The notes under the pieces are model-generated. The model saw only the letters and a program-made list of their open reading frames with translations, was not told where the DNA came from and did not search any database. A stretch of 64,000 bases of DNA from Mizuhopecten yessoensis (lineage: Eukaryota). How positions within the stretch are numbered: position 1 is the stretch's first letter; every line of letters starts with the position of its first letter. Where the stretch lies: positions 124,001 to 188,000 of the forward strand of contig NW_018408896.1 of NCBI RefSeq assembly GCF_002113885.1. Direction: 5' to 3'. Below are positions 1-64,000 of this stretch, one piece after another. A program made the position numbers and the translations under genes.

Positions 1-2321
1 CTTTTCAGCAATAAGGTGTTTGTTTGTGTGTTTTGGTATTTCTCATTGTAATGAAGCATGGATTAGTGGAACCCCCCATGCCTACTCTGTCTCTTCTGAA
101 TAATAATTCTTGTTTATTGTTTTGAAGGCTGTTTGTTTGAACTACAAATGCTAAAAACTGATAGCTTGATACTGCACAGATGCTATCGATACTGTACCTG
201 GCAAGTTTCTCGAAGGGTCGTTTACTTAAAACTATAGATACAATGCAGGTTGAAAATTCCCTTTTGACGTAAACTTTTTATCGGAGGAATTGTAAGCGTT
301 ATTGATTAACACAGTAGGACATGAAGATAACATACCCGACAGTATTATAGCATTCGTGAGTCCAACGAAATGGATATAGTGTGCGAAAACCGCAAACATT
401 TTGTTACAACAAATGCACAGCTGGACTGAGAAAATGTATTTTATGGACATTTTAAAGTTGCATGGCACCCATAGTCTTCCATACATAAGTACTGATACGT
501 CAAACGAACACCGACCTCGTCAGTGAGTGTAGATGTAAACTCTTCCACCAACCAACCATACTTGCTGAGGACGACGCCATACCACACTAATCATCATGGC
601 AGCTATACCGGAACAGACGTTACTCAGTGGGTACCAGGTACCTTGTGTTGGTCTTGGTACCTGGAAGGTAGGATGTTGGTGAAATGGAGTATTAGTGATT
701 TTTGGTATTAACAGTTCATTTAACAGACATGGGTATGTCCATCATATATCTATATAGTCCTATTTTCACTCCTTTCAACATGACTAACTATATATATGCA
801 CGTATGTTTTACGTATGTTTTTTATTCGTTGATTTAACTAACAAATGTAACAGATATAGGTCATGTGTTACGCTTTGACGCATCATAATAAATATTGCTG
901 GTAAACGATAACGACCTCTGCCGATACATCCCGACCACGCTGTCAGAGACCTAGTGTAACTTAACCTCGTAGCTAGATTGTCTTATGTTAAATGGGTAAA
1001 ATTGGAGGTTCGCCATTGGGGTTATATTTTATGTGGAAAAACATTGCTTTTCAGCAATAAGGTGTTTGTTTGTGTGTTTTGGTATTTCTCATTGTAATGA
1101 AGCATGGATTAGTGGAACCCCCCATGCCTACTCTGTCTCTTCTGAATAATAATTCTTGTTTATTGTTTTGAAGGCTGTTTGTTTGAACTACAAATGCTAA
1201 AAACTGATAGCTTGATACTGCACAGATGCTATCGATACTGTACCTGGCAAGTTTCTCGAAGGGTCGTTTACTTAAAACTATAGATACAATGCAGGTTGAA
1301 AATTCCCTTTTGACGTAAACTTTTTATCGGAGGAATTGTAAGCGTTATTGATTAACACAGTAGGACATGAAGATAACATACCCGACAGTATTATAGCATT
1401 CGTGAGTCCAACGAAATGGATATAGTGTGCGAAAACCGCAAACATTTTGTTACAACAAATGCACAGCTGGACTGAGAAAATGTATTTTATGGACATTTTA
1501 AAGTTGCATGGCACCCATAGTCTTCCATACATAAGTACTGATACGTCAAACGAACACCGACCTCGTCAGTGAGTGTAGATGTAAACTCTTCCACCAACCA
1601 ACCATACTTGCTGAGGACGACGCCATACCACACTAATCATCATGGCAGCTATACCGGAACAGACGTTACTCAGTGGGTACCAGGTACCTTGTGTTGGTCT
1701 TGGTACCTGGAAGGTAGGATGTTGGTGAAATGGAGTATTAGTGATTTTTGGTATTAACAGTTCATTTAACAGACATGGGTATGTCCATCATATATCTATA
1801 TAGTCCTATTTTCACTCCTTTCAACATGACTAACTATATATATGCACGTATGTTTTACGTATGTTTTTTATTCGTTGATTTAACTAACAAATGTAACAGA
1901 TATAGGTCATGTGTTACGCTTTGACGCATCATAATAAATATTGCTGGTAAACGATAACGACCTCTGCCGATACATCCCGACCACGCTGTCAGAGACCTAG
2001 TGTAACTTAACCTCGTAGCTAGATTGTCTTATGTTAAATGGGTAAAATTGGAGGTTCGCCATTGGGGTTATATTTTATGTGGAAAAACATTGCTTTTCAG
2101 CAATAAGGTGTTTGTTTGTGTGTTTTGCTATTTCTCATTGTAATGAAGCATGGAGTAGTGGAACCCCCCATGCCTACTCTGTCTCTTCTGAATAATAATT
2201 CTTGTTTATTGTTTTGAAGGCTGTTTGTTTGAACTACAAATGCTAAAAACTGATAGCTTGATACTGCACAGATGCTACCGATGCTGTACCTGGCAAGACT
2301 CGAAGGGTCGTTTACTTAAAA
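1..2321. repeat. 1046-bp tandem duplication (>=2.2 units, open at the window's left edge); each full unit contains the AKR gene 1 upstream region, exon 1 and the start of intron 1
   Basis: 1-1046 and 1047-2092 look identical (ORFs 232/1278 and 523/1569 repeat at +1046). A third partial copy at 2093-~2321 has a few SNPs/indels and ends at TTTACTTAAAA. Confidence 0.95.
596..667 (+). CDS. Extra copy of AKR gene 1 coding exon 1 ([24 protein letters not shown])
   Basis: ATG at 596, 72 nt, AAG|GTAGGA donor; identical to 1642-1713. Confidence 0.8.
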
Positions 2322-5300
2322 ACATCTTGAAAACTTCCATGGGGATAGTATCGATGGAGATATATATATTTTTACCTGAGACTTTTCCTTTATCCCAAAT
2401 ATGTTTTCCAAAAGAACAAAAATTAAGATATTTCCCTAAGGAAAAGAACATACGAAAAACTGGGGCCACGGCTGATGCAGTTAATTTGGCCAATATCCAC
2501 GGTAGAGTATTGAGTAATTCTTACCGTTTTATTTATGATTTGTATTTAGGTAAGTAATCATTACATATTTCACGCAAATTTCAATGCCAAAGACCTAATT
2601 TATAATCTCCTTATAGGACAATATCTCCAACCTTTTACAACACTTGTTCAACAAATTCGTTAAACATCTTATTCAATGAGGCCTTCGCATTAGATTGACT
2701 TTATTCAAAGTTGCAGTATTTCAACCAAAGGATTATTGGTTAATTTGAAACCTAACACATTCAACTTCTTCCACGTAAAAGGCATTTCTATACGTAAATG
2801 ATAATATCTCGAGCGGTCTGATGATCCTTTTTTCATGTTATATCCACTGCATCGTTATCAATTTCATTAGTTTTATAAACAAATTACATAACCCAGTAAT
2901 ATTGGACTGTTTTATAAAATGGAAACATTGTCACGTCATCAAAGTTTGGTAGTAAATGGTACATACTCGATCTGGTTATTTACAATTTCCACTTTAAATT
3001 TTAAATTTGCACAAAATGTATCATGTTATTAATCAAGTCGTTTAATGTATGTTCGGTAAATAAATACCTCTTCCTGTCACGTTACTTTAGTACAGTTTAT
3101 GTCTTGCTAAGATAAGAGGAAGGTGAGCATTAAGACCATTGACCTTAGATCAGACAGATTGCTTACACTATCAAAATCAGGAATTATTTAAAGGGACATC
3201 ACGTAAAGAGCCATTTTTTTAATGAATGTATTATTGTATCCACTTCCACTTACGTTACCTCGCTATCCCAATATTCATAGTCCGTTCCAAATGTCCAGTT
3301 TGACCACTTGAATTGTTCGGGAAAACCCTGCTAAAAATAGCGCCGATAACGTCACCTGACTAGGCAGAAAACACAAGTGGTGTGAGCGACATGAAACGGT
3401 TTCCAAAGGGGCCCCCAGAGAGGGGCCGTTAGGCAACTGCAACTTCTTACCGCACTATGAGTAATATGATATCTAAGTCCGTATTCAAACTTATTGAACA
3501 ATAATTTTTCATCATCAGAAGTTAATTGCACACTTGCCAATACTTGGAATTTAAGTTTATTTAGCTTTAAACATATATTTGTTGCCAATTAAATTGAACA
3601 AGGGATGGGGCACAAGATTTTACAATTTATCACAGCCTTCTCCCGTCATACATTTACAATTAAGTGTCAACAGTGATAATAGGACTAAACAAAAAGTATA
3701 TACATATAAATATATATTGAATTTAGTTCTGGAATGTGACCGGTACAGATCGTACGGGGCTAAACACCTTCCCTCAACCATGGGACAAATCTTTCTGTAA
3801 AAAGGAATATTGACGAGACGAATATCCCTTTTCAAATGTTTACAATAAAGTGCATATATGCAATGACAAACTGCACGCGTATAAAAAAGAGAAACGTTTG
3901 TGAATTTATGTATAACATTGTACAACTCAATGTCATTGGCCAATATTTTTTTCTAGACCATGCATATACATGCATGTATACTCTCTTTCCCACTTTCACT
4001 GTCTCCATACGCTAACACTTAGTAAGTCATATTAGCCATCACACACAATAAACTGTATGGCAAAACCACTACGTGTACATGTACAATATGTGTCAGATAT
4101 GGAAGTGTTGAGATGTTGATAATTATATTTTTTCAATTCTTTACAGAGATTAAAGCATACATGTAAATGGACCTTTTTTATGTTGAGACAACTTTTCTTT
4201 AATCAGTTGCTTTTGTGCGAAACAGAAGCCGTAGTTGTCGGCAGCACGCGCCATTTTTACAACGTAATAAAATATGTTTTCCCCTTTTTTCAATACGTAT
4301 TCCGATTCTACCCGAAGTCGAAAATTAATTCTTTTTAGAGAAAAGGTTGTTACATGATCATGCATTCTAAGTCAATCTCATATGAAAACATGAACTGTTG
4401 AAAAATTACGATTTAAAAAAAAATATTATGCGATCCTATTTACTAGAAGTAGGTTCTCCTTCCTCAGTTATTCATCCTGGTCCGTCATTTTGACATTTTA
4501 AATCTAGCTGCGATAACGTAGCTTTCTGACGAAGAGCGATTTTTTTATATATATTGTGACGTCGCGCCAGAGGAGGCCGGGTATTCATATTAGTACTAAT
4601 TTAAATCTTGCATGTTAAAAAAAGCACAAAAAACGTTTAATTCAGCAATATATAATTAAACCATTCCATTTTACTGATCCCGGTAATATTATAAATTATG
4701 TAAATCTAATAGCGCACGTATCTCATTTGACCCCGAGTACCGACAGAGGGCAGAACAGAATACGTCGTGGCCATCACAACAGTTATCCCTTGGAGGGCCT
4801 CATGGCAAAATCAAACTAACCAGTCACTTATCCCTGCCTTTCGCATAAACCACTGTATAATTATAGAAACACAAAGTAAACTCTCTTCGATACATGCCCA
4901 TTAACATATTAAACTAAGTTCATCTGTGTTCAAACTCACTCAATGATACTACTACTAGCGTGGTTAATAGTTTTAGATATGTATTCATAACATAAACAGC
5001 GCTAGCATTTCTGTCGATTTCATTTCAGCTTAACCGGTAATCCGGAAGAATACATGCACCGTACTAACTGCTAGGGCAGTTATTTTCTGCTTTGAATACT
5101 TCCCACTGGCAATAATGATTCCGTAACGTACCCCTTGCGCTATCTTTTGCCCATTTGGCAACTTTTCGCTTCGTAGCTGAAACGGTACAACACTTTTCTT
5201 TCGCTTACTTCACACGGCCAGTCATTTTGTTTACAAAGAAATTATGTGCAATGCGCATGCGCTAGTAGAGGGAAATCCCTGAACAAAACGTTGGTCAGAC

Positions 5301-8300
5301 AGGTAGAAATTCCGATGATTATCTTAGATTTAATCATTTTATGAATCTATTTCAGCCAGATCCGATCGTTATTTTCCATAAGGAGTCTCACTTGATATGT
5401 TTATGTTGAATCCATATCTACAAAGGTCATTCATTAGTTTGAACATCATATTACTGATAAGATTGGAACCATTGACCGAGAGATTAATAATTATTTAGAA
5501 TTTTATATTGATTTTGTCCGTCTTTAAGTTCATTTTAGTTAATTTGCATCTTTGATTCAGGAGCAAATAGCTGATAAAATTACCACATTTACTTATATCT
5601 GCCATAGTTCTTAGTGCTAAAGAAAAGATGAACCTCTTTGTTGAAATCCATGTTTACCTTGGTTATTAACACTTCGGGGGAATTTCTGGATCTTCATTGA
5701 GATTTCTGCACAAGGGCGTAGTTCGTTGACGTCAAACTGTTGCACTATTTGATTTAACGAAACACACACACACTTGAGGAGCTTTGAGAGAGATGAGTGC
5801 CGTATCTAGCATATAACACACTGACTGTTTTGCTGTTTGTTTGGGGATTCAAGCCCTCTTAACAGCCAGGGTCATATGAGGACGGGCGTCTAGGGAATCA
5901 CCACGAGAATGAAAAAGTAAATGGGAGAGAAAGTAGACAGGAAAGACAGTTACAAAAACTATTGTGTTGCAATGGGATTACTATATCAAATTAAATCTCT
6001 TCCATGTCCTATTTGTGGAAGACACGAATGAAAACCACCGTTATGCTTATTTATTCTCCGAACCTGCACAGGTTAAGGAGATGCAGCATCTCAAGGTTAC
6101 TGTAAGGGGAGATATCCTCCGTACTGTTTCTTTGACACTTATTACCAGGATTACAACATCCTTTAATTATTTATTTGTCCAACATATCCCAGTTTGAATT
6201 GCGATGGGAAGTATCCGCCTGGGATGTAATTACCCCTGAATATACAGTGGTTTTAAGTATCGCATGCTCCATTGTTCTTTGCTATGTCATCTGTGTTCAC
6301 AAAACTCATTTCCTTTAACAATGTAGCCTCCTTATTTAAGTGCCATCCGCTTTTTGTTACACTAGTCATATTGTTGAGATCAAATATGTTCTGTTGAAAT
6401 TTCATGCCTAGATAATGGGACAGGTACAACTTCTGTGTTCATCAAACAATTAATGTTAAAGTTTGATGAGCATGGGGCAAACATAACTCGATGTTCATCT
6501 AAAAAATTATATGTTTAAGTCGGATGCAATGTCCAATGATACCTGAGCTATAATTATAAATAATTTCAAAAACTATTTGGCCATTGATATCATTTTTTTA
6601 TTTGATTTATAGGATTTAATGTCCTATTAAAAATCTGCGGTAATTCAATGACTTCCTTAGTGTAGGTAGTAAAATTGATGATAAGAGGACCTGCCTCCAT
6701 ATGTGAAATGCAATCATACATGTGTGTATGTATGCTAGAAAGAGGCGATTTGTTGGTGTATGTACCTCCTTGCTTGCGATTACAGACTTTAAGGAGCTAC
6801 CTCATTGAAAAACATGCCGGTGGTTCCCTGCATATCATGTGTGCTAGAGGCGATTTGTTGGTGTGTTTAACTCCTTGCTTGCGATATCAGTGATCTGATA
6901 CGGACGTTAAGGAGCTATCTCACTGAAAAACCATGCCGGTGGTTGGAATTCCCTGCATATCATTCCACTCTGTCACGTAAGATAGAAATAAGTACATTTA
7001 TCACTAGATTTTTAATTCTAGACTCAGTGTATCATAACCTTTTCAACATTTCATGGACATTGATTCCCCATTAACTTACCTTCCTACTTTCAGTCAAAGC
7101 CTGGAGAAGTAGCGGCAGCTGTGAAGACCGCAATAGGGCTGGGATACCGGCATTTCGATTGTGCGCTTATCTATGGAAATGAAAAGGAGATAGGAGAGGC
7201 AATTAAAGACGTTATTGGTACCGGAACCGTCAAACGTGAGGACTTGTTCATCACAACAAAAGTATGTTTTATTCTTTGTAAATTAATTAATCGTCAAAAT
7301 TGTTATTTGTAATATGTGGATTTTACCAAAACGATGATTTGATTTTACTAACACTTAACCAGATGTTGTTTTCATTTTTCACTCATACAACGATATCCGT
7401 GTATTCTACTATTAATTCTCTTAGTTACGATAATAATATTTTAGACATTGTTTTCGGCTAATGTTTGGTATTAGTTAGCATTACCATCATACAGGTCTTA
7501 TTATTATGAATCTGATATGACCATACATAAAAACTGTACAGATGTATGGAACACTGTTCTATGTTTGCGATTCCTGTCCTAATGGAACATAACATTTCCA
7601 TGTGATTATTTTATTACTATAAGGAAAATGTTTTTAGATCTGCTTTTGCTTGTACTGTAAATTAAATTAATAGTTCGGCAAATTGAAAATGAACTGATCA
7701 CATACACAGTGAGGCAGGAAACATAAATTCCACTAGACCTACCTACCTGCTTTTAATTGCTTTACTTTTAGATGGGATGGGTGGGGGGTGGGGGGATTTT
7801 TTTTAATCATAATTCACTCGCTGCATATTGCTAAACATTTTTACAATTTTCGGAAAAAAAATTCTACGGTACAAAAAACCCCACTCATTCACAAATTATT
7901 TTTATTAAGAAATAATGAAAATGGTTTCACATTTCAAAAGAAACTTCAACGTCATTTCAGCTATGGAACACCTATCACAGCAAGGCCCGAGTACTGGAGG
8001 GGTGTAAGGAGTCCCTGACAAACCTCGGTCTGGACTACGTGGATCTGTACCTCATACACTGGCCAATGTCTATGAGGGTAGGTCTCAACAAATATCTAAG
8101 TGAAGGAACGTATTGCTTACACAATAATCCATCGCATAATTTTCTGTTTTGGAATGAAAACGCTGTGGTGCTCATTTATGATCGATGAGCTGTTATCTAT
8201 AAAGCCTCTTAATATACTGATATTAAATAATTGGTTTTGTCCAAACCTTCGATATGAATACAATTTCCCAACAGATAATATTAATTATCAGTTATAATGA

Positions 8301-11300
8301 ACAGTATTTGCATATACATATCTATTTACTTTTGTTGTCCCCCTTTTCAACTTTATCATTACCTTTGTTTGCCGGTCTCATAGTAGCTGTATTACTGTAT
8401 AGCGGTTGTATTTCGCGGGGTTTTAATTTCGCTATATTAGCGGTTTGGCTAATATCCGCGAATTCTAAACACCAGCGAAATTATCAAAAATGTTTACCAC
8501 TTTTACGGACCTTATCACAACATGTTAAAATTACTTATAACCCAACGCTGTTATGCAAGCGTAAATGAACTCAAATCAGATTATTACCGGACAACAGGGC
8601 AGTCCTTGTAAAAACAACACTTACATATAAGCGGCCACAAAATATTTTTGTGTACACGGTAGGTGATTACTTGATTACAGTTTACTCCTACAAAGTTACG
8701 TCGAGTGAAGTCCCTGGTGGATGGCGACGCTCTGGATCAGTGTTGGCAAACGGTTTACCTGTAATTCGAGGTTTAACCCTTAAATGAAGACACTAAAATA
8801 CTTTGCACGACAAATGGGATTCGGGTGCATAGCGAAATTGACCACCGCGAATATGTACTGAATACGAAACCGCGAAATATTGACCCCGCGAATTTAAAGC
8901 ACTTAGCAGTAGTTGAGTTTATTGCTTTGGATTTGCTTTTCTTTAAATCGTTACGTTTGCATAACTCTCTATTGTAACACATTCTGTGCATGTTACTATC
9001 TATGATCATTTCACTCATTTTTAAACGAGATGTTCTAGTTAATGCCTGAGAAACATAACGGTTCATGTGTTATACAAGTAATAAGGTTTTGTTACACCAT
9101 ATTCATTACAATCACAAAAAAAATGTGAAATTATTTCAGGAAAATGTCGAGTTGATCCCAGCAGCTCCTGATGGCAGGGCTGATATCATCGATATAGACT
9201 TTACTGAAACATGGACAGTGAGTACATCTTAAAAAAATATTTCTAAATATAGACATTAATCACCTGGTTACTATCATTCAGTTGATACACTCGTGTCAAA
9301 TTGTGTTCATATGAATACATGTAATATGACATATTGTGACAGCATCAAATGGTATTGAAATAGTGTAGTATGACGTCACGAGGGAAACAACAGACAAAGA
9401 GAAAAGATGTCGGATCTTTAAATTTCAAAAATGACATGGAAAGCTTGATTTTCATTGTATTCTAATGTAAAATATTTGGATCATGCAATAAGTAATCGTT
9501 ATTTTTTTAGAGTTCAAATAAGATAAATGAAACCAATTGAAGAATTTTGAATTTTTGCTTGCAAGTGCTAGCTTAAATGAACAATTTTAGACTAGTTTCA
9601 TCAATTTCATTTGGATTGGTAACGCAGTCAAACATCGTATATATTGGTCATAAACAGTTTGTGGTTCTTATATTGTCCAGGTTTAGACTATGCGTATTGT
9701 TGGATTGATATGATAAAATAGTTTATGATTTATGGGAATCTATTTGTTATCTAATGACAAAACAGTATGACATACATGTGTCGTAACACGTTTACAGCAA
9801 TACCATGTGAGTTGTCGGTATCTCTTCATACTGACATTTTTTGCTCAGAAAAAATGTGACATTATTAAGAGGTTGGTTAAGTTGGTTTTCACTGGGGATT
9901 AACGTTCGCGTTATAGCCAGGGTCATGAAAAGGGTGAGTAGTTAGTAAGAACAGGGAAAAACTATCCCTAATGTTTCAATTGGAGGCGGGGGGCGACCTA
10001 AAAATCTTGGTCTTTTCAATGTCCATTTCATACGATAAACATGCAATGGATTACAGCCGGGCTAACCTGTTTTTTTAAAAAGTTAAGGGGATAAAGTTGT
10101 AAATTAAAGAAAATGTAAATAAAAAAGGGGGAAGGAATGGCATTAATAAACAAATCTAAAAAGCAAAATGGCATACAAAGGTAGAAATGCTTTTAATGGT
10201 TAGCTTCATTACATTGATGTTCCTTTTGTGACAGGCCATGCAGGATTTGGTTGACCAGGGCATGTGTCGATCCATAGGTGTATCCAACTTCAATTCTAAA
10301 CAGATCCAGAGGATTTTAGATCTTGGTTTGAAACATCCATTGACTTGTAACCAGGTAAATACATTTAGAAACTGTACGTTCTTCAGCTTTGATAAAAAAA
10401 AAAACACCTCTTTTTGGCATCAAACGAAGAAATATGTCAATGTACATAGTAATTAAACGAATATTTCCTTAACTCTTTAATAATTCCACATCTGCGTTTT
10501 GGTGTTTTATACTGTAACACGTTTTTGATATACTAAAATTACTTCAATTCCAGATCGAAATATCTCCCTATAATTCGAATGAAAAGTTGCTGCAGTTCTG
10601 TAAATCCAAAGGAATTTCGGTAGTGGCGTATTCCCCGCTGGGTTCAGGTGACTGCCCATGGTAAGTTTCTCTCAATAAATACGAGAAATGGATAGTGTGT
10701 ACCCAATGACGACTTCAGATAAACAAAGGCTTACTTACGTGTTTTAGCATATATCATAATGCCATGAAATTATTATATAGTTTTTGATGAAAATTTCAAA
10801 CGCTCAAAATGTTGTATATTTAAATGGATGTACAGCAATAAATTAACATAGTTTATGATTGATCCTAGTATATTTCTTTTTGACTATTAAGGCGAAAACC
10901 CGACGATCCAAAATTACTAGAAGAGTCGGAGATAGTGAGGATAGCAAACCAATACAATAAATCACCTGGACAGGTTAGTATTGATTAAGTAGCTATATAT
11001 GGGCATACACAAAATTGTCACATTGTAGCAGAGGCACAAATATCCGTTTAAACAACAACTTAGAAAGAAATGTCTCACGGACAAATTCGGCTAACTAATA
11101 ATTGTAATATTTCATATTTACTTATCCATAATTACTCATCACACACTTAACCAAATAATAAAAAAAAACATTATTTTAAGGAAGATAACACGCAATGTTA
11201 TCTGTTTATATGTACAGTCAGAAACTTATTGTGAAATAAACCCCAAGTTATCTCCCTTGAACTAGTAATGTATTTAGACATGCTTGTTGATATTAACAGA

Positions 11301-13336
11301 TGCTATTTCATTAACTATTTTTCACCCATCTATTGTTTAAATACTTTTGATAACACAACAAAATAGATTGAAATTGAACTGCGTTACACGGTGTAGATGA
11401 AATAGTAGCCTTTTAGAATATAAAATATAAACTAATTTTTCAAATATTACGTTTATTTGTATTGTTTAAACTAAGGTTCTACTTCGATGGGGAATACAAA
11501 GAGGATATATCATCATACCGAAAAGCGTCTCTGCAGCCAGACAGAAACAAAACTTTGAAGTATGTATAACTTTTATTTCAATGTCGCCTAAAATGTCAGT
11601 TTTTTTAATGTATATACAAATACAAAATTACAAAAATAATATCAAAACCTTATCTGAAAACGATATCTCACTTACAAAATGTCCAAGTAAACATGCATTA
11701 TACCAGGTTTGTAAGGTTGAAGAATGAATATATTAAATACATATTTGTTGATAAAACGAATTACAATAAGCCTGGTTACAATTATGGAATCAAATACATA
11801 TTGATTTATTCATTCTTTTTAATTTGAATACAATGCGTTAATGAAAACAACTCTATTTGAAATGTAACAACATTACGCAATACAGCTAATACTATTGCGG
11901 TAGTGTTATTACATTTAGCGATGAACTCATAATGAAGCCAAGAGTAAATATATGTATCAAGAAATATAACAGAAATAAATATCGAAACAGCGAAAAGATA
12001 TGAAAGTAAACATAGCATGTACATTCAGAGCGTTCTAATTGTGTAATTTAGTTTTCTATTCAAAATTTTTAAAGTAGATATCAACATATTCCGCGGGAAA
12101 ACGACGCACATTTAGGTTAGGTTGACTATTCTATAAATGCACCTTCTAACAGTTTAAAGAAGTTAATTCCCTCGTTTGTGATCAATGTTAATTATAACAA
12201 TAAAAAATAAGGCGTGGCTTCTGGTTAAAAAACCTTTTGTATTATCGTCCTATGATTACTGAGTCTGAAAGGTGAAAAGAAGTCACAAGATGCTACATAG
12301 TATAATCTGTCTATCATACAAGTATCATCATACTGACAAACACGGTGCTTCCAAACATTGCCTTTTTAAATCATAATTTGATTTTTTAGTTATAATGAAA
12401 TATTAAAAAGCTCGGATCATGATAGAAACTACCGAATTAGTCTTATAAAAATCATATTTAATTATATCAGTTAAAATACAATGATTTATTTTTCTTTTAC
12501 AGATTTTTGACTTTGAACTTAAGGAGGACGAAATGAAAATTATATATGAGATTAATCGGAATTTCCGTTTGTGTACCTGGACCGGAGCAGTTCCTGAGTA
12601 TGACGCCTTATTCTTTAGTATTCTAAACTGGGAAGCTATTACATCCTTAAATAACATCTGATCAAACTATATTTTAACAAAAGTATTTTATGTTTGATAT
12701 GTTATGTACATTATTTACTTAACATTTAATTTCAACAACATCTTGAATTTTTGTCCATTTATCTGTAGTTAAGTTTAGAAAAATATATTTCATGATCTCT
12801 CTGTATACAATGTATGGATTATGGAAAGACCAAACCGTTAAAGGTTTTTATTTGGTAAATGTTTTACACTGTGCTATTAAAAACAACCAAATCAAATCAA
12901 TTTGCCTCCTAATATACTAATCTGTACGATTCAAAACTCCAAAACTCATAATGAGATTCATATCTACTTCTACTTGTGTACGCTTGAATATAACACGCAG
13001 GGCAAAATTAGTCGAGGCCTGATACATGTAACCTTGTTGACATATGCTTTTATAAGCAAAAAATAATAGTAAAGAAAAGTACATGCGTCAAAATTTGATA
13101 CACGCATCTGAGGACAAGAAACAAACAATTAATTATTTATAATTATCAGTATTTGCTGTCCACGGGTCAATCCGGCTTTAAACATCCGGTTTCTGATAAT
13201 GATAACAAATAAAAAGACTAAATACATAATATATTAATTATACTTTTCATACACGAAACATTAAACTTAACTCGTTTTTGTGTTTCTTTTCAGTGCATCT
13301 CACAGCCCATACTATCCTTTCCATGAGGAGTTTTAG
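1642..13336 (+). CDS. AKR1B1-like: Aldo-keto reductase family 1 (aldose reductase-like), gene 1, 10 exons, 321 aa
   Basis: Exons 1642-1713, 7094-7261, 7961-8077, 9140-9217, 10235-10354, 10554-10660, 10892-10973, 11476-11559, 12503-12597, 13294-13336. All GT-AG, 966 nt in frame. Motifs [58 protein letters not shown]. Confidence 0.93.
6612..6965 (-). mobile_element. Degenerate dispersed SINE-like repeat with an internal tandem duplication of ~110 bp
   Basis: Shares AGGACCTGCCTCC...TGTGTGTATG...CCTCCTTG..GCG..TCTGAT blocks with 16245-16500, 17970-18200 and 36215-36460. GAGGCGATTTGTTGGTG...CCCTGCATATCAT occurs twice. Confidence 0.55.
8393..8911. mobile_element. Tc1/mariner-type non-autonomous element (MITE) in gene 1 intron 3
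   Basis: Ends TA-CTGTATAGCGG..TTTCGCGGGG and CCCCGCGAATTT..TAGCAG-TA form imperfect TIRs with TA flanks; repeated subterminal CGCGAA motifs. Confidence 0.65.
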
Positions 13337-13941
13337 TAACAGAGGCTCAGCGGCAGCAGTCATGAAAATAATTTACCGAAAAATAAAGGTTACTGTCGTT
13401 TACATTTCTGGTTTTCTTTATACATATTTATTTATGTGTTTTTTATTTCAGTATTTATAGTAGATTCAATTATGACTCCCTATGGCAATACTACGTAACC
13501 CCGTTGCATTGTGTCTAATCTTGACTGATCTCCCCTTATTTGTATTTTCGATCAACTGTTGTTTGACAGAGCCAATTGACTAGTGTTGCCAAGATGACAG
13601 TTGGCTAGGCGACTGTCTCGATTTTGGAAGTCTAGGAAACTGTCTTGTTGCACAAAAAAAACATTGTTATTGATATATTACTTGTTTCAGGAAAGAGGGA
13701 AATCTGCAATATCTAGTTTCCTTTTCACATTTATTTAGACAAAAGTTCTACGAAAAGTATCTCCTTGTAGAATGTATTTATTTTCAGGAAAAGGAAATAA
13801 ATTTAAAAATTAAGAGTATGTTTACAGTTTTTGACGGTAGTACGGGGATGTAACCGTCAAAATGGTATATTGATACAGTTTCTGTATAGCGCCATGATAA
13901 AGTAAGTAAACACGACTTTCTGTTCTGTTGTATAAACTTAT

Positions 13942-14038
13942 TTAACCCTTTCATCACTTTAGACCATAATGGACTCATCCCAATAAATGCATGGTATACG
14001 TAGAGTCTACTAAAGTTATCTACGGGTGAAAAGGTTAA
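13942..14038. mobile_element. Very short piggyBac-like MITE
   Basis: TTAA-CCCTTTCATC ... GGTGAAAAGG-TTAA: imperfect TIRs with TTAA at both ends, 97 bp. Confidence 0.55.
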
Positions 14039-14711
14039 GGTAAATTGGAACAGGAAGGGAGAGTGTAGGGGTAGTTTAGTACAGCATGACCATAATTATG
14101 TAGACTTAAAGTCGACAATTATCTAACTTTGTATTGATGTTTTAAAAAAGAATATCATATAAGTTTGAAATATTTTATAAGAAAACTTTTTTTTTTAAAT
14201 TTAACAAAACTTGTGTCTCTTAAACATTAACTAAAGTGTCACTTTAATTAGTTTTGATTTATTTTTTTAATGATGAAAATATTAGAGTCAATTAATAAGT
14301 CCAGAGACAAAAGCTTATATTAAAGTGACGTAAATCTGTGCTGAAGTGAGTTTTTCCTTCAGGGTGCGATACTTGATTTAGATATATATCAAGTATATAT
14401 AGGACCATAATTAATACGTAAATATTCCTAACCATTTTTATCAATTAAACCATTCTGTAGCAGTAATTTAACTTTTCCTCTCAAATGCAAGTATCGTACT
14501 ATTTGTCATCCTTTCTTGATTATCATCAGAAACTACCATTTGCTATAAAGTAAATTATATATTTTTTAAATCAATCATTCGTTTCTTAATATTTCTCTTA
14601 AAATTTATTTTTCTTTTAAATTCTTTAATGTTATTCTATATGAAATATTTAATACAAATGTTTATCCATCTGCTTATAAAAGTTGTTGCTTGTCATGAGC
14701 AAAATAAAAGG

Positions 14712-15760
14712 ATTTCATTTCATTTCAGTATATATTATTCACAGATCTTAAGTACAGTCGGAATTGGGCAACAGGCATAGCCTATACAAGCCCTCTCCAT
14801 ACAATATTTAATAGTACACACATATCATGTTTGTCGTATATATATAACAAATTTTGTTTGTAACATATAATCGAGTCATGCAACAATTCAACATCCTGTT
14901 GAGAATCAGAACAGAAGAATCTAATAGAAATGTCTCTTGTCTCCAATGTACCTCTGAACCAATTCTACAATATTTATATTCATATTGTCATCTCCTATGA
15001 GGAAACCACGGATAAAATTTTGAGTATTAAGGGCAATATTGTCACTTATAGCGCGGAGGGAGTTCAGGACAAGCTGTCTTTGGTCAAATAAAGAGAAGGG
15101 AAAAAAATATCAGGCGTCAACCGGGGAACCACATAAACATGTAGGGCTATCTTTTAGATGGGAATTAAACAAATTTGAATTCAAGTTACAGGCAGACTTT
15201 CTCATTTGACATAGTACTATGATAAATTTTCTATCGCCATGGTATTTGAAAAAGGTATTACGTAGGTGTTGGGCACCAATAACAGATAAACGAAAGCATT
15301 CCTTTTTATAGAGCTCCAAGAGATGATATGTTGAGAAACAGACAGGAAGGTCGCTCCATTTCGACATCAGTTCCGGGAAAAAGCTAGTTTTGTAAAAATA
15401 CGATATCGAAAAATAAAAGGATGTTGAAACTTGGTCAAGAAAATATGTACAAGGTGATGATTGATGTTAAATTATATCATCAAATATTAAACCTTATAAA
15501 TACAAAATAACAAAACTGATATATAAACCAATAGTCTGCTCAGCTAGAATGAGTTGCAGGCAGCTATACACAAAAGACTGAATCGCATTGCTGACCTGTT
15601 TTAGCACGAAATTAGCGATATCATAATTTAATAATACACTGCGAGGGTAAGTGGCAATCGGCAAGAGATACATATTTAAAAGAATCGGGGAAGCAGGAGC
15701 ACAAAGGAAGATGCTGAAGTTTGGGAGTAGACCTATCATGAGTATCAAAAGAATCTATAA
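14712..15760 (-). mobile_element. Decayed 3' fragment of a CR1-group LINE
   Basis: ORF 15110-15367 (CQMRKSACNLNSNLFNSHLKDSPTCLCG) matches the C-terminus of the RT ORF at 33099-34469 (CQLRNKVSQLKSDLYNDHLTDNPKCDCG). Shared 3'UTR motif ACAGGCAT.GCCTATA.AAGCCCT and (GAAAT)n tail. Frameshifted; 5' limit approximate. Confidence 0.75.
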
Positions 15761-16244
15761 CGATGATTTACCCAGTGATGGTCAATTGATTTATATAGCT
15801 TAGAGTCATCAAAAAAAAAAAAATTGTCGGCGATCGCACACACATTGTGTTATTAACCAAACAAAGAACAATAATCACATATCTACTTCTAAATTAGAGC
15901 ATTCATGTTCATACGTATAGATTTGGATGTTTTCTGTCGAGCTGGAGATTATTTGTATCGCAGAAAGTATCCTGACAGTATCAACAGAAGGGTGATATTC
16001 ATAATTATATTAGACCGCAATTGTATTAAAAGGGGTAGGTTTTCGTTGAACCTGACTACTTTCAAAGATCAAGACATGTTGATCCACACCTATAAATCAA
16101 TAATCTTTTATGACAAATATTGTATTTTCATATTAAAAAAATGAGAACAAACAACTTCTGAAAACAGGTAGTGTGCCTGAATATTTTATTTTAGTATTTG
16201 TTCCTCCGATCCACCACAGTTTGATGTCATATACAAAATTGATT

Positions 16245-16500
16245 AGTTTGGTTTGTTTTATTTTGTTTAACGTCCTATTAACAGCTAAGGTCTTTTAAGG
16301 ACCTGCCTCCGTGTATCTTGCGGATGCATGCATGTGTGTATGTGTGCCGGAAACAGGGTATTTTAGTGTACTTGCCTCATTGTGATAGCGCGATCTGATG
16401 CCGCCTTTATAGAAATACAATGTCGAAGGCACCCAGCACAGCCTTCCGCCCAGAAACATTATATTGACAACGGGTGAACCCAGGGTAACAGTTGGTGTGG
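16245..16500 (-). mobile_element. SINE-like dispersed repeat (resembles mollusc Meta-domain SINE 3' part)
   Basis: TTTGGTTTGTTT tail, TTTAACGTCCTATTAACAGCTAAGGTC and CCCAGAAACATTATATTGACAACGGG; related copies elsewhere in the window. Family assignment is from memory. Confidence 0.55.
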
Positions 16501-17034
16501 TCTTTTCTTGATCCCCGACCTGCAGGGATGTACAAAATTGAAACTGACCAGATCGATGTGGAGAGGGGCCATATCTGGCATACTAAAATTAATAATTTAT
16601 CAAACTGTTGCAAAGTCATAGAAAAAGTATTTTGATGTTTTGTCATTTTCATCTGAAAGTCTTTTTAAAAAATAAAATCTTTAACTGCGCCTAATGATGG
16701 GTCGCCTGCAGGTTCTTATGTTTCAGTCTGTGTTTTCTGCTAAGAAGAAACTTAAGTGACATGTTATTGAACTGCTGCCCCCATTGCAACGCTTGCGAAT
16801 TTCTCTTTTCCCTATATCTCTACATTCTCTTTCTGATTTGCCTTATCTAATTGTCTTAATCCCACAAACCACTCAAACATCCATCTAAAATACTTGAACA
16901 TCATAAACAAGATACACCACGCGATGGGGCATTTTAAATTTTTGTACGACACTCATGTTCATCCGTACAGAAAGAAAAGTCAGACCACCAATTCCGGTTT
17001 TAACCTTGTGAATCGATCTACCTCAATAATCGCC

Positions 17035-20000
17035 ATGGCAGTAATTCCGGAACAAACGTTACTCAGTGGATACAAGATACCATGCGTTGGTCTCGGAACT
17101 TGGGAGGTAGGACCTTGCTGAAAGGAATATAAATGCACACTTCATTTAACTGACCTGGATTTATCTGTGTATTGTATTTGCTTACCTCTGATAAATTGTA
17201 CTTTGTACCGACTTGTGTTCGGGTCTCAACAAGAGTTAAACCCGTTAAATCATTGTATTGATAATGACCGAACTTTTTCAGTTTAACTGTGTACACTCAT
17301 GTTTTTATACATTTCGTTCAATTATCATATTCAGGTATCTAAATACCTATTGTACTGATATGACGCATAGAGAATAAACAGTAGGTATATTGTACGTTAG
17401 AGATAACGTTAAGCCACTTCCTACCCGACTGTAGTGACACGATCGTGCAATAGAAAAGTATGGTGCGCCAGCTGGACATTGGTATGTTTATTATTTTTAA
17501 TGATAAGATAGAAACAGGCAGATTTACAATTTCCAGGATTTATTTACAAGATATTGGCTGCCTATTTCCTCCTTGGATTGGGATAAGTGAAACAACTAAT
17601 TTAAGTTTCTATAACATTTAAGGTACTCCGAAGACCCCTAAGTGTACTTATTTATTTCAGTCAAAACCTGGAGACTTTAGGGCGGCTGTGAAGACTGCGA
17701 TAGGGCTGGGATACCGGCATTTCGACTGTGCACTCGCCTATGGAAATGAAAAGGAGATCGGAGAGGCATTTAAGGAAATAACTGATGAAGGAACAGTCAA
17801 ACGTGAGGAATTGTTCATCACAACAAAGGTACAATTAGCCTCTCTTATATCGTCAATATCGTTTAAATATCATGTACAATATGTAACAGAGATTCAAAGC
17901 CTGACGTCACATTTTATCATAACCTTCATTTTATTATATTTTATTGTGTATAAATATAATCATGATATATTTGGTTTAATTTCCTAACAGCTTAGGTTAT
18001 TTAAGGACTTTCCTCCATGTGGGTACTATGTGCGTGCTTGTGTACATGTGTGCTGGAGCCGGTTTGTGCAATGTGCTTGGCTCCTTTTAATAGTGCGGAT
18101 CTGATGCCGACCTTATTGTGCAACCTCACTTAAATATCGTGTGACAAACACACAGCCTAGTATTCTACCGGTAACATTATACAACGTTACAACCTGTGAA
18201 TGATATAGGACACCTATTTCACGATATTTAGATATGTTTCATGAGCGAAAAATATGAAAACATTTCAACACATGACTTTGCTCTTTTTCATACTAAACCC
18301 TGCTGTCTGATAAGTCGCCTTAGTGTGAAATTGTGAAACTAAGGTTTCAGATGTAGGTCAAGAAATTTATCACTGAAAATTATAAAAATGCATAATTTTC
18401 AGCTTTGGAACACCTACCACAGTAAGGCCCGAGTACTGGAGGGGTGTAAGGAGTCACTGACAAACTTCGGTCTGGACTACATTGATCTGTACATCATTCA
18501 CTGGCCTTTTGCTACGAGGGTAAGACGTCAGGTGTCCCAGTGAAGTAATATATTGGTTTCACAATAACGTATCACGTGATCAATATATAGAATGTATCGA
18601 GTTCATTCAGGTCCATTTAAACCATTGATACATATATCATACAGCTCATTTGTCTAAAGTTAATTGGTGTTTTTTTTGTAAACAGCAGAAACGGGTATAT
18701 TTCTGTATCGGTTTGCGAATGTAAAATGCTGTTTCGCAATTGTGTGATAGATGAATAAGTTTGTTAATCAAGGAACGCTCACATTGTTAAACGAAAGCGT
18801 AGCTGTTAAGATGAATACAAAACATCATAAACATATATTTGTTACCTTGATACTACAACATGAATAGCCTTTGTCGTCCCTATATTCCACTTCAATTGTT
18901 ATATTTGATCATCTCATTCACGTTCGTATTTGATTGGAGTGGTTACGTAGGAAGTTGATACTATTTTTGTATACTCTTATAGCCGGCGATTACTTGATAC
19001 CTTTGGCTTTTTTGTGATTATATCATTTGATGAAATGGTCAAATGCATGCACTCTTTTGCGATATCGCACTCTTATCACGCCCTTGGCTGTCAGTTTCAT
19101 TCACATTATAATTCAAACTAATCTTAGAGTTATGATTATCGATTTACAAAGTAAGTTAACGCTAATTTACATCTCTACTATATTGTTTGAACTTTTTCTA
19201 GAATTTTGATTAACGATATTGTTAGAACTCGCTGTTAACACTATTAGAAGTCGTTTTCAGCTATAAATTATAATTAAGTTCATTCCCGGATTTCACTATG
19301 ATAATCAATGATTTTCAGGAAAATGATGGGTTGTACCCATTAACACCTGATGGCAAGACTGATGTTGTCGATATAGACTTCATAGAAACATGGACAGTAA
19401 GTACATCTAAATGTTATATATCCTATAAAAAACCTGATAAGGTATGACAAGTTTGTATTACTTACTCTGTTCCGCCATAACTAGTAAATAAGATAACTAT
19501 TTGGTGTAAATAGAATATTTTTTTCAATTTTACGGAAAACAGAATGTTTTATATTTGTCGTATCATTGTTTGCAGTTGTTAAACGTAAATTTACAATATT
19601 TTATAAGAAAGAAAAAAAAAGTCGAACATTGACTTGTGTTTCCAGCAGGATTGTGCCGTTACATAAACATTTGATCATTCATTGCGAAAGAGTTTTAGGA
19701 ATGTTATTAGTTACAAACTCGTAGTCGGCCTTTCAAAATCAGTTAACTTTGATGATAAATAATATAACACACTGTTAAAATGCACATTTATTTTCAATGC
19801 GTTTATTGACTAAACATTTATTTTGAATGCCTTTTCTTTTTTTTTTATAAAATACATTATCAGTAAAAAAAACACCAATATATATATAGTTCCGGTATAT
19901 GACCTGATTATAGTTGTGTATCGTTGATACATGTGCGCTATCTTGGTTTGGTTTTACCGGGTTTAAAGTTCTTTTAGAATCCAAGGTCGTACAATAAAAC

Positions 20001-23000
20001 ATTGTGTTAATTATTTTCACCTAGACGATCAAATTAATATACCACGAATTTATTTGTCCTTTTCGAGCAAATCGACATCCTCACCATTTACATTTGTAAA
20101 AGGTCTGACTGACGTTGTTATGGTAGATTGTATCTTGTCTATTCTTTTCTCGTTTACTATACAATTTCTTGTATATTCGCGTTAGGACTAAATGCATCAA
20201 TGCAGCAGTTGTTCCGCAGTTTGGAATAGTATCCTTTATGTGAAGAAATAATTTTTGATAAATCATTATGAGCTGCAAAATTTCACTATTATGAAATTAC
20301 CTTACTCAAATTATTTGTTGCATTACATTACTGCTCTCTATCGAACAGGCCATGCAGGATTTGGTAGACGAGGGTATGTGTAGATCCATAGGTGTGTCTA
20401 ACTTCAATTCTAAACAGATTCAGAGGATTTTAGATCTTGGTTTGAAACATCCATTGTCATGTAACCAGGTACGTACAAAATAGTTTGTTCCAGGAAAGAT
20501 TTTGAATTTTTGTTCGGCTTTGCAAACAGTGGTTATAAATGCATCAAATATAAAAATGTATTAGTCTGCTTGACAAATATTGCTTTATAATGACACGGTG
20601 ACTATTATTACTTCAATTCCAGATCGAAATATCTCCCTATAATTCCAATGGAAACTTGCTACAGTTCTGTCAATCCAAAGGCATTGTCGTAGTGGCGTAT
20701 TGCCCTCTGGGTTCTGCTGAGCGACCATGGTAAGCTTGAAGAGTGGCAATTCATTTGTAACATGTACAATATAACGTTATTTTTGAGACCAATTATAGGT
20801 CATAATTATTTTAAATCTGTATGACATATTCTTTATGAAAAATCATCGTATTGCTAAATCAATGATAAGTTGAATCGTACTTGTAAAGCTGAATTCTCGA
20901 AATGTTATTGGTCTAAATATATGAACATATGTTACATTCTAGCATTGTTCCAATTTGACACTGATATACTTTTTGTTTGACATTTAGGGCGAAACCTGAC
21001 GACCCTAAATTACTAGAAGAACCGGAGATAGCAAAAATAGCAACTCGATACAGCAAGTCACCTGGCCAGGTCTGTATGATGTGATGACTTTACATATACA
21101 TGTACTTAGACGGTAACGAATTTCGTCTAACGGACTAAAATGTGTACTCTTAACAGTAAGCTGTTTTTAAAAGGGACACGAACGGGTAGAATAGTAGTAC
21201 TTTGGTAATGTCTGTGTTTTAGAAATTAAATAACGGTAAAATAATAAAATAAAGATGCGATTACATGTTTGTGAGTTACATTCCTATTTCTAAGAATATT
21301 GATGGGACATAGAGATGCCCTTGATATATCGTCAATGTGTGTACGGAAACTCATTTTCTTTTGTTTATTTATTTGTACAGAATTAGAGGCCAATGTTTAG
21401 GAACAGCTATACAAATATTATGTGAAGGAGAATTTCTAGAGGTAAAATTAACAGTGAAACATATTCATTTTATTTTATGTCGACTTCTTTTTTTTTAATT
21501 ATAACGTTAAAGTAATCAAGTTTTGCCTGATGTTAAGGTTGTACTTCGATGGGGTGTACAAAGAGGATATATCGTCATACCGAAAAGCGTGTCTGCAGCA
21601 AGAATGACACAAAACATTGAAGTAGGTATACATTGTATTGTCGGGTGTCATGCAATTTTTATACTAAACGACAAAAATTGCAAGCCCTTAAATATACTAA
21701 ATCCGTGTTTTACTGAAGGTTTTGTAAACATACTGTAATCAAATTAAAGATTTGAGATTTTAAAAGACGTGTAACAATTTCAAGTTGTAAATTAAATATG
21801 GACATAATTAAATTAATGAAGCTTAACATATTAAAGATACATTAATGAACATAGATTAATTAACATTTTAAGTGAAAATGATAAATCAACCCCACTCCTA
21901 AATGTATTCTGTAAAAAAAATCTGAACTGTTTTGATTACCGAAATATATTATACATAAACACATATTGCAGATTCAACGTTTATTATGAGTTCAGATAAT
22001 AATTTATCGGCAATCATGAATTTAATATTTTATTAATTTATTCAGGAGGTTTTTCAGATGTTAGCGTTAAACTCTGATCGAAGGTGATAATGCTGTATAC
22101 AACTTCAAATAACTTCAGATAAGGCTTACAAATTTGTAATGGCTTTGTTTTCTTCACATAAAGGATTATATTCCAAACTGCGGAACAACTGCTGCATTGA
22201 TGCATTTAGCCCTAACGCGAATATACAAGAAAGTGTATAGTAAACGAGAAAAGAATAGACGAGATACAATCTACCATAACAATGTCAGTTAGACCTCTTT
22301 TATTCAGCTCGGTATGTAACTAGAACAAATGTTAATGGTGAGGCTGTCGATTTGCTCGAAAAGGACAAATAAATTCGTGGTGTATTAATTTGATCGTCTA
22401 GGGTGAAAATAACTAACATAATGTTTTATTGTGCGCCCTTCGATTTTAAAAGAACTTTAAACCCGGTAAAACCAAACCAAGATAGCACACATGTAGCAAC
22501 GATACACAACTATAACACATACACTACTGAGTCGGTGCTTGCTTAGACTACCCCCTTCAGTGATTTCCTTTCACCTGAGTGATGATGAAACGGAGTCTCA
22601 TGATAGAAATAAAAAAATAAAAACTCTTTACCATGAAACATTGTAAGCTATACTTATAGATTTGATGTCAATATTTAATTACAGCTTTTTGACTTTGAAC
22701 TGAACGATGATGAAATGAAATTCATACACGGGATGAATAGGAACGCTCGATGCTGTCTCTGGGCAGAGTACGACCCTTTTTGTAAACTTAAATCACTTTG
22801 CAACAATTAATATTCACATCATAAAATATCTAACATAAAAAGGACTGAATCAGTTAGTTTTTTGTGTTCCTTGAAGCATTTATTTCCATTTCTCGTGGTT
22901 TTTAATTCAAATTTCTGTACCATGATGTGTATATGCTATTTTTTTAGTTCTTTTTACTACCAAGTTCTTTAAAGTATCTTGAATATTTCAATCTTATATA

Positions 23001-23271
23001 TATAATTTGACCCTCATCTCATTTTGTATATTTCAAAAATAGAATGGTGAAACATTGTCGGAATGTAAAAATAAGTCAGGTTACCGATATTTGTATTTAT
23101 ATATGTATATATATACATAATTGTATTCACAGCAATGGTGATTTCCAAAGGGAATCTACCCTACTATATTTTATATGCTTCACGCTTTACTTACTTAAAT
23201 ATAAACTATACTATCTATTGTTTTTCAGTGCCTCACACAGTCCCTACTATCCTTTCAAAGAGGAGGTTTAG
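17035..23271 (+). CDS. AKR1B1-like: Aldo-keto reductase family 1 (aldose reductase-like), gene 2, 10 exons, 317 aa
   Basis: Exons 17035-17106, 17661-17828, 18403-18519, 19319-19396, 20349-20468, 20623-20729, 20988-21069, 21538-21621, 22685-22767, 23229-23271. All GT-AG, 954 nt in frame. Catalytic D/Y/K/H intact; ends YPFKEEV*. Confidence 0.93.
17970..18200 (-). mobile_element. SINE-like repeat copy in gene 2 intron 2 (also present in gene 4 intron 2 at ~36215-36460)
   Basis: Similar to 16245-16500 (AAGGAC.T.CCTCC, GCGGATCTGATGCCGAC). Confidence 0.55.
19908..20248 (-). repeat. Inverted copy (left arm) of a gene 2 intron 8 segment, located in intron 4
   Basis: Reverse complement of 22149-22515 at roughly 90% identity, with one ~30-bp gap. 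Confidence 0.9.
22149..22515 (+). repeat. Right arm of the gene 2 intronic inverted repeat (ancestral intron 8 sequence)
   Basis: Complementary to 19908-20248. Diverged homologues lie in intron 8 of genes 3 (~29880-30360) and 4 (~42690-43060). Confidence 0.9.
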
Positions 23272-23927
23272 GTTTGGACACCAAACATGAAATACATACT
23301 ATTTGTTCAACGAATAGTGGATATTTTTGTTTACATTTCTCGTATACTTTAATTCATATATGCTGATGAATCGGAGACGGGGATTTTCATTGGGTCTTTT
23401 GCTTAGAAGACATCGCAGAAGGGGAAATTATCCGCCGCCAAATCGCAACGCTTGGGATAATGTTTGTTTCTTTACTCATTTCTTGTTTTGGCGGAGTTTG
23501 AGGAATGGACACCTATCATGACAAATACCCATTGGTCAACGATGGTGTGTATTTTTGTATAAATTTCTTGTATACTTTAATTCATATACTGTAAAGTGGT
23601 GGATGTAATTGAACATGTTTCTCAACTCTATCAAAAACACCTTTGATGCAATTAAATACGGTATTATCTGATGCCAATACACTTGTCAATTAACTTTGTT
23701 GATTAATTTGTTGCAGACACATATAAAATGTCAGGAATGACATAAAACAATCTTGTGTTTTTTTTGGTGTCGACTTTTTCACATACACTAGAAAATGCAT
23801 CAAAGTGGATATCGTTTCTGATGAACGCTGCAGAAAAGGAGCTTTGTTTGGGATGTTTTGCTTATGAGACACAAAAACAAACAAAATTATATGTTGCCCC
23901 ATGGTGACACTTGGGATGTATATACGT

Positions 23928-24307
23928 TCAAGTTCAAGTTCAATTTGTTTATTTAAGTGTCACATATCGCAATTACATTTATGTTCATTAATACATATAA
24001 AATACTTGTACAAAATATAAATCAATACCATTGGTACATATAAAATACTTGCAGTTGGCTGTTTCCTAGAACTTAAAATAGTTTGTTTAACATAAAAAAA
24101 ACCCACTTGTAATAGGGATCAATATCGACATTAGATTATTGTGAGACTACCCTTCTTATTATTATTAACATGTAGGTTGCAGTGACTCAAAGTGCGCTAC
24201 CTTAGGGTTGGGGAGAGCCCTACCAGCGAAGACAGGTCGCTCTGCGCCACTGCAATCATACGATGTAACTTTAAAAATATATTTTTATTTTTTGATTTCT
24301 ATTTTTT
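23928..24307 (-). mobile_element. 5'-truncated non-LTR retroelement 3' end
   Basis: Minus-strand AATAAA followed by a (TTGAAC)n tail; flanked by TATACGT direct repeats (23921-23927, 24308-24314). Absent from the paralogous spacer at ~44280. Confidence 0.6.
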
Positions 24308-24622
24308 TATACGTATTATGTTTTCTGTTTTCACTTCCCTCCTCTTCTTTTCGGCAGCGTCTCCCAAGACACGTGTCTTCACATGCCCTTAGCAGTTGAA
24401 AGGATGCTAAACCCAGGCAAAGAAACTAAAATATTCAATCTGCAGTTCCCCAATGAAAAAACAACTACATATAACAAAACGAAATTTAACATATAGCACC
24501 TGTCGTGTTCTCTCATGTAGGGATGTGTATATCTCGCAAACAATCCAGGGAATAATGAAAACATTCTGTTGAACTGTATTAAGGTGTCTTCTGTACTGTA
24601 TACACACTGTCACTCCGTAGCT

Positions 24623-24787
24623 TACGAGGCATTGAACTGCTTTCAGATAGCTTTCATAGGCAATATGAACTCCAACCAGACCAAGGCAAATATAACATGA
24701 AGCGCTCGCGCTCCATTCAATTTGTCATTGTCCAGTTGGCATTTATATTGCCTACGAATGTCATCTGATAGCAGTTCAATACTCGTA
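24623..24787. repeat. 165-bp imperfect palindrome (hairpin/MITE-like)
   Basis: TACGAG.CATTGAACTGCT...TAGGCAATAT...GCGC-TC-GCGC...ATATTGCCTA...AGCAGTTCAAT.CTCGTA. Confidence 0.75.
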
Positions 24788-25692
24788 TTTACCATTTTTG
24801 GAATCTGTTCATCTTATTAAAAAATAAATTAGACTTACTATTATTCACCATTAAGTTCAAATAATGTATGTACCGTGTATGCCTGTTCCATAATAAAACA
24901 GCCATCGCCCGGGGAGGGTCAGTGGTATCCAAAGTAACAAGTATGACGTCATAATAATGATGACGTCAGCAATCGGTCCTCGGCATTCATATCCTATACC
25001 ATTGCCAACTGAATTGTGGAAGGGTTATATAGTAACAATGCTTTACGATGGTGAATATTGTTTAAAAATATCATGGAGATTAGGAACAGACGCCCGAGTC
25101 CGTAAACTCTATGAACTGTGAAGACTAAGCTTAATATGGTGATAATAATTAAAGGGGCGCTTACGGTCAAGTTTGTCTTTAACACGAAATATCTGGTGTT
25201 AGTCTTTCTCTTACTTCTTTTAACTCCCTGTATAAACCAGTAATATTACCCTGACTTATATATAATTACGATATAGCCACCTGTCATAACATCCTGACCT
25301 AAATAACCACGTACAGAATAATTTCGCATAAGATTTGTTTCACGATATGTATACTTCTAAACTAAAACAACAATGTTATCTGTTGTTAACAAAGACTGCA
25401 AATTTGTAACGCGATAATGGAAATATATTATTCACATAAAAAGCACCACAGTAATATGAAAAGCATTTCCATTTGAAAGCAATATAAAGTGCGTTTTACA
25501 TTTCAAATATCCATACTTTTTATCTCAAGTATTACGTTTAAAACAGAAATAGTTTAAGTGACTATCACCGATCTAATATACAACACGATAGGGTAGATTA
25601 ACTTTGATATGACACTCATAAGCATTCGTACAGAAGCGCAATCACACCACGTATTATAGGGGGCGACATCTTGTGGATTATATACCATCGTC

Positions 25693-28600
25693 ATGTCAGC
25701 TATACCGGAACAGACGTTACTCAGTGGGTACAAGATACCATGCGTTGGTCTGGGAACTGCGAAGGTAAGTTGTCGAACAAAGAAACAATATTGCACTTTG
25801 TATGGATTTACAGTATATTTAGGAAAGTAAGATGTATCTAGTTATTTCCCGCTTTTATCCCATTCAATATACTATGAACCGGCTTAAGTTTAGGTCTGAA
25901 TAATTGCTGTTGAAGGTACCAATCAATTACTAGTTGCTAGTACATCAATTCGTTATTTTGATATACATAAAACACATTTTGACTTGTTGAGGTATTTTGG
26001 TATTTGTTTGTGCTGATATGATCCATATATGAATAGAAATTAGGACAAGATAAACGCTATGGCAACAACTAGATACCCGACAACACTGTACAGTGTGTAA
26101 TATATATAAGTATGGTGCTCTAGCTGTGCACTGTCAGGTTATACAATACTAGCGGCGTGCAGATGTAAGTTTTTAGGAATTGAAATTTTGTGTACAATAA
26201 CAATATATATTAGTAAGGATTGTTGAGTAATAACGTTGTTGCTTGATTATTGGACCACGCGGAATTTAAATGATGCAAATGTCTTCCTGGAAAAAACCTT
26301 GAAATTGGGCCCCGATACCTTCAAGCGTTACAGTGCAGGAATTGCAAAAAACTCCTTCATGATCAAATCATGTTTTTACTATGAAAGAATAGAAAAAGGC
26401 ATATTACTTTACCCTCCAAATTTCAGTCAAAACCTGGAGAAGTTGGAGCGGCTGTGAAGACTGCGATAGGGCTGGGATACCGGCATTTCGACTGTGCACT
26501 CGCCTATGGAAATGAAAAAGAGATAGGAGAGGCAATTAAAGAGGTTACTGGTAATGGAACAGTCAAACGTGAGGACTTGTTCATCACAACAAAGGTATGA
26601 TAAGTCTCTCCTAAATTGCTCGGTTAACGCCTGTGCCGGTATACTTTATCAACACGGCAGGATGTCGACTTTAAACACCACTTCAATTTACTGATACAGG
26701 GCCCACTTGTATAAAACATCTTAAAGTTAAGCAAAATCTCAAGCAATGTATTGCCAATGGGAAATCTTAGACTTGCGGAAATCTCAAGAGTTGAGATGTT
26801 TTTCTTCTGATTTTGTACGTATTTCATTTCAATCATTACATTTAATCAACCCACCACAATCGCCCCTATCTTCGGGGATCTACATTAAAATGCTGATATT
26901 ATTGAAATTTTGAGCAAATGCACTTCGCAAAATAATGCTGCTTTTTTTTAATCTGAAAGTGACATTATAAATAAGGATTTGTTTAAAATATTCCAAAATA
27001 TACGATTTTCAGCTGTGGAACACCTACCACAGCAAGGCCCGAGTACTGGAGGGGTGTAAGGAGTCCCTGACAAACCTCGGTCTGGACTACATTGATCTGT
27101 ACATCATTCACTGGCCTATTGCTCTGAGGGTAAGACTTACTGAGTTTTCCCAGTGAAGCATTACATAGATTGCACGATATTTTCATCTTGCTATAGGACT
27201 ATACGTATGATCATCGATTTACAAAGTCATTAAAGTTACATGTTTAATACAGTTATGTGTAGCAGCTTATACATGTATACTACATTGATTGAACCTGTAG
27301 TTTAACATCAGCACATTGACGTTTTTGTAGTATGTTATACCCACAAGCTTTTAATAAACAAGCAGAAAACGCATTTTCAAAATGTATGTGTTGTCTGTTC
27401 ACTATTTAATGTCAAAACAGCAGGCTTGCGTTGCATCTCAGTTCAAAAGTAGTACATATTGTAATCTCATCATAATATTACATAATTTTCAGGAAAATGT
27501 TGCATTATTTCCGAAAACTCCAGACGGCAAGGCTGATGTTGTCGATATAGACTTCATTGAAACATGGACAGTACGTATGTATCCTTGTTTCATTCCTATA
27601 AACAAATATACTTGACATGTAAAGCCATACCTCACGAGGAATGGTAGGTAGATATTTTGTTGGAAATTTATTTTCAATTCAATGGAAATCATCATTGATA
27701 AATTTGTCTTGCCCACAATTCCAACCATTGAATGTGACTTTGTAGTATTTTGTGAAAATTATATATAGAGCCTCGTTACATTGACATCTTCCAGATCAGT
27801 GCAGAACAATGACGCTATGAAAAGATTTGAAAACTTATCACTGGAGATTTATAAAGGAGATATTATTACAAATAATGAACATTTAAAACATTTTTTTTAG
27901 ACAAGTTTGCAAAACAAATAAATGGTAATCGTACCAACTTAACGAATAACTGATAGTTTTTGTGGAGAAATGCAGGTTTTATGTAGAAAAATTGCTTTGC
28001 ACAAATCCACAAAATCTTTGTTAGTACTTGCTATTTAACTAATCAAGGTAACCACTTTTTAAATACGCGGTTATGATTTGTATTGACTAACAAACACATA
28101 TATTAAAACAAGATACGTAAAAAGGACTTTCAGAATATGATATCATCACCTTTAGTATTTTTCTGTAAGGATCCATTATAACCTGGTAAGGTTTATCATA
28201 GGGAAATAACCATTGAGTAAATTTATTTTATATTAAACCAGTGCTCTCTTTCCAACAGGCCATGCAGGATTTGGTTGACCAGGCTATGTGTAGATCCATA
28301 GGTGTATCCAACTTCAATTCTAAACAGATCCAAAGGATTTTAGATCTTGGTTTAAAACATCCACTATCATGTAATCAGGTAAATACGTTCATCAAAGGTA
28401 CACACTTTGAAGTGATGTTCGGCTTTGCAAACAGTGATTATAAAAACATCAAATGTACAAATGTGTCATCCTACTTTAATGAAAGTAAACCAATAATGTT
28501 CAAATTTTGATTGTATAATCATTCTTAACCAATATTGCTATACTCTGACGACTGTTATTACTTAAATTTCAGATCGAAATATCTCCTTATCATTCCAACG

Positions 28601-31600
28601 AAAGGTTGCTACAGTTCTGTAAATCCAAAGGAATTGTTGTGGTCGCGTATTCTCCACTTGGGTCTGGTGATCGACCATTGTAAGTTTAATGATTGACAAT
28701 ATATTTCTTAACAATACTTGTTTCATAGGTACATAACGTCTTCAATATGACTCTTTTACAGTATCTGATCATAATAGTTTTTGTACTATCATATATGAAG
28801 TATTCCTTTTCATATTCATGGTATTGATAAATCAATAAAACGTTCCGAAGTCATTCGTACTTTCAAAATAAAGTTCTCGAAACGTTATTTGTATGAAGAA
28901 ATTTAAATCTCTAACTTTGGTGCATTGCTCCTCTTTAACACTGATATGCATGCCTTTTTGATTGACTGGTAGCGTAAAACCCGAAGATCCAGTATTACTT
29001 GAAGAACCAGAGATAGTAAAGATAGCAGCTCAATACAACAAGTCACCTGCCCAGGTATGTATAAATTGATGGCTTTACATGTATTTAGACAGTAACGAAT
29101 TATGTCTAACGGACTAAAATATGTACACTTAACATTAAGCTGTTTAAAGTAAAGTATATTGAGTAAAAAAGTCTAAAAAAATGACGCATTGTATTTCGAC
29201 ACGGTTTTGCATTTGCATTTGCTTTTTTAAAATCATTAAGTTAAATTACTTATGGTTGTCCTATGTTTAGATTTTACTTCGATGGGGTGTACAAAGAGGA
29301 TTTACCGTCATACCAAAGAGTGTGTCAGCAGCAAGAATGAATCAGAACTTTCAAGTAGGTATAAATTGTATTTTAACGTCGGGTATAATGCAAAATTTGT
29401 ATTAAATGACAACATGGCAATTCCTTAATAAACATTGGTTAATGAACGTCGTAAATAAAAATAATACTTCCACCTCACTCAAGACAGTTTTCAGTCAAAC
29501 GCTATTCTTAATGTTTTTTATCAATGAAAACATTGTATTGAAGGTTAAATGTTGTTACATTTATTCATAAACGAATCTATAGGTAATCATATTATATTAT
29601 TTCGTTCACTCATACATGATGTGAATTCGGACGTTAACGCAAAACTCAGACCGAAAGTGTTGAAAATAAATCTGTAAACATCTATTTTGCGAAAGAATTA
29701 TTTTAATCGGATTGGTAAATGTTCACAATTTTTGCCTAGAATTCAAAATATGAAGTCAAACTTTAAGTCTATGCACTGCCAATATTATTCTGAACTAAGG
29801 TTTCTATGAAAATGAATTATGATTGCCTTCCGCAGGGAAGTAACTCAAAGGCTTAACAATTTCTTTAAGTGGCTTTACCTTCTTTCCATAACGGATAATA
29901 TTCCCAAGTCAACAAAACAGCTATGAAGAGTGGATTTTTCTTCGTGGTAAAACTGTATAAGTTTATATACGCGAATATACAAGAAATTAAATATTAAATA
30001 AGAACATAAAAAAGCAACGAAGTGTTAAATCTACAATAACAATGTCAATTATGCTGATTATATTCCATTCGGTCTAGATCACGTATTTACAATTTGGGAT
30101 TATAATAATATTTTAACTCCACTATGGCTAAAGGTTATAATTATATAATTAGCAAAACATTGAGTATTGATGTAATCTAGGTTATGTAAGTTAATTTGAG
30201 ATCAATTCATGTAATTTATGCAATAATTTGTCATTAAATGTCACCTTCGGTGGCCATTTTCAACTTCAATTTGCTGTTGTGTTATCTTTGAGTTGAAGTA
30301 GCATAAAAGGACTTTAACCCTAGTAAAACCAAATCAAACTATCGCACACGTATCGTCGTACTGACGACAGAGAAAACAAACATAAACTGTTGGGTCGATG
30401 TTTGCTAATACTACCGTTGCCAGTGATTCCGTTTCACCTTGAGTGATGATGAAGTATCATAAATTTAGTCCAACGATAGAAATAAACTTATCGGTGTATT
30501 TAACGAAACAGAGTAAGCTTTACTAATTGACATAATGTCAACTTTCAACTACAGCTTTTTGACTTTGAACTGAACGATGATGAAATGAAAGTCATACACG
30601 GGATGAATCGGAATGCTCGATGTCGCACCTGGACCAACCAGAGGTACGATCCCTTTTTTAGTAAACTTTAATCATTCGGTAACAATTAATATTCGCATCC
30701 TAATACAGTACGCGTGTGTTGTGTAATAAACACCTACATCCTAATACAGCACGGGTTTGTTATGTAATTAACATCTACTTACTACAGTACGGGTGTGTTG
30801 TGTAATAAACACCTACATCCTAATACAGCACGGGCTTGTTGTGTAATTAACATCTACATACTAATACAGTACGGGTGTGTTGTGTAATAAACACCTACAT
30901 CCTAATACAGCACGGGTTTGTTGTGTAATAAACACTTACATTCAAATACAGCACGGGTTTGTTGTGTAATTAACATCTACATCCTAATACAGTACGGGTT
31001 AGTTGTGTAATTAACATCTACACACTAATACAGTAAGGGTGTGTTGTGTAATAAACACCTACATCCTAATACAGCACGGGTTTGTTATGTAATAAACACC
31101 TACATCCTAATACAGCATGGGTTTGTTATGTAATTAACACCTATATCCTAAAACAGCATGGGTTTGTTGTGTAATTAACATCTACATCCTAATATAGCAC
31201 GGGTATGTTGTGTAAAAAACACCTACATCCTAATACAGCACGGGTTTGTTATGTAATAAACACCTACAACCAAATACAGCACGGGTGTGTTGTGTAATTA
31301 ACATCTACATCCTAATCTAGCACGGGTTTGTTGTGTAATAAACACCTACATCCTAATACAGAACGGGTTTGTTGTGTAATAAACATCTACATCCTAATAC
31401 AGGACGGGTTTGTTGTGTAATAAACACCAACATCCTAATACAGCACGGGTTTGTTGTGTAATAAACATCTACATCCTAATATCACACGGGTGTGTTGTGT
31501 AATAAACACCTACATACTAATACAGAACGGGTTTATTGTGTAATTAACATCTACATCCTAATATCACACGGGTTTGTAGTGTAATAAACACCTACATCAT

Positions 31601-32264
31601 AATACAGCACGGGTTTTGTAGTGTAATAAACACCTACATACTAATACAGCACGGGTTTGTTGAGTAATTAACATCTACATCCTAATACAGCACGGGTTTG
31701 TTGTGTAATAAACACTTACATTCTAATACCGCACGGGTTTGTTGTGTAATTAACATTTTTTGTAGTTTGTAGTTAGTGTTGTGATTGGCTGAATGACAAA
31801 AGTGAAAAATATCACCTTTATAGAATGAATGATTATCAATAGTTCACTGGTAAAAATGCAATCAAATGTTTGTCATTTTTTTTGACAAATGAAAAATTGG
31901 ATATCTCATACGAATCGTTATAAATGAATAATTCAGCACACACTATTATTTTACGACTTTTAAAGAAGGATGTCTAGAATTCAAGATAATTCAAAGGTTA
32001 CTCTTATTCAAAAGTAAGTAATGTGTCATTTTAATCAAGCTGAAAATAAAATTCGTTAACTTGTTGAAACATTGCAAAACTGAATACCTTACTTAATCTC
32101 AAAATATACGTGAATCACTGAGAATAGGAGTTCTTAAAAAGATGTTATCTTTTACATTAGAAAGTGACTTAGCTACTGTCACACTATACGTACATTTACT
32201 TAATTTCTTGTTTCTTTTCAGTTCCACACACAGCCCCTACTATCCTTTCCATGAGGAGTTTTAG
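25693..32264 (+). CDS. AKR1B1-like: Aldo-keto reductase family 1 (aldose reductase-like), gene 3, 10 exons, 319 aa
   Basis: Exons 25693-25764, 26427-26594, 27013-27129, 27493-27570, 28259-28378, 28573-28679, 28973-29054, 29271-29354, 30555-30643, 32222-32264. All GT-AG, 960 nt in frame. Tetrad intact; GLGTA replaces GLGTW. Confidence 0.92.
30696..31756. repeat. 41-bp minisatellite, ~26 copies, in gene 3 intron 9
   Basis: Consensus CATCCTAATACAGCACGGGTTTGTTGTGTAATAAACACCTA, repeated head-to-tail with no spacers. Confidence 0.95.
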
Positions 32265-32952
32265 GAAAAGACACCAATCATGAAATACATACCCATTGGT
32301 CAACGAATTGTGTTTATTTTTGTATACATTTATTTTATAATTCAATTCATTATACTGATGAATGTTATTTGACATTTGCTTTCAACTCTATCAAAAGAAG
32401 TTTGATGTGTTTAAAACCATTATTTCCTAGTGTTGCCGAATAGCTTTGTTGATTAGATTGTTGCAGACACAAATAAAATATCAGAAATGACATGAATTGT
32501 GTTACTCTATTTTACGTATTAGAAAAGGTATCGAATTTTATACGAAACTACAGAAATAAGAACTCAGGGCAAGTCAAAACAAAAGAAAAACAAATAATAC
32601 TCTCTTCAAACAAAATACCCCTGTTAAAATAGACCTGCCGTATTCCACCAGGTGCGACTGATGTGTGATCCCCTACATAATCGGGGTTTTCTCTAGGAGT
32701 TAGCCTTGTCGACACGAAGACACCACAATGATATGTGGTCCTCATCGCAACACTTTGGATACATATACATATAAAAAAATCTGTTTTCACGTCCATCCCC
32801 CTTTTTTAAACGGTGTCTCATAAGGCAGCTGTCTTCGCAGGACCTTATCAGTTGCGAGGACGCTAAACCCATGCAAACAAACTAAAATCTTCAACCTGCA
32901 AGTACCCCAATTTTGGAACATGAACTAAAAATAACAAAACGAAATATAACAT

Positions 32953-34449
32953 TTCATTTCAAATCAATTTTATTGTATTAAAAAAACCACAATTGGATTA
33001 GGCACAGGCATTGCCTATAAAAGCCCTTTCCAGAGAAAATACACACATTTCATATATTCATATAACACATTGTAATATAATTTTTAGTATAGTTTAAGCT
33101 AAAATCTTCCAGATTTGTCAATAAACTCCAGAACACATGAGAGAATAAATTTATTTGATTCACTGCTAAGGTTCATATCACCCTTAGTGAAAGTAACAGT
33201 ATTTAAGATGATGTTGTCAATTTCGTTGTAATTAGAAAACGCATTGAATAAAACTTGTATTTCATCTATATATTGTGGGCAATTGAGGAAGAAGTGATTT
33301 GCATCTTCAATAATAAAACCACAGTCACACTTAGGGTTATCTGTAAGATGATCATTATATAAATCTGATTTTAATTGGCTGACTTTATTCCGTAGTTGAC
33401 ATAATGTTATATTCAACTTCCTGGAGCCACCGTATTTAAATATATCCGTACAGTTAGATGGTTGCAAAACATATGTGCTTTCCTTAAGTAATTCCAGTTT
33501 TAACTGGCTCAATGAAGTGAGTTTTGGAATAATACAGTCTGGCCTATTCCATAGAGACATTATTCTAGGAAAAAAGCTAATTTTATACAAGTTGGTTCTG
33601 AACAAGGGAACAATAAAGTTTCTATGATGTCTAAGGCGAGGATTAATATCATTATTAAAATATGGTAAGATACAATCATAAAGATGGACAGGACAGTCAT
33701 GCTGCAGTATCTTGAAAAATAATATACATTGGTAATTATCACGTCTTATTTTTAGTTTATCTACACCAACTTCCTTATATATTAAGTTATGACTTGTACC
33801 TCTTTTCAAACCTGATATAATTCTGAGACATTCTAATTGGACTGATTCCGATAAGTCACTTTCACCCTGGGTGCAATTATTCCACACAGCACAAGCATAT
33901 TCAAGTGTTGGTCTTATAAAAGATGTATAAATTATTTCAAGAGATTTTCTATCTAGCTTGTGTTTGAGCATTCGCATTATTTGTATTTTTGTACAGCTTT
34001 TTCCATATATATAATAAACTTGATCAGACCATGATCCACGACTATTAAAAAGCAAACCAAGATGTTTATGATTTTTGACATTTATAACGACACTATTTGA
34101 GAATACCAAATCTGGATGAGATGTCTCAGAATTATTTTTATTAGACATTAGTAATGATTCAGTTTTACTTGGATTAAATGATATTCCCCATTTATCAGCC
34201 CAGAGAGACATTCTCCTTAAATCCTCATTAAGAATATCTGCAGCATGTCGGCCATCACCATCTATCAAAACGTAAAGAGAAGTGTCATCAGCAAAGAGTT
34301 TGACATGGGATTGGAGTTCACCTTCTAGGTCATTAATAAATATTAAAAATAAATAAAGCCCGAGAACCGAGCCTTGGGGTACACCAGCTTTTAATGTTTG
34401 TAAATTTGACTTGTAGCCATCTACTAATACCCTTTGTTGTCTATCAGTA
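32953..34449 (-). mobile_element. 5'-truncated CR1-group LINE with an 11-bp target site duplication
   Basis: RT motifs GVPQGSVLG, LFADD, KHLG, IRPTLEYAC and a C-terminal CxC..HFF.C. 3' AATAAA followed by a GAAAT-type tail. TSD AAATATAACAT at 32942-32952 and 34450-34460. Empty paralogous sites at ~24482 and ~44450. Confidence 0.9.
33099..34449 (-). CDS. Non-LTR retrotransposon ORF2 fragment (reverse transcriptase and C-terminal region), 5'-truncated
   Basis: About 450 open codons. The first few residues of the listed ORF (MGAML) come from flanking DNA/TSD. Confidence 0.8.
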
Positions 34450-35263
34450 AAATATAACATAGCACCCATCGTGTTGTCTCATTCTAAATATAGGGATGTG
34501 TATATATCACAAGCAATCCGAGAAACCATGAAAGCGTTTTGTAAACGTGCATCGAAGGCTCCTGTATAAGTACTGTCACTCAGTAGTCCATTATTAACAA
34601 AGTACGGAGTACCAAATCAATTTTCTCATCTAGACTCTATGAACTGTAAAGACTAAATATGGTGAGAGTGATTAAAGGATATCTAACGGTCACAATGTCT
34701 TTATTATCAAATAATTGATGTCGTCAGCCTTTCTCTCCTTCCTTGTGTAAATGCTAACTCAGATCTAGTAGACGTGGGGTGCAGTATTATAACCCTGACT
34801 TTTAAACTATTTACGATACAGCCATCAGTTCAAACATAATAAAATAGATAACTAAGTAAAGAATAGTTTCGCAACTGTTTCCTTTCATGATAAACAATAC
34901 AACTTAAATGTTATCCGTTGCTGACAAAAATGCAAACTTGTAATGTGAAGAGGACATGCGTGATTCATATACCAACTTATACAACAATTACGTTAAGTAA
35001 ATATTGTGATGCTTCAATTATATGTATATTTCTTCACCATAAAGGAACGTAAACTGCATTTTACAATTATATAGTTTTATATTATTAATAATATAACCTT
35101 TACAAACAGAAATAGTTTACCTGAGATGTCACCAATCTTATACACGACAGGAAGATGCCGATTAAATTCGATATGACACTTACAATTATTTGTACAGAAG
35201 ATCAATCAGACCACGTATTCTTAGGGGCGACATCTTGTTTATTGATCTACATCAACAACCGTC

Positions 35264-38200
35264 ATGGCAGCTATACCGGAACAGACGTTACTCAGTGGGT
35301 ATAGGGTACCATGTGTTGGTCTGGGCACTTGGAAGGTAAGTTGTCAAAGAAAGCTTAAATTGTTTAAGTAATTAATTATGGTATGATGCATATAGAAATA
35401 GAAAGTCAAGATATACGCCAGATACTACGTTTGTGTAACCACCAGATACCCAACAACACTGATACACGTGTGTAATATATATATATAAGTACGTGCGCCA
35501 GATGTGTACATATTCAATACCAACGTATTTATCTGGTTGAGATTTTTGATTCAGCTTTTACTCAGACACTTTATCATTATTATTACTATTATTAGCTCAG
35601 ATGTAATTTTAGAAGGAATAACCAATTTCCTCCACGAACAAAATTATTTGCGAATTTCGACCCCGTACACTTACGTTATACAGTACCGTCCTTAACTTTC
35701 TTTGTCTAAAAATCCTTCACAATCAAATCATCTTTGTACTATAAAAGGACAAAGATAGGCAAATTAACTGAATTGATTGTTTGATATATTGGCTAACTGT
35801 CCCTTAAATATTATAATACATGTATGTCAATATACATTAAACAATATAATATCGAACATTTATGTATATTAATTAACCTTCCCAACTTTCAGTCAAAGCC
35901 TGGAGAAGCAGGGGCAGCTGTGAAGACCGCGATAGGACTTGGATACCGGCATTTTGATTGTGCGCTCATCTATAGAAATGAAAAGGACATCGGACAGGCA
36001 ATTACAGAAATAATTGATGAAGGAATTGTCAAACGTGAGGACTTGTTCATCACAACAAAGGTATTATAAGAAACCTTATATCGGTCAATTAGGATGCCGA
36101 CAGTTAATCTCGTTTACATCTCAAATAACAGAAACAATGCCTAAAGTTACATTTGGCCATAACCTTCCATTTATTTTGTGTAGTTGTGTATCAAAATAAT
36201 ATTAATTACAAATAAAATAATTATATCCTATTTACATCTAAAGTCATTGTAGGACGTGCCTCCGTTTGTGCAATGCATGTGTCCATGTGTGTATGTATGC
36301 TGGATGCGTTATTTTGTGTATTTACCTCCTTACTTAAGCGCGGATCCGATGCCGACTTCATAGTGTTAACTCCCTGAAATATAGAAGGTATCCAAAACAG
36401 GATTCTAACCAGTCCCTTAAATAAATCTGTAAACAACAATATAAATCGGAACAGACCTCTCTTATTTTCCGAATTCTAAAGCAATATCGTGGTGAGTTTT
36501 TGCATTCTAGCCTCCCCAATACCATGCAGTTATTGGTTTATATGTAATATTTGAACAGAACATGAACACAAGTTCAATTAAAAACAAGCAGTTCTCTCCA
36601 GACTGTTGTATCCATCCAGAACCTTTAACTATTTTTGTTTTTGTTTTAAATTAAGTGTTAAATCACCTAGTTGTTGTTTTAAATGGGATCTGGTGAATGC
36701 TAAAGAAGACAATATCACTACGTCTTCATTCATGTTTCAGTGGGTTGTAAATATAAGTCGTACCAGGACCTTGCAGCTGCTTTGCATAGATACAGGATGC
36801 TTGCTTTCTACCTACAGTAGAATAGCATTCACCAGTATGCTGCAAACATAATGCTACGGACGATACTCGTTCGACTTCAGTGCTAGCTTAAGACGACTAC
36901 GAATTCGCTGAACACATTTTAAATCATCCTGATCATTTTTCATTGTAGGCATTCATGGAAAAATCATAACGTTTTTAAACTGGAAAAGTAATGACAACGC
37001 TTAACAGTTTGTAAAATCATTAAATATTGTAAAATTTACGTACATATCAGTTTGATTATTTTGTTAAATAGAGGATTTTCAAGGATTCTTGACAAATGCA
37101 TAGTTAGAATTCAGGAGCGGGATGGATATTTTCATATTTTTCAAAAGTGAAAAACGTGAAAATAATCAACCCATGATTTTTGTTTGTTTGATTGGTCGGT
37201 TGAGAAAAATTAAGAAGAGTCATTTATTTCACTGTAGAAATGTACCAAGAAATGCACCTAAAAATTACGAAATTGTTTAAGAAAAACATTGTTTTTTACA
37301 AACATAATTTTCAGCTGTGGAACACCCACCACAGCAAGGCCCGAGTGCTGGAGGGGTGTAAGGAGTCCCTGGCAAACCTCGGCCTTGACTACATTGATCT
37401 GTACCTCATGCACTGGCCAATTGCTACGAGGGTAAGACTTACGAAGTAATATATTGGTTCCACAAAAAGGTGCATGCATTACGTAATCAATGTACATCAA
37501 TATACGCTGAATTTTATTCAGGTCCATTAAAGCCATTCATGCATGTCTAATATAGCTAACCATTCATGCATGTCTAATATAGCTAACCATTCATGCATGT
37601 CTAATATAACTAATTTGTTTAGAATTATTTGATTTCTGGTAAACTAAGAATAGGTAAGATTTCTTGACCGGTGCGTAAAAGTAAAATGCTGTTATGCGAT
37701 TTTGTAATAGAAAAATATTTCGTTAATGCAATAAATACACTAACGTCAAACGAAAGTGTTTCTCTCAAGGCAAATACAAAACATCGTTAACATTTATTTT
37801 TTCTTCATCGTTACGTTTGATAAACTCATTCACTATCGCCCCGTACTTGCAGTGGTCTAACTTTACATGTTGATATTATTTCTGTGTCATCTTAAATCAA
37901 TGCTGGCGATTACTTGATACTTTTGACTTTCTACTGAATATATCATTCGATATAATGATCAATTGCATTGCACCCTTTTGCAATAGTGTACGCTTATCAC
38001 TGTCCATGCTGTTTGTTTCATTCACATAAGAATGATATACAAAGCTTTTATACAGTTGTGCCATATTGTTTGAACTATTCCTAGAATTATTATTAACACT
38101 ATTAAAAGTCGTTTAGCAATTGTTCAGTTCTAAAATGTTGGTAGTAAAGCATTTTCAAACCTAACATGTTGTCTGCTCGCTAGTTACAATTCGGAAAAAC

Positions 38201-41200
38201 AACCTTGCATCGCTCTCAGTCCAACAGAAGCTCATTTTAGAATTTCACTATATTATTCAATTATTTTCAGGATATTGATGGATTATACCCAAAAACACCT
38301 GATGGCAAGATTGATGTTGTCGATATAGACTTCATAGAAACGTGGACAGTAAGAACATCTAAATGTTATATGTCATATATACAAACTTACACGATACGAC
38401 AAGTTCGTGCCATTTGCATTGACATTACTTGGCAGCTTTTATGATTTAATTTTAATTGATCAAAATCCTTACTTAATGCTGAGATTTAATATTATTTTCA
38501 ATAAGCAAACTAAAAATTTGAAAAACTTTTAAATGTGAATCTGACATCATTTGGAAGAAATATGTAGCCTAAATCAAAATAGTGTTTGCTCTATATTGTC
38601 AATGCTCTCCTTTCGTAACAGGCCATGCAGACTTTGGTTGACCAGGGTATGTGTAGATCTATAGGTGTATCCAATTTCAATTCTAAGCAAATCCAGAGGA
38701 TTATAGATATTGGTTTTAAACATCCACTGACTTGTAACCAGGTATGTATGAAAACATGTTTATTGAAATAATAAATTTAAATAAGTTTTCTCCGGCTTTA
38801 TAAACAGTGGTTATAAATACGACAAATATACAATTGTATTAGCCTGCATGACTAATATTTCTATATAATGATTCAGCGACTATTACGACTTCAATTTCAG
38901 ATCGAAATATCTCCATATTATTCCAACGAAAGGTTGATACAGTTCTGTCAATCCAAAGGAATTGTCGTAGTGGCGTATTCTCCTTTGGGGTCTCCTCAGC
39001 GGCCATGGTAAGTTTCAAGGTTGGCAATTTATTTTTAAGCAATACGTAATTGATGTGTATATAACGTGTACAATATGCTTTTATAAAATCAGTAATAGCT
39101 CATAATTATTATATATGAAATACTTCTTGTCATAATCCTGGTATTGATATATAAATGATAAATTTATATTTCATTCGTACTTTCAGAATAAAGTTCACGA
39201 AACGTTATTTGTTTAAATATATGTATATCCGAGACATTGTTGTACTGTTCCTCTTAGACAATGATAAACATAGTTTCTTGTTTAACGATTAGGGCGAAAC
39301 CCGACGATCCTAAGTTACTAGAAGAACCAGAGATAGTAAAGACAGCAGCTCAATACAACAAGTCACCTGCTCAGGTATGTATAAGATGATGGCTTTACAT
39401 GTATTTAGACAGTAACGAATTTCCTCATACGGACTAAAATATGTACACTTTTTTTATATATATATATACATTTAATAACCCAGGCATGCATACATCATTC
39501 GTGGGTTGTCTGGGGATGGGCTGCCCCAGCTACAACCCACAATACATGAAACACTCTCTTTTTTCTTTCTTCACAAAACAACACTTGTTCATTTCTTTCG
39601 CTTTCACTTTTTCACACTCTCATACTGTAATTTCTTCTTTTTTATCTCACCTTGTTACACTCTCGTACAAACCGTCCTCACACGGAGGTAACAAAAAACA
39701 ATTAACACGGAAAAATATGTACACTTAACATTAAGCTGTTTTTAAGAAGAGACATAAACGGGTAGAAAATTGTTTTGGTATTGACTCTTTATTGTTGTGC
39801 TGTATATCGCTGTTATAGGTCAATGGTTGAAGTTTCAAACAGTGGCAAATGTTCAGTACTCTCAAATGAAGTTTTATGCGACATTGACCGCCACTGTTAT
39901 CTCTTTTGAACAGTGGCATGGTTCATAATATAGACTTTACAGATAATTTCATTTGAAAATACCAGTCCTTCTCTAAACATGTTAATTGATAATTAAAGGG
40001 TTTCACGCACCTGCCCCTCTACTTCTCCAACCTTTTGGCCCCTACATATACCATACGAAACAGCTGTATGATGCAGTAGCATTTTATTTATTTTTTGCAT
40101 ACTGTATCTTGTACAAAAAATGTAAGGTGCAATCACTTAAAATAATGTATAAAGGAGGTAAAATTAACTGTGAAACATAACATTTCGACATAGTTTTTCA
40201 TTTCATGTCGACTTCCTTTTGAATCTTTATTTTAAAGTTAACAAGTTTTTCTGATGTTAAGGTTGTACTTCGATGGGGTGTTCAAAGAGGATATATGGTC
40301 ATACCGAAGAGCGTGTCTGCAGCAAGAATGACACAAAACATTGAAGTAGGTATACATGTATTTCAATATCGGGTATAATGTAAATTTTACATTAATCGAC
40401 AAAATATAAGCTTCGTATATAAACAATATCTTCATAAACATTGATCATACATCTTACTTATAAATGTTTTCAGTAGCATTATCTTATTAACTTTTAGTAT
40501 TATCGAAAGTACTATATATTACGTACATGTTATACATGTAGGTTCAATATTTCGTTATTTATTCAGACACGAATCTAGAGGCAATAGTATATTTAATATT
40601 TCATTAACTCATTCATTTAATCGAATTTTAGCACAAAACTCAGACCGAAAATGTAAATAACAAGAATTGATTAAGATCAAAACACGGGATTTCCAACAGG
40701 AAAATGATCAAAGATATGTTCTCGGACTGACGATCGCTTCCCTTCGCTTCCCTTCTTTGACAAAACTTACCATAGGGTCAAGTTATTTCTGAACAGTCAG
40801 CATTGATAGAAAGCTGTTTAGTGTTTCTTTCGTCCGTCCCCCTTACCTTTGTGGGAACCTTATTACCTTTGTGGGGAAGTTATTTACTTGAGGTAGCTGT
40901 GAATGACAGCTCTGTTATTTGGACCCAGCGACACCAAATCCCAGTACACACAGTGATAGTCCTGGGGCAATGGTGAATGACAGCTCTGTTATTTGGACAC
41001 CAAACAACAGTAGGTATGATGATAGGTACACAGACAATGGTGATTGACAGCTCTGTTAATTGGACCGAGCAACACCTAAGTCCAGGACGGACAATGTCTC
41101 ATAATATTGTAGACAATTTGGTAAAAGAGGTTGAGTTATTTCCCTTTGTACAGTTTGACGAAAGTATTTCGACCATTCTTTAAGAAATAATCTGTCCTTT

Positions 41201-43797
41201 TATCTATTTATGTGCACTATGATGCTTTGACATTGAAACTTTAAAAATATCCTCATAAGAATGCACTCTTAAAAATATGGTGTAAAAAAAAAATGAAAAA
41301 ATTTGAAAATTTAAGTTTTTGATAATTTGACCCCTGTGACCTTGAATGATGGTCAAGGTCAACGATATCCGAAAAATATTGTAGTCAATGATACATGCTA
41401 TGTATGTGCCAAATATCAACTCTCTAGGCCTTAAGAATACGGAGAAGAGATTTAAGTGGGGTTTTTTTTAATATGAATTTTGGCGGGAAAATGAACATTT
41501 TTCAAAGTCGCATATCTTCGTTATTTTTTATGCTATGACTTTGAAACGTTCAACATACCATCCTTAGATCGTACTCTTTTAGTTATGAAAAAAAATACTA
41601 TTTTTGAGATTTTCATTTTTGACCTATATATGACCCCATATCGAGGCCTTGAACTTGACATATTCTCTGATAACATGTCACGGTAAAAAGTTAGCCCCGA
41701 CCAAGCATAATTTAATAGATTTTTTTCTAACTAAAAGGTGCGCGAAAAAAAGATACCTGTAACTGAGCAAGATAGGGTTATCGCAGTCCCAGGCTAAGAA
41801 TATGTAACATTCCAACCTCGGCTTGCGTCTCGGTTGGGATTATGTTACAGAGTCTTAGCCCTCGACTGCGACAACCCGATTTCGCTCAGTTACAAGTAAA
41901 ATATTTTATTAATCTCTTTTCAGATATAATTGTAACAAGAGAGGGCTAAGGTGTAAGAGGTAGCCGCGCTTCTTAGTTTGATAGGATGTCAGGGGTTATA
42001 GCGACTGATGATAGGAAGTAGTTCAGGGGTCATAGTGACTGGTGCTTAGAGGCCAGCGGTTATAGCGACTGAAGATAGGGAGTAGTTCAGGGGACATAGT
42101 GACTGGTGCTTGGAGGTCAGCGGGATTTGAATTTGACATATTCTCGGATAACATGTCATGGAAAAAAGTAAGCCCCGACCAAGATCTACCAGAAGTATGA
42201 AGCGGTCAAGCAGTACACCGAAAGCTTTCGAAGTTATGGTCGTTCAAAAAACGTTTTAAAAAACTCTATTTATAGACCTGTGACCTTGACCTTTGACATT
42301 ATGATCATGAATTTGTTCGCATATCATGTGTTCGTTGTTCTCTAATACATACTGCAATATGAACCTTATATCTTTATTCGTTCATGAGATAGAGTGTCCA
42401 CAAGATATCTGGAAATAAGAATAAGAAACTTAAAGAAACAGAACAATATCAAAAGGTTTTTCCATCCGAAATGGAAATCCCTAATTATGTGTTTACTATT
42501 TTGTTTTTGCGGATGAGTTAATAATAATTCACCATTTCATGAGGTTGCTACACACACAGAAACAGCATTATCAAACTCTGAACCAATACACGTCTAATCT
42601 TACTCTTAACCAGTGCTGCTATCAAAGTTAATTATGACTGCCTTGCAAAGGGTAGTAACTCTAGAACGAAACATTTCTTTAATGGCTTTATCTTCTGTAC
42701 ATAAGTGATTATACTCCCAGCTGTGAAGTGGTAATATTATATGCGGAAACATCTGCATTGTTACCCGAGCCCTAACGCCAATTAGAAGAAATTATACATG
42801 AAAATAACCAAACAATATCCAAGAGATCCAATCTTCAATAGCAATGCCAGTTAGGCTGCATATTTCAGGTAAATGTAAAAGGTACATATTGAGGCTGTCG
42901 AATTTGCTCCAAATCACGGACTTACAAATTCGCGCTATAATGATCCTTGAGTTTAAAGTGTGTAGTTAAGTCACATAATGTTTTACGGTAAGACCTGATA
43001 TTTTAAAAGACTTTAAAGCTTGTAAAATTAAACTAAACTGTCGCACCTGTATCGTCATACTGACAACAACGACAATATCTATAATACTGAAACCAATTTA
43101 GTCTTCTCAACGAAGGAGAGTACGCTTTACTTATTGACATTATGCCAATTTTTAATTACAGCTTTTTGACTTTGAACTGACGGATGATGAAATGAAAGCC
43201 ATACACGGGATGAATCGGGATGTCCGATGTTGTACGAACTCTGAGTATGACCCTTTTTTTAAACTTAAATCATTTGGTAACAGTTAATATTCACATCCTA
43301 GTATAGCATAGAATTATTCACTGATAATACTGTCTTTATGTATAAATCAGTTCTTTTCGATTAATGTCCTATTCTATTTCTGGAGGTTGGTGACTCGCAT
43401 TTCTTTACCGTGATATTTGCAATATGTCACGGTTTTAGTACTGGATAGCACTTTCACGTTCTTACCGATTGCTTTAATTTTCACGTTAGACTTCATCTGA
43501 CCATTATCTCATGTTGTCCATGTCTTGTTGATTTCTGTTTCAAGCCTTGATTTAACAAACTATCCATTTGTATTGTTAAGTAATACAAAGTTGGTGTGTT
43601 GTCGGAATGTTAATATTAGTCAGGTTTCTGATTTTTCAAATATAAATATAATTTTATTTACAACAATGGTGAATTCCAAAGGGTAGTTCTGCTACTATGT
43701 TTTATATATTTTATACTTTTCACGAACTGTACTTTACTTTTGGTTTATTTTCAGTGCCACACATAGTCCTTACTATCCTTTCCATGAGGAGTTTTAA
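35264..43797 (+). CDS. AKR1B1-like: Aldo-keto reductase family 1 (aldose reductase-like), gene 4, 10 exons, 317 aa
   Basis: Exons 35264-35335, 35893-36060, 37315-37431, 38271-38348, 38622-38741, 38901-39007, 39293-39374, 40262-40345, 43162-43244, 43755-43797. All GT-AG, 954 nt in frame. Tetrad intact. Confidence 0.93.
37533..37613. repeat. 27-bp tandem repeat x3
   Basis: CCATTCATGCATGTCTAATATAGCTAA at 37533, 37560 and 37587. Confidence 0.9.
39451..39711 (-). mobile_element. 261-bp retroposed insertion with a 15-bp TSD in gene 4 intron 7
   Basis: AAAATATGTACACTT at 39436-39450 and 39712-39726. Minus-strand ATTAAA, (TA)n and oligo-A tail. Empty site in gene 3 intron 7 (~29116). Confidence 0.8.
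40659..42485 (+). mobile_element. Non-autonomous Helentron-like (HINE/DINE-type) composite insertion in gene 4 intron 8
   Basis: Starts AACAAGA; contains TGACCTTGACCTTTGAC motifs and internal tandem repeats; AAGAAT-rich tract, then a 3' hairpin GGTTTTTCCAT-CCGAA-ATGGAAATCC (42455-42480). Absent from the paralogous intron of gene 3. Confidence 0.6.
41754..41898. repeat. 145-bp imperfect palindrome inside the Helentron-like insertion
   Basis: TACCTGTAACTGAGC..TCGCAGTC..GGCTAAGA..TGTAACA..CCAACC pairs with GGTTGG..TGTTACA..TCTTAGCC..GACTGCGA..GCTCAGTTACAAGTA. Confidence 0.85.
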
Positions 43798-45314
43798 GAA
43801 TGGACACCAATCATGACATTGAATTGAATGGTTGTTATTTTTGTTTACATTTCTCATATACTTCAATTCATGTTTGTTGATGAATGTTATTTAACATATT
43901 AACGATTAATTTATTGATCAGCTTTGTCTATTGGTTTGTTGTAGATACAAAGAAAATGTCAGGAATTACAGAAATCGATATATATATAAATATGTTTCTA
44001 TTGTGTTACTCTATTTATATATATATTAGAAAAGGCATAGAAGTCAAAACGAAAACACAAAAATATGAACTCAGCGCACGTCAAAACGAAAGAAAACACA
44101 CGATGCTCCCTCCAATCCACATACCCCTGTTATATTAGACCTGCTGTATCTCATGGTATGTTATTTTAAGAGGCGACTGATGTGTGATCCCCTACTTAAT
44201 CGGGGTTTTCTTTGGAAGTTTTGCTTTGGCGACAACAAGACACCATACAATGATCTGTTGGCCCCATCGTAACACTTGGGCTATACGTTGTTCTCTTATC
44301 ACTTCCCTCCTCTTCTTTCTGACGGTGTTCCTTAAGGCACCTGTCTTCACAGAACCATAGCAGTTGCGAGGGCGCTAAACCCAGGCAAACAAAGCAAAAT
44401 CTACAACCTGCAGTTCCTCAATGAAAGAACCACTACAAATAGCAAAACGAAATATAACATATAGCACACGTGTTGTCTCATTCGAAATGTAGGGATGTAT
44501 ACATGTCACAAACAATCCATGATTTAATGAAAGCGCTTTAATCGTTGGAATTTCTAAGTTTGAAGTGAGATAATAACAGCTGAAGTGTCCTTTCTTCAAC
44601 GTTTACTGAAGTGCCTCTTGTATTCACGCTGTAACTAAGAACTGTATTGTTCAATATCACATCATAATATTCAGAACAGACTCTGTAGTACCAAATCAAT
44701 TGCCTCATCTAAACTCTATTTGCTTTGAAGACTATATATGGTTATAATAATTAAACGGAAGTTCTTGGTCAGAAATGTATTATACATAAAATAAGTATAT
44801 TCTTGTATAAATATTTAATTAGATCGAGTACACGTGGGGTGCAGTATTATTACTCCGACTTATAAACTATTTACGATATGGCCATCTGTCAAAACATCCT
44901 TACCTCAATAACCACGTAAAGATAGTTTTGCAAAGGTTTCCTTTCACGATAAATAATTCACATCAATAAACTACTATGTTATATGTGTTGACAAAAGCTG
45001 CACGTTTTTTACGTGATAAAGGAAATGCATAATCCAAACAAATTGCTCCTTACTCATAAAAATAACATTTAGCAAATATTATGATACTTCAATTATATGT
45101 ATCTTCACAAGAAAACAATTCTTTAATTTCATCTTGAAAGTTTTACCTATAAAAACAGAAATACTTTACCTGAATATCACTAATCTAATACACGACACGA
45201 TGGGGCTGATTAAATTTGAAAGGACACTCAAAATCATGTTAGTACCGAAAGTCAAGTGAGACGACGTATTAGAGGGGGCGAGATCTTGTGAATTATTCTA
45301 CCACAACCATCGTC

Positions 45315-48077
45315 ATGGCTGCTATACCGGAACAGACGTTACTCAGTGGGTATAAGGTACATGTACCATGCGTTGGTCTGGGCACTTGGAATGTAGGTTG
45401 TCTACGGAAGGAATTTAAATGCACTTTCTTTGGATTGACAGTGTATCTTATAGAGTTAGATTTATCTATTATGTCTGTTTACATCTGATCGAATGGACTA
45501 TGCACTGGCTTGACTTCGGGTCTGAACAGGGTTAGTTCATGGAAATAATCAGCCAAAAGTTGTTATTACATCAGGTTAATCTAAGCCCTCTGATTTAAAC
45601 TTTATATATATTCATTATATGTCCACACATGTTTCTGTCTAAATTGTTTAAGTAATTGGTATGGGGTTTTTTTTCGCTGATATGATGCATATAGGAACAA
45701 AATTATATAAAGATATCCGCTAGATATTACGTGAAAATACTACATACCCGACAACACTGATACAAGTGTGTAATATGAAGGCTAGGAGCGTAAGATTTGC
45801 ACTGTCATTATTATTCAATTCCAACGTCGTAATCTGGTTGTGTTGTATGATTCAGCTTAAATAATATCGACTTTCCTCTATGGTTTTTTTTTAATACATA
45901 TGTAATTCTATATATATATGATCGTAAGGAAAGGTACATGTAGATAAAAGCGGTTTTGCTTGAATAATAAATCATCCAAAATTTAAATCACACAAATTTC
46001 TTCCTGGAACAAATCTTGTGAAATGACCCCGATCAACTTCAGGCGATATCCAATATCATACTTGACTTTCCTCTTCTTTATTATCCTTCATGATTAAACA
46101 TTTTTTTTACTGAGAAAGAATAGACATTCTATAGGCAAAGAATAGGCAATTTAAGGTAATAGGATGGTGTCAGCATTTCTCAGTAGAATTTCTTTAAATT
46201 TTGTAGTTATATTGCTTTGAAGCAAAGACAATTTTCTGCCACAAAAACATATAGGTTGTCAGAATTTTAAGAATTTTAAATAGAAATTTATGTAAAAAGG
46301 AGTGAATTTTGAAGAAAAAAATGAAAGACACAATTTTTTGCAAAATAATGTCAATAAAAATGATACTGACATAGATTAGTATTGCATTAATGTATATCAA
46401 TTTAATAAATGATGAAAATGTGTAAAATTAATTATCCAAACGATTAAAAATTGACATTTTTTGATAAAACCATATACATATAGTAACTGCATGTAAGAGT
46501 TATCTTTCTTGAAAAAACTTCACAGTAGTGAAATAGGTAGCCGGTTTCCTGAAGTATAGAAAAATGGACACATGTGACTCAATGATAAAAACAACTGAAT
46601 TAATACCTGGATTGCTTTGAAATACTTTAATATTAAACATTAGAATATGCGTAAATTGTGATACTGTCTCCCTACATTGGATTTTCAACTAGGGATGTAC
46701 TTCCTATATCCGTTTATCAATACATTCCTATGACCTTAACTAAAACGATTGTTTAATATATATGCTAACTGTAACTTTCAGATTATGTTTTATATTTCAA
46801 TAGACATTGTGCTACATAATCTTGATCATTTTATGTATACTTATTATGCTCTCCAACTTTAAGTCAAAGCCTGGAGAAGTAGGGGCAGCTGTGAGGACCG
46901 CGATAGGTCTGGGATACCGGCATTTTGATTGTGCGCTAGCATATGAAAATGAAAAGGAGATAGGGCAGGCAATTAAAGAAGTTATTGGTAACGAAACAGT
47001 CAAACGTAAGGATTTGTTTATCACTACAAAGGTATGTTTATCCTCTCTAGAACCGCTCGGTAATCTTTTGTTGATGATATAATTTATCAATATCATAATA
47101 TGTCAACTTCACTACAATTCCATGTTACAAAAACCTAGCCTTAAGTCAGATTGCATCACTTTCGTTATAATTTTTTCGAGGTTATGTAAATATATAATTT
47201 CTGACTTGTATTTCGGGAAATATTTATTTTGTTTTTGTACTTATTTCATTTCAATCATTATATTTGATCAACCCATCACAATCGCCTCTGACTTCGGGGA
47301 TCTGGATAAAATGTTGACATTACTTCTCTATTAACTTTCAAACAGCGATTACTTAATGCATTTGGGTTTCCTAAATCGTTTAATCACTTGAAATATTGAG
47401 TTATCACCTTATATTAAGACGGTCATTTTCATTCACATTAAAATTCAAACTATATGAAATGCTGATCAAGATAATGAAGAATTTTCTCTTTCTTTATTTC
47501 AAGTAAAATATGTTAACAATGATAATAGTATGTTAAATAAAGGGTGTCCCTCCCCCACATGTTCCAACATAATTCACATTAAAAAATGGCCCGAGTACTG
47601 GAGGGGTGTAAGGAGTCCCTGACTACGTAGACCTTAACCTAATACACTGGCCTATTGCTTTGAAGTTAAGATTTCATGGAACGATACATTGGTTGTAGGA
47701 TATTCTATCTTTGTATAGGACTATGCGTATGTTCATCGATTTAGTCATTAAAGTTGCATGTAAAATACAGCTATGTGTAACATTTGATATACTATTTCGA
47801 TTGAACACATAGTTAAACATAAGCTCATGGAACGTTTGTGTAGTATAAAACTGCACAATAAATAAACAAGCAGAAAACTCATTGTCAAAAATTGAAATGT
47901 CGGTTCACTGGTTAAAAGTCGAAAGAACAGAAGTGCATCTCATCTCAGTCCAAAAGAGGTACATTCCATAATTTCACCATAATATTCAATAACTTTCAGG
48001 GAAATGTTGCATTGTTTCCTACACATCGTGATGGCAAGGCTAATGTTGTCGATATAGACTTCATTGAAACATGGACA
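45315..48077 (+). pseudogene. Truncated AKR1 paralogue (gene 5): exons 1, 2 and 4 open, exon 3 destroyed, exons 5-10 absent
   Basis: Exon 1 45315-45392 (+6 nt) and exon 2 46864-47031. Exon 3 remnant ~47588-47665 lacks its acceptor and 5' end, has a 16-bp deletion, and its donor is GT->TT. Exon 4 48000-48077. The upstream block of gene 6 begins at ~49544. Confidence 0.88.
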
Positions 48078-50337
48078 GTTAGTATATCCCCTTGTTTTAT
48101 ACCTTTATACAAACAAACTTGGTATGTAAAGCCATACCTCATGAGGATTGATAGATAGATATTTTATTGGAAATCTATTTTCTCATTAATGGAAAACAAC
48201 ATGTACATATATCATACTGTGAAATTTTCTAAAAGGTTTTTATTAAAAAGGTACACACTTTTTAATAGCACAGTTATGTTAATGAGATATGTAACAAGAA
48301 AATGCAGAAAAGCTGCTGGACACCAAACCATTTTATGAAAATGACCTCCTGATAGTCCATCAACCACGTGGGAACGGATCCTGCATGCTTGAATCTGTTT
48401 CATTTATACAGTTTGTCAAAATTGCAGCGATTTTTGCAAATATTTCTTCTGTCAATATACCTTTTTGACTTTTTTGGATAAATATCAATCATCTTCTAGG
48501 TTAAAACGTTAATCGTAGCCCCGCCACTTTGAATAATAGTTATTGCTTCTCTAGACTACTGCAAAGACACGTTTTGCCACAACGCTGGATTTTTTGGTTG
48601 TTATCACATATTCGTTTTATACAAGTGAAATAAATATATCGAATTGAACGGGAAAACCATGACATTTTCTATTTCTTACTTTTTTTTTCATTTCACGCTG
48701 CGCAAATATTGCTTCACCAGAAAAGCGCGCGAATGTATAACGTAGTTTTTGACGCCAAGTTGTAATGACGTCACGCTTGACAACAGTTCAGGGCACCATT
48801 TTGAATGGGTTTTCACTGCAAATTTGCCGTTCGCTCATATTATTTGGTAATATTTCCGGATAGAATGATATTAATTGTGTTGTTATGTAAAAACAATTAT
48901 GTATGCTGCAAAGGTAGAAAACACAACCACTTATTCTGCCGTCACTTTATCTAAACTTGAAACTGGAAATCTACGCAGAGAATATAATGTACCGTTCAGT
49001 TTGGACAATACTAAAAGAGAAGTTTTTACTTTTGAAGATATAATATTTCGTTTATCTTCACTGCATTAAATATATGTTTATTATCAAATGGAAAATTCAA
49101 GATATTTGACTACTAAACTGTAATAAATACCGACACCGTGGGATTGATCATCATGTTTTTTGTAGACGGTATGCGGCCTCAATTTCCCAGAAGGCTTTCA
49201 CGCATTGGGAAGCAATGTACAGAGAGTGTTTTAACATTCATTGTAGAAACACATTGTTCATTAATATGTGTATAATCTTTGAATTTTATATAAATAACCA
49301 TAACATAAATAAGTGTCATGTAGTGATATTATTAATAAATTGTGCAATAATTAATCTAATCTTACATGTGACATTACAGTGTATTTCTTCTGTAAATTTA
49401 AAAATTGTCTGTTATAATATTTACTACTATTACAGTATGTTATTGTTATTTTATATACTTGTGTTTGTCGCAATAATAGCTCTCAGGAGCTAATGTTCCA
49501 TGTTGATATGTATGCGACTATAAATAAAGCTTCTTGTATCTCGAGTACCAAATCAATTATATCATCTTGACTCTATGATCTGTGAAGACTTAATATGGTG
49601 ATAATGATTTAAGAATAGCAAGCAGTCAACAATGTCTTTATCATCAAATAATTGATGTAAGCCTTTATCTCCTTGTATAAATACTTAATCGGATCGAGTA
49701 GACATGGGGTACAGTACCAGTACCCTGACTAATAAACTATTTACGATAAAGTCACCTGCCGACATATCCTAAACTAAATATAAACGTAAAGAATAGTTTT
49801 GCAAAAGGTTTATTTTCACGATATATAATACAAATAAATAAAAAAAACTACTATGCTATCTGTTGTTGTCAAAAGCTGCAAACTTTTAACATGATAAATA
49901 AAGGACATGCATGATTCATACAAAACGCTCCTCACTCATATATGAATTACATTTAGTAAATATTGTGATATAATTGTATATACATTTATCTTCACAAGGA
50001 AACAATATTAACTGCAATTTAACTATACTATAACTATATCTTGAAAGTATTACACTTAAAAGCAGAAATACTTTACCCGAATATCACCAACGATGACATT
50101 GCAAAGCTTGCGCACCTTACTTACACATTACACACCGGTATCCACGTCATATCTGGCGTACATATTGACATAATATTGTTCATATATACATCATATCAGC
50201 GAAAATTAAAACGTACCAAATGCTTAAGGGAAGTCTAAATTTGGTATGACACTCGTTATCATTCGTACCGAAGGTCAAGTCAGATCACATATTAGAGGGA
50301 GCGAGATCTTGTGAAATATTCTACCACAACCATCGTC

Positions 50338-53300
50338 ATGGCTGCTATACCGGAACAGACGTTACTCAGTGGGTATAAGGTACCATGCGTTGGTCTGGGC
50401 ACTTGGAAGGTAGGTTGTCAACGGAAGGATTTTTAATGTACGTTTTTTTTTATTGACATGTATTTAAGAGAGTGAGATTTATCTATTATTTCTGCTTACA
50501 TCTGATCGAATGGACTATGTACCGGCTCGACATCGGGTCTTAACAGGGGTAGTTCATGGAAATAATCAATTTTACAAGTTGCTATTACATCAATTAAATC
50601 TCAGCCATCTCACTTAAACTTTATATCTGTCTAAATTGTTTAAGTATTTGGTATGTTTTTTGTTTTCGCTGATATGATGTATATAGGAACAATATTATGT
50701 CAATATGCACACTAGATATTACGTGTAACCACTAGATACCAGTGTGCAATGTGTAAGTAAGGCGCGCAAGCTTTGCAATATCATTATTATTCAATACCAA
50801 CCTCTTGCTCTGGTTGTGTTGTATGATTCAGCTTAACTTATAGCCACTTTACTCTATTATTTTTTTAATACAGATGTAATACTATAGAGATTCGCATATG
50901 ATATACAATAACAGTTGTGTGTTAGGCTTGGTAGATAATAACGCTGTTGCTTGAATATTAAATCATCCGAAATTAAAATCAAACAAATTCCTACCAGGAA
51001 CAAAACTTTTTAGGCCTTGTACTTAATACTTTATGGGCGGGTTGGTCGAGTGATGAACACTCCGGCCTTCTACGCAGGCGGCCGGATTTCGATCCCCGAA
51101 GTCGTCGTGCGCATGTATATTCGGAGAAAGTGTTTTTCTCCTGTCCACATAACTTAAACAATTGCGGTATCTCTGCTGTAGCATTCAAGTGAGGTGGAAC
51201 TATAAATAATGACGTTGATAGCACGGCCCCCTACAAACAGAACACATTACTCTAGCACACACGCAGGCATACACACAAAGGGATATATTAGCCAGGTGGC
51301 ATAGGACTAGGCAACTCCTGCGGATTTCTCAACATTTTATAGATTAATGTATTTGCTAATTGTATAAATTGTATATCTATGTACTGTAAAGCGCTTTAGA
51401 GTGGCTTATGTTAGCTAGATAGGGCGCTTTATCGAATGTTTTATATTATTATTATTATACAATACCGTACTTGAGTTTCTTCTTCTAAATAATCCTTCAA
51501 GATAAAATCATCTTTTTTTCTGTGTATATAGAATATCATAATACATGTTTGTCAATAATCATTGTACCATATAATCTCGAACATCCTAACTAACATCCCA
51601 ACTTTCAGTCAAAGCCTGGAGAAGTAGGGGCAGCTGTGACGACCGCGATAGGTCTGGGATACCGCCATTTTGATTGTGCGCTTATCTATGGAAATGAAAA
51701 GGAGATCGGAGAGGCAATTAAAGAAGCTATTGGTAACGGAACAGTCAAACGTGAGGATTTGTTCATCACTACGAAGGTATGTTAATCCTCTCTAAAACCG
51801 CCCGGTTAACCTCTATTGATAATAGGATCAATATCACAGGATGTCGACTTTAAACTCTACTACATTTTCAGATTTCATCACCATTTTCGTTTTAATCATT
51901 TCAAAGTTATGTCAAGAAATCTTTTCTGTATTGTACTTCGTGTAACATTTTTCTGCTGGTTTCGTATGAATTTAATTTCAAACATTATATTTGATCAACA
52001 CTCCACAAAATAGGATGGTGTCCAAGCTCTATAAGTATATTCTGTTTTTCTTTCTTTGTTTTTATAAAATCTGTTAACGGTGATAATGACATTTCCAATA
52101 AGGGGTTCCCCTTTCCCCCACAATAAAAAATAAAACACGATTTTCAGCTTTGGAACACCTACCACAGCAAGGCCCGAGTACTGGAGGGGTGTAAGGAGTC
52201 CCTGACAAACCTCGGTCTGGATTACATTGATATGTACCTCATACACTGGCCAGTTGCTACGAGGGTAAGACTTAACGAGTTACCCAAATGAAGCGGTACA
52301 TTTGTTGCACACTGTTCTTTATCTTGGTAATTATCGATTTAAAAGGGCATCATCTTTTAATACAGTTATGTGTAACAGCTGATATACTGTATTGATTAAA
52401 CCCGTAGTTAAATATAAGCACAGTGTACGTTTCTTGTAGTATTTATTTATCCATAAATTCTTAAATAAACAAGCAGAACGCACATTTTCAAAACTGAACA
52501 GTCGAAAACGCGAGCTTACGTCTTATTTCAGCCACAAATAAACCAATTTCATCATAACATTTAAAATCTTTCAGGAAAATGTTGCATTGTTTCCTAAAAG
52601 TCCTGATGGCAAGGCTGATGTTGTCGACATAGACTTCATTGAAACATGGACGGTAAGTATATATCCTTGTTTTATTATGCATTTCTACAAACAAACTCGC
52701 ATGTAAATACCGAATTAGGAATGGTAGTAGATATATTTTGGAAATCTATTTTCACGTTAATTTAAGACAACATGTATACACATGTTACCTAGGCAATTTT
52801 TCTTAGGGTTTTTAATTACGTTGATTCCGTGGGTCATTTTCTTTTACGAATCCTTAGGTTCACAGTGGAATAACAAGTCTGATATAAAGCAGCTAACTGT
52901 TTGAGTGGGTGCTCGTAATCCACGAATTCATGCACCCACAAAAGTGTGTTTTGTCGGGAAACCACCAAAGTTTGGTCACACGTAAATATCTAATATCATA
53001 GTATTTTACTGTCAAGTTATTGAATGTGAGTTTACAACATCTGTGAAAATTGATAATACAACCTCGTAACACAGACTGTTTGCATAGTAGTAACGTTATC
53101 AAATAATTGGAAAACGTAGATAAAGAAGATAATATTACGAAAGGGGAACAACGGGGAACAAAGTTGTTAGACAAGTTGGCATAGCAAATAAACGGGGTGG
53201 CAAATGTACACATTTCAGTAATTACCTTTCTTTTGCTGGGAAATAAATACAGTTAATAACGAAAAACCTTTGCGTTTGGAAGAACTCTGCATAATCATGG

Positions 53301-56273
53301 TTATTTCCTTTTGACTTGCTGAAAAGGTAAACACTTTTTAAATGCATAGTTATGCTTATTTTTTCAAACAAACACGAAAAGAATTTTTTTTTAGAATAAA
53401 ATATAACCTGCAAAGACTATCAAGAGAAAATAACCATTAAACTAAGTTTTCTGCTTTATGTCATAACTCCCTTTCAAACAGGCCATGCAGGATTTGGTAG
53501 ACGAGGGTATGTGTAGATCCATAGGTGTGTCTAACTTCAATTCTAAACAGATCCAGAGGATTTTAGATCTTGGTTTGAAACATCCACTGTCATGTAACCA
53601 GGTACGTATAATAAACTGTGTTAAGGTAAGATATTGAAATGTTCTTTGCAAAACAGTGAATTAAAAATAATGATACAAACACCGTATATAACAACAACCT
53701 TCTTTACGAATGAAAGTAAACCAATAATGCATAAGTTTGAATTTACTGTTTACGTTATGACATTTTTTTGATATTAACATTTCCTGAATTTCAGATTGAA
53801 ATATCTCCCTATAATTCCAACGAAAGGTTGCTACAGTTCTGTAAATCCAAAGGAATTGTCGTAGTGGCTTATTCTCCCCTTGGATCTGCTGATCGACCTT
53901 GGTAAGTTGAAGAATTGGCAATTTCATCCTTAGCAGTATTTATTTTGAGGTTCAATACGTAATGAATACAATATGATTTTATTTCAGTTGAAAATTGTTG
54001 CTAAAAATTAGTTGCTTAATGCAAAATTGGATTGATGAAACAATGGCAAATTCATAATCATCCATTCGTTCTTTCAAAATGAAGTTTTCGAAATGTTCTT
54101 TGTCAAATTATTTTTCAACTGTGACATTGGTTCATTCCTTTTTCTTTGACACTTTTATATATGTTCTTTCGACGATAAGGGCCAAACCCGACGATCCAAA
54201 GTTGCTAGAAGAGCCGAAAATAGTAAAGATAGCTGCTCAATACAACAAGTCACCTGGTCAAGTAAGTATGATTTTAAAAATTCCCCTTCTCAAGTTATGA
54301 CTTTTGTCTTACTAAACTATTTACTGTTCAGTTAGGGTAACGGGTACAAACAATTTAAATCATAATATTACCACTGTCCAATAAGAATGTGTTTAAGTCC
54401 TTTTCAAAAGAAGTATTTCATAAAGAGCACAATCCTCGATGCATTTGACAGAATTATTGTTGCTGGACTTTGAATGTTTGAAAATAGACATTTTAATTAC
54501 CCATAGCCAGAAAAAAAATCGGTAATGTCATTTTCTATAGATAACTAAAAAAGAAGGAAAACGGAATACAACTTTTCTTTGCAATATAAGTGATGCAGTG
54601 GTACATTTGCAATTAACAGATCAACAAAGCGTCATGTTACTTTATTACTTTTAGTTAAACACTTTTTTGCTTTAAACTAAGGTTCTACTTCGATGGGGTA
54701 TACAAAGAGGATACATCATCATACCGAAGAGTGTGTCTGCAACCAGACAGAAACAAAACTTTGAAGTAGGTGTACATTGTATAGCATTGCTAATAGTTTG
54801 TTTAATTTACCTGTAACTTTATACATATAAGGGATAATACTAGATATGGTAGAAAAACAGCTCTGAAGTAGGAATTTTCTAGACGATCATAACTGCTTCA
54901 GTGGTATCCTGTAACTAAACGCGAATAAAAAAAGGAATGGATTTCAAAAAAATACATATGATCAAACAGACAGAATCACATAAAACATATGAGATCAACA
55001 ATAATACTGTTAATTAAGTTGTTTTATATTCCATTGATGTCTGTAGCTAAACAAAATATCAGGAGTAGAAGGCACTTTTTCAAATTGTCACCAAACAAGC
55101 TATTTACAATTTCATTCTAAGTTTATTGAATGTGAAGAGTAGAATCAAGTCAAGTCACGAGTAGCATCATACTGACGATATGAAAAACACATACAATAAT
55201 GTGTCGGTTCATCTTATAAATGCCTTTTACAGGCGTTTGATCTTGAATGATAATGAGAAATAAGAAATCTTCGAGCACGATAGAAATTACCGATCAGTCA
55301 AAACGAAACAGATTAAGCTATACTTGTCGACATACTTTTGATTTTTAATTACAGGTTTTTGACTTCACCCTGAATGATGACGACATGAAAGTCATACACG
55401 AGACCAACCGGAACTTTCGTGTTTGCACCTTCAATAATACTGAGTACGATTCATTTATTAAAAGCTTCATCCCGGGATAACACTCCCTTACGTAGCACAG
55501 GCATGTGGCGCCTAACAATGTCTTCTTACATTGTTTATGGTGTCAGTATATGCATTAACTTTCATTTCTCTTGTATATTTACTAACATTTCCTCTTATAG
55601 TTGTAATACATTATATGCTAAGGTTTTAATTCTGGACAGCACTATTGCATTTTGAGAAGAACATATATATAGAATATTTAAACCTTATTTTTTATTGAAC
55701 CATCATCTCATTTTGTCCAGTCACCGTTAACCTTACTACCATTCCGCATGTATTTTTCAGGTAATAGACAGTTCAAGACGTTCTTGAAACGAAAAAAAAA
55801 ATGCTTTGTTTTCTGATTCATTTATTTATTTATGTTTAGAATAAAATAAATTTACAACAATAATGGATTCCTAAAATTAGCTCTGCTATTATATTTTTAT
55901 TGTTTTACATATACATATACATTGTATAATAAGATGCCGGGACAAGAAACCATTTTAAAGAACACATAAGATATTCAATATATTTAAATGGTAGATATTA
56001 ACTCTGAGACAGGGGATAGTAATGTTTCTCTGTACTTGCAATAAAATATTTCAGTTTATCTAAATTGTCAAAATATTGAGAAATAGTGTTCTCCCAAAGT
56101 GTGACATACCTAAAATCATACCGTTCGTGAACCACTAAGAGATTTTGTAAACTTTTATATAACAAAGTGTCCGATCTATCGTCAGGCTATACATAAATTT
56201 TACTTCAAGATTTTGTTTCATTATTTTCAGAGCCACTCACAGCCCCTACTATCCTTTCCACGAAGAATTTTAG
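50338..56273 (+). CDS. AKR1B1-like: Aldo-keto reductase family 1 (aldose reductase-like), gene 6, 10 exons, 319 aa
   Basis: Exons 50338-50409, 51609-51776, 52148-52264, 52575-52652, 53482-53601, 53795-53901, 54180-54261, 54682-54765, 55355-55443, 56231-56273. All GT-AG, 960 nt in frame. Tetrad intact. Confidence 0.93.
51035..51458 (+). mobile_element. tRNA-derived SINE in gene 6 intron 1
   Basis: A-box-like TGGTCGAGTGA, B-box-like GATTTCGATCCC, L2-type 3' end TGTAAAGCGCTTTAGAG...GCGCTTTAT and (TTA)n tail. Absent from paralogous introns. Confidence 0.8.
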
Positions 56274-57301
56274 GAATGGACAACAATCAGGAAAACATAC
56301 GTTTTGTTCGACGAACGATGGTGATTCCCGTACACATTTCATTATGCTTTTATTCATATTCATAAGAATGTGATTTTACATAAAATTCCTATTTAACTCT
56401 TTTAAAATAAAGGTATGCTGCATCTTATCTAGCCTTTTGTATTATCGATCAGCTGTGCTGATGTATTGGTCATTTATCTGTTACTCATCAAATCAAAGTG
56501 TGTTACTACATGTTTATCATAGCAATATTAATTGGAAAATGCACTGCGTTGTGATTTTATAAGGAATCAAAGACGACAAGAGACGGCAACAGGAGCTCAG
56601 AACAATTCAAAACGAAAAGAAAGACATAATGTTCTTTCCAGCACCCAGAACCTCAATCAAACAACAGAAGCAACATATTTAGGAGTCTAAATCTAGGGAA
56701 GTATGTATGTCGCCAACAATTCAAAACAAATTGAACGCAGTTTTAATCAGTGCAGGTTCTAATTTGACATGCTAACGTTTAATGTCTTTAGCACATATTG
56801 AAGTTACTCTGGTATAGACATCGTTATTCAGTAGTTTATCGTGTATTTGGACTGCATTGATACTTGGAATAGACTTAAGAGTATCGACACAATTGCCAGG
56901 TTTTACATTTGTAAGCAGTGGAGACGTTATATGATGATAATGATGGTTAATGGAAAGCTAATGGTCAAAAGATCTATATATTTAACCTCCAAAACAACAC
57001 TTAGTAGAAATGTGACACTAATATTATTGCCTACGCATTTATTTAAGTCCAACGCCGTTACTAACACATGAACTGTAACACACATTGTTGAACTGCCATA
57101 TCGATTATCATGAGTGGTAGAATTGTCCTAACATTAATATCAACAACAACATTATTTATGCTGACGTAGGCGATTTGCTTACACCATGAAATATCTTACT
57201 GAATGATTGTGATAATAATTGGGTTTTGAGAACTTTGTCTCACCGATACGGTGTTATTCGTTGACCTTATGAGGGCATTGAATTATTTAACCTGTGTCAA
57301 C

Positions 57302-59546
57302 ATAAAGTCATAATCCACTATGAGACATTACTGTTAGGAAGCACAATAAGTCTGTTTGGTCAGATCACTTGAAACTTAGGATGTCGTTTTAGCTGGCAAT
57401 GGCAATGCTAAAGTTCACCTAGCTTAGAGAAGGTCTGTGAACATACGATATTTTAACCACAGATAGATTATACCAGGCCATATCACTTATCGATATTTGA
57501 ATTGTTGTCACGAAGCAGAATTTTATCATTTATTTGTTTAACTGAAGATAATATTTGAAACATCCGATTTCACTATTCGATATCTCAAAGTTTGTGTTAT
57601 CTCAAAAATGTGTATCGTATATGACTAACAGTCGATTCGGTTCTGTATTTCTCACTACTAAATTGGCTGACAATAGTTGTTATTGTAATCCCAGTTAATT
57701 AAAGTGAATATGGATTTTGTTTTCGGAACATATCAGTGTTATTCAAAGATTGTCAACAAAAAACTGGCTAATAATACTTTTTTGTACAATTAAAAACCAT
57801 TGATGTTTTTTTCATTATTTCGTTGATAGTCAGATCATCATGTTTTTGGAGACGTCACTAAAACAGCAATTAGATTAGGATATCGGCATTTCGACTGTGC
57901 CCTCGTTTCACCAAGACGGCCGGGGCTCGATTCACCGATCGTTCCCGAAATGAATCAATAAACGACAGAATACATTTGATAATATTGTTTTTTCAATGTG
58001 ATATCGAATTTTAGGGTAGTGATTAATTTTGTGGAAGATAACGTATGTTTCGCACCAAAGCGTATTATACTATCTTGCACAGTATACATGTGTACACAGT
58101 ACATAATGTGATTTATGTTTAAATTACCTCCCTTGTACCTTGTAAATAGTACCTATGTGATGCGTGCAATACCTGAGTGATACCAGTGAAGCATTTACCG
58201 TTTACCTTTTAAGTGTGTCCTCAATGGATACAATAAGTCAAAATTACTATTAGAATAAACAACCTTATATAGATATATCGGTTGTGTTCTTTGAAGATGT
58301 TGCAGATGTTGTTTTAAAATTTATAAAATATTACTTTATTTATGGAAATATTGCAACAACACTAAAATGATTAAGGAAGGTGTACGTTCATTTGATTCTT
58401 TCAGCATTTAATAACAACATAACTGTATTGACAAGCCATGCAGGATTTGATTGACCAGGGGCAGGGTATGTGTAGATCCAAAAATGTATCCAACTTCAAC
58501 TTAAAACAGACCCAGAAGATTTCAGATCTTGGTTTGAAACATCCTCTGTCATGTAACCAGGTAATTATATAAAAAAAAAATGTCATTTATGAAATATTGC
58601 AAACAAAAGGACCATTCTTGTTGTGATTACCGAACCGGAAACCATAAACGTAAGTTCGCCATTTGATAGCGGAAACAATTACCCTATCAGAACAACATTT
58701 AAAACTGTGATTAGCACCTCGTGCTCGTTTCTGTTTCCAAATTGAAATCTCTCCTAACAGTTCCCGTGAAAAGTTGTACCATTTCTGTAAATCCAATAGA
58801 ATTGTCTTAGCGGCTTTATTTCCCTCTGGAGTCTGGTGACAGACCACGGAGAGTAAATTACACGCATAATGTTACATCTGTTTCTGCTTTGACATATGTA
58901 ATTGATTGAACTATAGGTGTGATAAATTCCAATAAGCCACAGTCCCTTTTCAGCAAATCGATTATATATATAAACTTTCAAATTTTGATAAATGTGGATG
59001 ACTTTTTTTTTAATTAAACATAATTTGTCTTTGTTTGTTAATAGGAGGCACGGTAGCCTAGTGTTAGGACGCCGGGCTCGTGACCGAAGGGTTGCGGGTT
59101 CGAGTCACGGCACGGCACTGTGTTATATCTTTGAGCAAGATACTTTACTCCGCTTGTTTCAGTCTACCTAGCTGTAAATGAGTACGCGGTTGGCAGTTCC
59201 GGCTGTGTGCTCCCCAGTAAGTTGAGAAAGATATTGGCTGGTTGCTAAGGCCCTTTAACCACGGATAATAATCTGTGAACCGCTTTGAGACGACCCACGA
59301 ACTAGGTTGTGATAAAGCGGTATATAAGAAGAACCTCGAATTATTATTATAATTATTATTGATGTTGATTTAAACGTTGACGCTACATCTTAATGCTTAT
59401 ACATGTCAAGATGTTAACCTGTGTGTGGTGATAATAGGATGTGGTAAGTTTACTTATTTAAGGTGATACTCCGCTGCCGTTTGCAACGAGGGTGTATCTA
59501 TATACTTAAGACTGTGTCTGAAGCAAGGCTGAAACACAACTTAGAG
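57302..59546 (+). pseudogene. Heavily decayed AKR1 paralogue (gene 7)
   Basis: Exon 1 remnant ~57302-57375 (ETLLLG...GQIT*, TGG->TGA). Exon 2 remnant from 57830 ([15 protein letters not shown]). Exon 5 58435-58560 and exon 6 58741-~58848 have AG->AA acceptors, and exon 6 is frameshifted. Exon 8 59463-59546 (VILRCRLQRG). Exons 3, 4 and 7 not found. Confidence 0.85.
59044..59360 (+). mobile_element. tRNA-derived SINE with a CORE-like central domain and L2-like tail
   Basis: A-box TAGCCTAGTG, B-box GGTTCGAGTC, TTTGAGCAAGATACTTTAC...CAGTC...CTGTAAATG core, TGTGAACCGCTTTGAG...AAAGCGGTATATAAG and (TTA)n tail. Confidence 0.85.
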
Positions 59547-60055
59547 GTAGGTACAAAGTATCAGCATCTGTGTTGTGCTGTAGATGTAATGTGCTGGAGA
59601 CTAACTGAATAAACCGGCGATATACAGATCTTTCGAAATAAGTCCATCCCGAACTCCTTCTCTACAATTAAACAGTAAATCGTTGTAACTGACTGTGTTG
59701 TTTCCATCTCTTTAAAGATCAATTAAATTTCTTAACTGTTGACCATTCTATCATATAACGAAACAAGAGGAAGAAACATGAGGCAATATCATTTTTTATG
59801 ATGAAAATCAGTCAATCATTGAGCATTGACAGAGGGACCAAAACTCCGCGTCTATAACTTTAGCGGAATCAGTCATTTTTAATTTTATTCTGATTTTGAG
59901 AACACTGTTAAACGACAAAATTTACTTAAGTTTAGGTTATATTGAGAGAGAAAAACAATGATAATACCAATGTTTTGTTTTGCTGCGGGCCTCGTTACGA
60001 CTAATTAAGAACCGGATCAATGTACGCCTTCAATTCAGTACGCCTGGTATTTAAC

Positions 60056-60115
60056 ATTGGGAATAGGTAGCCAATAACTATTAGCTGTAATTCGTAGTCG
60101 GTCAACATGGCTGCC
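60056..60115 (+). promoter_or_regulatory. Putative proximal promoter of gene 8: two opposed CCAAT boxes and a YY1-like site over the start codon
   Basis: ATTGG 60056-60060, CCAAT 60071-60075, CAACATGGCTGCC 60103-60115. Confidence 0.4.
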
Positions 60116-63100
60116 ACCAAACATAAAGTTCCCAAAATGCGGTTTCTAAATGGTCAAGACTTCTGTCACTTTGTTGGACTTGGAACTGTTCAGGTTTGTA
60201 ATGCATTCATATTCGATAATCAATTAAGGTATATACGACATGTGTAAGTCAATGTTATTATGTACAAATTGATATATAACATGTATTGTAGCTACTTTAT
60301 TATACAGGTCTCGAACATTATAGGCTTGCAGTTAAAAATAAGGATTACAATATCCTTTTATTTAGTGTTTAAAGAAAAATATTTAGAGCTGAGTTTAAAT
60401 GTATAATGTTATTATTAAGTTTTAGTGTAACCATGTTGCATATATTGTAAATGTCTTCTTGTATTGTAGAATAACTTGATCATTTAAACATTGACATCTA
60501 TATGCGGTAAGGCCTGGTACTACGCCTCGTCTAATTAAGCATAACAAGTACTTAGAAGGCATAATACTGTAGTATCAAGGTTTTTAAATAATTGTTGGTT
60601 AACTCAAAACAACTCGTATAGAAACGTAACTTTAAGGGACAATCTCGAAGTTTTTAATCGATGCGATTATGTGAAATCAATATGTGTTTGTATTGTGAAT
60701 TTAATGTAGGCAAACTTATTATCTTTATTCAGTTTCGTCAAAATAACACTATAATGACATGAAAACATCAACTATATATACTAATATTGGAATGGTAGAA
60801 GTCGGAATACTACTAGAACTGCACGATTATATTCAACAGTCTGTGAACCCTAACAAGTATTCATAATACATATTTATTTTTGTATCTGATAAATCTTTAA
60901 AAAACAGATAATTATATCCGAATCGAACGTGATAATATTAAATTTAGTTTTCCTGTATTTTATTGGGATACGAGTGTCAGATGGCCGTAGACACTGTGGA
61001 GTCTGTGTGTTTGTCGGTGCTAACACGGGTAGCTATAACTATGCACTACCTCACTGGAACCTACTCACCCGCAAATAGCTATTTAAATACAAAAGGACGA
61101 TCGCGCCATTCTTAAAAGATTAGTCATCTTACTTCTACGAAGATTGCATCATGCCTGTTATGTTGTATAAAAATCCCACACACTGTATTTTTATATATTT
61201 CAGAACATTTTTGATTGTGAAACATCAATATAAGTGTGAAAGCATTATCATTTAAACACAAATCTTTAAAAGCAACATACGTCTTTACAAATGATGTACA
61301 ACGGGATTATAATAAGCCGGTATTATCTTTCCTTTATATATTCATTAAAAGGGTAGTTAGAACTTAACAACTTAAGCATTTATATGATATTACATTTTAT
61401 TGAAGACGAAAACATTTTTTATTTGAATGTACGAGTGTACATCTTATTCGCTACGTTTCGTAAATAATATTTAAGTTTGTAATTCAGTATACATGACGAG
61501 AAGTAAACCATGCTTTAACGTGTGTTTCTGTACAATTCGACTATACAGACAGAACTAAGTTATCATGCTTGCTATCAATACCCTTGAGTTGTATTATCCC
61601 ACCCGTCAAATCATAGATATATATAAACGATACGGAGCATTCTGGAGATTTTTCTCATCGTGATAAACGGTGTATCTTAAACACATGTTATGATCGTCTA
61701 TCGATACCACGTAATCTCAATATTTGTTACAACTCGAACAGCATACATCCATACACATAAAGCCTCTGATAGACACCGGAGTGTCTACTAAAACATTGGT
61801 TCTTTCTCAAATCTGACGACGACGTAGTGACTGCAAAATACAGCTATGTTTTATATACATGTTGTACAATTCCAGATATGCATAGGAATGTAACCAAATC
61901 ATAGTATCTTGTTATTGCGTTATTGCAGAGATGACCCTAACGCCGTACTAATGATTTGATAGAATAACGTTAGACAAACGTTTCTTGTCCATTCCCATTT
62001 ACAATGGTGTGATGTTACTCTCTAATAGCTCCGAGGAAATGCAGCTTCAGTCATAGTTTAGGCCATTCACAAAAATATAATAGCGTATTAGTGTTAACAA
62101 GATGGAAACAAAAAGATGGTCTAGGTCTGTAATACAATATAAACGACTATCTTGTCAGAGGCTACATTTACCAATAATAGCCAATGACGTTCATTCCATT
62201 ACGAAGTAAATACTTGTCCTTGTTTTCAAAGTAAATGCCACAATTTGATCAATCGATCTTTTTTTCAAATACTTGTAAGAAAAATGATCGTCACATTAAC
62301 CCCCTTATCACCCATACACCCACTTCTGTGAACCGTTTGTTCCACGTCGACATCACAGGAAAGGGGATGAAACATGATGGGTATATTTTGATCTTTGGGA
62401 TATTTCATTAGATCCCAATTTACCAAAGTGTAGGAACACAGTTCAAAGCATAGCTGTGGACGGGGAGAACGTGGTTGCCAGGTCACAGTTATTAATCAGA
62501 AGGATGTTAAGTCAGAAAAGGGCTCACATGTACACTGTATGGGTGAAACTCTCTCTTCCATGGGTCAGCTTATTACATGTCTCAGATGTTGTGTCATTTA
62601 TAAAAAAAAACATGCAATCTACACCGTTGCTTAACTTTTAAAACTAAAACACATCACTTGTATACCAATTTACTCATCATACACCACTCAGAACGACATT
62701 GTTCACATCAAATAACTTTCTATCTTGAGGACTTGTCTTCATCGCAATTTCCACACATATTATGCTAAAATATAGCCAGTTGTAAAATGTTGAACATTCA
62801 CCCTGAATGATCAGACCTGGAAGTTAAAATAGCCGATTATTTTTAAACTTAAAGCTGATGACGCACGCGCTGAAAAACGGGTCGTTAATTTTCCCTTAGA
62901 TTCGACGTTAATTGTCGATGAGATAAATGAGATATATCTATTCTTGAAACGTGTTTATATGAATCTGGCAGTAATGTACCAATCATCATCATATTTGATT
63001 GAAAGTTGGACCTTTGTTTCTTTCAGAACCCGGATGAAGTAGGACCTGCCTTAAGAGAAGCCATAGATCTGGGGTACCGTCACATTGACTGTGCAGCTCT

Positions 63101-64000
63101 GTTCAAAAATGAAAAAGAAATCGGGGAGATTCTTAAAGAGAAAACAACACTTGGAACAGGAACAATTGATCGAGATGACTTCTTTATTACATCCAAGGTA
63201 CATCTGTGTGTATCTACACTAAAATTCTAAAGCACTTATTTTGACACATTTGTATCACCAGTCGATGAAATATTTCCCTCTTTATGACAAGTTGCTTGTT
63301 TTGAAGAACGCACCTTAGTTTCCGAAACGTTATGGATGACCTCAATTGAGATAACAATATCCAAAAAAAAGTCATTGACATAGATCGACAATGAGATATG
63401 TCGTTAAACCAAGATCATCTTTACATATCAAGTAATAGACTGGTATTATACTATAAATACGCGATATGAAAAAGCTATAAAGTAAATAGTGTGACTAGGA
63501 TTACAGATATACCATTCTTTCTAACATTTTTCCGTAGATTTGGGGAACAGATCTTAGACCAGAGAAAAGTCTCGAATCCCTCAAGAAAACACTGGGAGAC
63601 CTGGGACTGGAATACTTAGATCTCCTGCTTATTCAGGTTCCTTTCGGGCTTAAGGTAAGTTGGTATTGGTCCTAACTCGTAGGAGCAGTTAGCTTTTTCG
63701 CATTCAGACACAAGACCAGTAAATAAGGCGTATTAAACAGTTATGCTTTTCCATTGTTTTTCATTCAATGATCTCGTTAATGGATGTGTGGCTTGTAAAG
63801 TGTCACAATGTTTCAACCGAATAATTGCAGGAAACTATGATTGCAATGTCAGGAGGAGAGATATGATTTTAATAAGAAACGACACCGATTGAATGATAGT
63901 GAAATCATTATACTGCCATATGCTTATTTTAGGAAGGAGACGAATGTTTTCCAAAAGAAGAGGATGGAACCTTTAGCTTAACGGATGTAGATTACGTAGA
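60107..64000 (+). CDS. Divergent aldo-keto reductase family 1 protein (gene 8), 5' part only; catalytic Tyr->Phe and His->Gln (candidate pseudoenzyme)
   Basis: Exons 60107-60193 (MAATKHKVPKMRFLNGQDFCHFVGLGTVQ), 63027-63197 (..GYRHIDCAALFKNEKEIG..FFITSK), 63538-63654 (IWGTDLRPE..LEYLDLLLIQVPFGLK) and 63933->64000 (EGDECFPKEEDG..). All GT-AG, phase 0, no stops. Confidence 0.88.

What the first reader, a model, noticed from the sequence alone, without database searches (positions are those of the whole stretch)
19908..22515. Gene-2-specific inverted intronic duplication brackets exons 5-8: circRNA/exon-skipping geometry with a stop-free 393-nt circle
Seen: ~340 bp of intron 8 (22149-22515) is copied in reverse orientation into intron 4 (19908-20248), ending ~100 nt before the exon 5 acceptor. 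It is host intron sequence, not an obvious transposon, because homologues sit in intron 8 of genes 3 and 4, and I see the inverted copy only in gene 2. Exons 5-8 total 120+107+82+84 = 393 nt, phase 0 at both ends, with GCCATG at the start of exon 5. Established: complementary flanking intron sequences promote back-splicing and are ADAR/Dicer substrates. Inference: the pre-mRNA can fold a long stem giving (a) a circle with an endless 131-codon frame, (b) an in-frame exon 4->9 skipped mRNA, or (c) edited dsRNA/siRNA. Any of these could regulate this paralogue.
Basis: partly seen in the sequence, partly recalled or inferred. Interest (0 to 1): 0.7.

Follow-up and report, generated by a model that had tools for sequence, protein, structure and literature searches.

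The report
Inverted intron copy flanking reductase exons
One gene in a scallop tandem array of aldo-keto reductase genes carries a genuine, single-copy 340-base inverted copy of its own intron 8 inside intron 4, the textbook layout for circular RNA or exon skipping, but no RNA data could be obtained, so any effect is untested.

Summary
The left arm, 19908-20248 in intron 4, is the reverse complement of the right arm, 22149-22515 in intron 8. Identity is 322 of 341 aligned bases (94.4%), with a 25-nt and a 1-nt gap.

- **Source and copy:** the right arm is the source. It lies in intron sequence collinear with intron 8 of genes 3 and 4, and that homology runs past both arm ends.
- **Not a transposon:** both arms and the left flank are unique in the 988-Mb genome.
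- **Specific to gene 2:** no other paralogue has comparable intron-4/intron-8 complementarity.
- **Predicted pairing:** folding the 3.3-kb pre-mRNA segment pairs 327 of 341 left-arm bases with the right arm.

The "special" circle features are not special. Exon sizes 120/107/82/84 (393 nt, phase 0) and GCCATG at the start of exon 5 occur in all five complete paralogues.

Forward read-through splicing between tandem paralogues gives the identical 50-mer.

My reading is a young, probably neutral, templated inverted duplication. It likely yields edited intronic dsRNA and low-level by-product circles or skipped transcripts.

An earlier first-reader note (s1-570335) reports a similar inverted intron duplication elsewhere in this genome.

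The parts
17035..23271 (+). Gene 2 of the tandem array: an intact 10-exon, 317-codon AKR1-type aldo-keto reductase CDS, ATG to stop
   Evidence: Exon-by-exon translation has no stops and the phases are consistent. The catalytic residues sit in HFDCA / AYGNE / ITTK / IIHWP. Pfam PF00248 hits on exons 2, 5 and 6. PDB aldose/aldehyde reductase matches.
19319..19396 (+). Exon 4 (78 nt, ends in phase 0); donor for the hypothetical exon 4->9 skip
19908..20248 (+). Left arm: the derived, inverted copy of intron-8 sequence, inserted in intron 4 (19397-20348). It lies 511 nt after the exon 4 donor and 100 nt before the exon 5 acceptor.
   Evidence: Its flanks have no homology to the source flanks. The upstream flank 19440-19910 is unique in the genome.
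20349..20468 (+). Exon 5 (120 nt, phase 0)
20623..20729 (+). Exon 6 (107 nt)
20988..21069 (+). Exon 7 (82 nt)
21538..21621 (+). Exon 8 (84 nt, ends in phase 0); donor for the hypothetical back-splice
22149..22515 (+). Right arm: the ancestral source segment in intron 8 (21622-22684). It lies 527 nt after the exon 8 donor and 169 nt before the exon 9 acceptor.
   Evidence: Collinear homology with intron 8 of genes 3 and 4 extends beyond both arm ends.
22300..22324 (+). 25-nt stretch present in the right arm and partly in the gene 3/4 homologues, absent from the left arm. It would form a bulge in the duplex.
22685..22767 (+). Exon 9 (83 nt, starts in phase 0); acceptor for the hypothetical skip
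42671..43090 (+). Homologue of the right arm and its flanks in intron 8 of gene 4 (about 65-68% identity); used as outgroup
29848..30554 (+). Patchy homologue of the right arm and its flanks in intron 8 of gene 3 (about 68-75% identity); used as outgroup

Best explanation
This is a real, evolutionarily young DNA rearrangement. About 340-367 bp of intron 8 of one AKR1-type reductase gene was copied in reverse orientation into intron 4 of the same gene, 1.9 kb upstream. The most likely cause is a replication or repair template switch (templated insertion), not transposition. Since then both copies have drifted neutrally.

In any pre-mRNA that still holds intron 4 when the right arm is transcribed, the arms should pair into a duplex of about 340 bp that loops out exons 5-8. 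I infer three consequences, in falling order of likelihood. (i) Promiscuous A-to-I editing of the intronic duplex. (ii) A low level of back-spliced exon 5-8 circles, together with in-frame exon 4->9 skipped mRNA. That mRNA would encode a 186-residue product lacking residues 146-276, the cofactor-binding half of the barrel, and so would presumably be inactive. (iii) Little or no siRNA.

These would be by-products that at most slightly lower the output of this paralogue. Nothing indicates a selected regulatory device. Shown: the DNA anatomy, the direction of copying, uniqueness in the genome, specificity to gene 2, the predicted pairing, and the intact host gene. Inferred: every RNA outcome.
For: - Arms are confirmed at 94.4% identity.
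- The right arm lies in intron sequence collinear with intron 8 of genes 3 and 4. Homology continues past both arm ends, whereas the left-arm flanks are unrelated.
- Only the arm itself, its inverted copy and the gene-4 homologue are found in the 988-Mb genome, and the flanking intron-4 sequence is unique.
- Of the 19-20 differences between the arms, 6 are derived in the right arm, 6 in the left arm and 8 are ambiguous. That symmetry fits neutral drift.
- Cofold of the two arms gives -532 kcal/mol. The minimum-energy fold of 19397-22684 pairs 327 of 341 left-arm nucleotides with the right arm.
- Paralogues 1, 3, 4 and 6 have no comparable intron-4/intron-8 complementarity; their best matches are 13-114 nt at 60-92% with E >= 0.003.
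- Gene 2 is intact, with canonical splice sites and the catalytic D/Y/K/H context.
- ADAR-type deaminase domains are present in this genome.
- Inverted repeats of 30-40 nt suffice for back-splicing in human cells (PMC4201285).
- Across metazoans, including molluscs, editing concentrates on dsRNA formed by nearby inverted copies (PMC9989829; PMC5625713 and PMC6651903).
- A second, older local inverted duplication of intron sequence exists at gene 6 in the same array, so the mutational process recurs here.
Against:
- No independent DNA confirmation of the assembly was possible.
- Liang and Wilusz stress that not all repeats support circularisation. They describe back-splicing as slow and as requiring flanking introns that splice more slowly than average. 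Gene 2's introns are short (154-1063 nt) with good splice sites, so intron 4 may be removed before the right arm is made.
- Whether scallop back-splicing depends on intron pairing is unknown. I found no scallop circRNA catalogue in the paper library.
- No microhomology or target-site duplication was seen at the junctions to pin down the mutational mechanism.
Confidence: 0.6

Rival explanations
1. The duplication is real but has no RNA effect. Intron 4 is spliced co-transcriptionally before the right arm, about 2 kb downstream, emerges. The duplex therefore rarely forms, and gene 2 behaves like its paralogues.
For: The introns are short with consensus splice sites. Back-splicing is slow and needs slowly spliced flanking introns, and many repeats do not support it (PMC4201285). 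The arms show symmetric neutral decay and a 25-nt bulge, with no sign of constraint.
Against: The predicted duplex is far longer and more stable than the 30-40 nt shown to suffice. No competing within-intron pairing is present. Pol II needs only a further 1.9 kb to produce the partner arm.
Confidence: 0.22
2. Assembly artefact. The left arm is not in the genome at this place. For example, a gap in intron 4 could have been filled with reads from the other haplotype of the right arm, brought in in the wrong orientation by a roughly 2-kb mate pair.
For: The assembly is a highly fragmented scaffold assembly (82,659 contigs) of a heterozygous bivalve. The distance between the arms (1.9-2.4 kb) is in the range of short mate-pair inserts. 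No independent data could be consulted.
Against: The arms differ at 5.6% of sites plus a 25-nt indel, which is high for two alleles. There are no Ns anywhere in the 64-kb window. Both junctions run into unique sequence. A second local inverted duplication in the same array is only 84% identical and so cannot be allelic. 200 kb of other sequence from this assembly shows no such pair, so it is not a frequent assembler product.
Confidence: 0.1
3. A selected regulatory device. The inverted copy is maintained because the circle (possibly translated around its endless 131-codon frame), the skipped isoform or siRNAs regulate this paralogue.
For: The geometry is ideal and specific to gene 2. The circle frame is open with in-frame ATGs at codons 2, 10 and 126. 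The host gene is intact.
Against: The open frame, phase and ATG are inherited from the family-wide exon structure. The arms have decayed symmetrically, as neutral sequence does. The skipped product lacks half of the barrel. There is no RNA evidence. Circles born from young inverted repeats are generally regarded as splicing by-products; this last point is my own knowledge and was not checked here.
Confidence: 0.05
4. The arms are two copies of a mobile element (MITE or SINE-like) that landed in opposite orientations.
For: Most intron pairs known to promote circular RNA are transposon-derived. An earlier first-reader note (s1-570335, not checked here) describes a MITE-bounded inverted duplication of intron DNA elsewhere in this genome.
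Against: There are only three matches in 988 Mb, all in this array, though the tool warns that counts are lower bounds. Homology of the right arm to paralogous introns continues seamlessly beyond the arm ends. No terminal inverted repeats or target-site duplication were seen. Rfam finds nothing.
Confidence: 0.03

Closest known systems
Circular-RNA loci flanked by inverted intronic repeats (human ZKSCAN1, HIPK3, EPHB4 with inverted Alus; Liang & Wilusz 2014, PMC4201285)
   Same: Reverse-complementary sequences sit in the two introns that flank a set of internal exons. They lie close to the back-splice acceptor (100 nt) and donor (527 nt), and the splice sites are canonical. Arm length (about 340 nt) is like an Alu, and the circle size (393 nt) is like EPHB4's 360 nt.
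   Different: The arms are not transposons. They are a unique duplication of the gene's own intron. The organism is a bivalve, in which dependence of back-splicing on intron pairing has not been shown here. No back-splice product has been observed for this locus.
Mouse Sry circular RNA (inverted genomic duplications flanking the exon; described in PMC4201285)
   Same: Non-transposon inverted duplications of flanking sequence bracket the circularised exon or exons.
   Different: The Sry repeats are longer than 15 kb and flank a single exon, and that circle is experimentally established. Here the arms are 0.34 kb, four exons lie between them, and nothing has been measured.
Drosophila laccase2 circular RNA (intronic repeats plus hnRNP/SR control; Kramer et al. 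2015, PMC4617980, title and abstract only)
   Same: An invertebrate gene whose circularisation depends on complementary intronic repeats.
   Different: The laccase2 repeats are transposon-derived (my own knowledge), and its circle is abundant and verified.
ADAR hyper-editing of dsRNA formed by nearby inverted copies (PMC9989829, PMC5625713; mollusc ADARs in PMC6651903)
   Same: This is an inverted pair 341 nt long at 88-94% identity. That is well above the >=80% identity / >=50 nt reverse-complement criterion PMC9989829 uses for intramolecular dsRNA. ADAR-type domains are present in this genome.
   Different: Most edited pairs are young repeats. This is a unique intragenic duplication, and no editing has been observed. 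The arms are 1.9 kb apart, at the edge of the +/-2 kb window that study used.
Template-switch / fold-back inverted duplications arising in replication or break repair (my own knowledge, not checked in the library)
   Same: A local segment is copied in reverse orientation a short distance away on the same chromosome, without transposon hallmarks. A second case lies at gene 6 in the same array.
   Different: Typical template-switch events are tens of bases over tens to hundreds of bases. This one is 340 bp over 1.9 kb, and no junction microhomology was found.

Membership tests
Intron-pairing (inverted-repeat-flanked) circular-RNA locus | [quoted passage not shown] | tested here: met
   Arms are 19908-20248 (intron 4) and 22149-22515 (intron 8), 94.4% identical over 341 aligned nt.
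Intron-pairing (inverted-repeat-flanked) circular-RNA locus | Canonical acceptor at the first circularised exon and canonical donor at the last | tested here: met
   Exon 5 has an AG acceptor and exon 8 a GT donor. All internal exons have AG/GT.
Intron-pairing (inverted-repeat-flanked) circular-RNA locus | Pairing across the exons outcompetes pairing within each flanking intron | tested here: met
   The minimum-energy fold of 19397-22684 pairs 327 of 341 left-arm nucleotides with the right arm. No other strong inverted pairs occur in either intron. This is a thermodynamic prediction only.
Intron-pairing (inverted-repeat-flanked) circular-RNA locus | An observed back-splice junction, RNase R-resistant and absent from DNA | not testable with these tools
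No scallop circRNA catalogue was found in the paper library.
Transposon-derived inverted repeat pair (MITE/SINE) | Multiple dispersed copies in the genome | tested here: not met
   Only the arm itself, its inverted copy and the gene-4 intron-8 homologue were found in 988 Mb. The tool states that counts are lower bounds.
Transposon-derived inverted repeat pair (MITE/SINE) | Defined element termini (terminal repeats or target-site duplication), with homology stopping at those termini | tested here: not met
   Homology of the right arm to intron 8 of genes 3 and 4 runs through both arm ends. No TIR or TSD is seen at the left-arm junctions.
Aldo-keto reductase superfamily, AKR1-like (host gene) | Match to the Aldo_ket_red profile above the curated cut-off | tested here: met
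   PF00248: exon 2 scores 42.2 bits and exon 5 scores 30.2 bits against a cut-off of 24. Exon 6 scores 16.1 bits, below the cut-off on its own. The search was done exon by exon; the joined protein was not searched.
Aldo-keto reductase superfamily, AKR1-like (host gene) | Catalytic tetrad Asp-Tyr-Lys-His in conserved contexts | tested here: met
   HFDCA, AYGNE and ITTK in exon 2 and IIHWP in exon 3. Exon 2 aligns to residues 23-78 and exon 5 to residues 144-184 of human aldose reductase chains. Assigning the tetrad positions rests on my knowledge of AKR1B1.
ADAR substrate (long intramolecular dsRNA) | Reverse-complement partner of >=50 nt at >=80% identity within a few kb on the same transcript | tested here: met
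   341 nt at 88% identity including gaps, 1.9 kb apart, in the same gene and on the same strand. The criterion is from PMC9989829.
ADAR substrate (long intramolecular dsRNA) | Clustered A-to-G mismatches between RNA and DNA | not testable with these tools
   No reads were available.

The most novel reading that the evidence does not exclude
The inverted copy has turned one member of a five-paralogue array into a lineage-specific circular-RNA producer born from a unique intragenic duplication rather than a transposon. The exon 5-8 circle, or the coupled exon 4->9 skip, would be abundant enough to tune the enzyme output of this paralogue. The circle might even be translated around its endless 131-codon frame. 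The array would then be a natural paralogue-controlled experiment on whether intron pairing is sufficient for back-splicing in a lophotrochozoan.
Probability: 0.06. Interest if true: 0.6.

Novelty: new member of a known kind. Interest (0 to 1): 0.27.

Why it matters
If RNA data showed a gene-2-specific circle or skip, this array would be a tidy natural experiment. Five paralogues share the same exon structure and splice sites, and only one has the intron pairing. That would show that a unique, non-transposon inverted duplication is enough to create a new circular RNA in a mollusc. As it stands, the locus is a well-documented structural variant with textbook geometry. It also carries a practical warning. 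In same-strand tandem arrays, 'back-splice' junctions can be mimicked by ordinary forward splicing of read-through transcripts between paralogues. The two independent local inverted duplications in one 64-kb array also hint at a recurrent template-switch process in this genome.

Tried and rejected
- **Word search:** The search for homologous proteins with the 81-codon ORF spanning the left junction found no candidate. Intronic ORFs are evidently not in that collection, so the blank says nothing.
- **Rfam:** a scan of 19300-22800 at E <= 1 found nothing. The arms are not a known structured RNA.
- **Transposon reading:** rejected on copy number and on homology running through the arm ends.
- **Retro-copy from an edited RNA:** rejected, because the differences between the arms show no A-to-G bias (11 transitions and 8 transversions, in mixed directions).
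- **Insertion site:** I looked for a clean empty site by aligning the intron-4 flanks with paralogous introns. The 3' side is alignable up to about the arm boundary, but the 5' side is too diverged and low in complexity to define the site or any deletion.
- **Literature:** searches for scallop circRNA catalogues or AKR-array papers gave nothing usable.
- Exons were searched one by one by reference. The check for annotated exon-skipped isoforms in protein databases was therefore left out.


Full report
**Context.** The window lies in a 3.16-Mb scaffold of a 988-Mb, 82,659-contig assembly. Earlier notes of this scan call it the Yesso scallop. That agrees with my memory of that assembly's size, but I did not verify it. 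The window holds a same-strand tandem array of AKR1-type aldo-keto reductase genes.

- Genes 1, 2, 3, 4 and 6 are complete.
- Gene 5 (45315-48077) has only exons 1-4.
- A copy at 57830-59546 has lost several splice sites.

Gene 2 is intact, with ten coding exons over 17035-23271 and 317 codons. The Asp/Tyr/Lys/His contexts are preserved. Exons 2, 5 and 6 hit Pfam PF00248. Exons 2 and 5 align to residues 23-78 and 144-184 of human aldose reductase chains. From memory, the exon sizes (168, 117, 78, 120, 107, 82, 84, 83) are those of vertebrate AKR1B genes apart from one codon in exon 5.

**The observation.** The inverted repeat is real and lies at the stated coordinates.

- Three collinear blocks score 93-96% complementarity.
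- A global alignment of 19908-20248 against the reverse of 22149-22515 gives 322 matches and 19 mismatches (11 transitions, 8 transversions).
- There is a 25-nt gap (22300-22324, right arm only) and a 1-nt gap.
- The left arm sits in intron 4 (19397-20348), 511 nt after the exon 4 donor and 100 nt before the exon 5 acceptor.
- The right arm sits in intron 8 (21622-22684), 527 nt after the exon 8 donor and 169 nt before the exon 9 acceptor.
- Exons 5-8 total 393 nt with AG/GT at every boundary. Frame 0 of the circle has no stop, while frames 1 and 2 have many.

**Which copy is the source, and is it a transposon?** Intron 8 of gene 2 is collinear in patches with intron 8 of gene 4, gene 3 and, near its 3' end, gene 6. 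The homology around the right arm continues past both arm boundaries: 22128-22530 against gene 4, and 22447-22684 against gene 3. The sequences flanking the left arm share nothing with the source flanks. The 25 nt missing from the left arm are partly present in the outgroups.

Whole-genome searches with the right arm, with the left arm plus flanks, and with the upstream part of intron 4 return only this locus and the gene-4 homologue. The tool warns that counts are lower bounds. I saw no terminal repeats or target-site duplication, and Rfam finds nothing. A high-copy transposon is effectively excluded.

**Age and selection.** Polarising the differences with the gene 3 and gene 4 outgroups gives 6 changes derived in the right arm, 6 in the left arm and 8 undecidable. 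This symmetric decay at about 5.6% total, against 30-40% divergence between paralogous introns, indicates a single event much younger than the gene duplications. It has been followed by neutral drift, and there is no sign that pairing is being preserved.

**Is it specific to gene 2 and unusual?** A window-wide scan finds no other inverted pair bracketing internal exons. Intron 4 against intron 8 comparisons in genes 1, 3, 4 and 6 give only chance-level matches. An arbitrary 200-kb sample of other DNA from this genome contains no inverted pair of >=100 nt and >=85% identity within 5 kb. The pair is therefore not part of a dense background of such repeats.

**Predicted RNA structure.** Cofolding the two arms gives about -532 kcal/mol with a near-continuous helix. 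The minimum-energy fold of the whole 3,288-nt segment from the intron 4 start to the intron 8 end pairs 327 of 341 left-arm nucleotides with the right arm. The stem would bring the exon 8 donor close to the exon 5 acceptor, which is the back-splice geometry. It would also bring the exon 4 donor close to the exon 9 acceptor, which is the skip geometry.

**What is not special.** Exon sizes 120/107/82/84 and GCCATG at the first bases of exon 5 are found in genes 1, 3, 4 and 6 as well. The endless 131-codon frame, phase 0 at both ends and the in-frame ATG are inherited features of the family's exon structure. They are not evidence of a designed translatable circle. Exons 5-8 encode residues 146-276. 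The in-frame skipped mRNA would therefore encode a 186-residue product lacking about half of the barrel, including the region that binds cofactor in AKR1B1 (that last point is my own knowledge). It would almost certainly be inactive.

**A flaw in the proposed test.** Over 25+25 nt, the gene 2 back-splice junction is identical to two other junctions. One is 'gene 4 exon 8 + gene 6 exon 5'. The other is 'gene 2 exon 8 + gene 6 exon 5'. It is also within 2-4 mismatches of other combinations. The skip junction differs from that of gene 3 at one position. Because the paralogues are tandem on one strand, forward splicing of read-through transcripts, or reverse-transcriptase template switching, can generate the same reads without any circle. 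Junction counting must reach gene-specific positions and should be combined with RNase R treatment.

**What could not be done.**

- A word search with a junction-spanning ORF found no candidates, which is uninformative.
- I therefore could not look for annotated skipped isoforms.
- The paper library holds no circRNA catalogue for this scallop.

As a result, expression of gene 2, back-splicing, skipping, editing and small RNAs are all untested. The assembly of the left arm also lacks independent confirmation.

**Mechanistic reading.** Established work shows three relevant things.

- Inverted repeats of 30-40 nt are sufficient for circularisation in human cells. Not all repeats work, however, and back-splicing is slow and favoured when flanking introns splice slowly (PMC4201285).
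- A-to-I editing across metazoans, including oyster, sea hare and octopus, concentrates on dsRNA made by nearby inverted copies (PMC9989829; PMC5625713).
- Molluscs have ADAR1 and ADAR2 homologues (PMC6651903), and this genome has several A_deamin loci.

I therefore expect the duplex to form in the fraction of transcripts that still hold intron 4 when the right arm is made. I expect it to be hyper-edited, and to give low levels of the exon 5-8 circle and of exon 4->9 skipped mRNA as by-products.

My estimates are as follows.

| Reading | Probability |
|---|---|
| Real duplication with these by-product effects | about 0.6 |
| Real but RNA-inert | about 0.22 |
| Assembly artefact | about 0.1 |
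| Selected regulatory device | about 0.05 |
| Transposon pair | about 0.03 |

**Origin.** There is no transposon signature, the source lies 1.9 kb away in the same gene, and the orientation is inverted. Together these point to a replication or repair template switch (templated insertion), although I found no junction microhomology to prove it. A second case in the same array supports a recurrent local process. The segment 50093-50227, about 110 nt upstream of the gene 6 ATG, is an 84%-identical inverted copy of intron-1 sequence 50640-50784. That source has homologues in intron 1 of genes 2, 3, 4 and 5, and the pair is again unique in the genome. An unverified first-reader note reports a further inverted intron duplication elsewhere in this genome (s1-570335).

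**Verdict.** I class this as a new member of a known kind: an intron-pairing geometry created by a unique intragenic inverted duplication. Interest is modest until RNA data exist.

Noticed in passing
window 50093-50227 and 50640-50784: A second paralogue-specific local inverted duplication. Intron-1 sequence of gene 6 is ancestral, with homologues in intron 1 of genes 2, 3, 4 and 5. It is copied in reverse (84% over 145 nt) to about 110 nt upstream of the gene 6 ATG, so the pair brackets exon 1 (50338-50409). It is unique in the genome. If the transcription start lies upstream of 50093, it could form a hairpin around the start codon and the first donor.
   Followed up: partly
window exons of genes 2, 3, 4 and 6 (e.g. 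20349-20468 vs 53482-53601; 21538-21621 vs 40262-40345; 22685-22767 vs 30555-30637): Gene 2 has a mosaic of exon identities to different paralogues: exon 5 is 98.3% identical to gene 6, exon 8 is 96.4% to gene 4, and exon 9 is 95.6% and exon 3 is 94% to gene 3. The adjoining introns are only 60-70% identical. This suggests short-tract gene conversion between array members, or strong exon constraint.
   Followed up: no
window 596-667 and 1642-1713: The first coding exon of gene 1 is present twice, about 1 kb apart, with identical hit statistics. This looks like a local tandem duplication of the 5' end of gene 1.
   Followed up: no
window 45315-48077 and 57830-59546: These are degenerate array members. 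Gene 5 has only exons 1-4, and its exon 3 is mostly lost. The copy at 57830-59546 lacks AG/GT at several exon boundaries. Both are probable pseudogenes.
   Followed up: no
window 63003-63227 onward: A further, more divergent AKR-like exon 2 (45% identical at protein level to gene 2) lies at the end of the window. Earlier notes of the scan (s1-517170, s1-568246) call this gene a possible catalytically dead AKR. I did not examine it.
   Followed up: no
window 21741-22005: A weak (58%) self-complementary stretch lies inside intron 8 of gene 2. It is probably an AT-rich low-complexity effect and is too weak to compete with the main stem.
   Followed up: no

What the first reader, a model, noticed from the sequence alone, without database searches (positions are those of the whole stretch)
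60107..64000. Intact but apparently catalytically dead AKR (pseudoenzyme) at the end of an active AKR array
Seen: gene 8 is far more divergent from genes 1-6 than they are from each other, yet its four visible exons are open and in phase with canonical splice sites. It reads DCAALF where the paralogues read DCAL(I/A)Y, LLIQVP for L(I/M)HWP or IIHWP, and GLGTV for GLGTW. Established: in AKR1B1 numbering these are Y48 (general acid), H110, W111 and W20 of the active-site pocket; D43 and K77 are kept. Inference: changes concentrated on catalytic and pocket residues, with a conserved barrel scaffold and no disabling mutation (unlike decayed gene 7 next door), point to a selected non-catalytic role. 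Possibilities are an NADP(H)/redox sensor, a ligand or toxin carrier, a regulator of its active neighbours, or a structural protein (AKRs were recruited as rho-crystallins in frog lens).
Basis: partly seen in the sequence, partly recalled or inferred. Interest (0 to 1): 0.75.

Follow-up and report, generated by a model that had tools for sequence, protein, structure and literature searches.

The report
Scallop reductase shedding its catalytic tyrosine
A scallop gene for an aldo-keto reductase is intact, spliced and conserved in four scallop genera, but three of them have lost the catalytic tyrosine and histidine while one keeps both, so it likely works as an NADP(H)-binding protein that no longer needs normal reductase chemistry.

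Summary
The residues are as described. The four exons are identical to the first 147 residues of Mizuhopecten yessoensis XP_021378509.1, an intact 334-residue aldo-keto reductase. All three introns are spliced in four runs, with no variant at the Phe or Gln codon.

Orthologues in Ylistrum, Argopecten and Pecten are 77-87% identical, as conserved as the tetrad-intact neighbours. All four keep the core NADP(H) contacts and share a rebuilt pocket (W20V/I, W111V, C298Y, K21Q, D216A).

The pattern fits relaxed constraint on Tyr48/His110 in a selected protein, not selection for F/Q.

'Dead' is not shown, since Y55F mutants of a related enzyme still reduce quinones (PMC11202113). Tyrosine-less AKRs recur elsewhere (12 of 157 divergent domains).

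Best reading: an NADP(H)-loaded binding protein without classical activity (0.5); main rival, a tetrad-independent reductase (0.25).

The parts
60074..60106 (+). 5' untranslated leader of gene 8 (at least this long)
   Evidence: spliced contigs begin at 60074 (X3) and 60087 (X2, X7)
60107..60193 (+). gene 8 exon 1 (residues 1-29), with V28 at the Trp20 position and Q29 at the Lys21 position
   Evidence: joint to exon 2 in 4 of 4 runs
60194..63026 (+). intron 1, 2833 nt, GT..AG
63027..63197 (+). gene 8 exon 2 (residues 30-86): D50 = Asp43 kept, F55 = Tyr48 lost, K86 = Lys77 kept
63102..63104 (+). TTC (Phe) at the catalytic Tyr48 position; Tyr in Ylistrum, His in Argopecten and Pecten
   Evidence: no variant listed in 4 runs
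63538..63654 (+). gene 8 exon 3 (residues 87-125): W88 = Trp79 kept, Q119 = His110 lost, V120 = Trp111 lost
63634..63636 (+). CAG (Gln) at the His110 position; His in Ylistrum, Gln in Argopecten and Pecten
   Evidence: no variant listed in 4 runs
63933..64000 (+). gene 8 exon 4, cut by the window end (residues 126-147); residues 148-334 lie outside the window
   Evidence: transcript contigs of 1712-1738 nt run about 1250 nt past the window end
57848..59546 (+). gene 7: decayed AKR remnants (parts of exons 2, 5, 6, 8)
   Evidence: exon-wise tblastn
50338..56270 (+). gene 6: ten-exon AKR with the full D-Y-K-H tetrad (= P0011); nearest complete neighbour
45315..48077 (+). gene 5: broken AKR (exon 3 truncated and frameshifted, exons 5-10 not found)
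1642..43794 (+). genes 1-4: ten-exon AKRs with the full tetrad (1642-13333, 17035-23268, 25693-32261, 35264-43794)

Best explanation
Gene 8 is an intact, expressed scallop AKR1-type paralogue that keeps the barrel and the core NADP(H) contact residues, and it likely works as a cofactor-loaded binding protein (a pseudoenzyme) that no longer uses Tyr48/His110 chemistry. Shown: intact frame, splicing, conservation in four genera, cofactor residues kept, pocket rebuilt, Tyr48 and His110 variable. Inferred: after duplication the ancestor reshaped its pocket (W20V, W111V, T113F, C298Y, L300F), opened the cofactor lid (K21Q, D216A, S210A, S214A) and gained a 10-residue tail. Its selected job became holding NADP(H) together with a hydrophobic ligand or protein partner, with faster cofactor exchange. 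Tyr48 and His110 then became dispensable and drifted by single-base steps (Tyr to Phe in Mizuhopecten, to His in Argopecten plus Pecten); Ylistrum kept or regained the ancestral letters. The Mizuhopecten protein would have little or no ordinary aldehyde-reductase activity. Ligand, partner and tissue are unknown.
For: Identity to the full-length RefSeq protein over all 147 residues in the window. Spliced transcripts in 4 of 4 runs laid, from four studies. Orthologue identities of 77-87%, against 74-80% between Mizuhopecten, Ylistrum and Pecten tetrad-intact paralogues. A clade with support 100/100, a long stem (0.9) and short tips (0.04-0.14). D43, K77, S159, N160, Q183, Y209, K262, S263, R268 and N272 invariant in 4 of 4. 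Tyr48 is one of only 15 of 334 columns with three or more states. Y48 and H110 are 2 of the 4 varying columns among 49 highly conserved ones (chance 0.005, post hoc). Pocket: 9 of 14 positions differ from the AKR majority, against 4 of 14 in gene 6. AlphaFold model mean pLDDT 83.9, TM about 0.87 to aldose reductases. Tyr49/His111/Trp112 form the anion site and Lys21-Asp216 the safety belt (PMC8708191 passages). Enzyme-independent scaffold roles are reported for AKR1C3 (PMC13327032 passages).
Against: Ylistrum keeps the whole tetrad, which may mean the ancestor, and Ylistrum today, are real enzymes. Y55F and Y55S mutants keep quinone reductase activity (PMC11202113 passage). Six of 25 cofactor-site positions differ from the AKR majority, against 3 in gene 6, so NADP(H) binding may be weakened. 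Three of five exonic variants in the reads change a residue (T4I, D107N, V144L), which is not the pattern of tight constraint, though the sample is tiny. No binding, activity, tissue or dN/dS data. Only four orthologues are known.
Confidence: 0.5

Rival explanations
1. It is still an enzyme, for substrates that need no general acid (quinones, nitro compounds, activated double bonds). Bound NADPH and the rebuilt hydrophobic pocket do the work, so Tyr48 and His110 are free to drift.
For: Nicotinamide-positioning residues (D43, S159, N160, Q183, Y209) and the pocket are invariant in 4 of 4. Y55F/Y55S keep quinone reductase activity (PMC11202113 passage). An open lid would speed cofactor release (inference from PMC8708191).
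Against: No natural tyrosine-less AKR with such a physiological activity turned up in my searches. The quinone activity is residual activity of engineered mutants.
Confidence: 0.25
2. The clade is a specialised classical reductase that is still active in Ylistrum. It lost efficiency independently in the Mizuhopecten and Argopecten/Pecten lines, where a second, non-catalytic role keeps the gene.
For: Full D-Y-K-H tetrad in Ylistrum. Tyr48 was lost twice independently whether the root is taken from the gene tree or the mitochondrial tree (PMC11354973 passages).
Against: Ylistrum shares every other pocket change (W20V, W111V, C298Y, lid loss). Two retained codons can be chance on its short branch (0.041). 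On the mitochondrial tree His110 needs either a reversal or two parallel losses.
Confidence: 0.13
3. The catalytic tyrosine has migrated. Tyr307, at the Cys298 position beside the nicotinamide, serves as proton donor in place of Tyr48.
For: Tyr at 298 in 4 of 4 orthologues against 1 of 119 other AKRs. Residue 298 lies in the active site and contacts Tyr209 in the C298S structure (PMC8708191 passage). Migrated residues are a known pseudoenzyme caveat (PMC10211241, start of abstract only).
Against: No lysine is known to lower its pKa there (inference). The tyrosine may simply fill the space left by W111V.
Confidence: 0.06
4. It is a decaying duplicate or an assembly artefact, like genes 5 and 7.
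For: Two broken neighbours; 3 of 5 exonic variants are non-synonymous.
Against: 334 residues with no gap in four genera, 230 of 334 columns invariant. Reads confirm the F and Q codons and the splicing.
Confidence: 0.03
5. It is an abundant structural protein, like the AKR-derived lens crystallins of frogs.
For: Precedent recalled; only reference titles on frog lens crystallins were seen.
Against: Low depth in the four raw-read runs: about 1-3 in X23 and X24 exon bins, near 0 in X19 and X22; tissues are not disclosed. A conserved cofactor site and pocket fit a ligand-binding role better.
Confidence: 0.03

Closest known systems
AKR1B aldose reductases (AKR1B1, AKR1B10, AKR1B7/B14)
   Same: PF00248 domain, 41-45% identity, same fold (TM about 0.87), Asp43, Lys77, Trp79, Trp219 and the 2'-phosphate residues kept.
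   Different: Tyr48, His110, Trp20, Trp111, Cys298 and the Lys21-Asp216 belt are replaced; 10-residue C-terminal extension.
Engineered mutants Y48F, Y48H, H110Q (AKR1B1) and Y55F (AKR1C9)
   Same: The scallop orthologues carry the same substitutions naturally. Title of Bohren 1994 seen in a reference list; Y55F quinone activity in PMC11202113.
   Different: Here they sit on a rebuilt pocket and are maintained in wild genomes.
Natural tetrad-variant AKRs (AKR1D1 His-to-Glu; Haemonchus AKR16/21/22; insect and tapeworm paralogues)
   Same: Paralogues with an altered tetrad: 17 of 157 domains in divergent representatives, including D-F-K-Q and D-H-K-Q. Named examples in Anabrus, Trichogramma and Taenia; 5 of 22 Haemonchus AKRs lack DYKH (PMC11296255 passages).
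   Different: None of these representatives is over 46% identical to gene 8, so these look like separate origins. AKR1D1 keeps Tyr.
Kv-beta subunits (AKR6) and frog rho-crystallin
   Same: AKR folds whose main role is not bulk metabolism; Kv-beta holds NADP+ tightly and regulates a partner (PMC9317154 passages).
   Different: Kv-beta keeps its catalytic tyrosine and slow activity. Gene 8 groups with mollusc AKR1-like proteins. Rho-crystallin properties are recalled only.

Membership tests
Aldo-keto reductase superfamily | PF00248 domain and (alpha/beta)8 barrel | tested here: met
   E 3e-52, 177.9 bits against a cut-off of 24; Foldseek to aldose reductases
Aldo-keto reductase superfamily | NADP(H)-contact residues (S159, N160, Q183, Y209, K262, S263, R268, N272) | tested here: met
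   kept in 4 of 4 orthologues; S210A, S214A and the K21/D216 belt changed
Classical catalytic AKR | Asp-Tyr-Lys-His tetrad | tested here: not met
   D-F-K-Q in this gene, D-H-K-Q in two orthologues; met only in Ylistrum
Classical catalytic AKR | NADPH-dependent carbonyl reduction | not testable with these tools
   needs an assay
AKR1B subfamily | over 60% identity to members (threshold recalled) | tested here: not met
   44.7% to rodent AKR1B1, 46-49% to scallop neighbours; the RefSeq names are automatic
Pseudoenzyme | lacks conserved catalytic residues | tested here: met
   for the Mizuhopecten, Argopecten and Pecten proteins
Pseudoenzyme | intact, expressed, conserved across species | tested here: met
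   (protein-level conservation; dN/dS not computed)
Pseudoenzyme | loss shared across orthologues | tested here: inconclusive
   3 of 4 lack Tyr and His; Ylistrum keeps both
Pseudoenzyme | no catalytic activity, with a demonstrated non-catalytic role | not testable with these tools
   no biochemical data
Enzyme-crystallin (rho type) | very high abundance in lens | not testable with these tools
   tissues of the runs are not disclosed

The most novel reading that the evidence does not exclude
A scallop-specific AKR subfamily caught in mid-transition from enzyme to NADP(H)-gated sensor or carrier. Ylistrum would hold the last catalytically competent form, two lineages independently reproduce the textbook inactivating changes, and the clade-specific Tyr at position 298 either plugs the pocket or replaces the lost proton donor.
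Probability: 0.15. Interest if true: 0.65.

Novelty: new member of a known kind. Interest (0 to 1): 0.38.

Why it matters
Catalytically altered paralogues are common in enzyme families, and tyrosine-less AKRs recur in other animals, so a specialist would find this notable rather than startling. Its value is as a natural experiment. Four orthologues 77-87% identical carry Y/H, F/Q and H/Q at the acid-base pair on the same rebuilt pocket. Comparing them would show directly whether catalysis was lost before or after the residues drifted, and what an AKR is kept for when its tetrad is dispensable. I found no paper on this gene (open-licence PubMed Central and bioRxiv only).

Tried and rejected
No whole genome is held, so the contig could not be extended; exons 5-10 come from the RefSeq protein model, not from DNA I read. 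dN/dS could not be computed for want of orthologue coding DNA.

Searches for more orthologues added none: near-length search, 7998 candidates scored; shorter proteins, 3 hits at 45-49%; profile search of 50% representatives, best 150 listed, none above 46% identity; exon-3 pattern in metagenomes, 0 matches. These blanks do not prove the clade is limited to scallops. The ESM Atlas gave only generic AKR clusters.

No listed holder run is on record as RNA; expression rests on the lays. The first lay was dominated by repeats. My first exon join was off by one base and was corrected. The contingency table had mistyped counts and was corrected (Gln110 in 4 of 12 Tyr-less domains against 1 of 145 Tyr-bearing ones; 4 of the 12 come from one protein).

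The structure model gave no coordinates, so pocket geometry is untested. No complex prediction was run, because no specific partner is claimed. Literature searches for Y48F/H110Q kinetics and rho-crystallin residues gave no readable primary data. Earlier scan notes: two unrelated bacterial hits and one blank. Rejected: assembly error, pseudogene, and selection for the exact F/Q pair.

Full report
Observation. Gene 8 has four exons in the window: 60107-60193, 63027-63197, 63538-63654, and 63933 to the end. All are phase 0 with GT..AG introns and read GLGTV, DCAALF and LLIQVP. Alignment to a rodent AKR1B1 and to solved AKR1B chains maps V28, F55, Q119 and V120 to Trp20, Tyr48, His110 and Trp111, with Asp43 and Lys77 kept. 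Among 119 other AKRs, all have Tyr48 and 118 have His110; the exception is an AKR1D1 with Glu. Genes 1-4 and 6 have all ten exons. Gene 5 has a truncated, frameshifted exon 3 and no exons 5-10. Gene 7 is remnants, and gene 3 reads GLGTA. What lies beyond gene 8 is unknown.

Identity and integrity. The 147 encoded residues match Mizuhopecten yessoensis XP_021378509.1 exactly. That model is 334 residues long and is named 'aldose reductase-related protein 2-like'; a second annotation gives a 286-residue form with a different end. The missing part keeps GVSNF, NQ, YAPLG and IPKSSNPKRLKEN. Reads confirm the gene. In one search, contigs of 1712-1738 nt from three runs of three studies (RNA by guess) join all three introns, and raw poly(A) reads of a fourth study show 8, 6 and 2 joining reads. 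No variant is listed at the Phe or Gln codon. Five exonic variants were seen, two silent and three changing a residue (T4I, D107N, V144L). In four raw-read runs gene 8 had depth in X23 and X24 and almost none in X19 and X22, whereas gene 6 bins were covered mainly in X19. Expression is therefore modest and differs by sample; tissues are not disclosed.

Orthologues. Three close relatives were found, in Ylistrum balloti (87%), Argopecten irradians (83%) and Pecten maximus (77%), all 334 residues with no gaps. The Ylistrum and Pecten copies lie on contigs of the same length as those of tetrad-intact paralogues, which suggests the same locus. The four form a clade with support 100/100, a stem of 0.9 and tips of 0.04-0.14, similar to the tips of the paralogue clade. 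Cross-genus identities of the tetrad-intact paralogues are 74-80%. The gene has thus been conserved at least as well as its ordinary neighbours. This is protein-level evidence; dN/dS was not computed. No closer relative outside scallops was found, but those searches are not exhaustive.

The key result. Position 48 reads F, Y, H, H and position 110 reads Q, H, Q, Q (Mizuhopecten, Ylistrum, Argopecten, Pecten). Tyr48 is one of 15 of 334 columns with three or more states. Of 49 columns at least 97% conserved in 114 non-scallop AKRs, four vary among the orthologues: Y48, H110 and two others (chance of both being among four is 0.005, post hoc). The gene tree places Ylistrum first, weakly (94/73). 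A mitochondrial tree places Mizuhopecten first and Ylistrum at the base of Pectininae (PMC11354973, passages). On either root Tyr48 was lost twice independently, each by a single-base step. His110 needs one change on the first root and two on the second. This looks like relaxed constraint at two sites, not selection for Phe/Gln.

What is fixed in all four. Pocket: W20V/I, W111V, T113F, C298Y, A299G, L300F, with W79, F122 and W219 kept. Cofactor site: D43, K77, S159, N160, Q183, Y209, K262, S263, R268 and N272 kept; K21Q, D216A, S210A and S214A changed. Lys21-Asp216 is the safety-belt salt bridge, and Tyr48, His110 and Trp111 form the anion site (PMC8708191, passages). Nine of 14 pocket positions and 6 of 25 cofactor positions differ from the AKR majority, against 4 and 3 for gene 6 (the site lists are my choice, partly recalled). 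A 10-residue tail absent from the neighbours has 7 invariant positions and is predicted disordered. The model is an ordinary AKR barrel (pLDDT 83.9; TM about 0.87 to aldose reductase).

Mechanism. I commit to an NADP(H)-loaded binding protein without classical carbonyl-reductase activity (0.5). The pocket and lid were rebuilt first, since Ylistrum shares those changes; the acid-base pair then drifted. Cofactor binding, ligand, partner and lack of activity are all inferred. The main rival is a tetrad-independent reductase (0.25), because Y55F and Y55S mutants keep quinone reductase activity (PMC11202113, passage). Others: a classical enzyme surviving in Ylistrum (0.13), a migrated catalytic Tyr at 298, seen in 1 of 119 other AKRs (0.06), decay (0.03) and crystallin (0.03). 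That Y48F abolishes and Y48H or H110Q cripple aldose reductase is recalled; I saw only the title of Bohren 1994 in a reference list.

Comparison with what is known. It is an AKR by domain and fold, not an AKR1B by identity, and in three of four species not a classical AKR by tetrad. Such variants are not rare. Among 157 domains from 149 divergent representatives, 17 lack DYKH and 12 lack the tyrosine, including unrelated D-F-K-Q and D-H-K-Q proteins. Gln110 goes with tyrosine loss in 4 of 12, against 1 of 145 with tyrosine. Named cases are in a cricket, a wasp and a tapeworm, and 5 of 22 Haemonchus AKRs lack the tetrad (PMC11296255, passages). Non-catalytic roles are reported for AKR1C3 (PMC13327032, passages) and cofactor-linked regulation for Kv-beta (PMC9317154, passages). 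PMC12562546 (passages) confirmed the tetrad definition; PMC2365353 and PMC2193354 gave reference titles only. No paper on this scallop gene appeared in the listings; subscription journals were not searched and no supplements were read.

Verdict. A real, conserved, expressed, previously unremarked tetrad-relaxed AKR clade of scallops. The pseudoenzyme reading is plausible but unproven and is weakened by the Ylistrum orthologue. It is a new member of a known kind, with a good built-in comparative test. Interest 0.38.

Noticed in passing
window 1-2321: Tandem duplication of about 1046 nt (1-1277 matches 1047-2321 at 99.5%) that repeats exon 1 of gene 1 at 596 and 1642; a recent duplication or an assembly artefact.
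   Followed up: no
window 25693-25764: Gene 3 has Ala at the Trp20 position (GLGTA) with an intact tetrad, so its pocket may also be altered.
   Followed up: partly
window 45315-48077: Gene 5 is a second broken copy: two extra residues in exon 1, damaged exon 3, no exons 5-10.
   Followed up: partly
window 59044-59330: High-copy transcribed repeat inside gene 7, by far the deepest bin in all four RNA runs, with partial copies near 51300-51450; it looks like a tRNA-derived SINE (resemblance recalled, not tested).
   Followed up: no
window 57864-57946: ARAGORN calls a tRNA-Ser that overlaps the decayed exon 2 of gene 7; probably spurious.
   Followed up: no
proteins P0126, P0127, P0179: Multi-domain AKR proteins: an 1833-aa protein with 8 matched stretches, a Caenorhabditis japonica protein with four AKR domains all lacking the tyrosine, and a D-H-K-Q AKR with a long charged tail.
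   Followed up: no
window genes 1-6 and their orthologues: All five tetrad-intact scallop paralogues aligned have Gln at the Glu271 cofactor position, while gene 8 keeps Glu or Asp.
   Followed up: no
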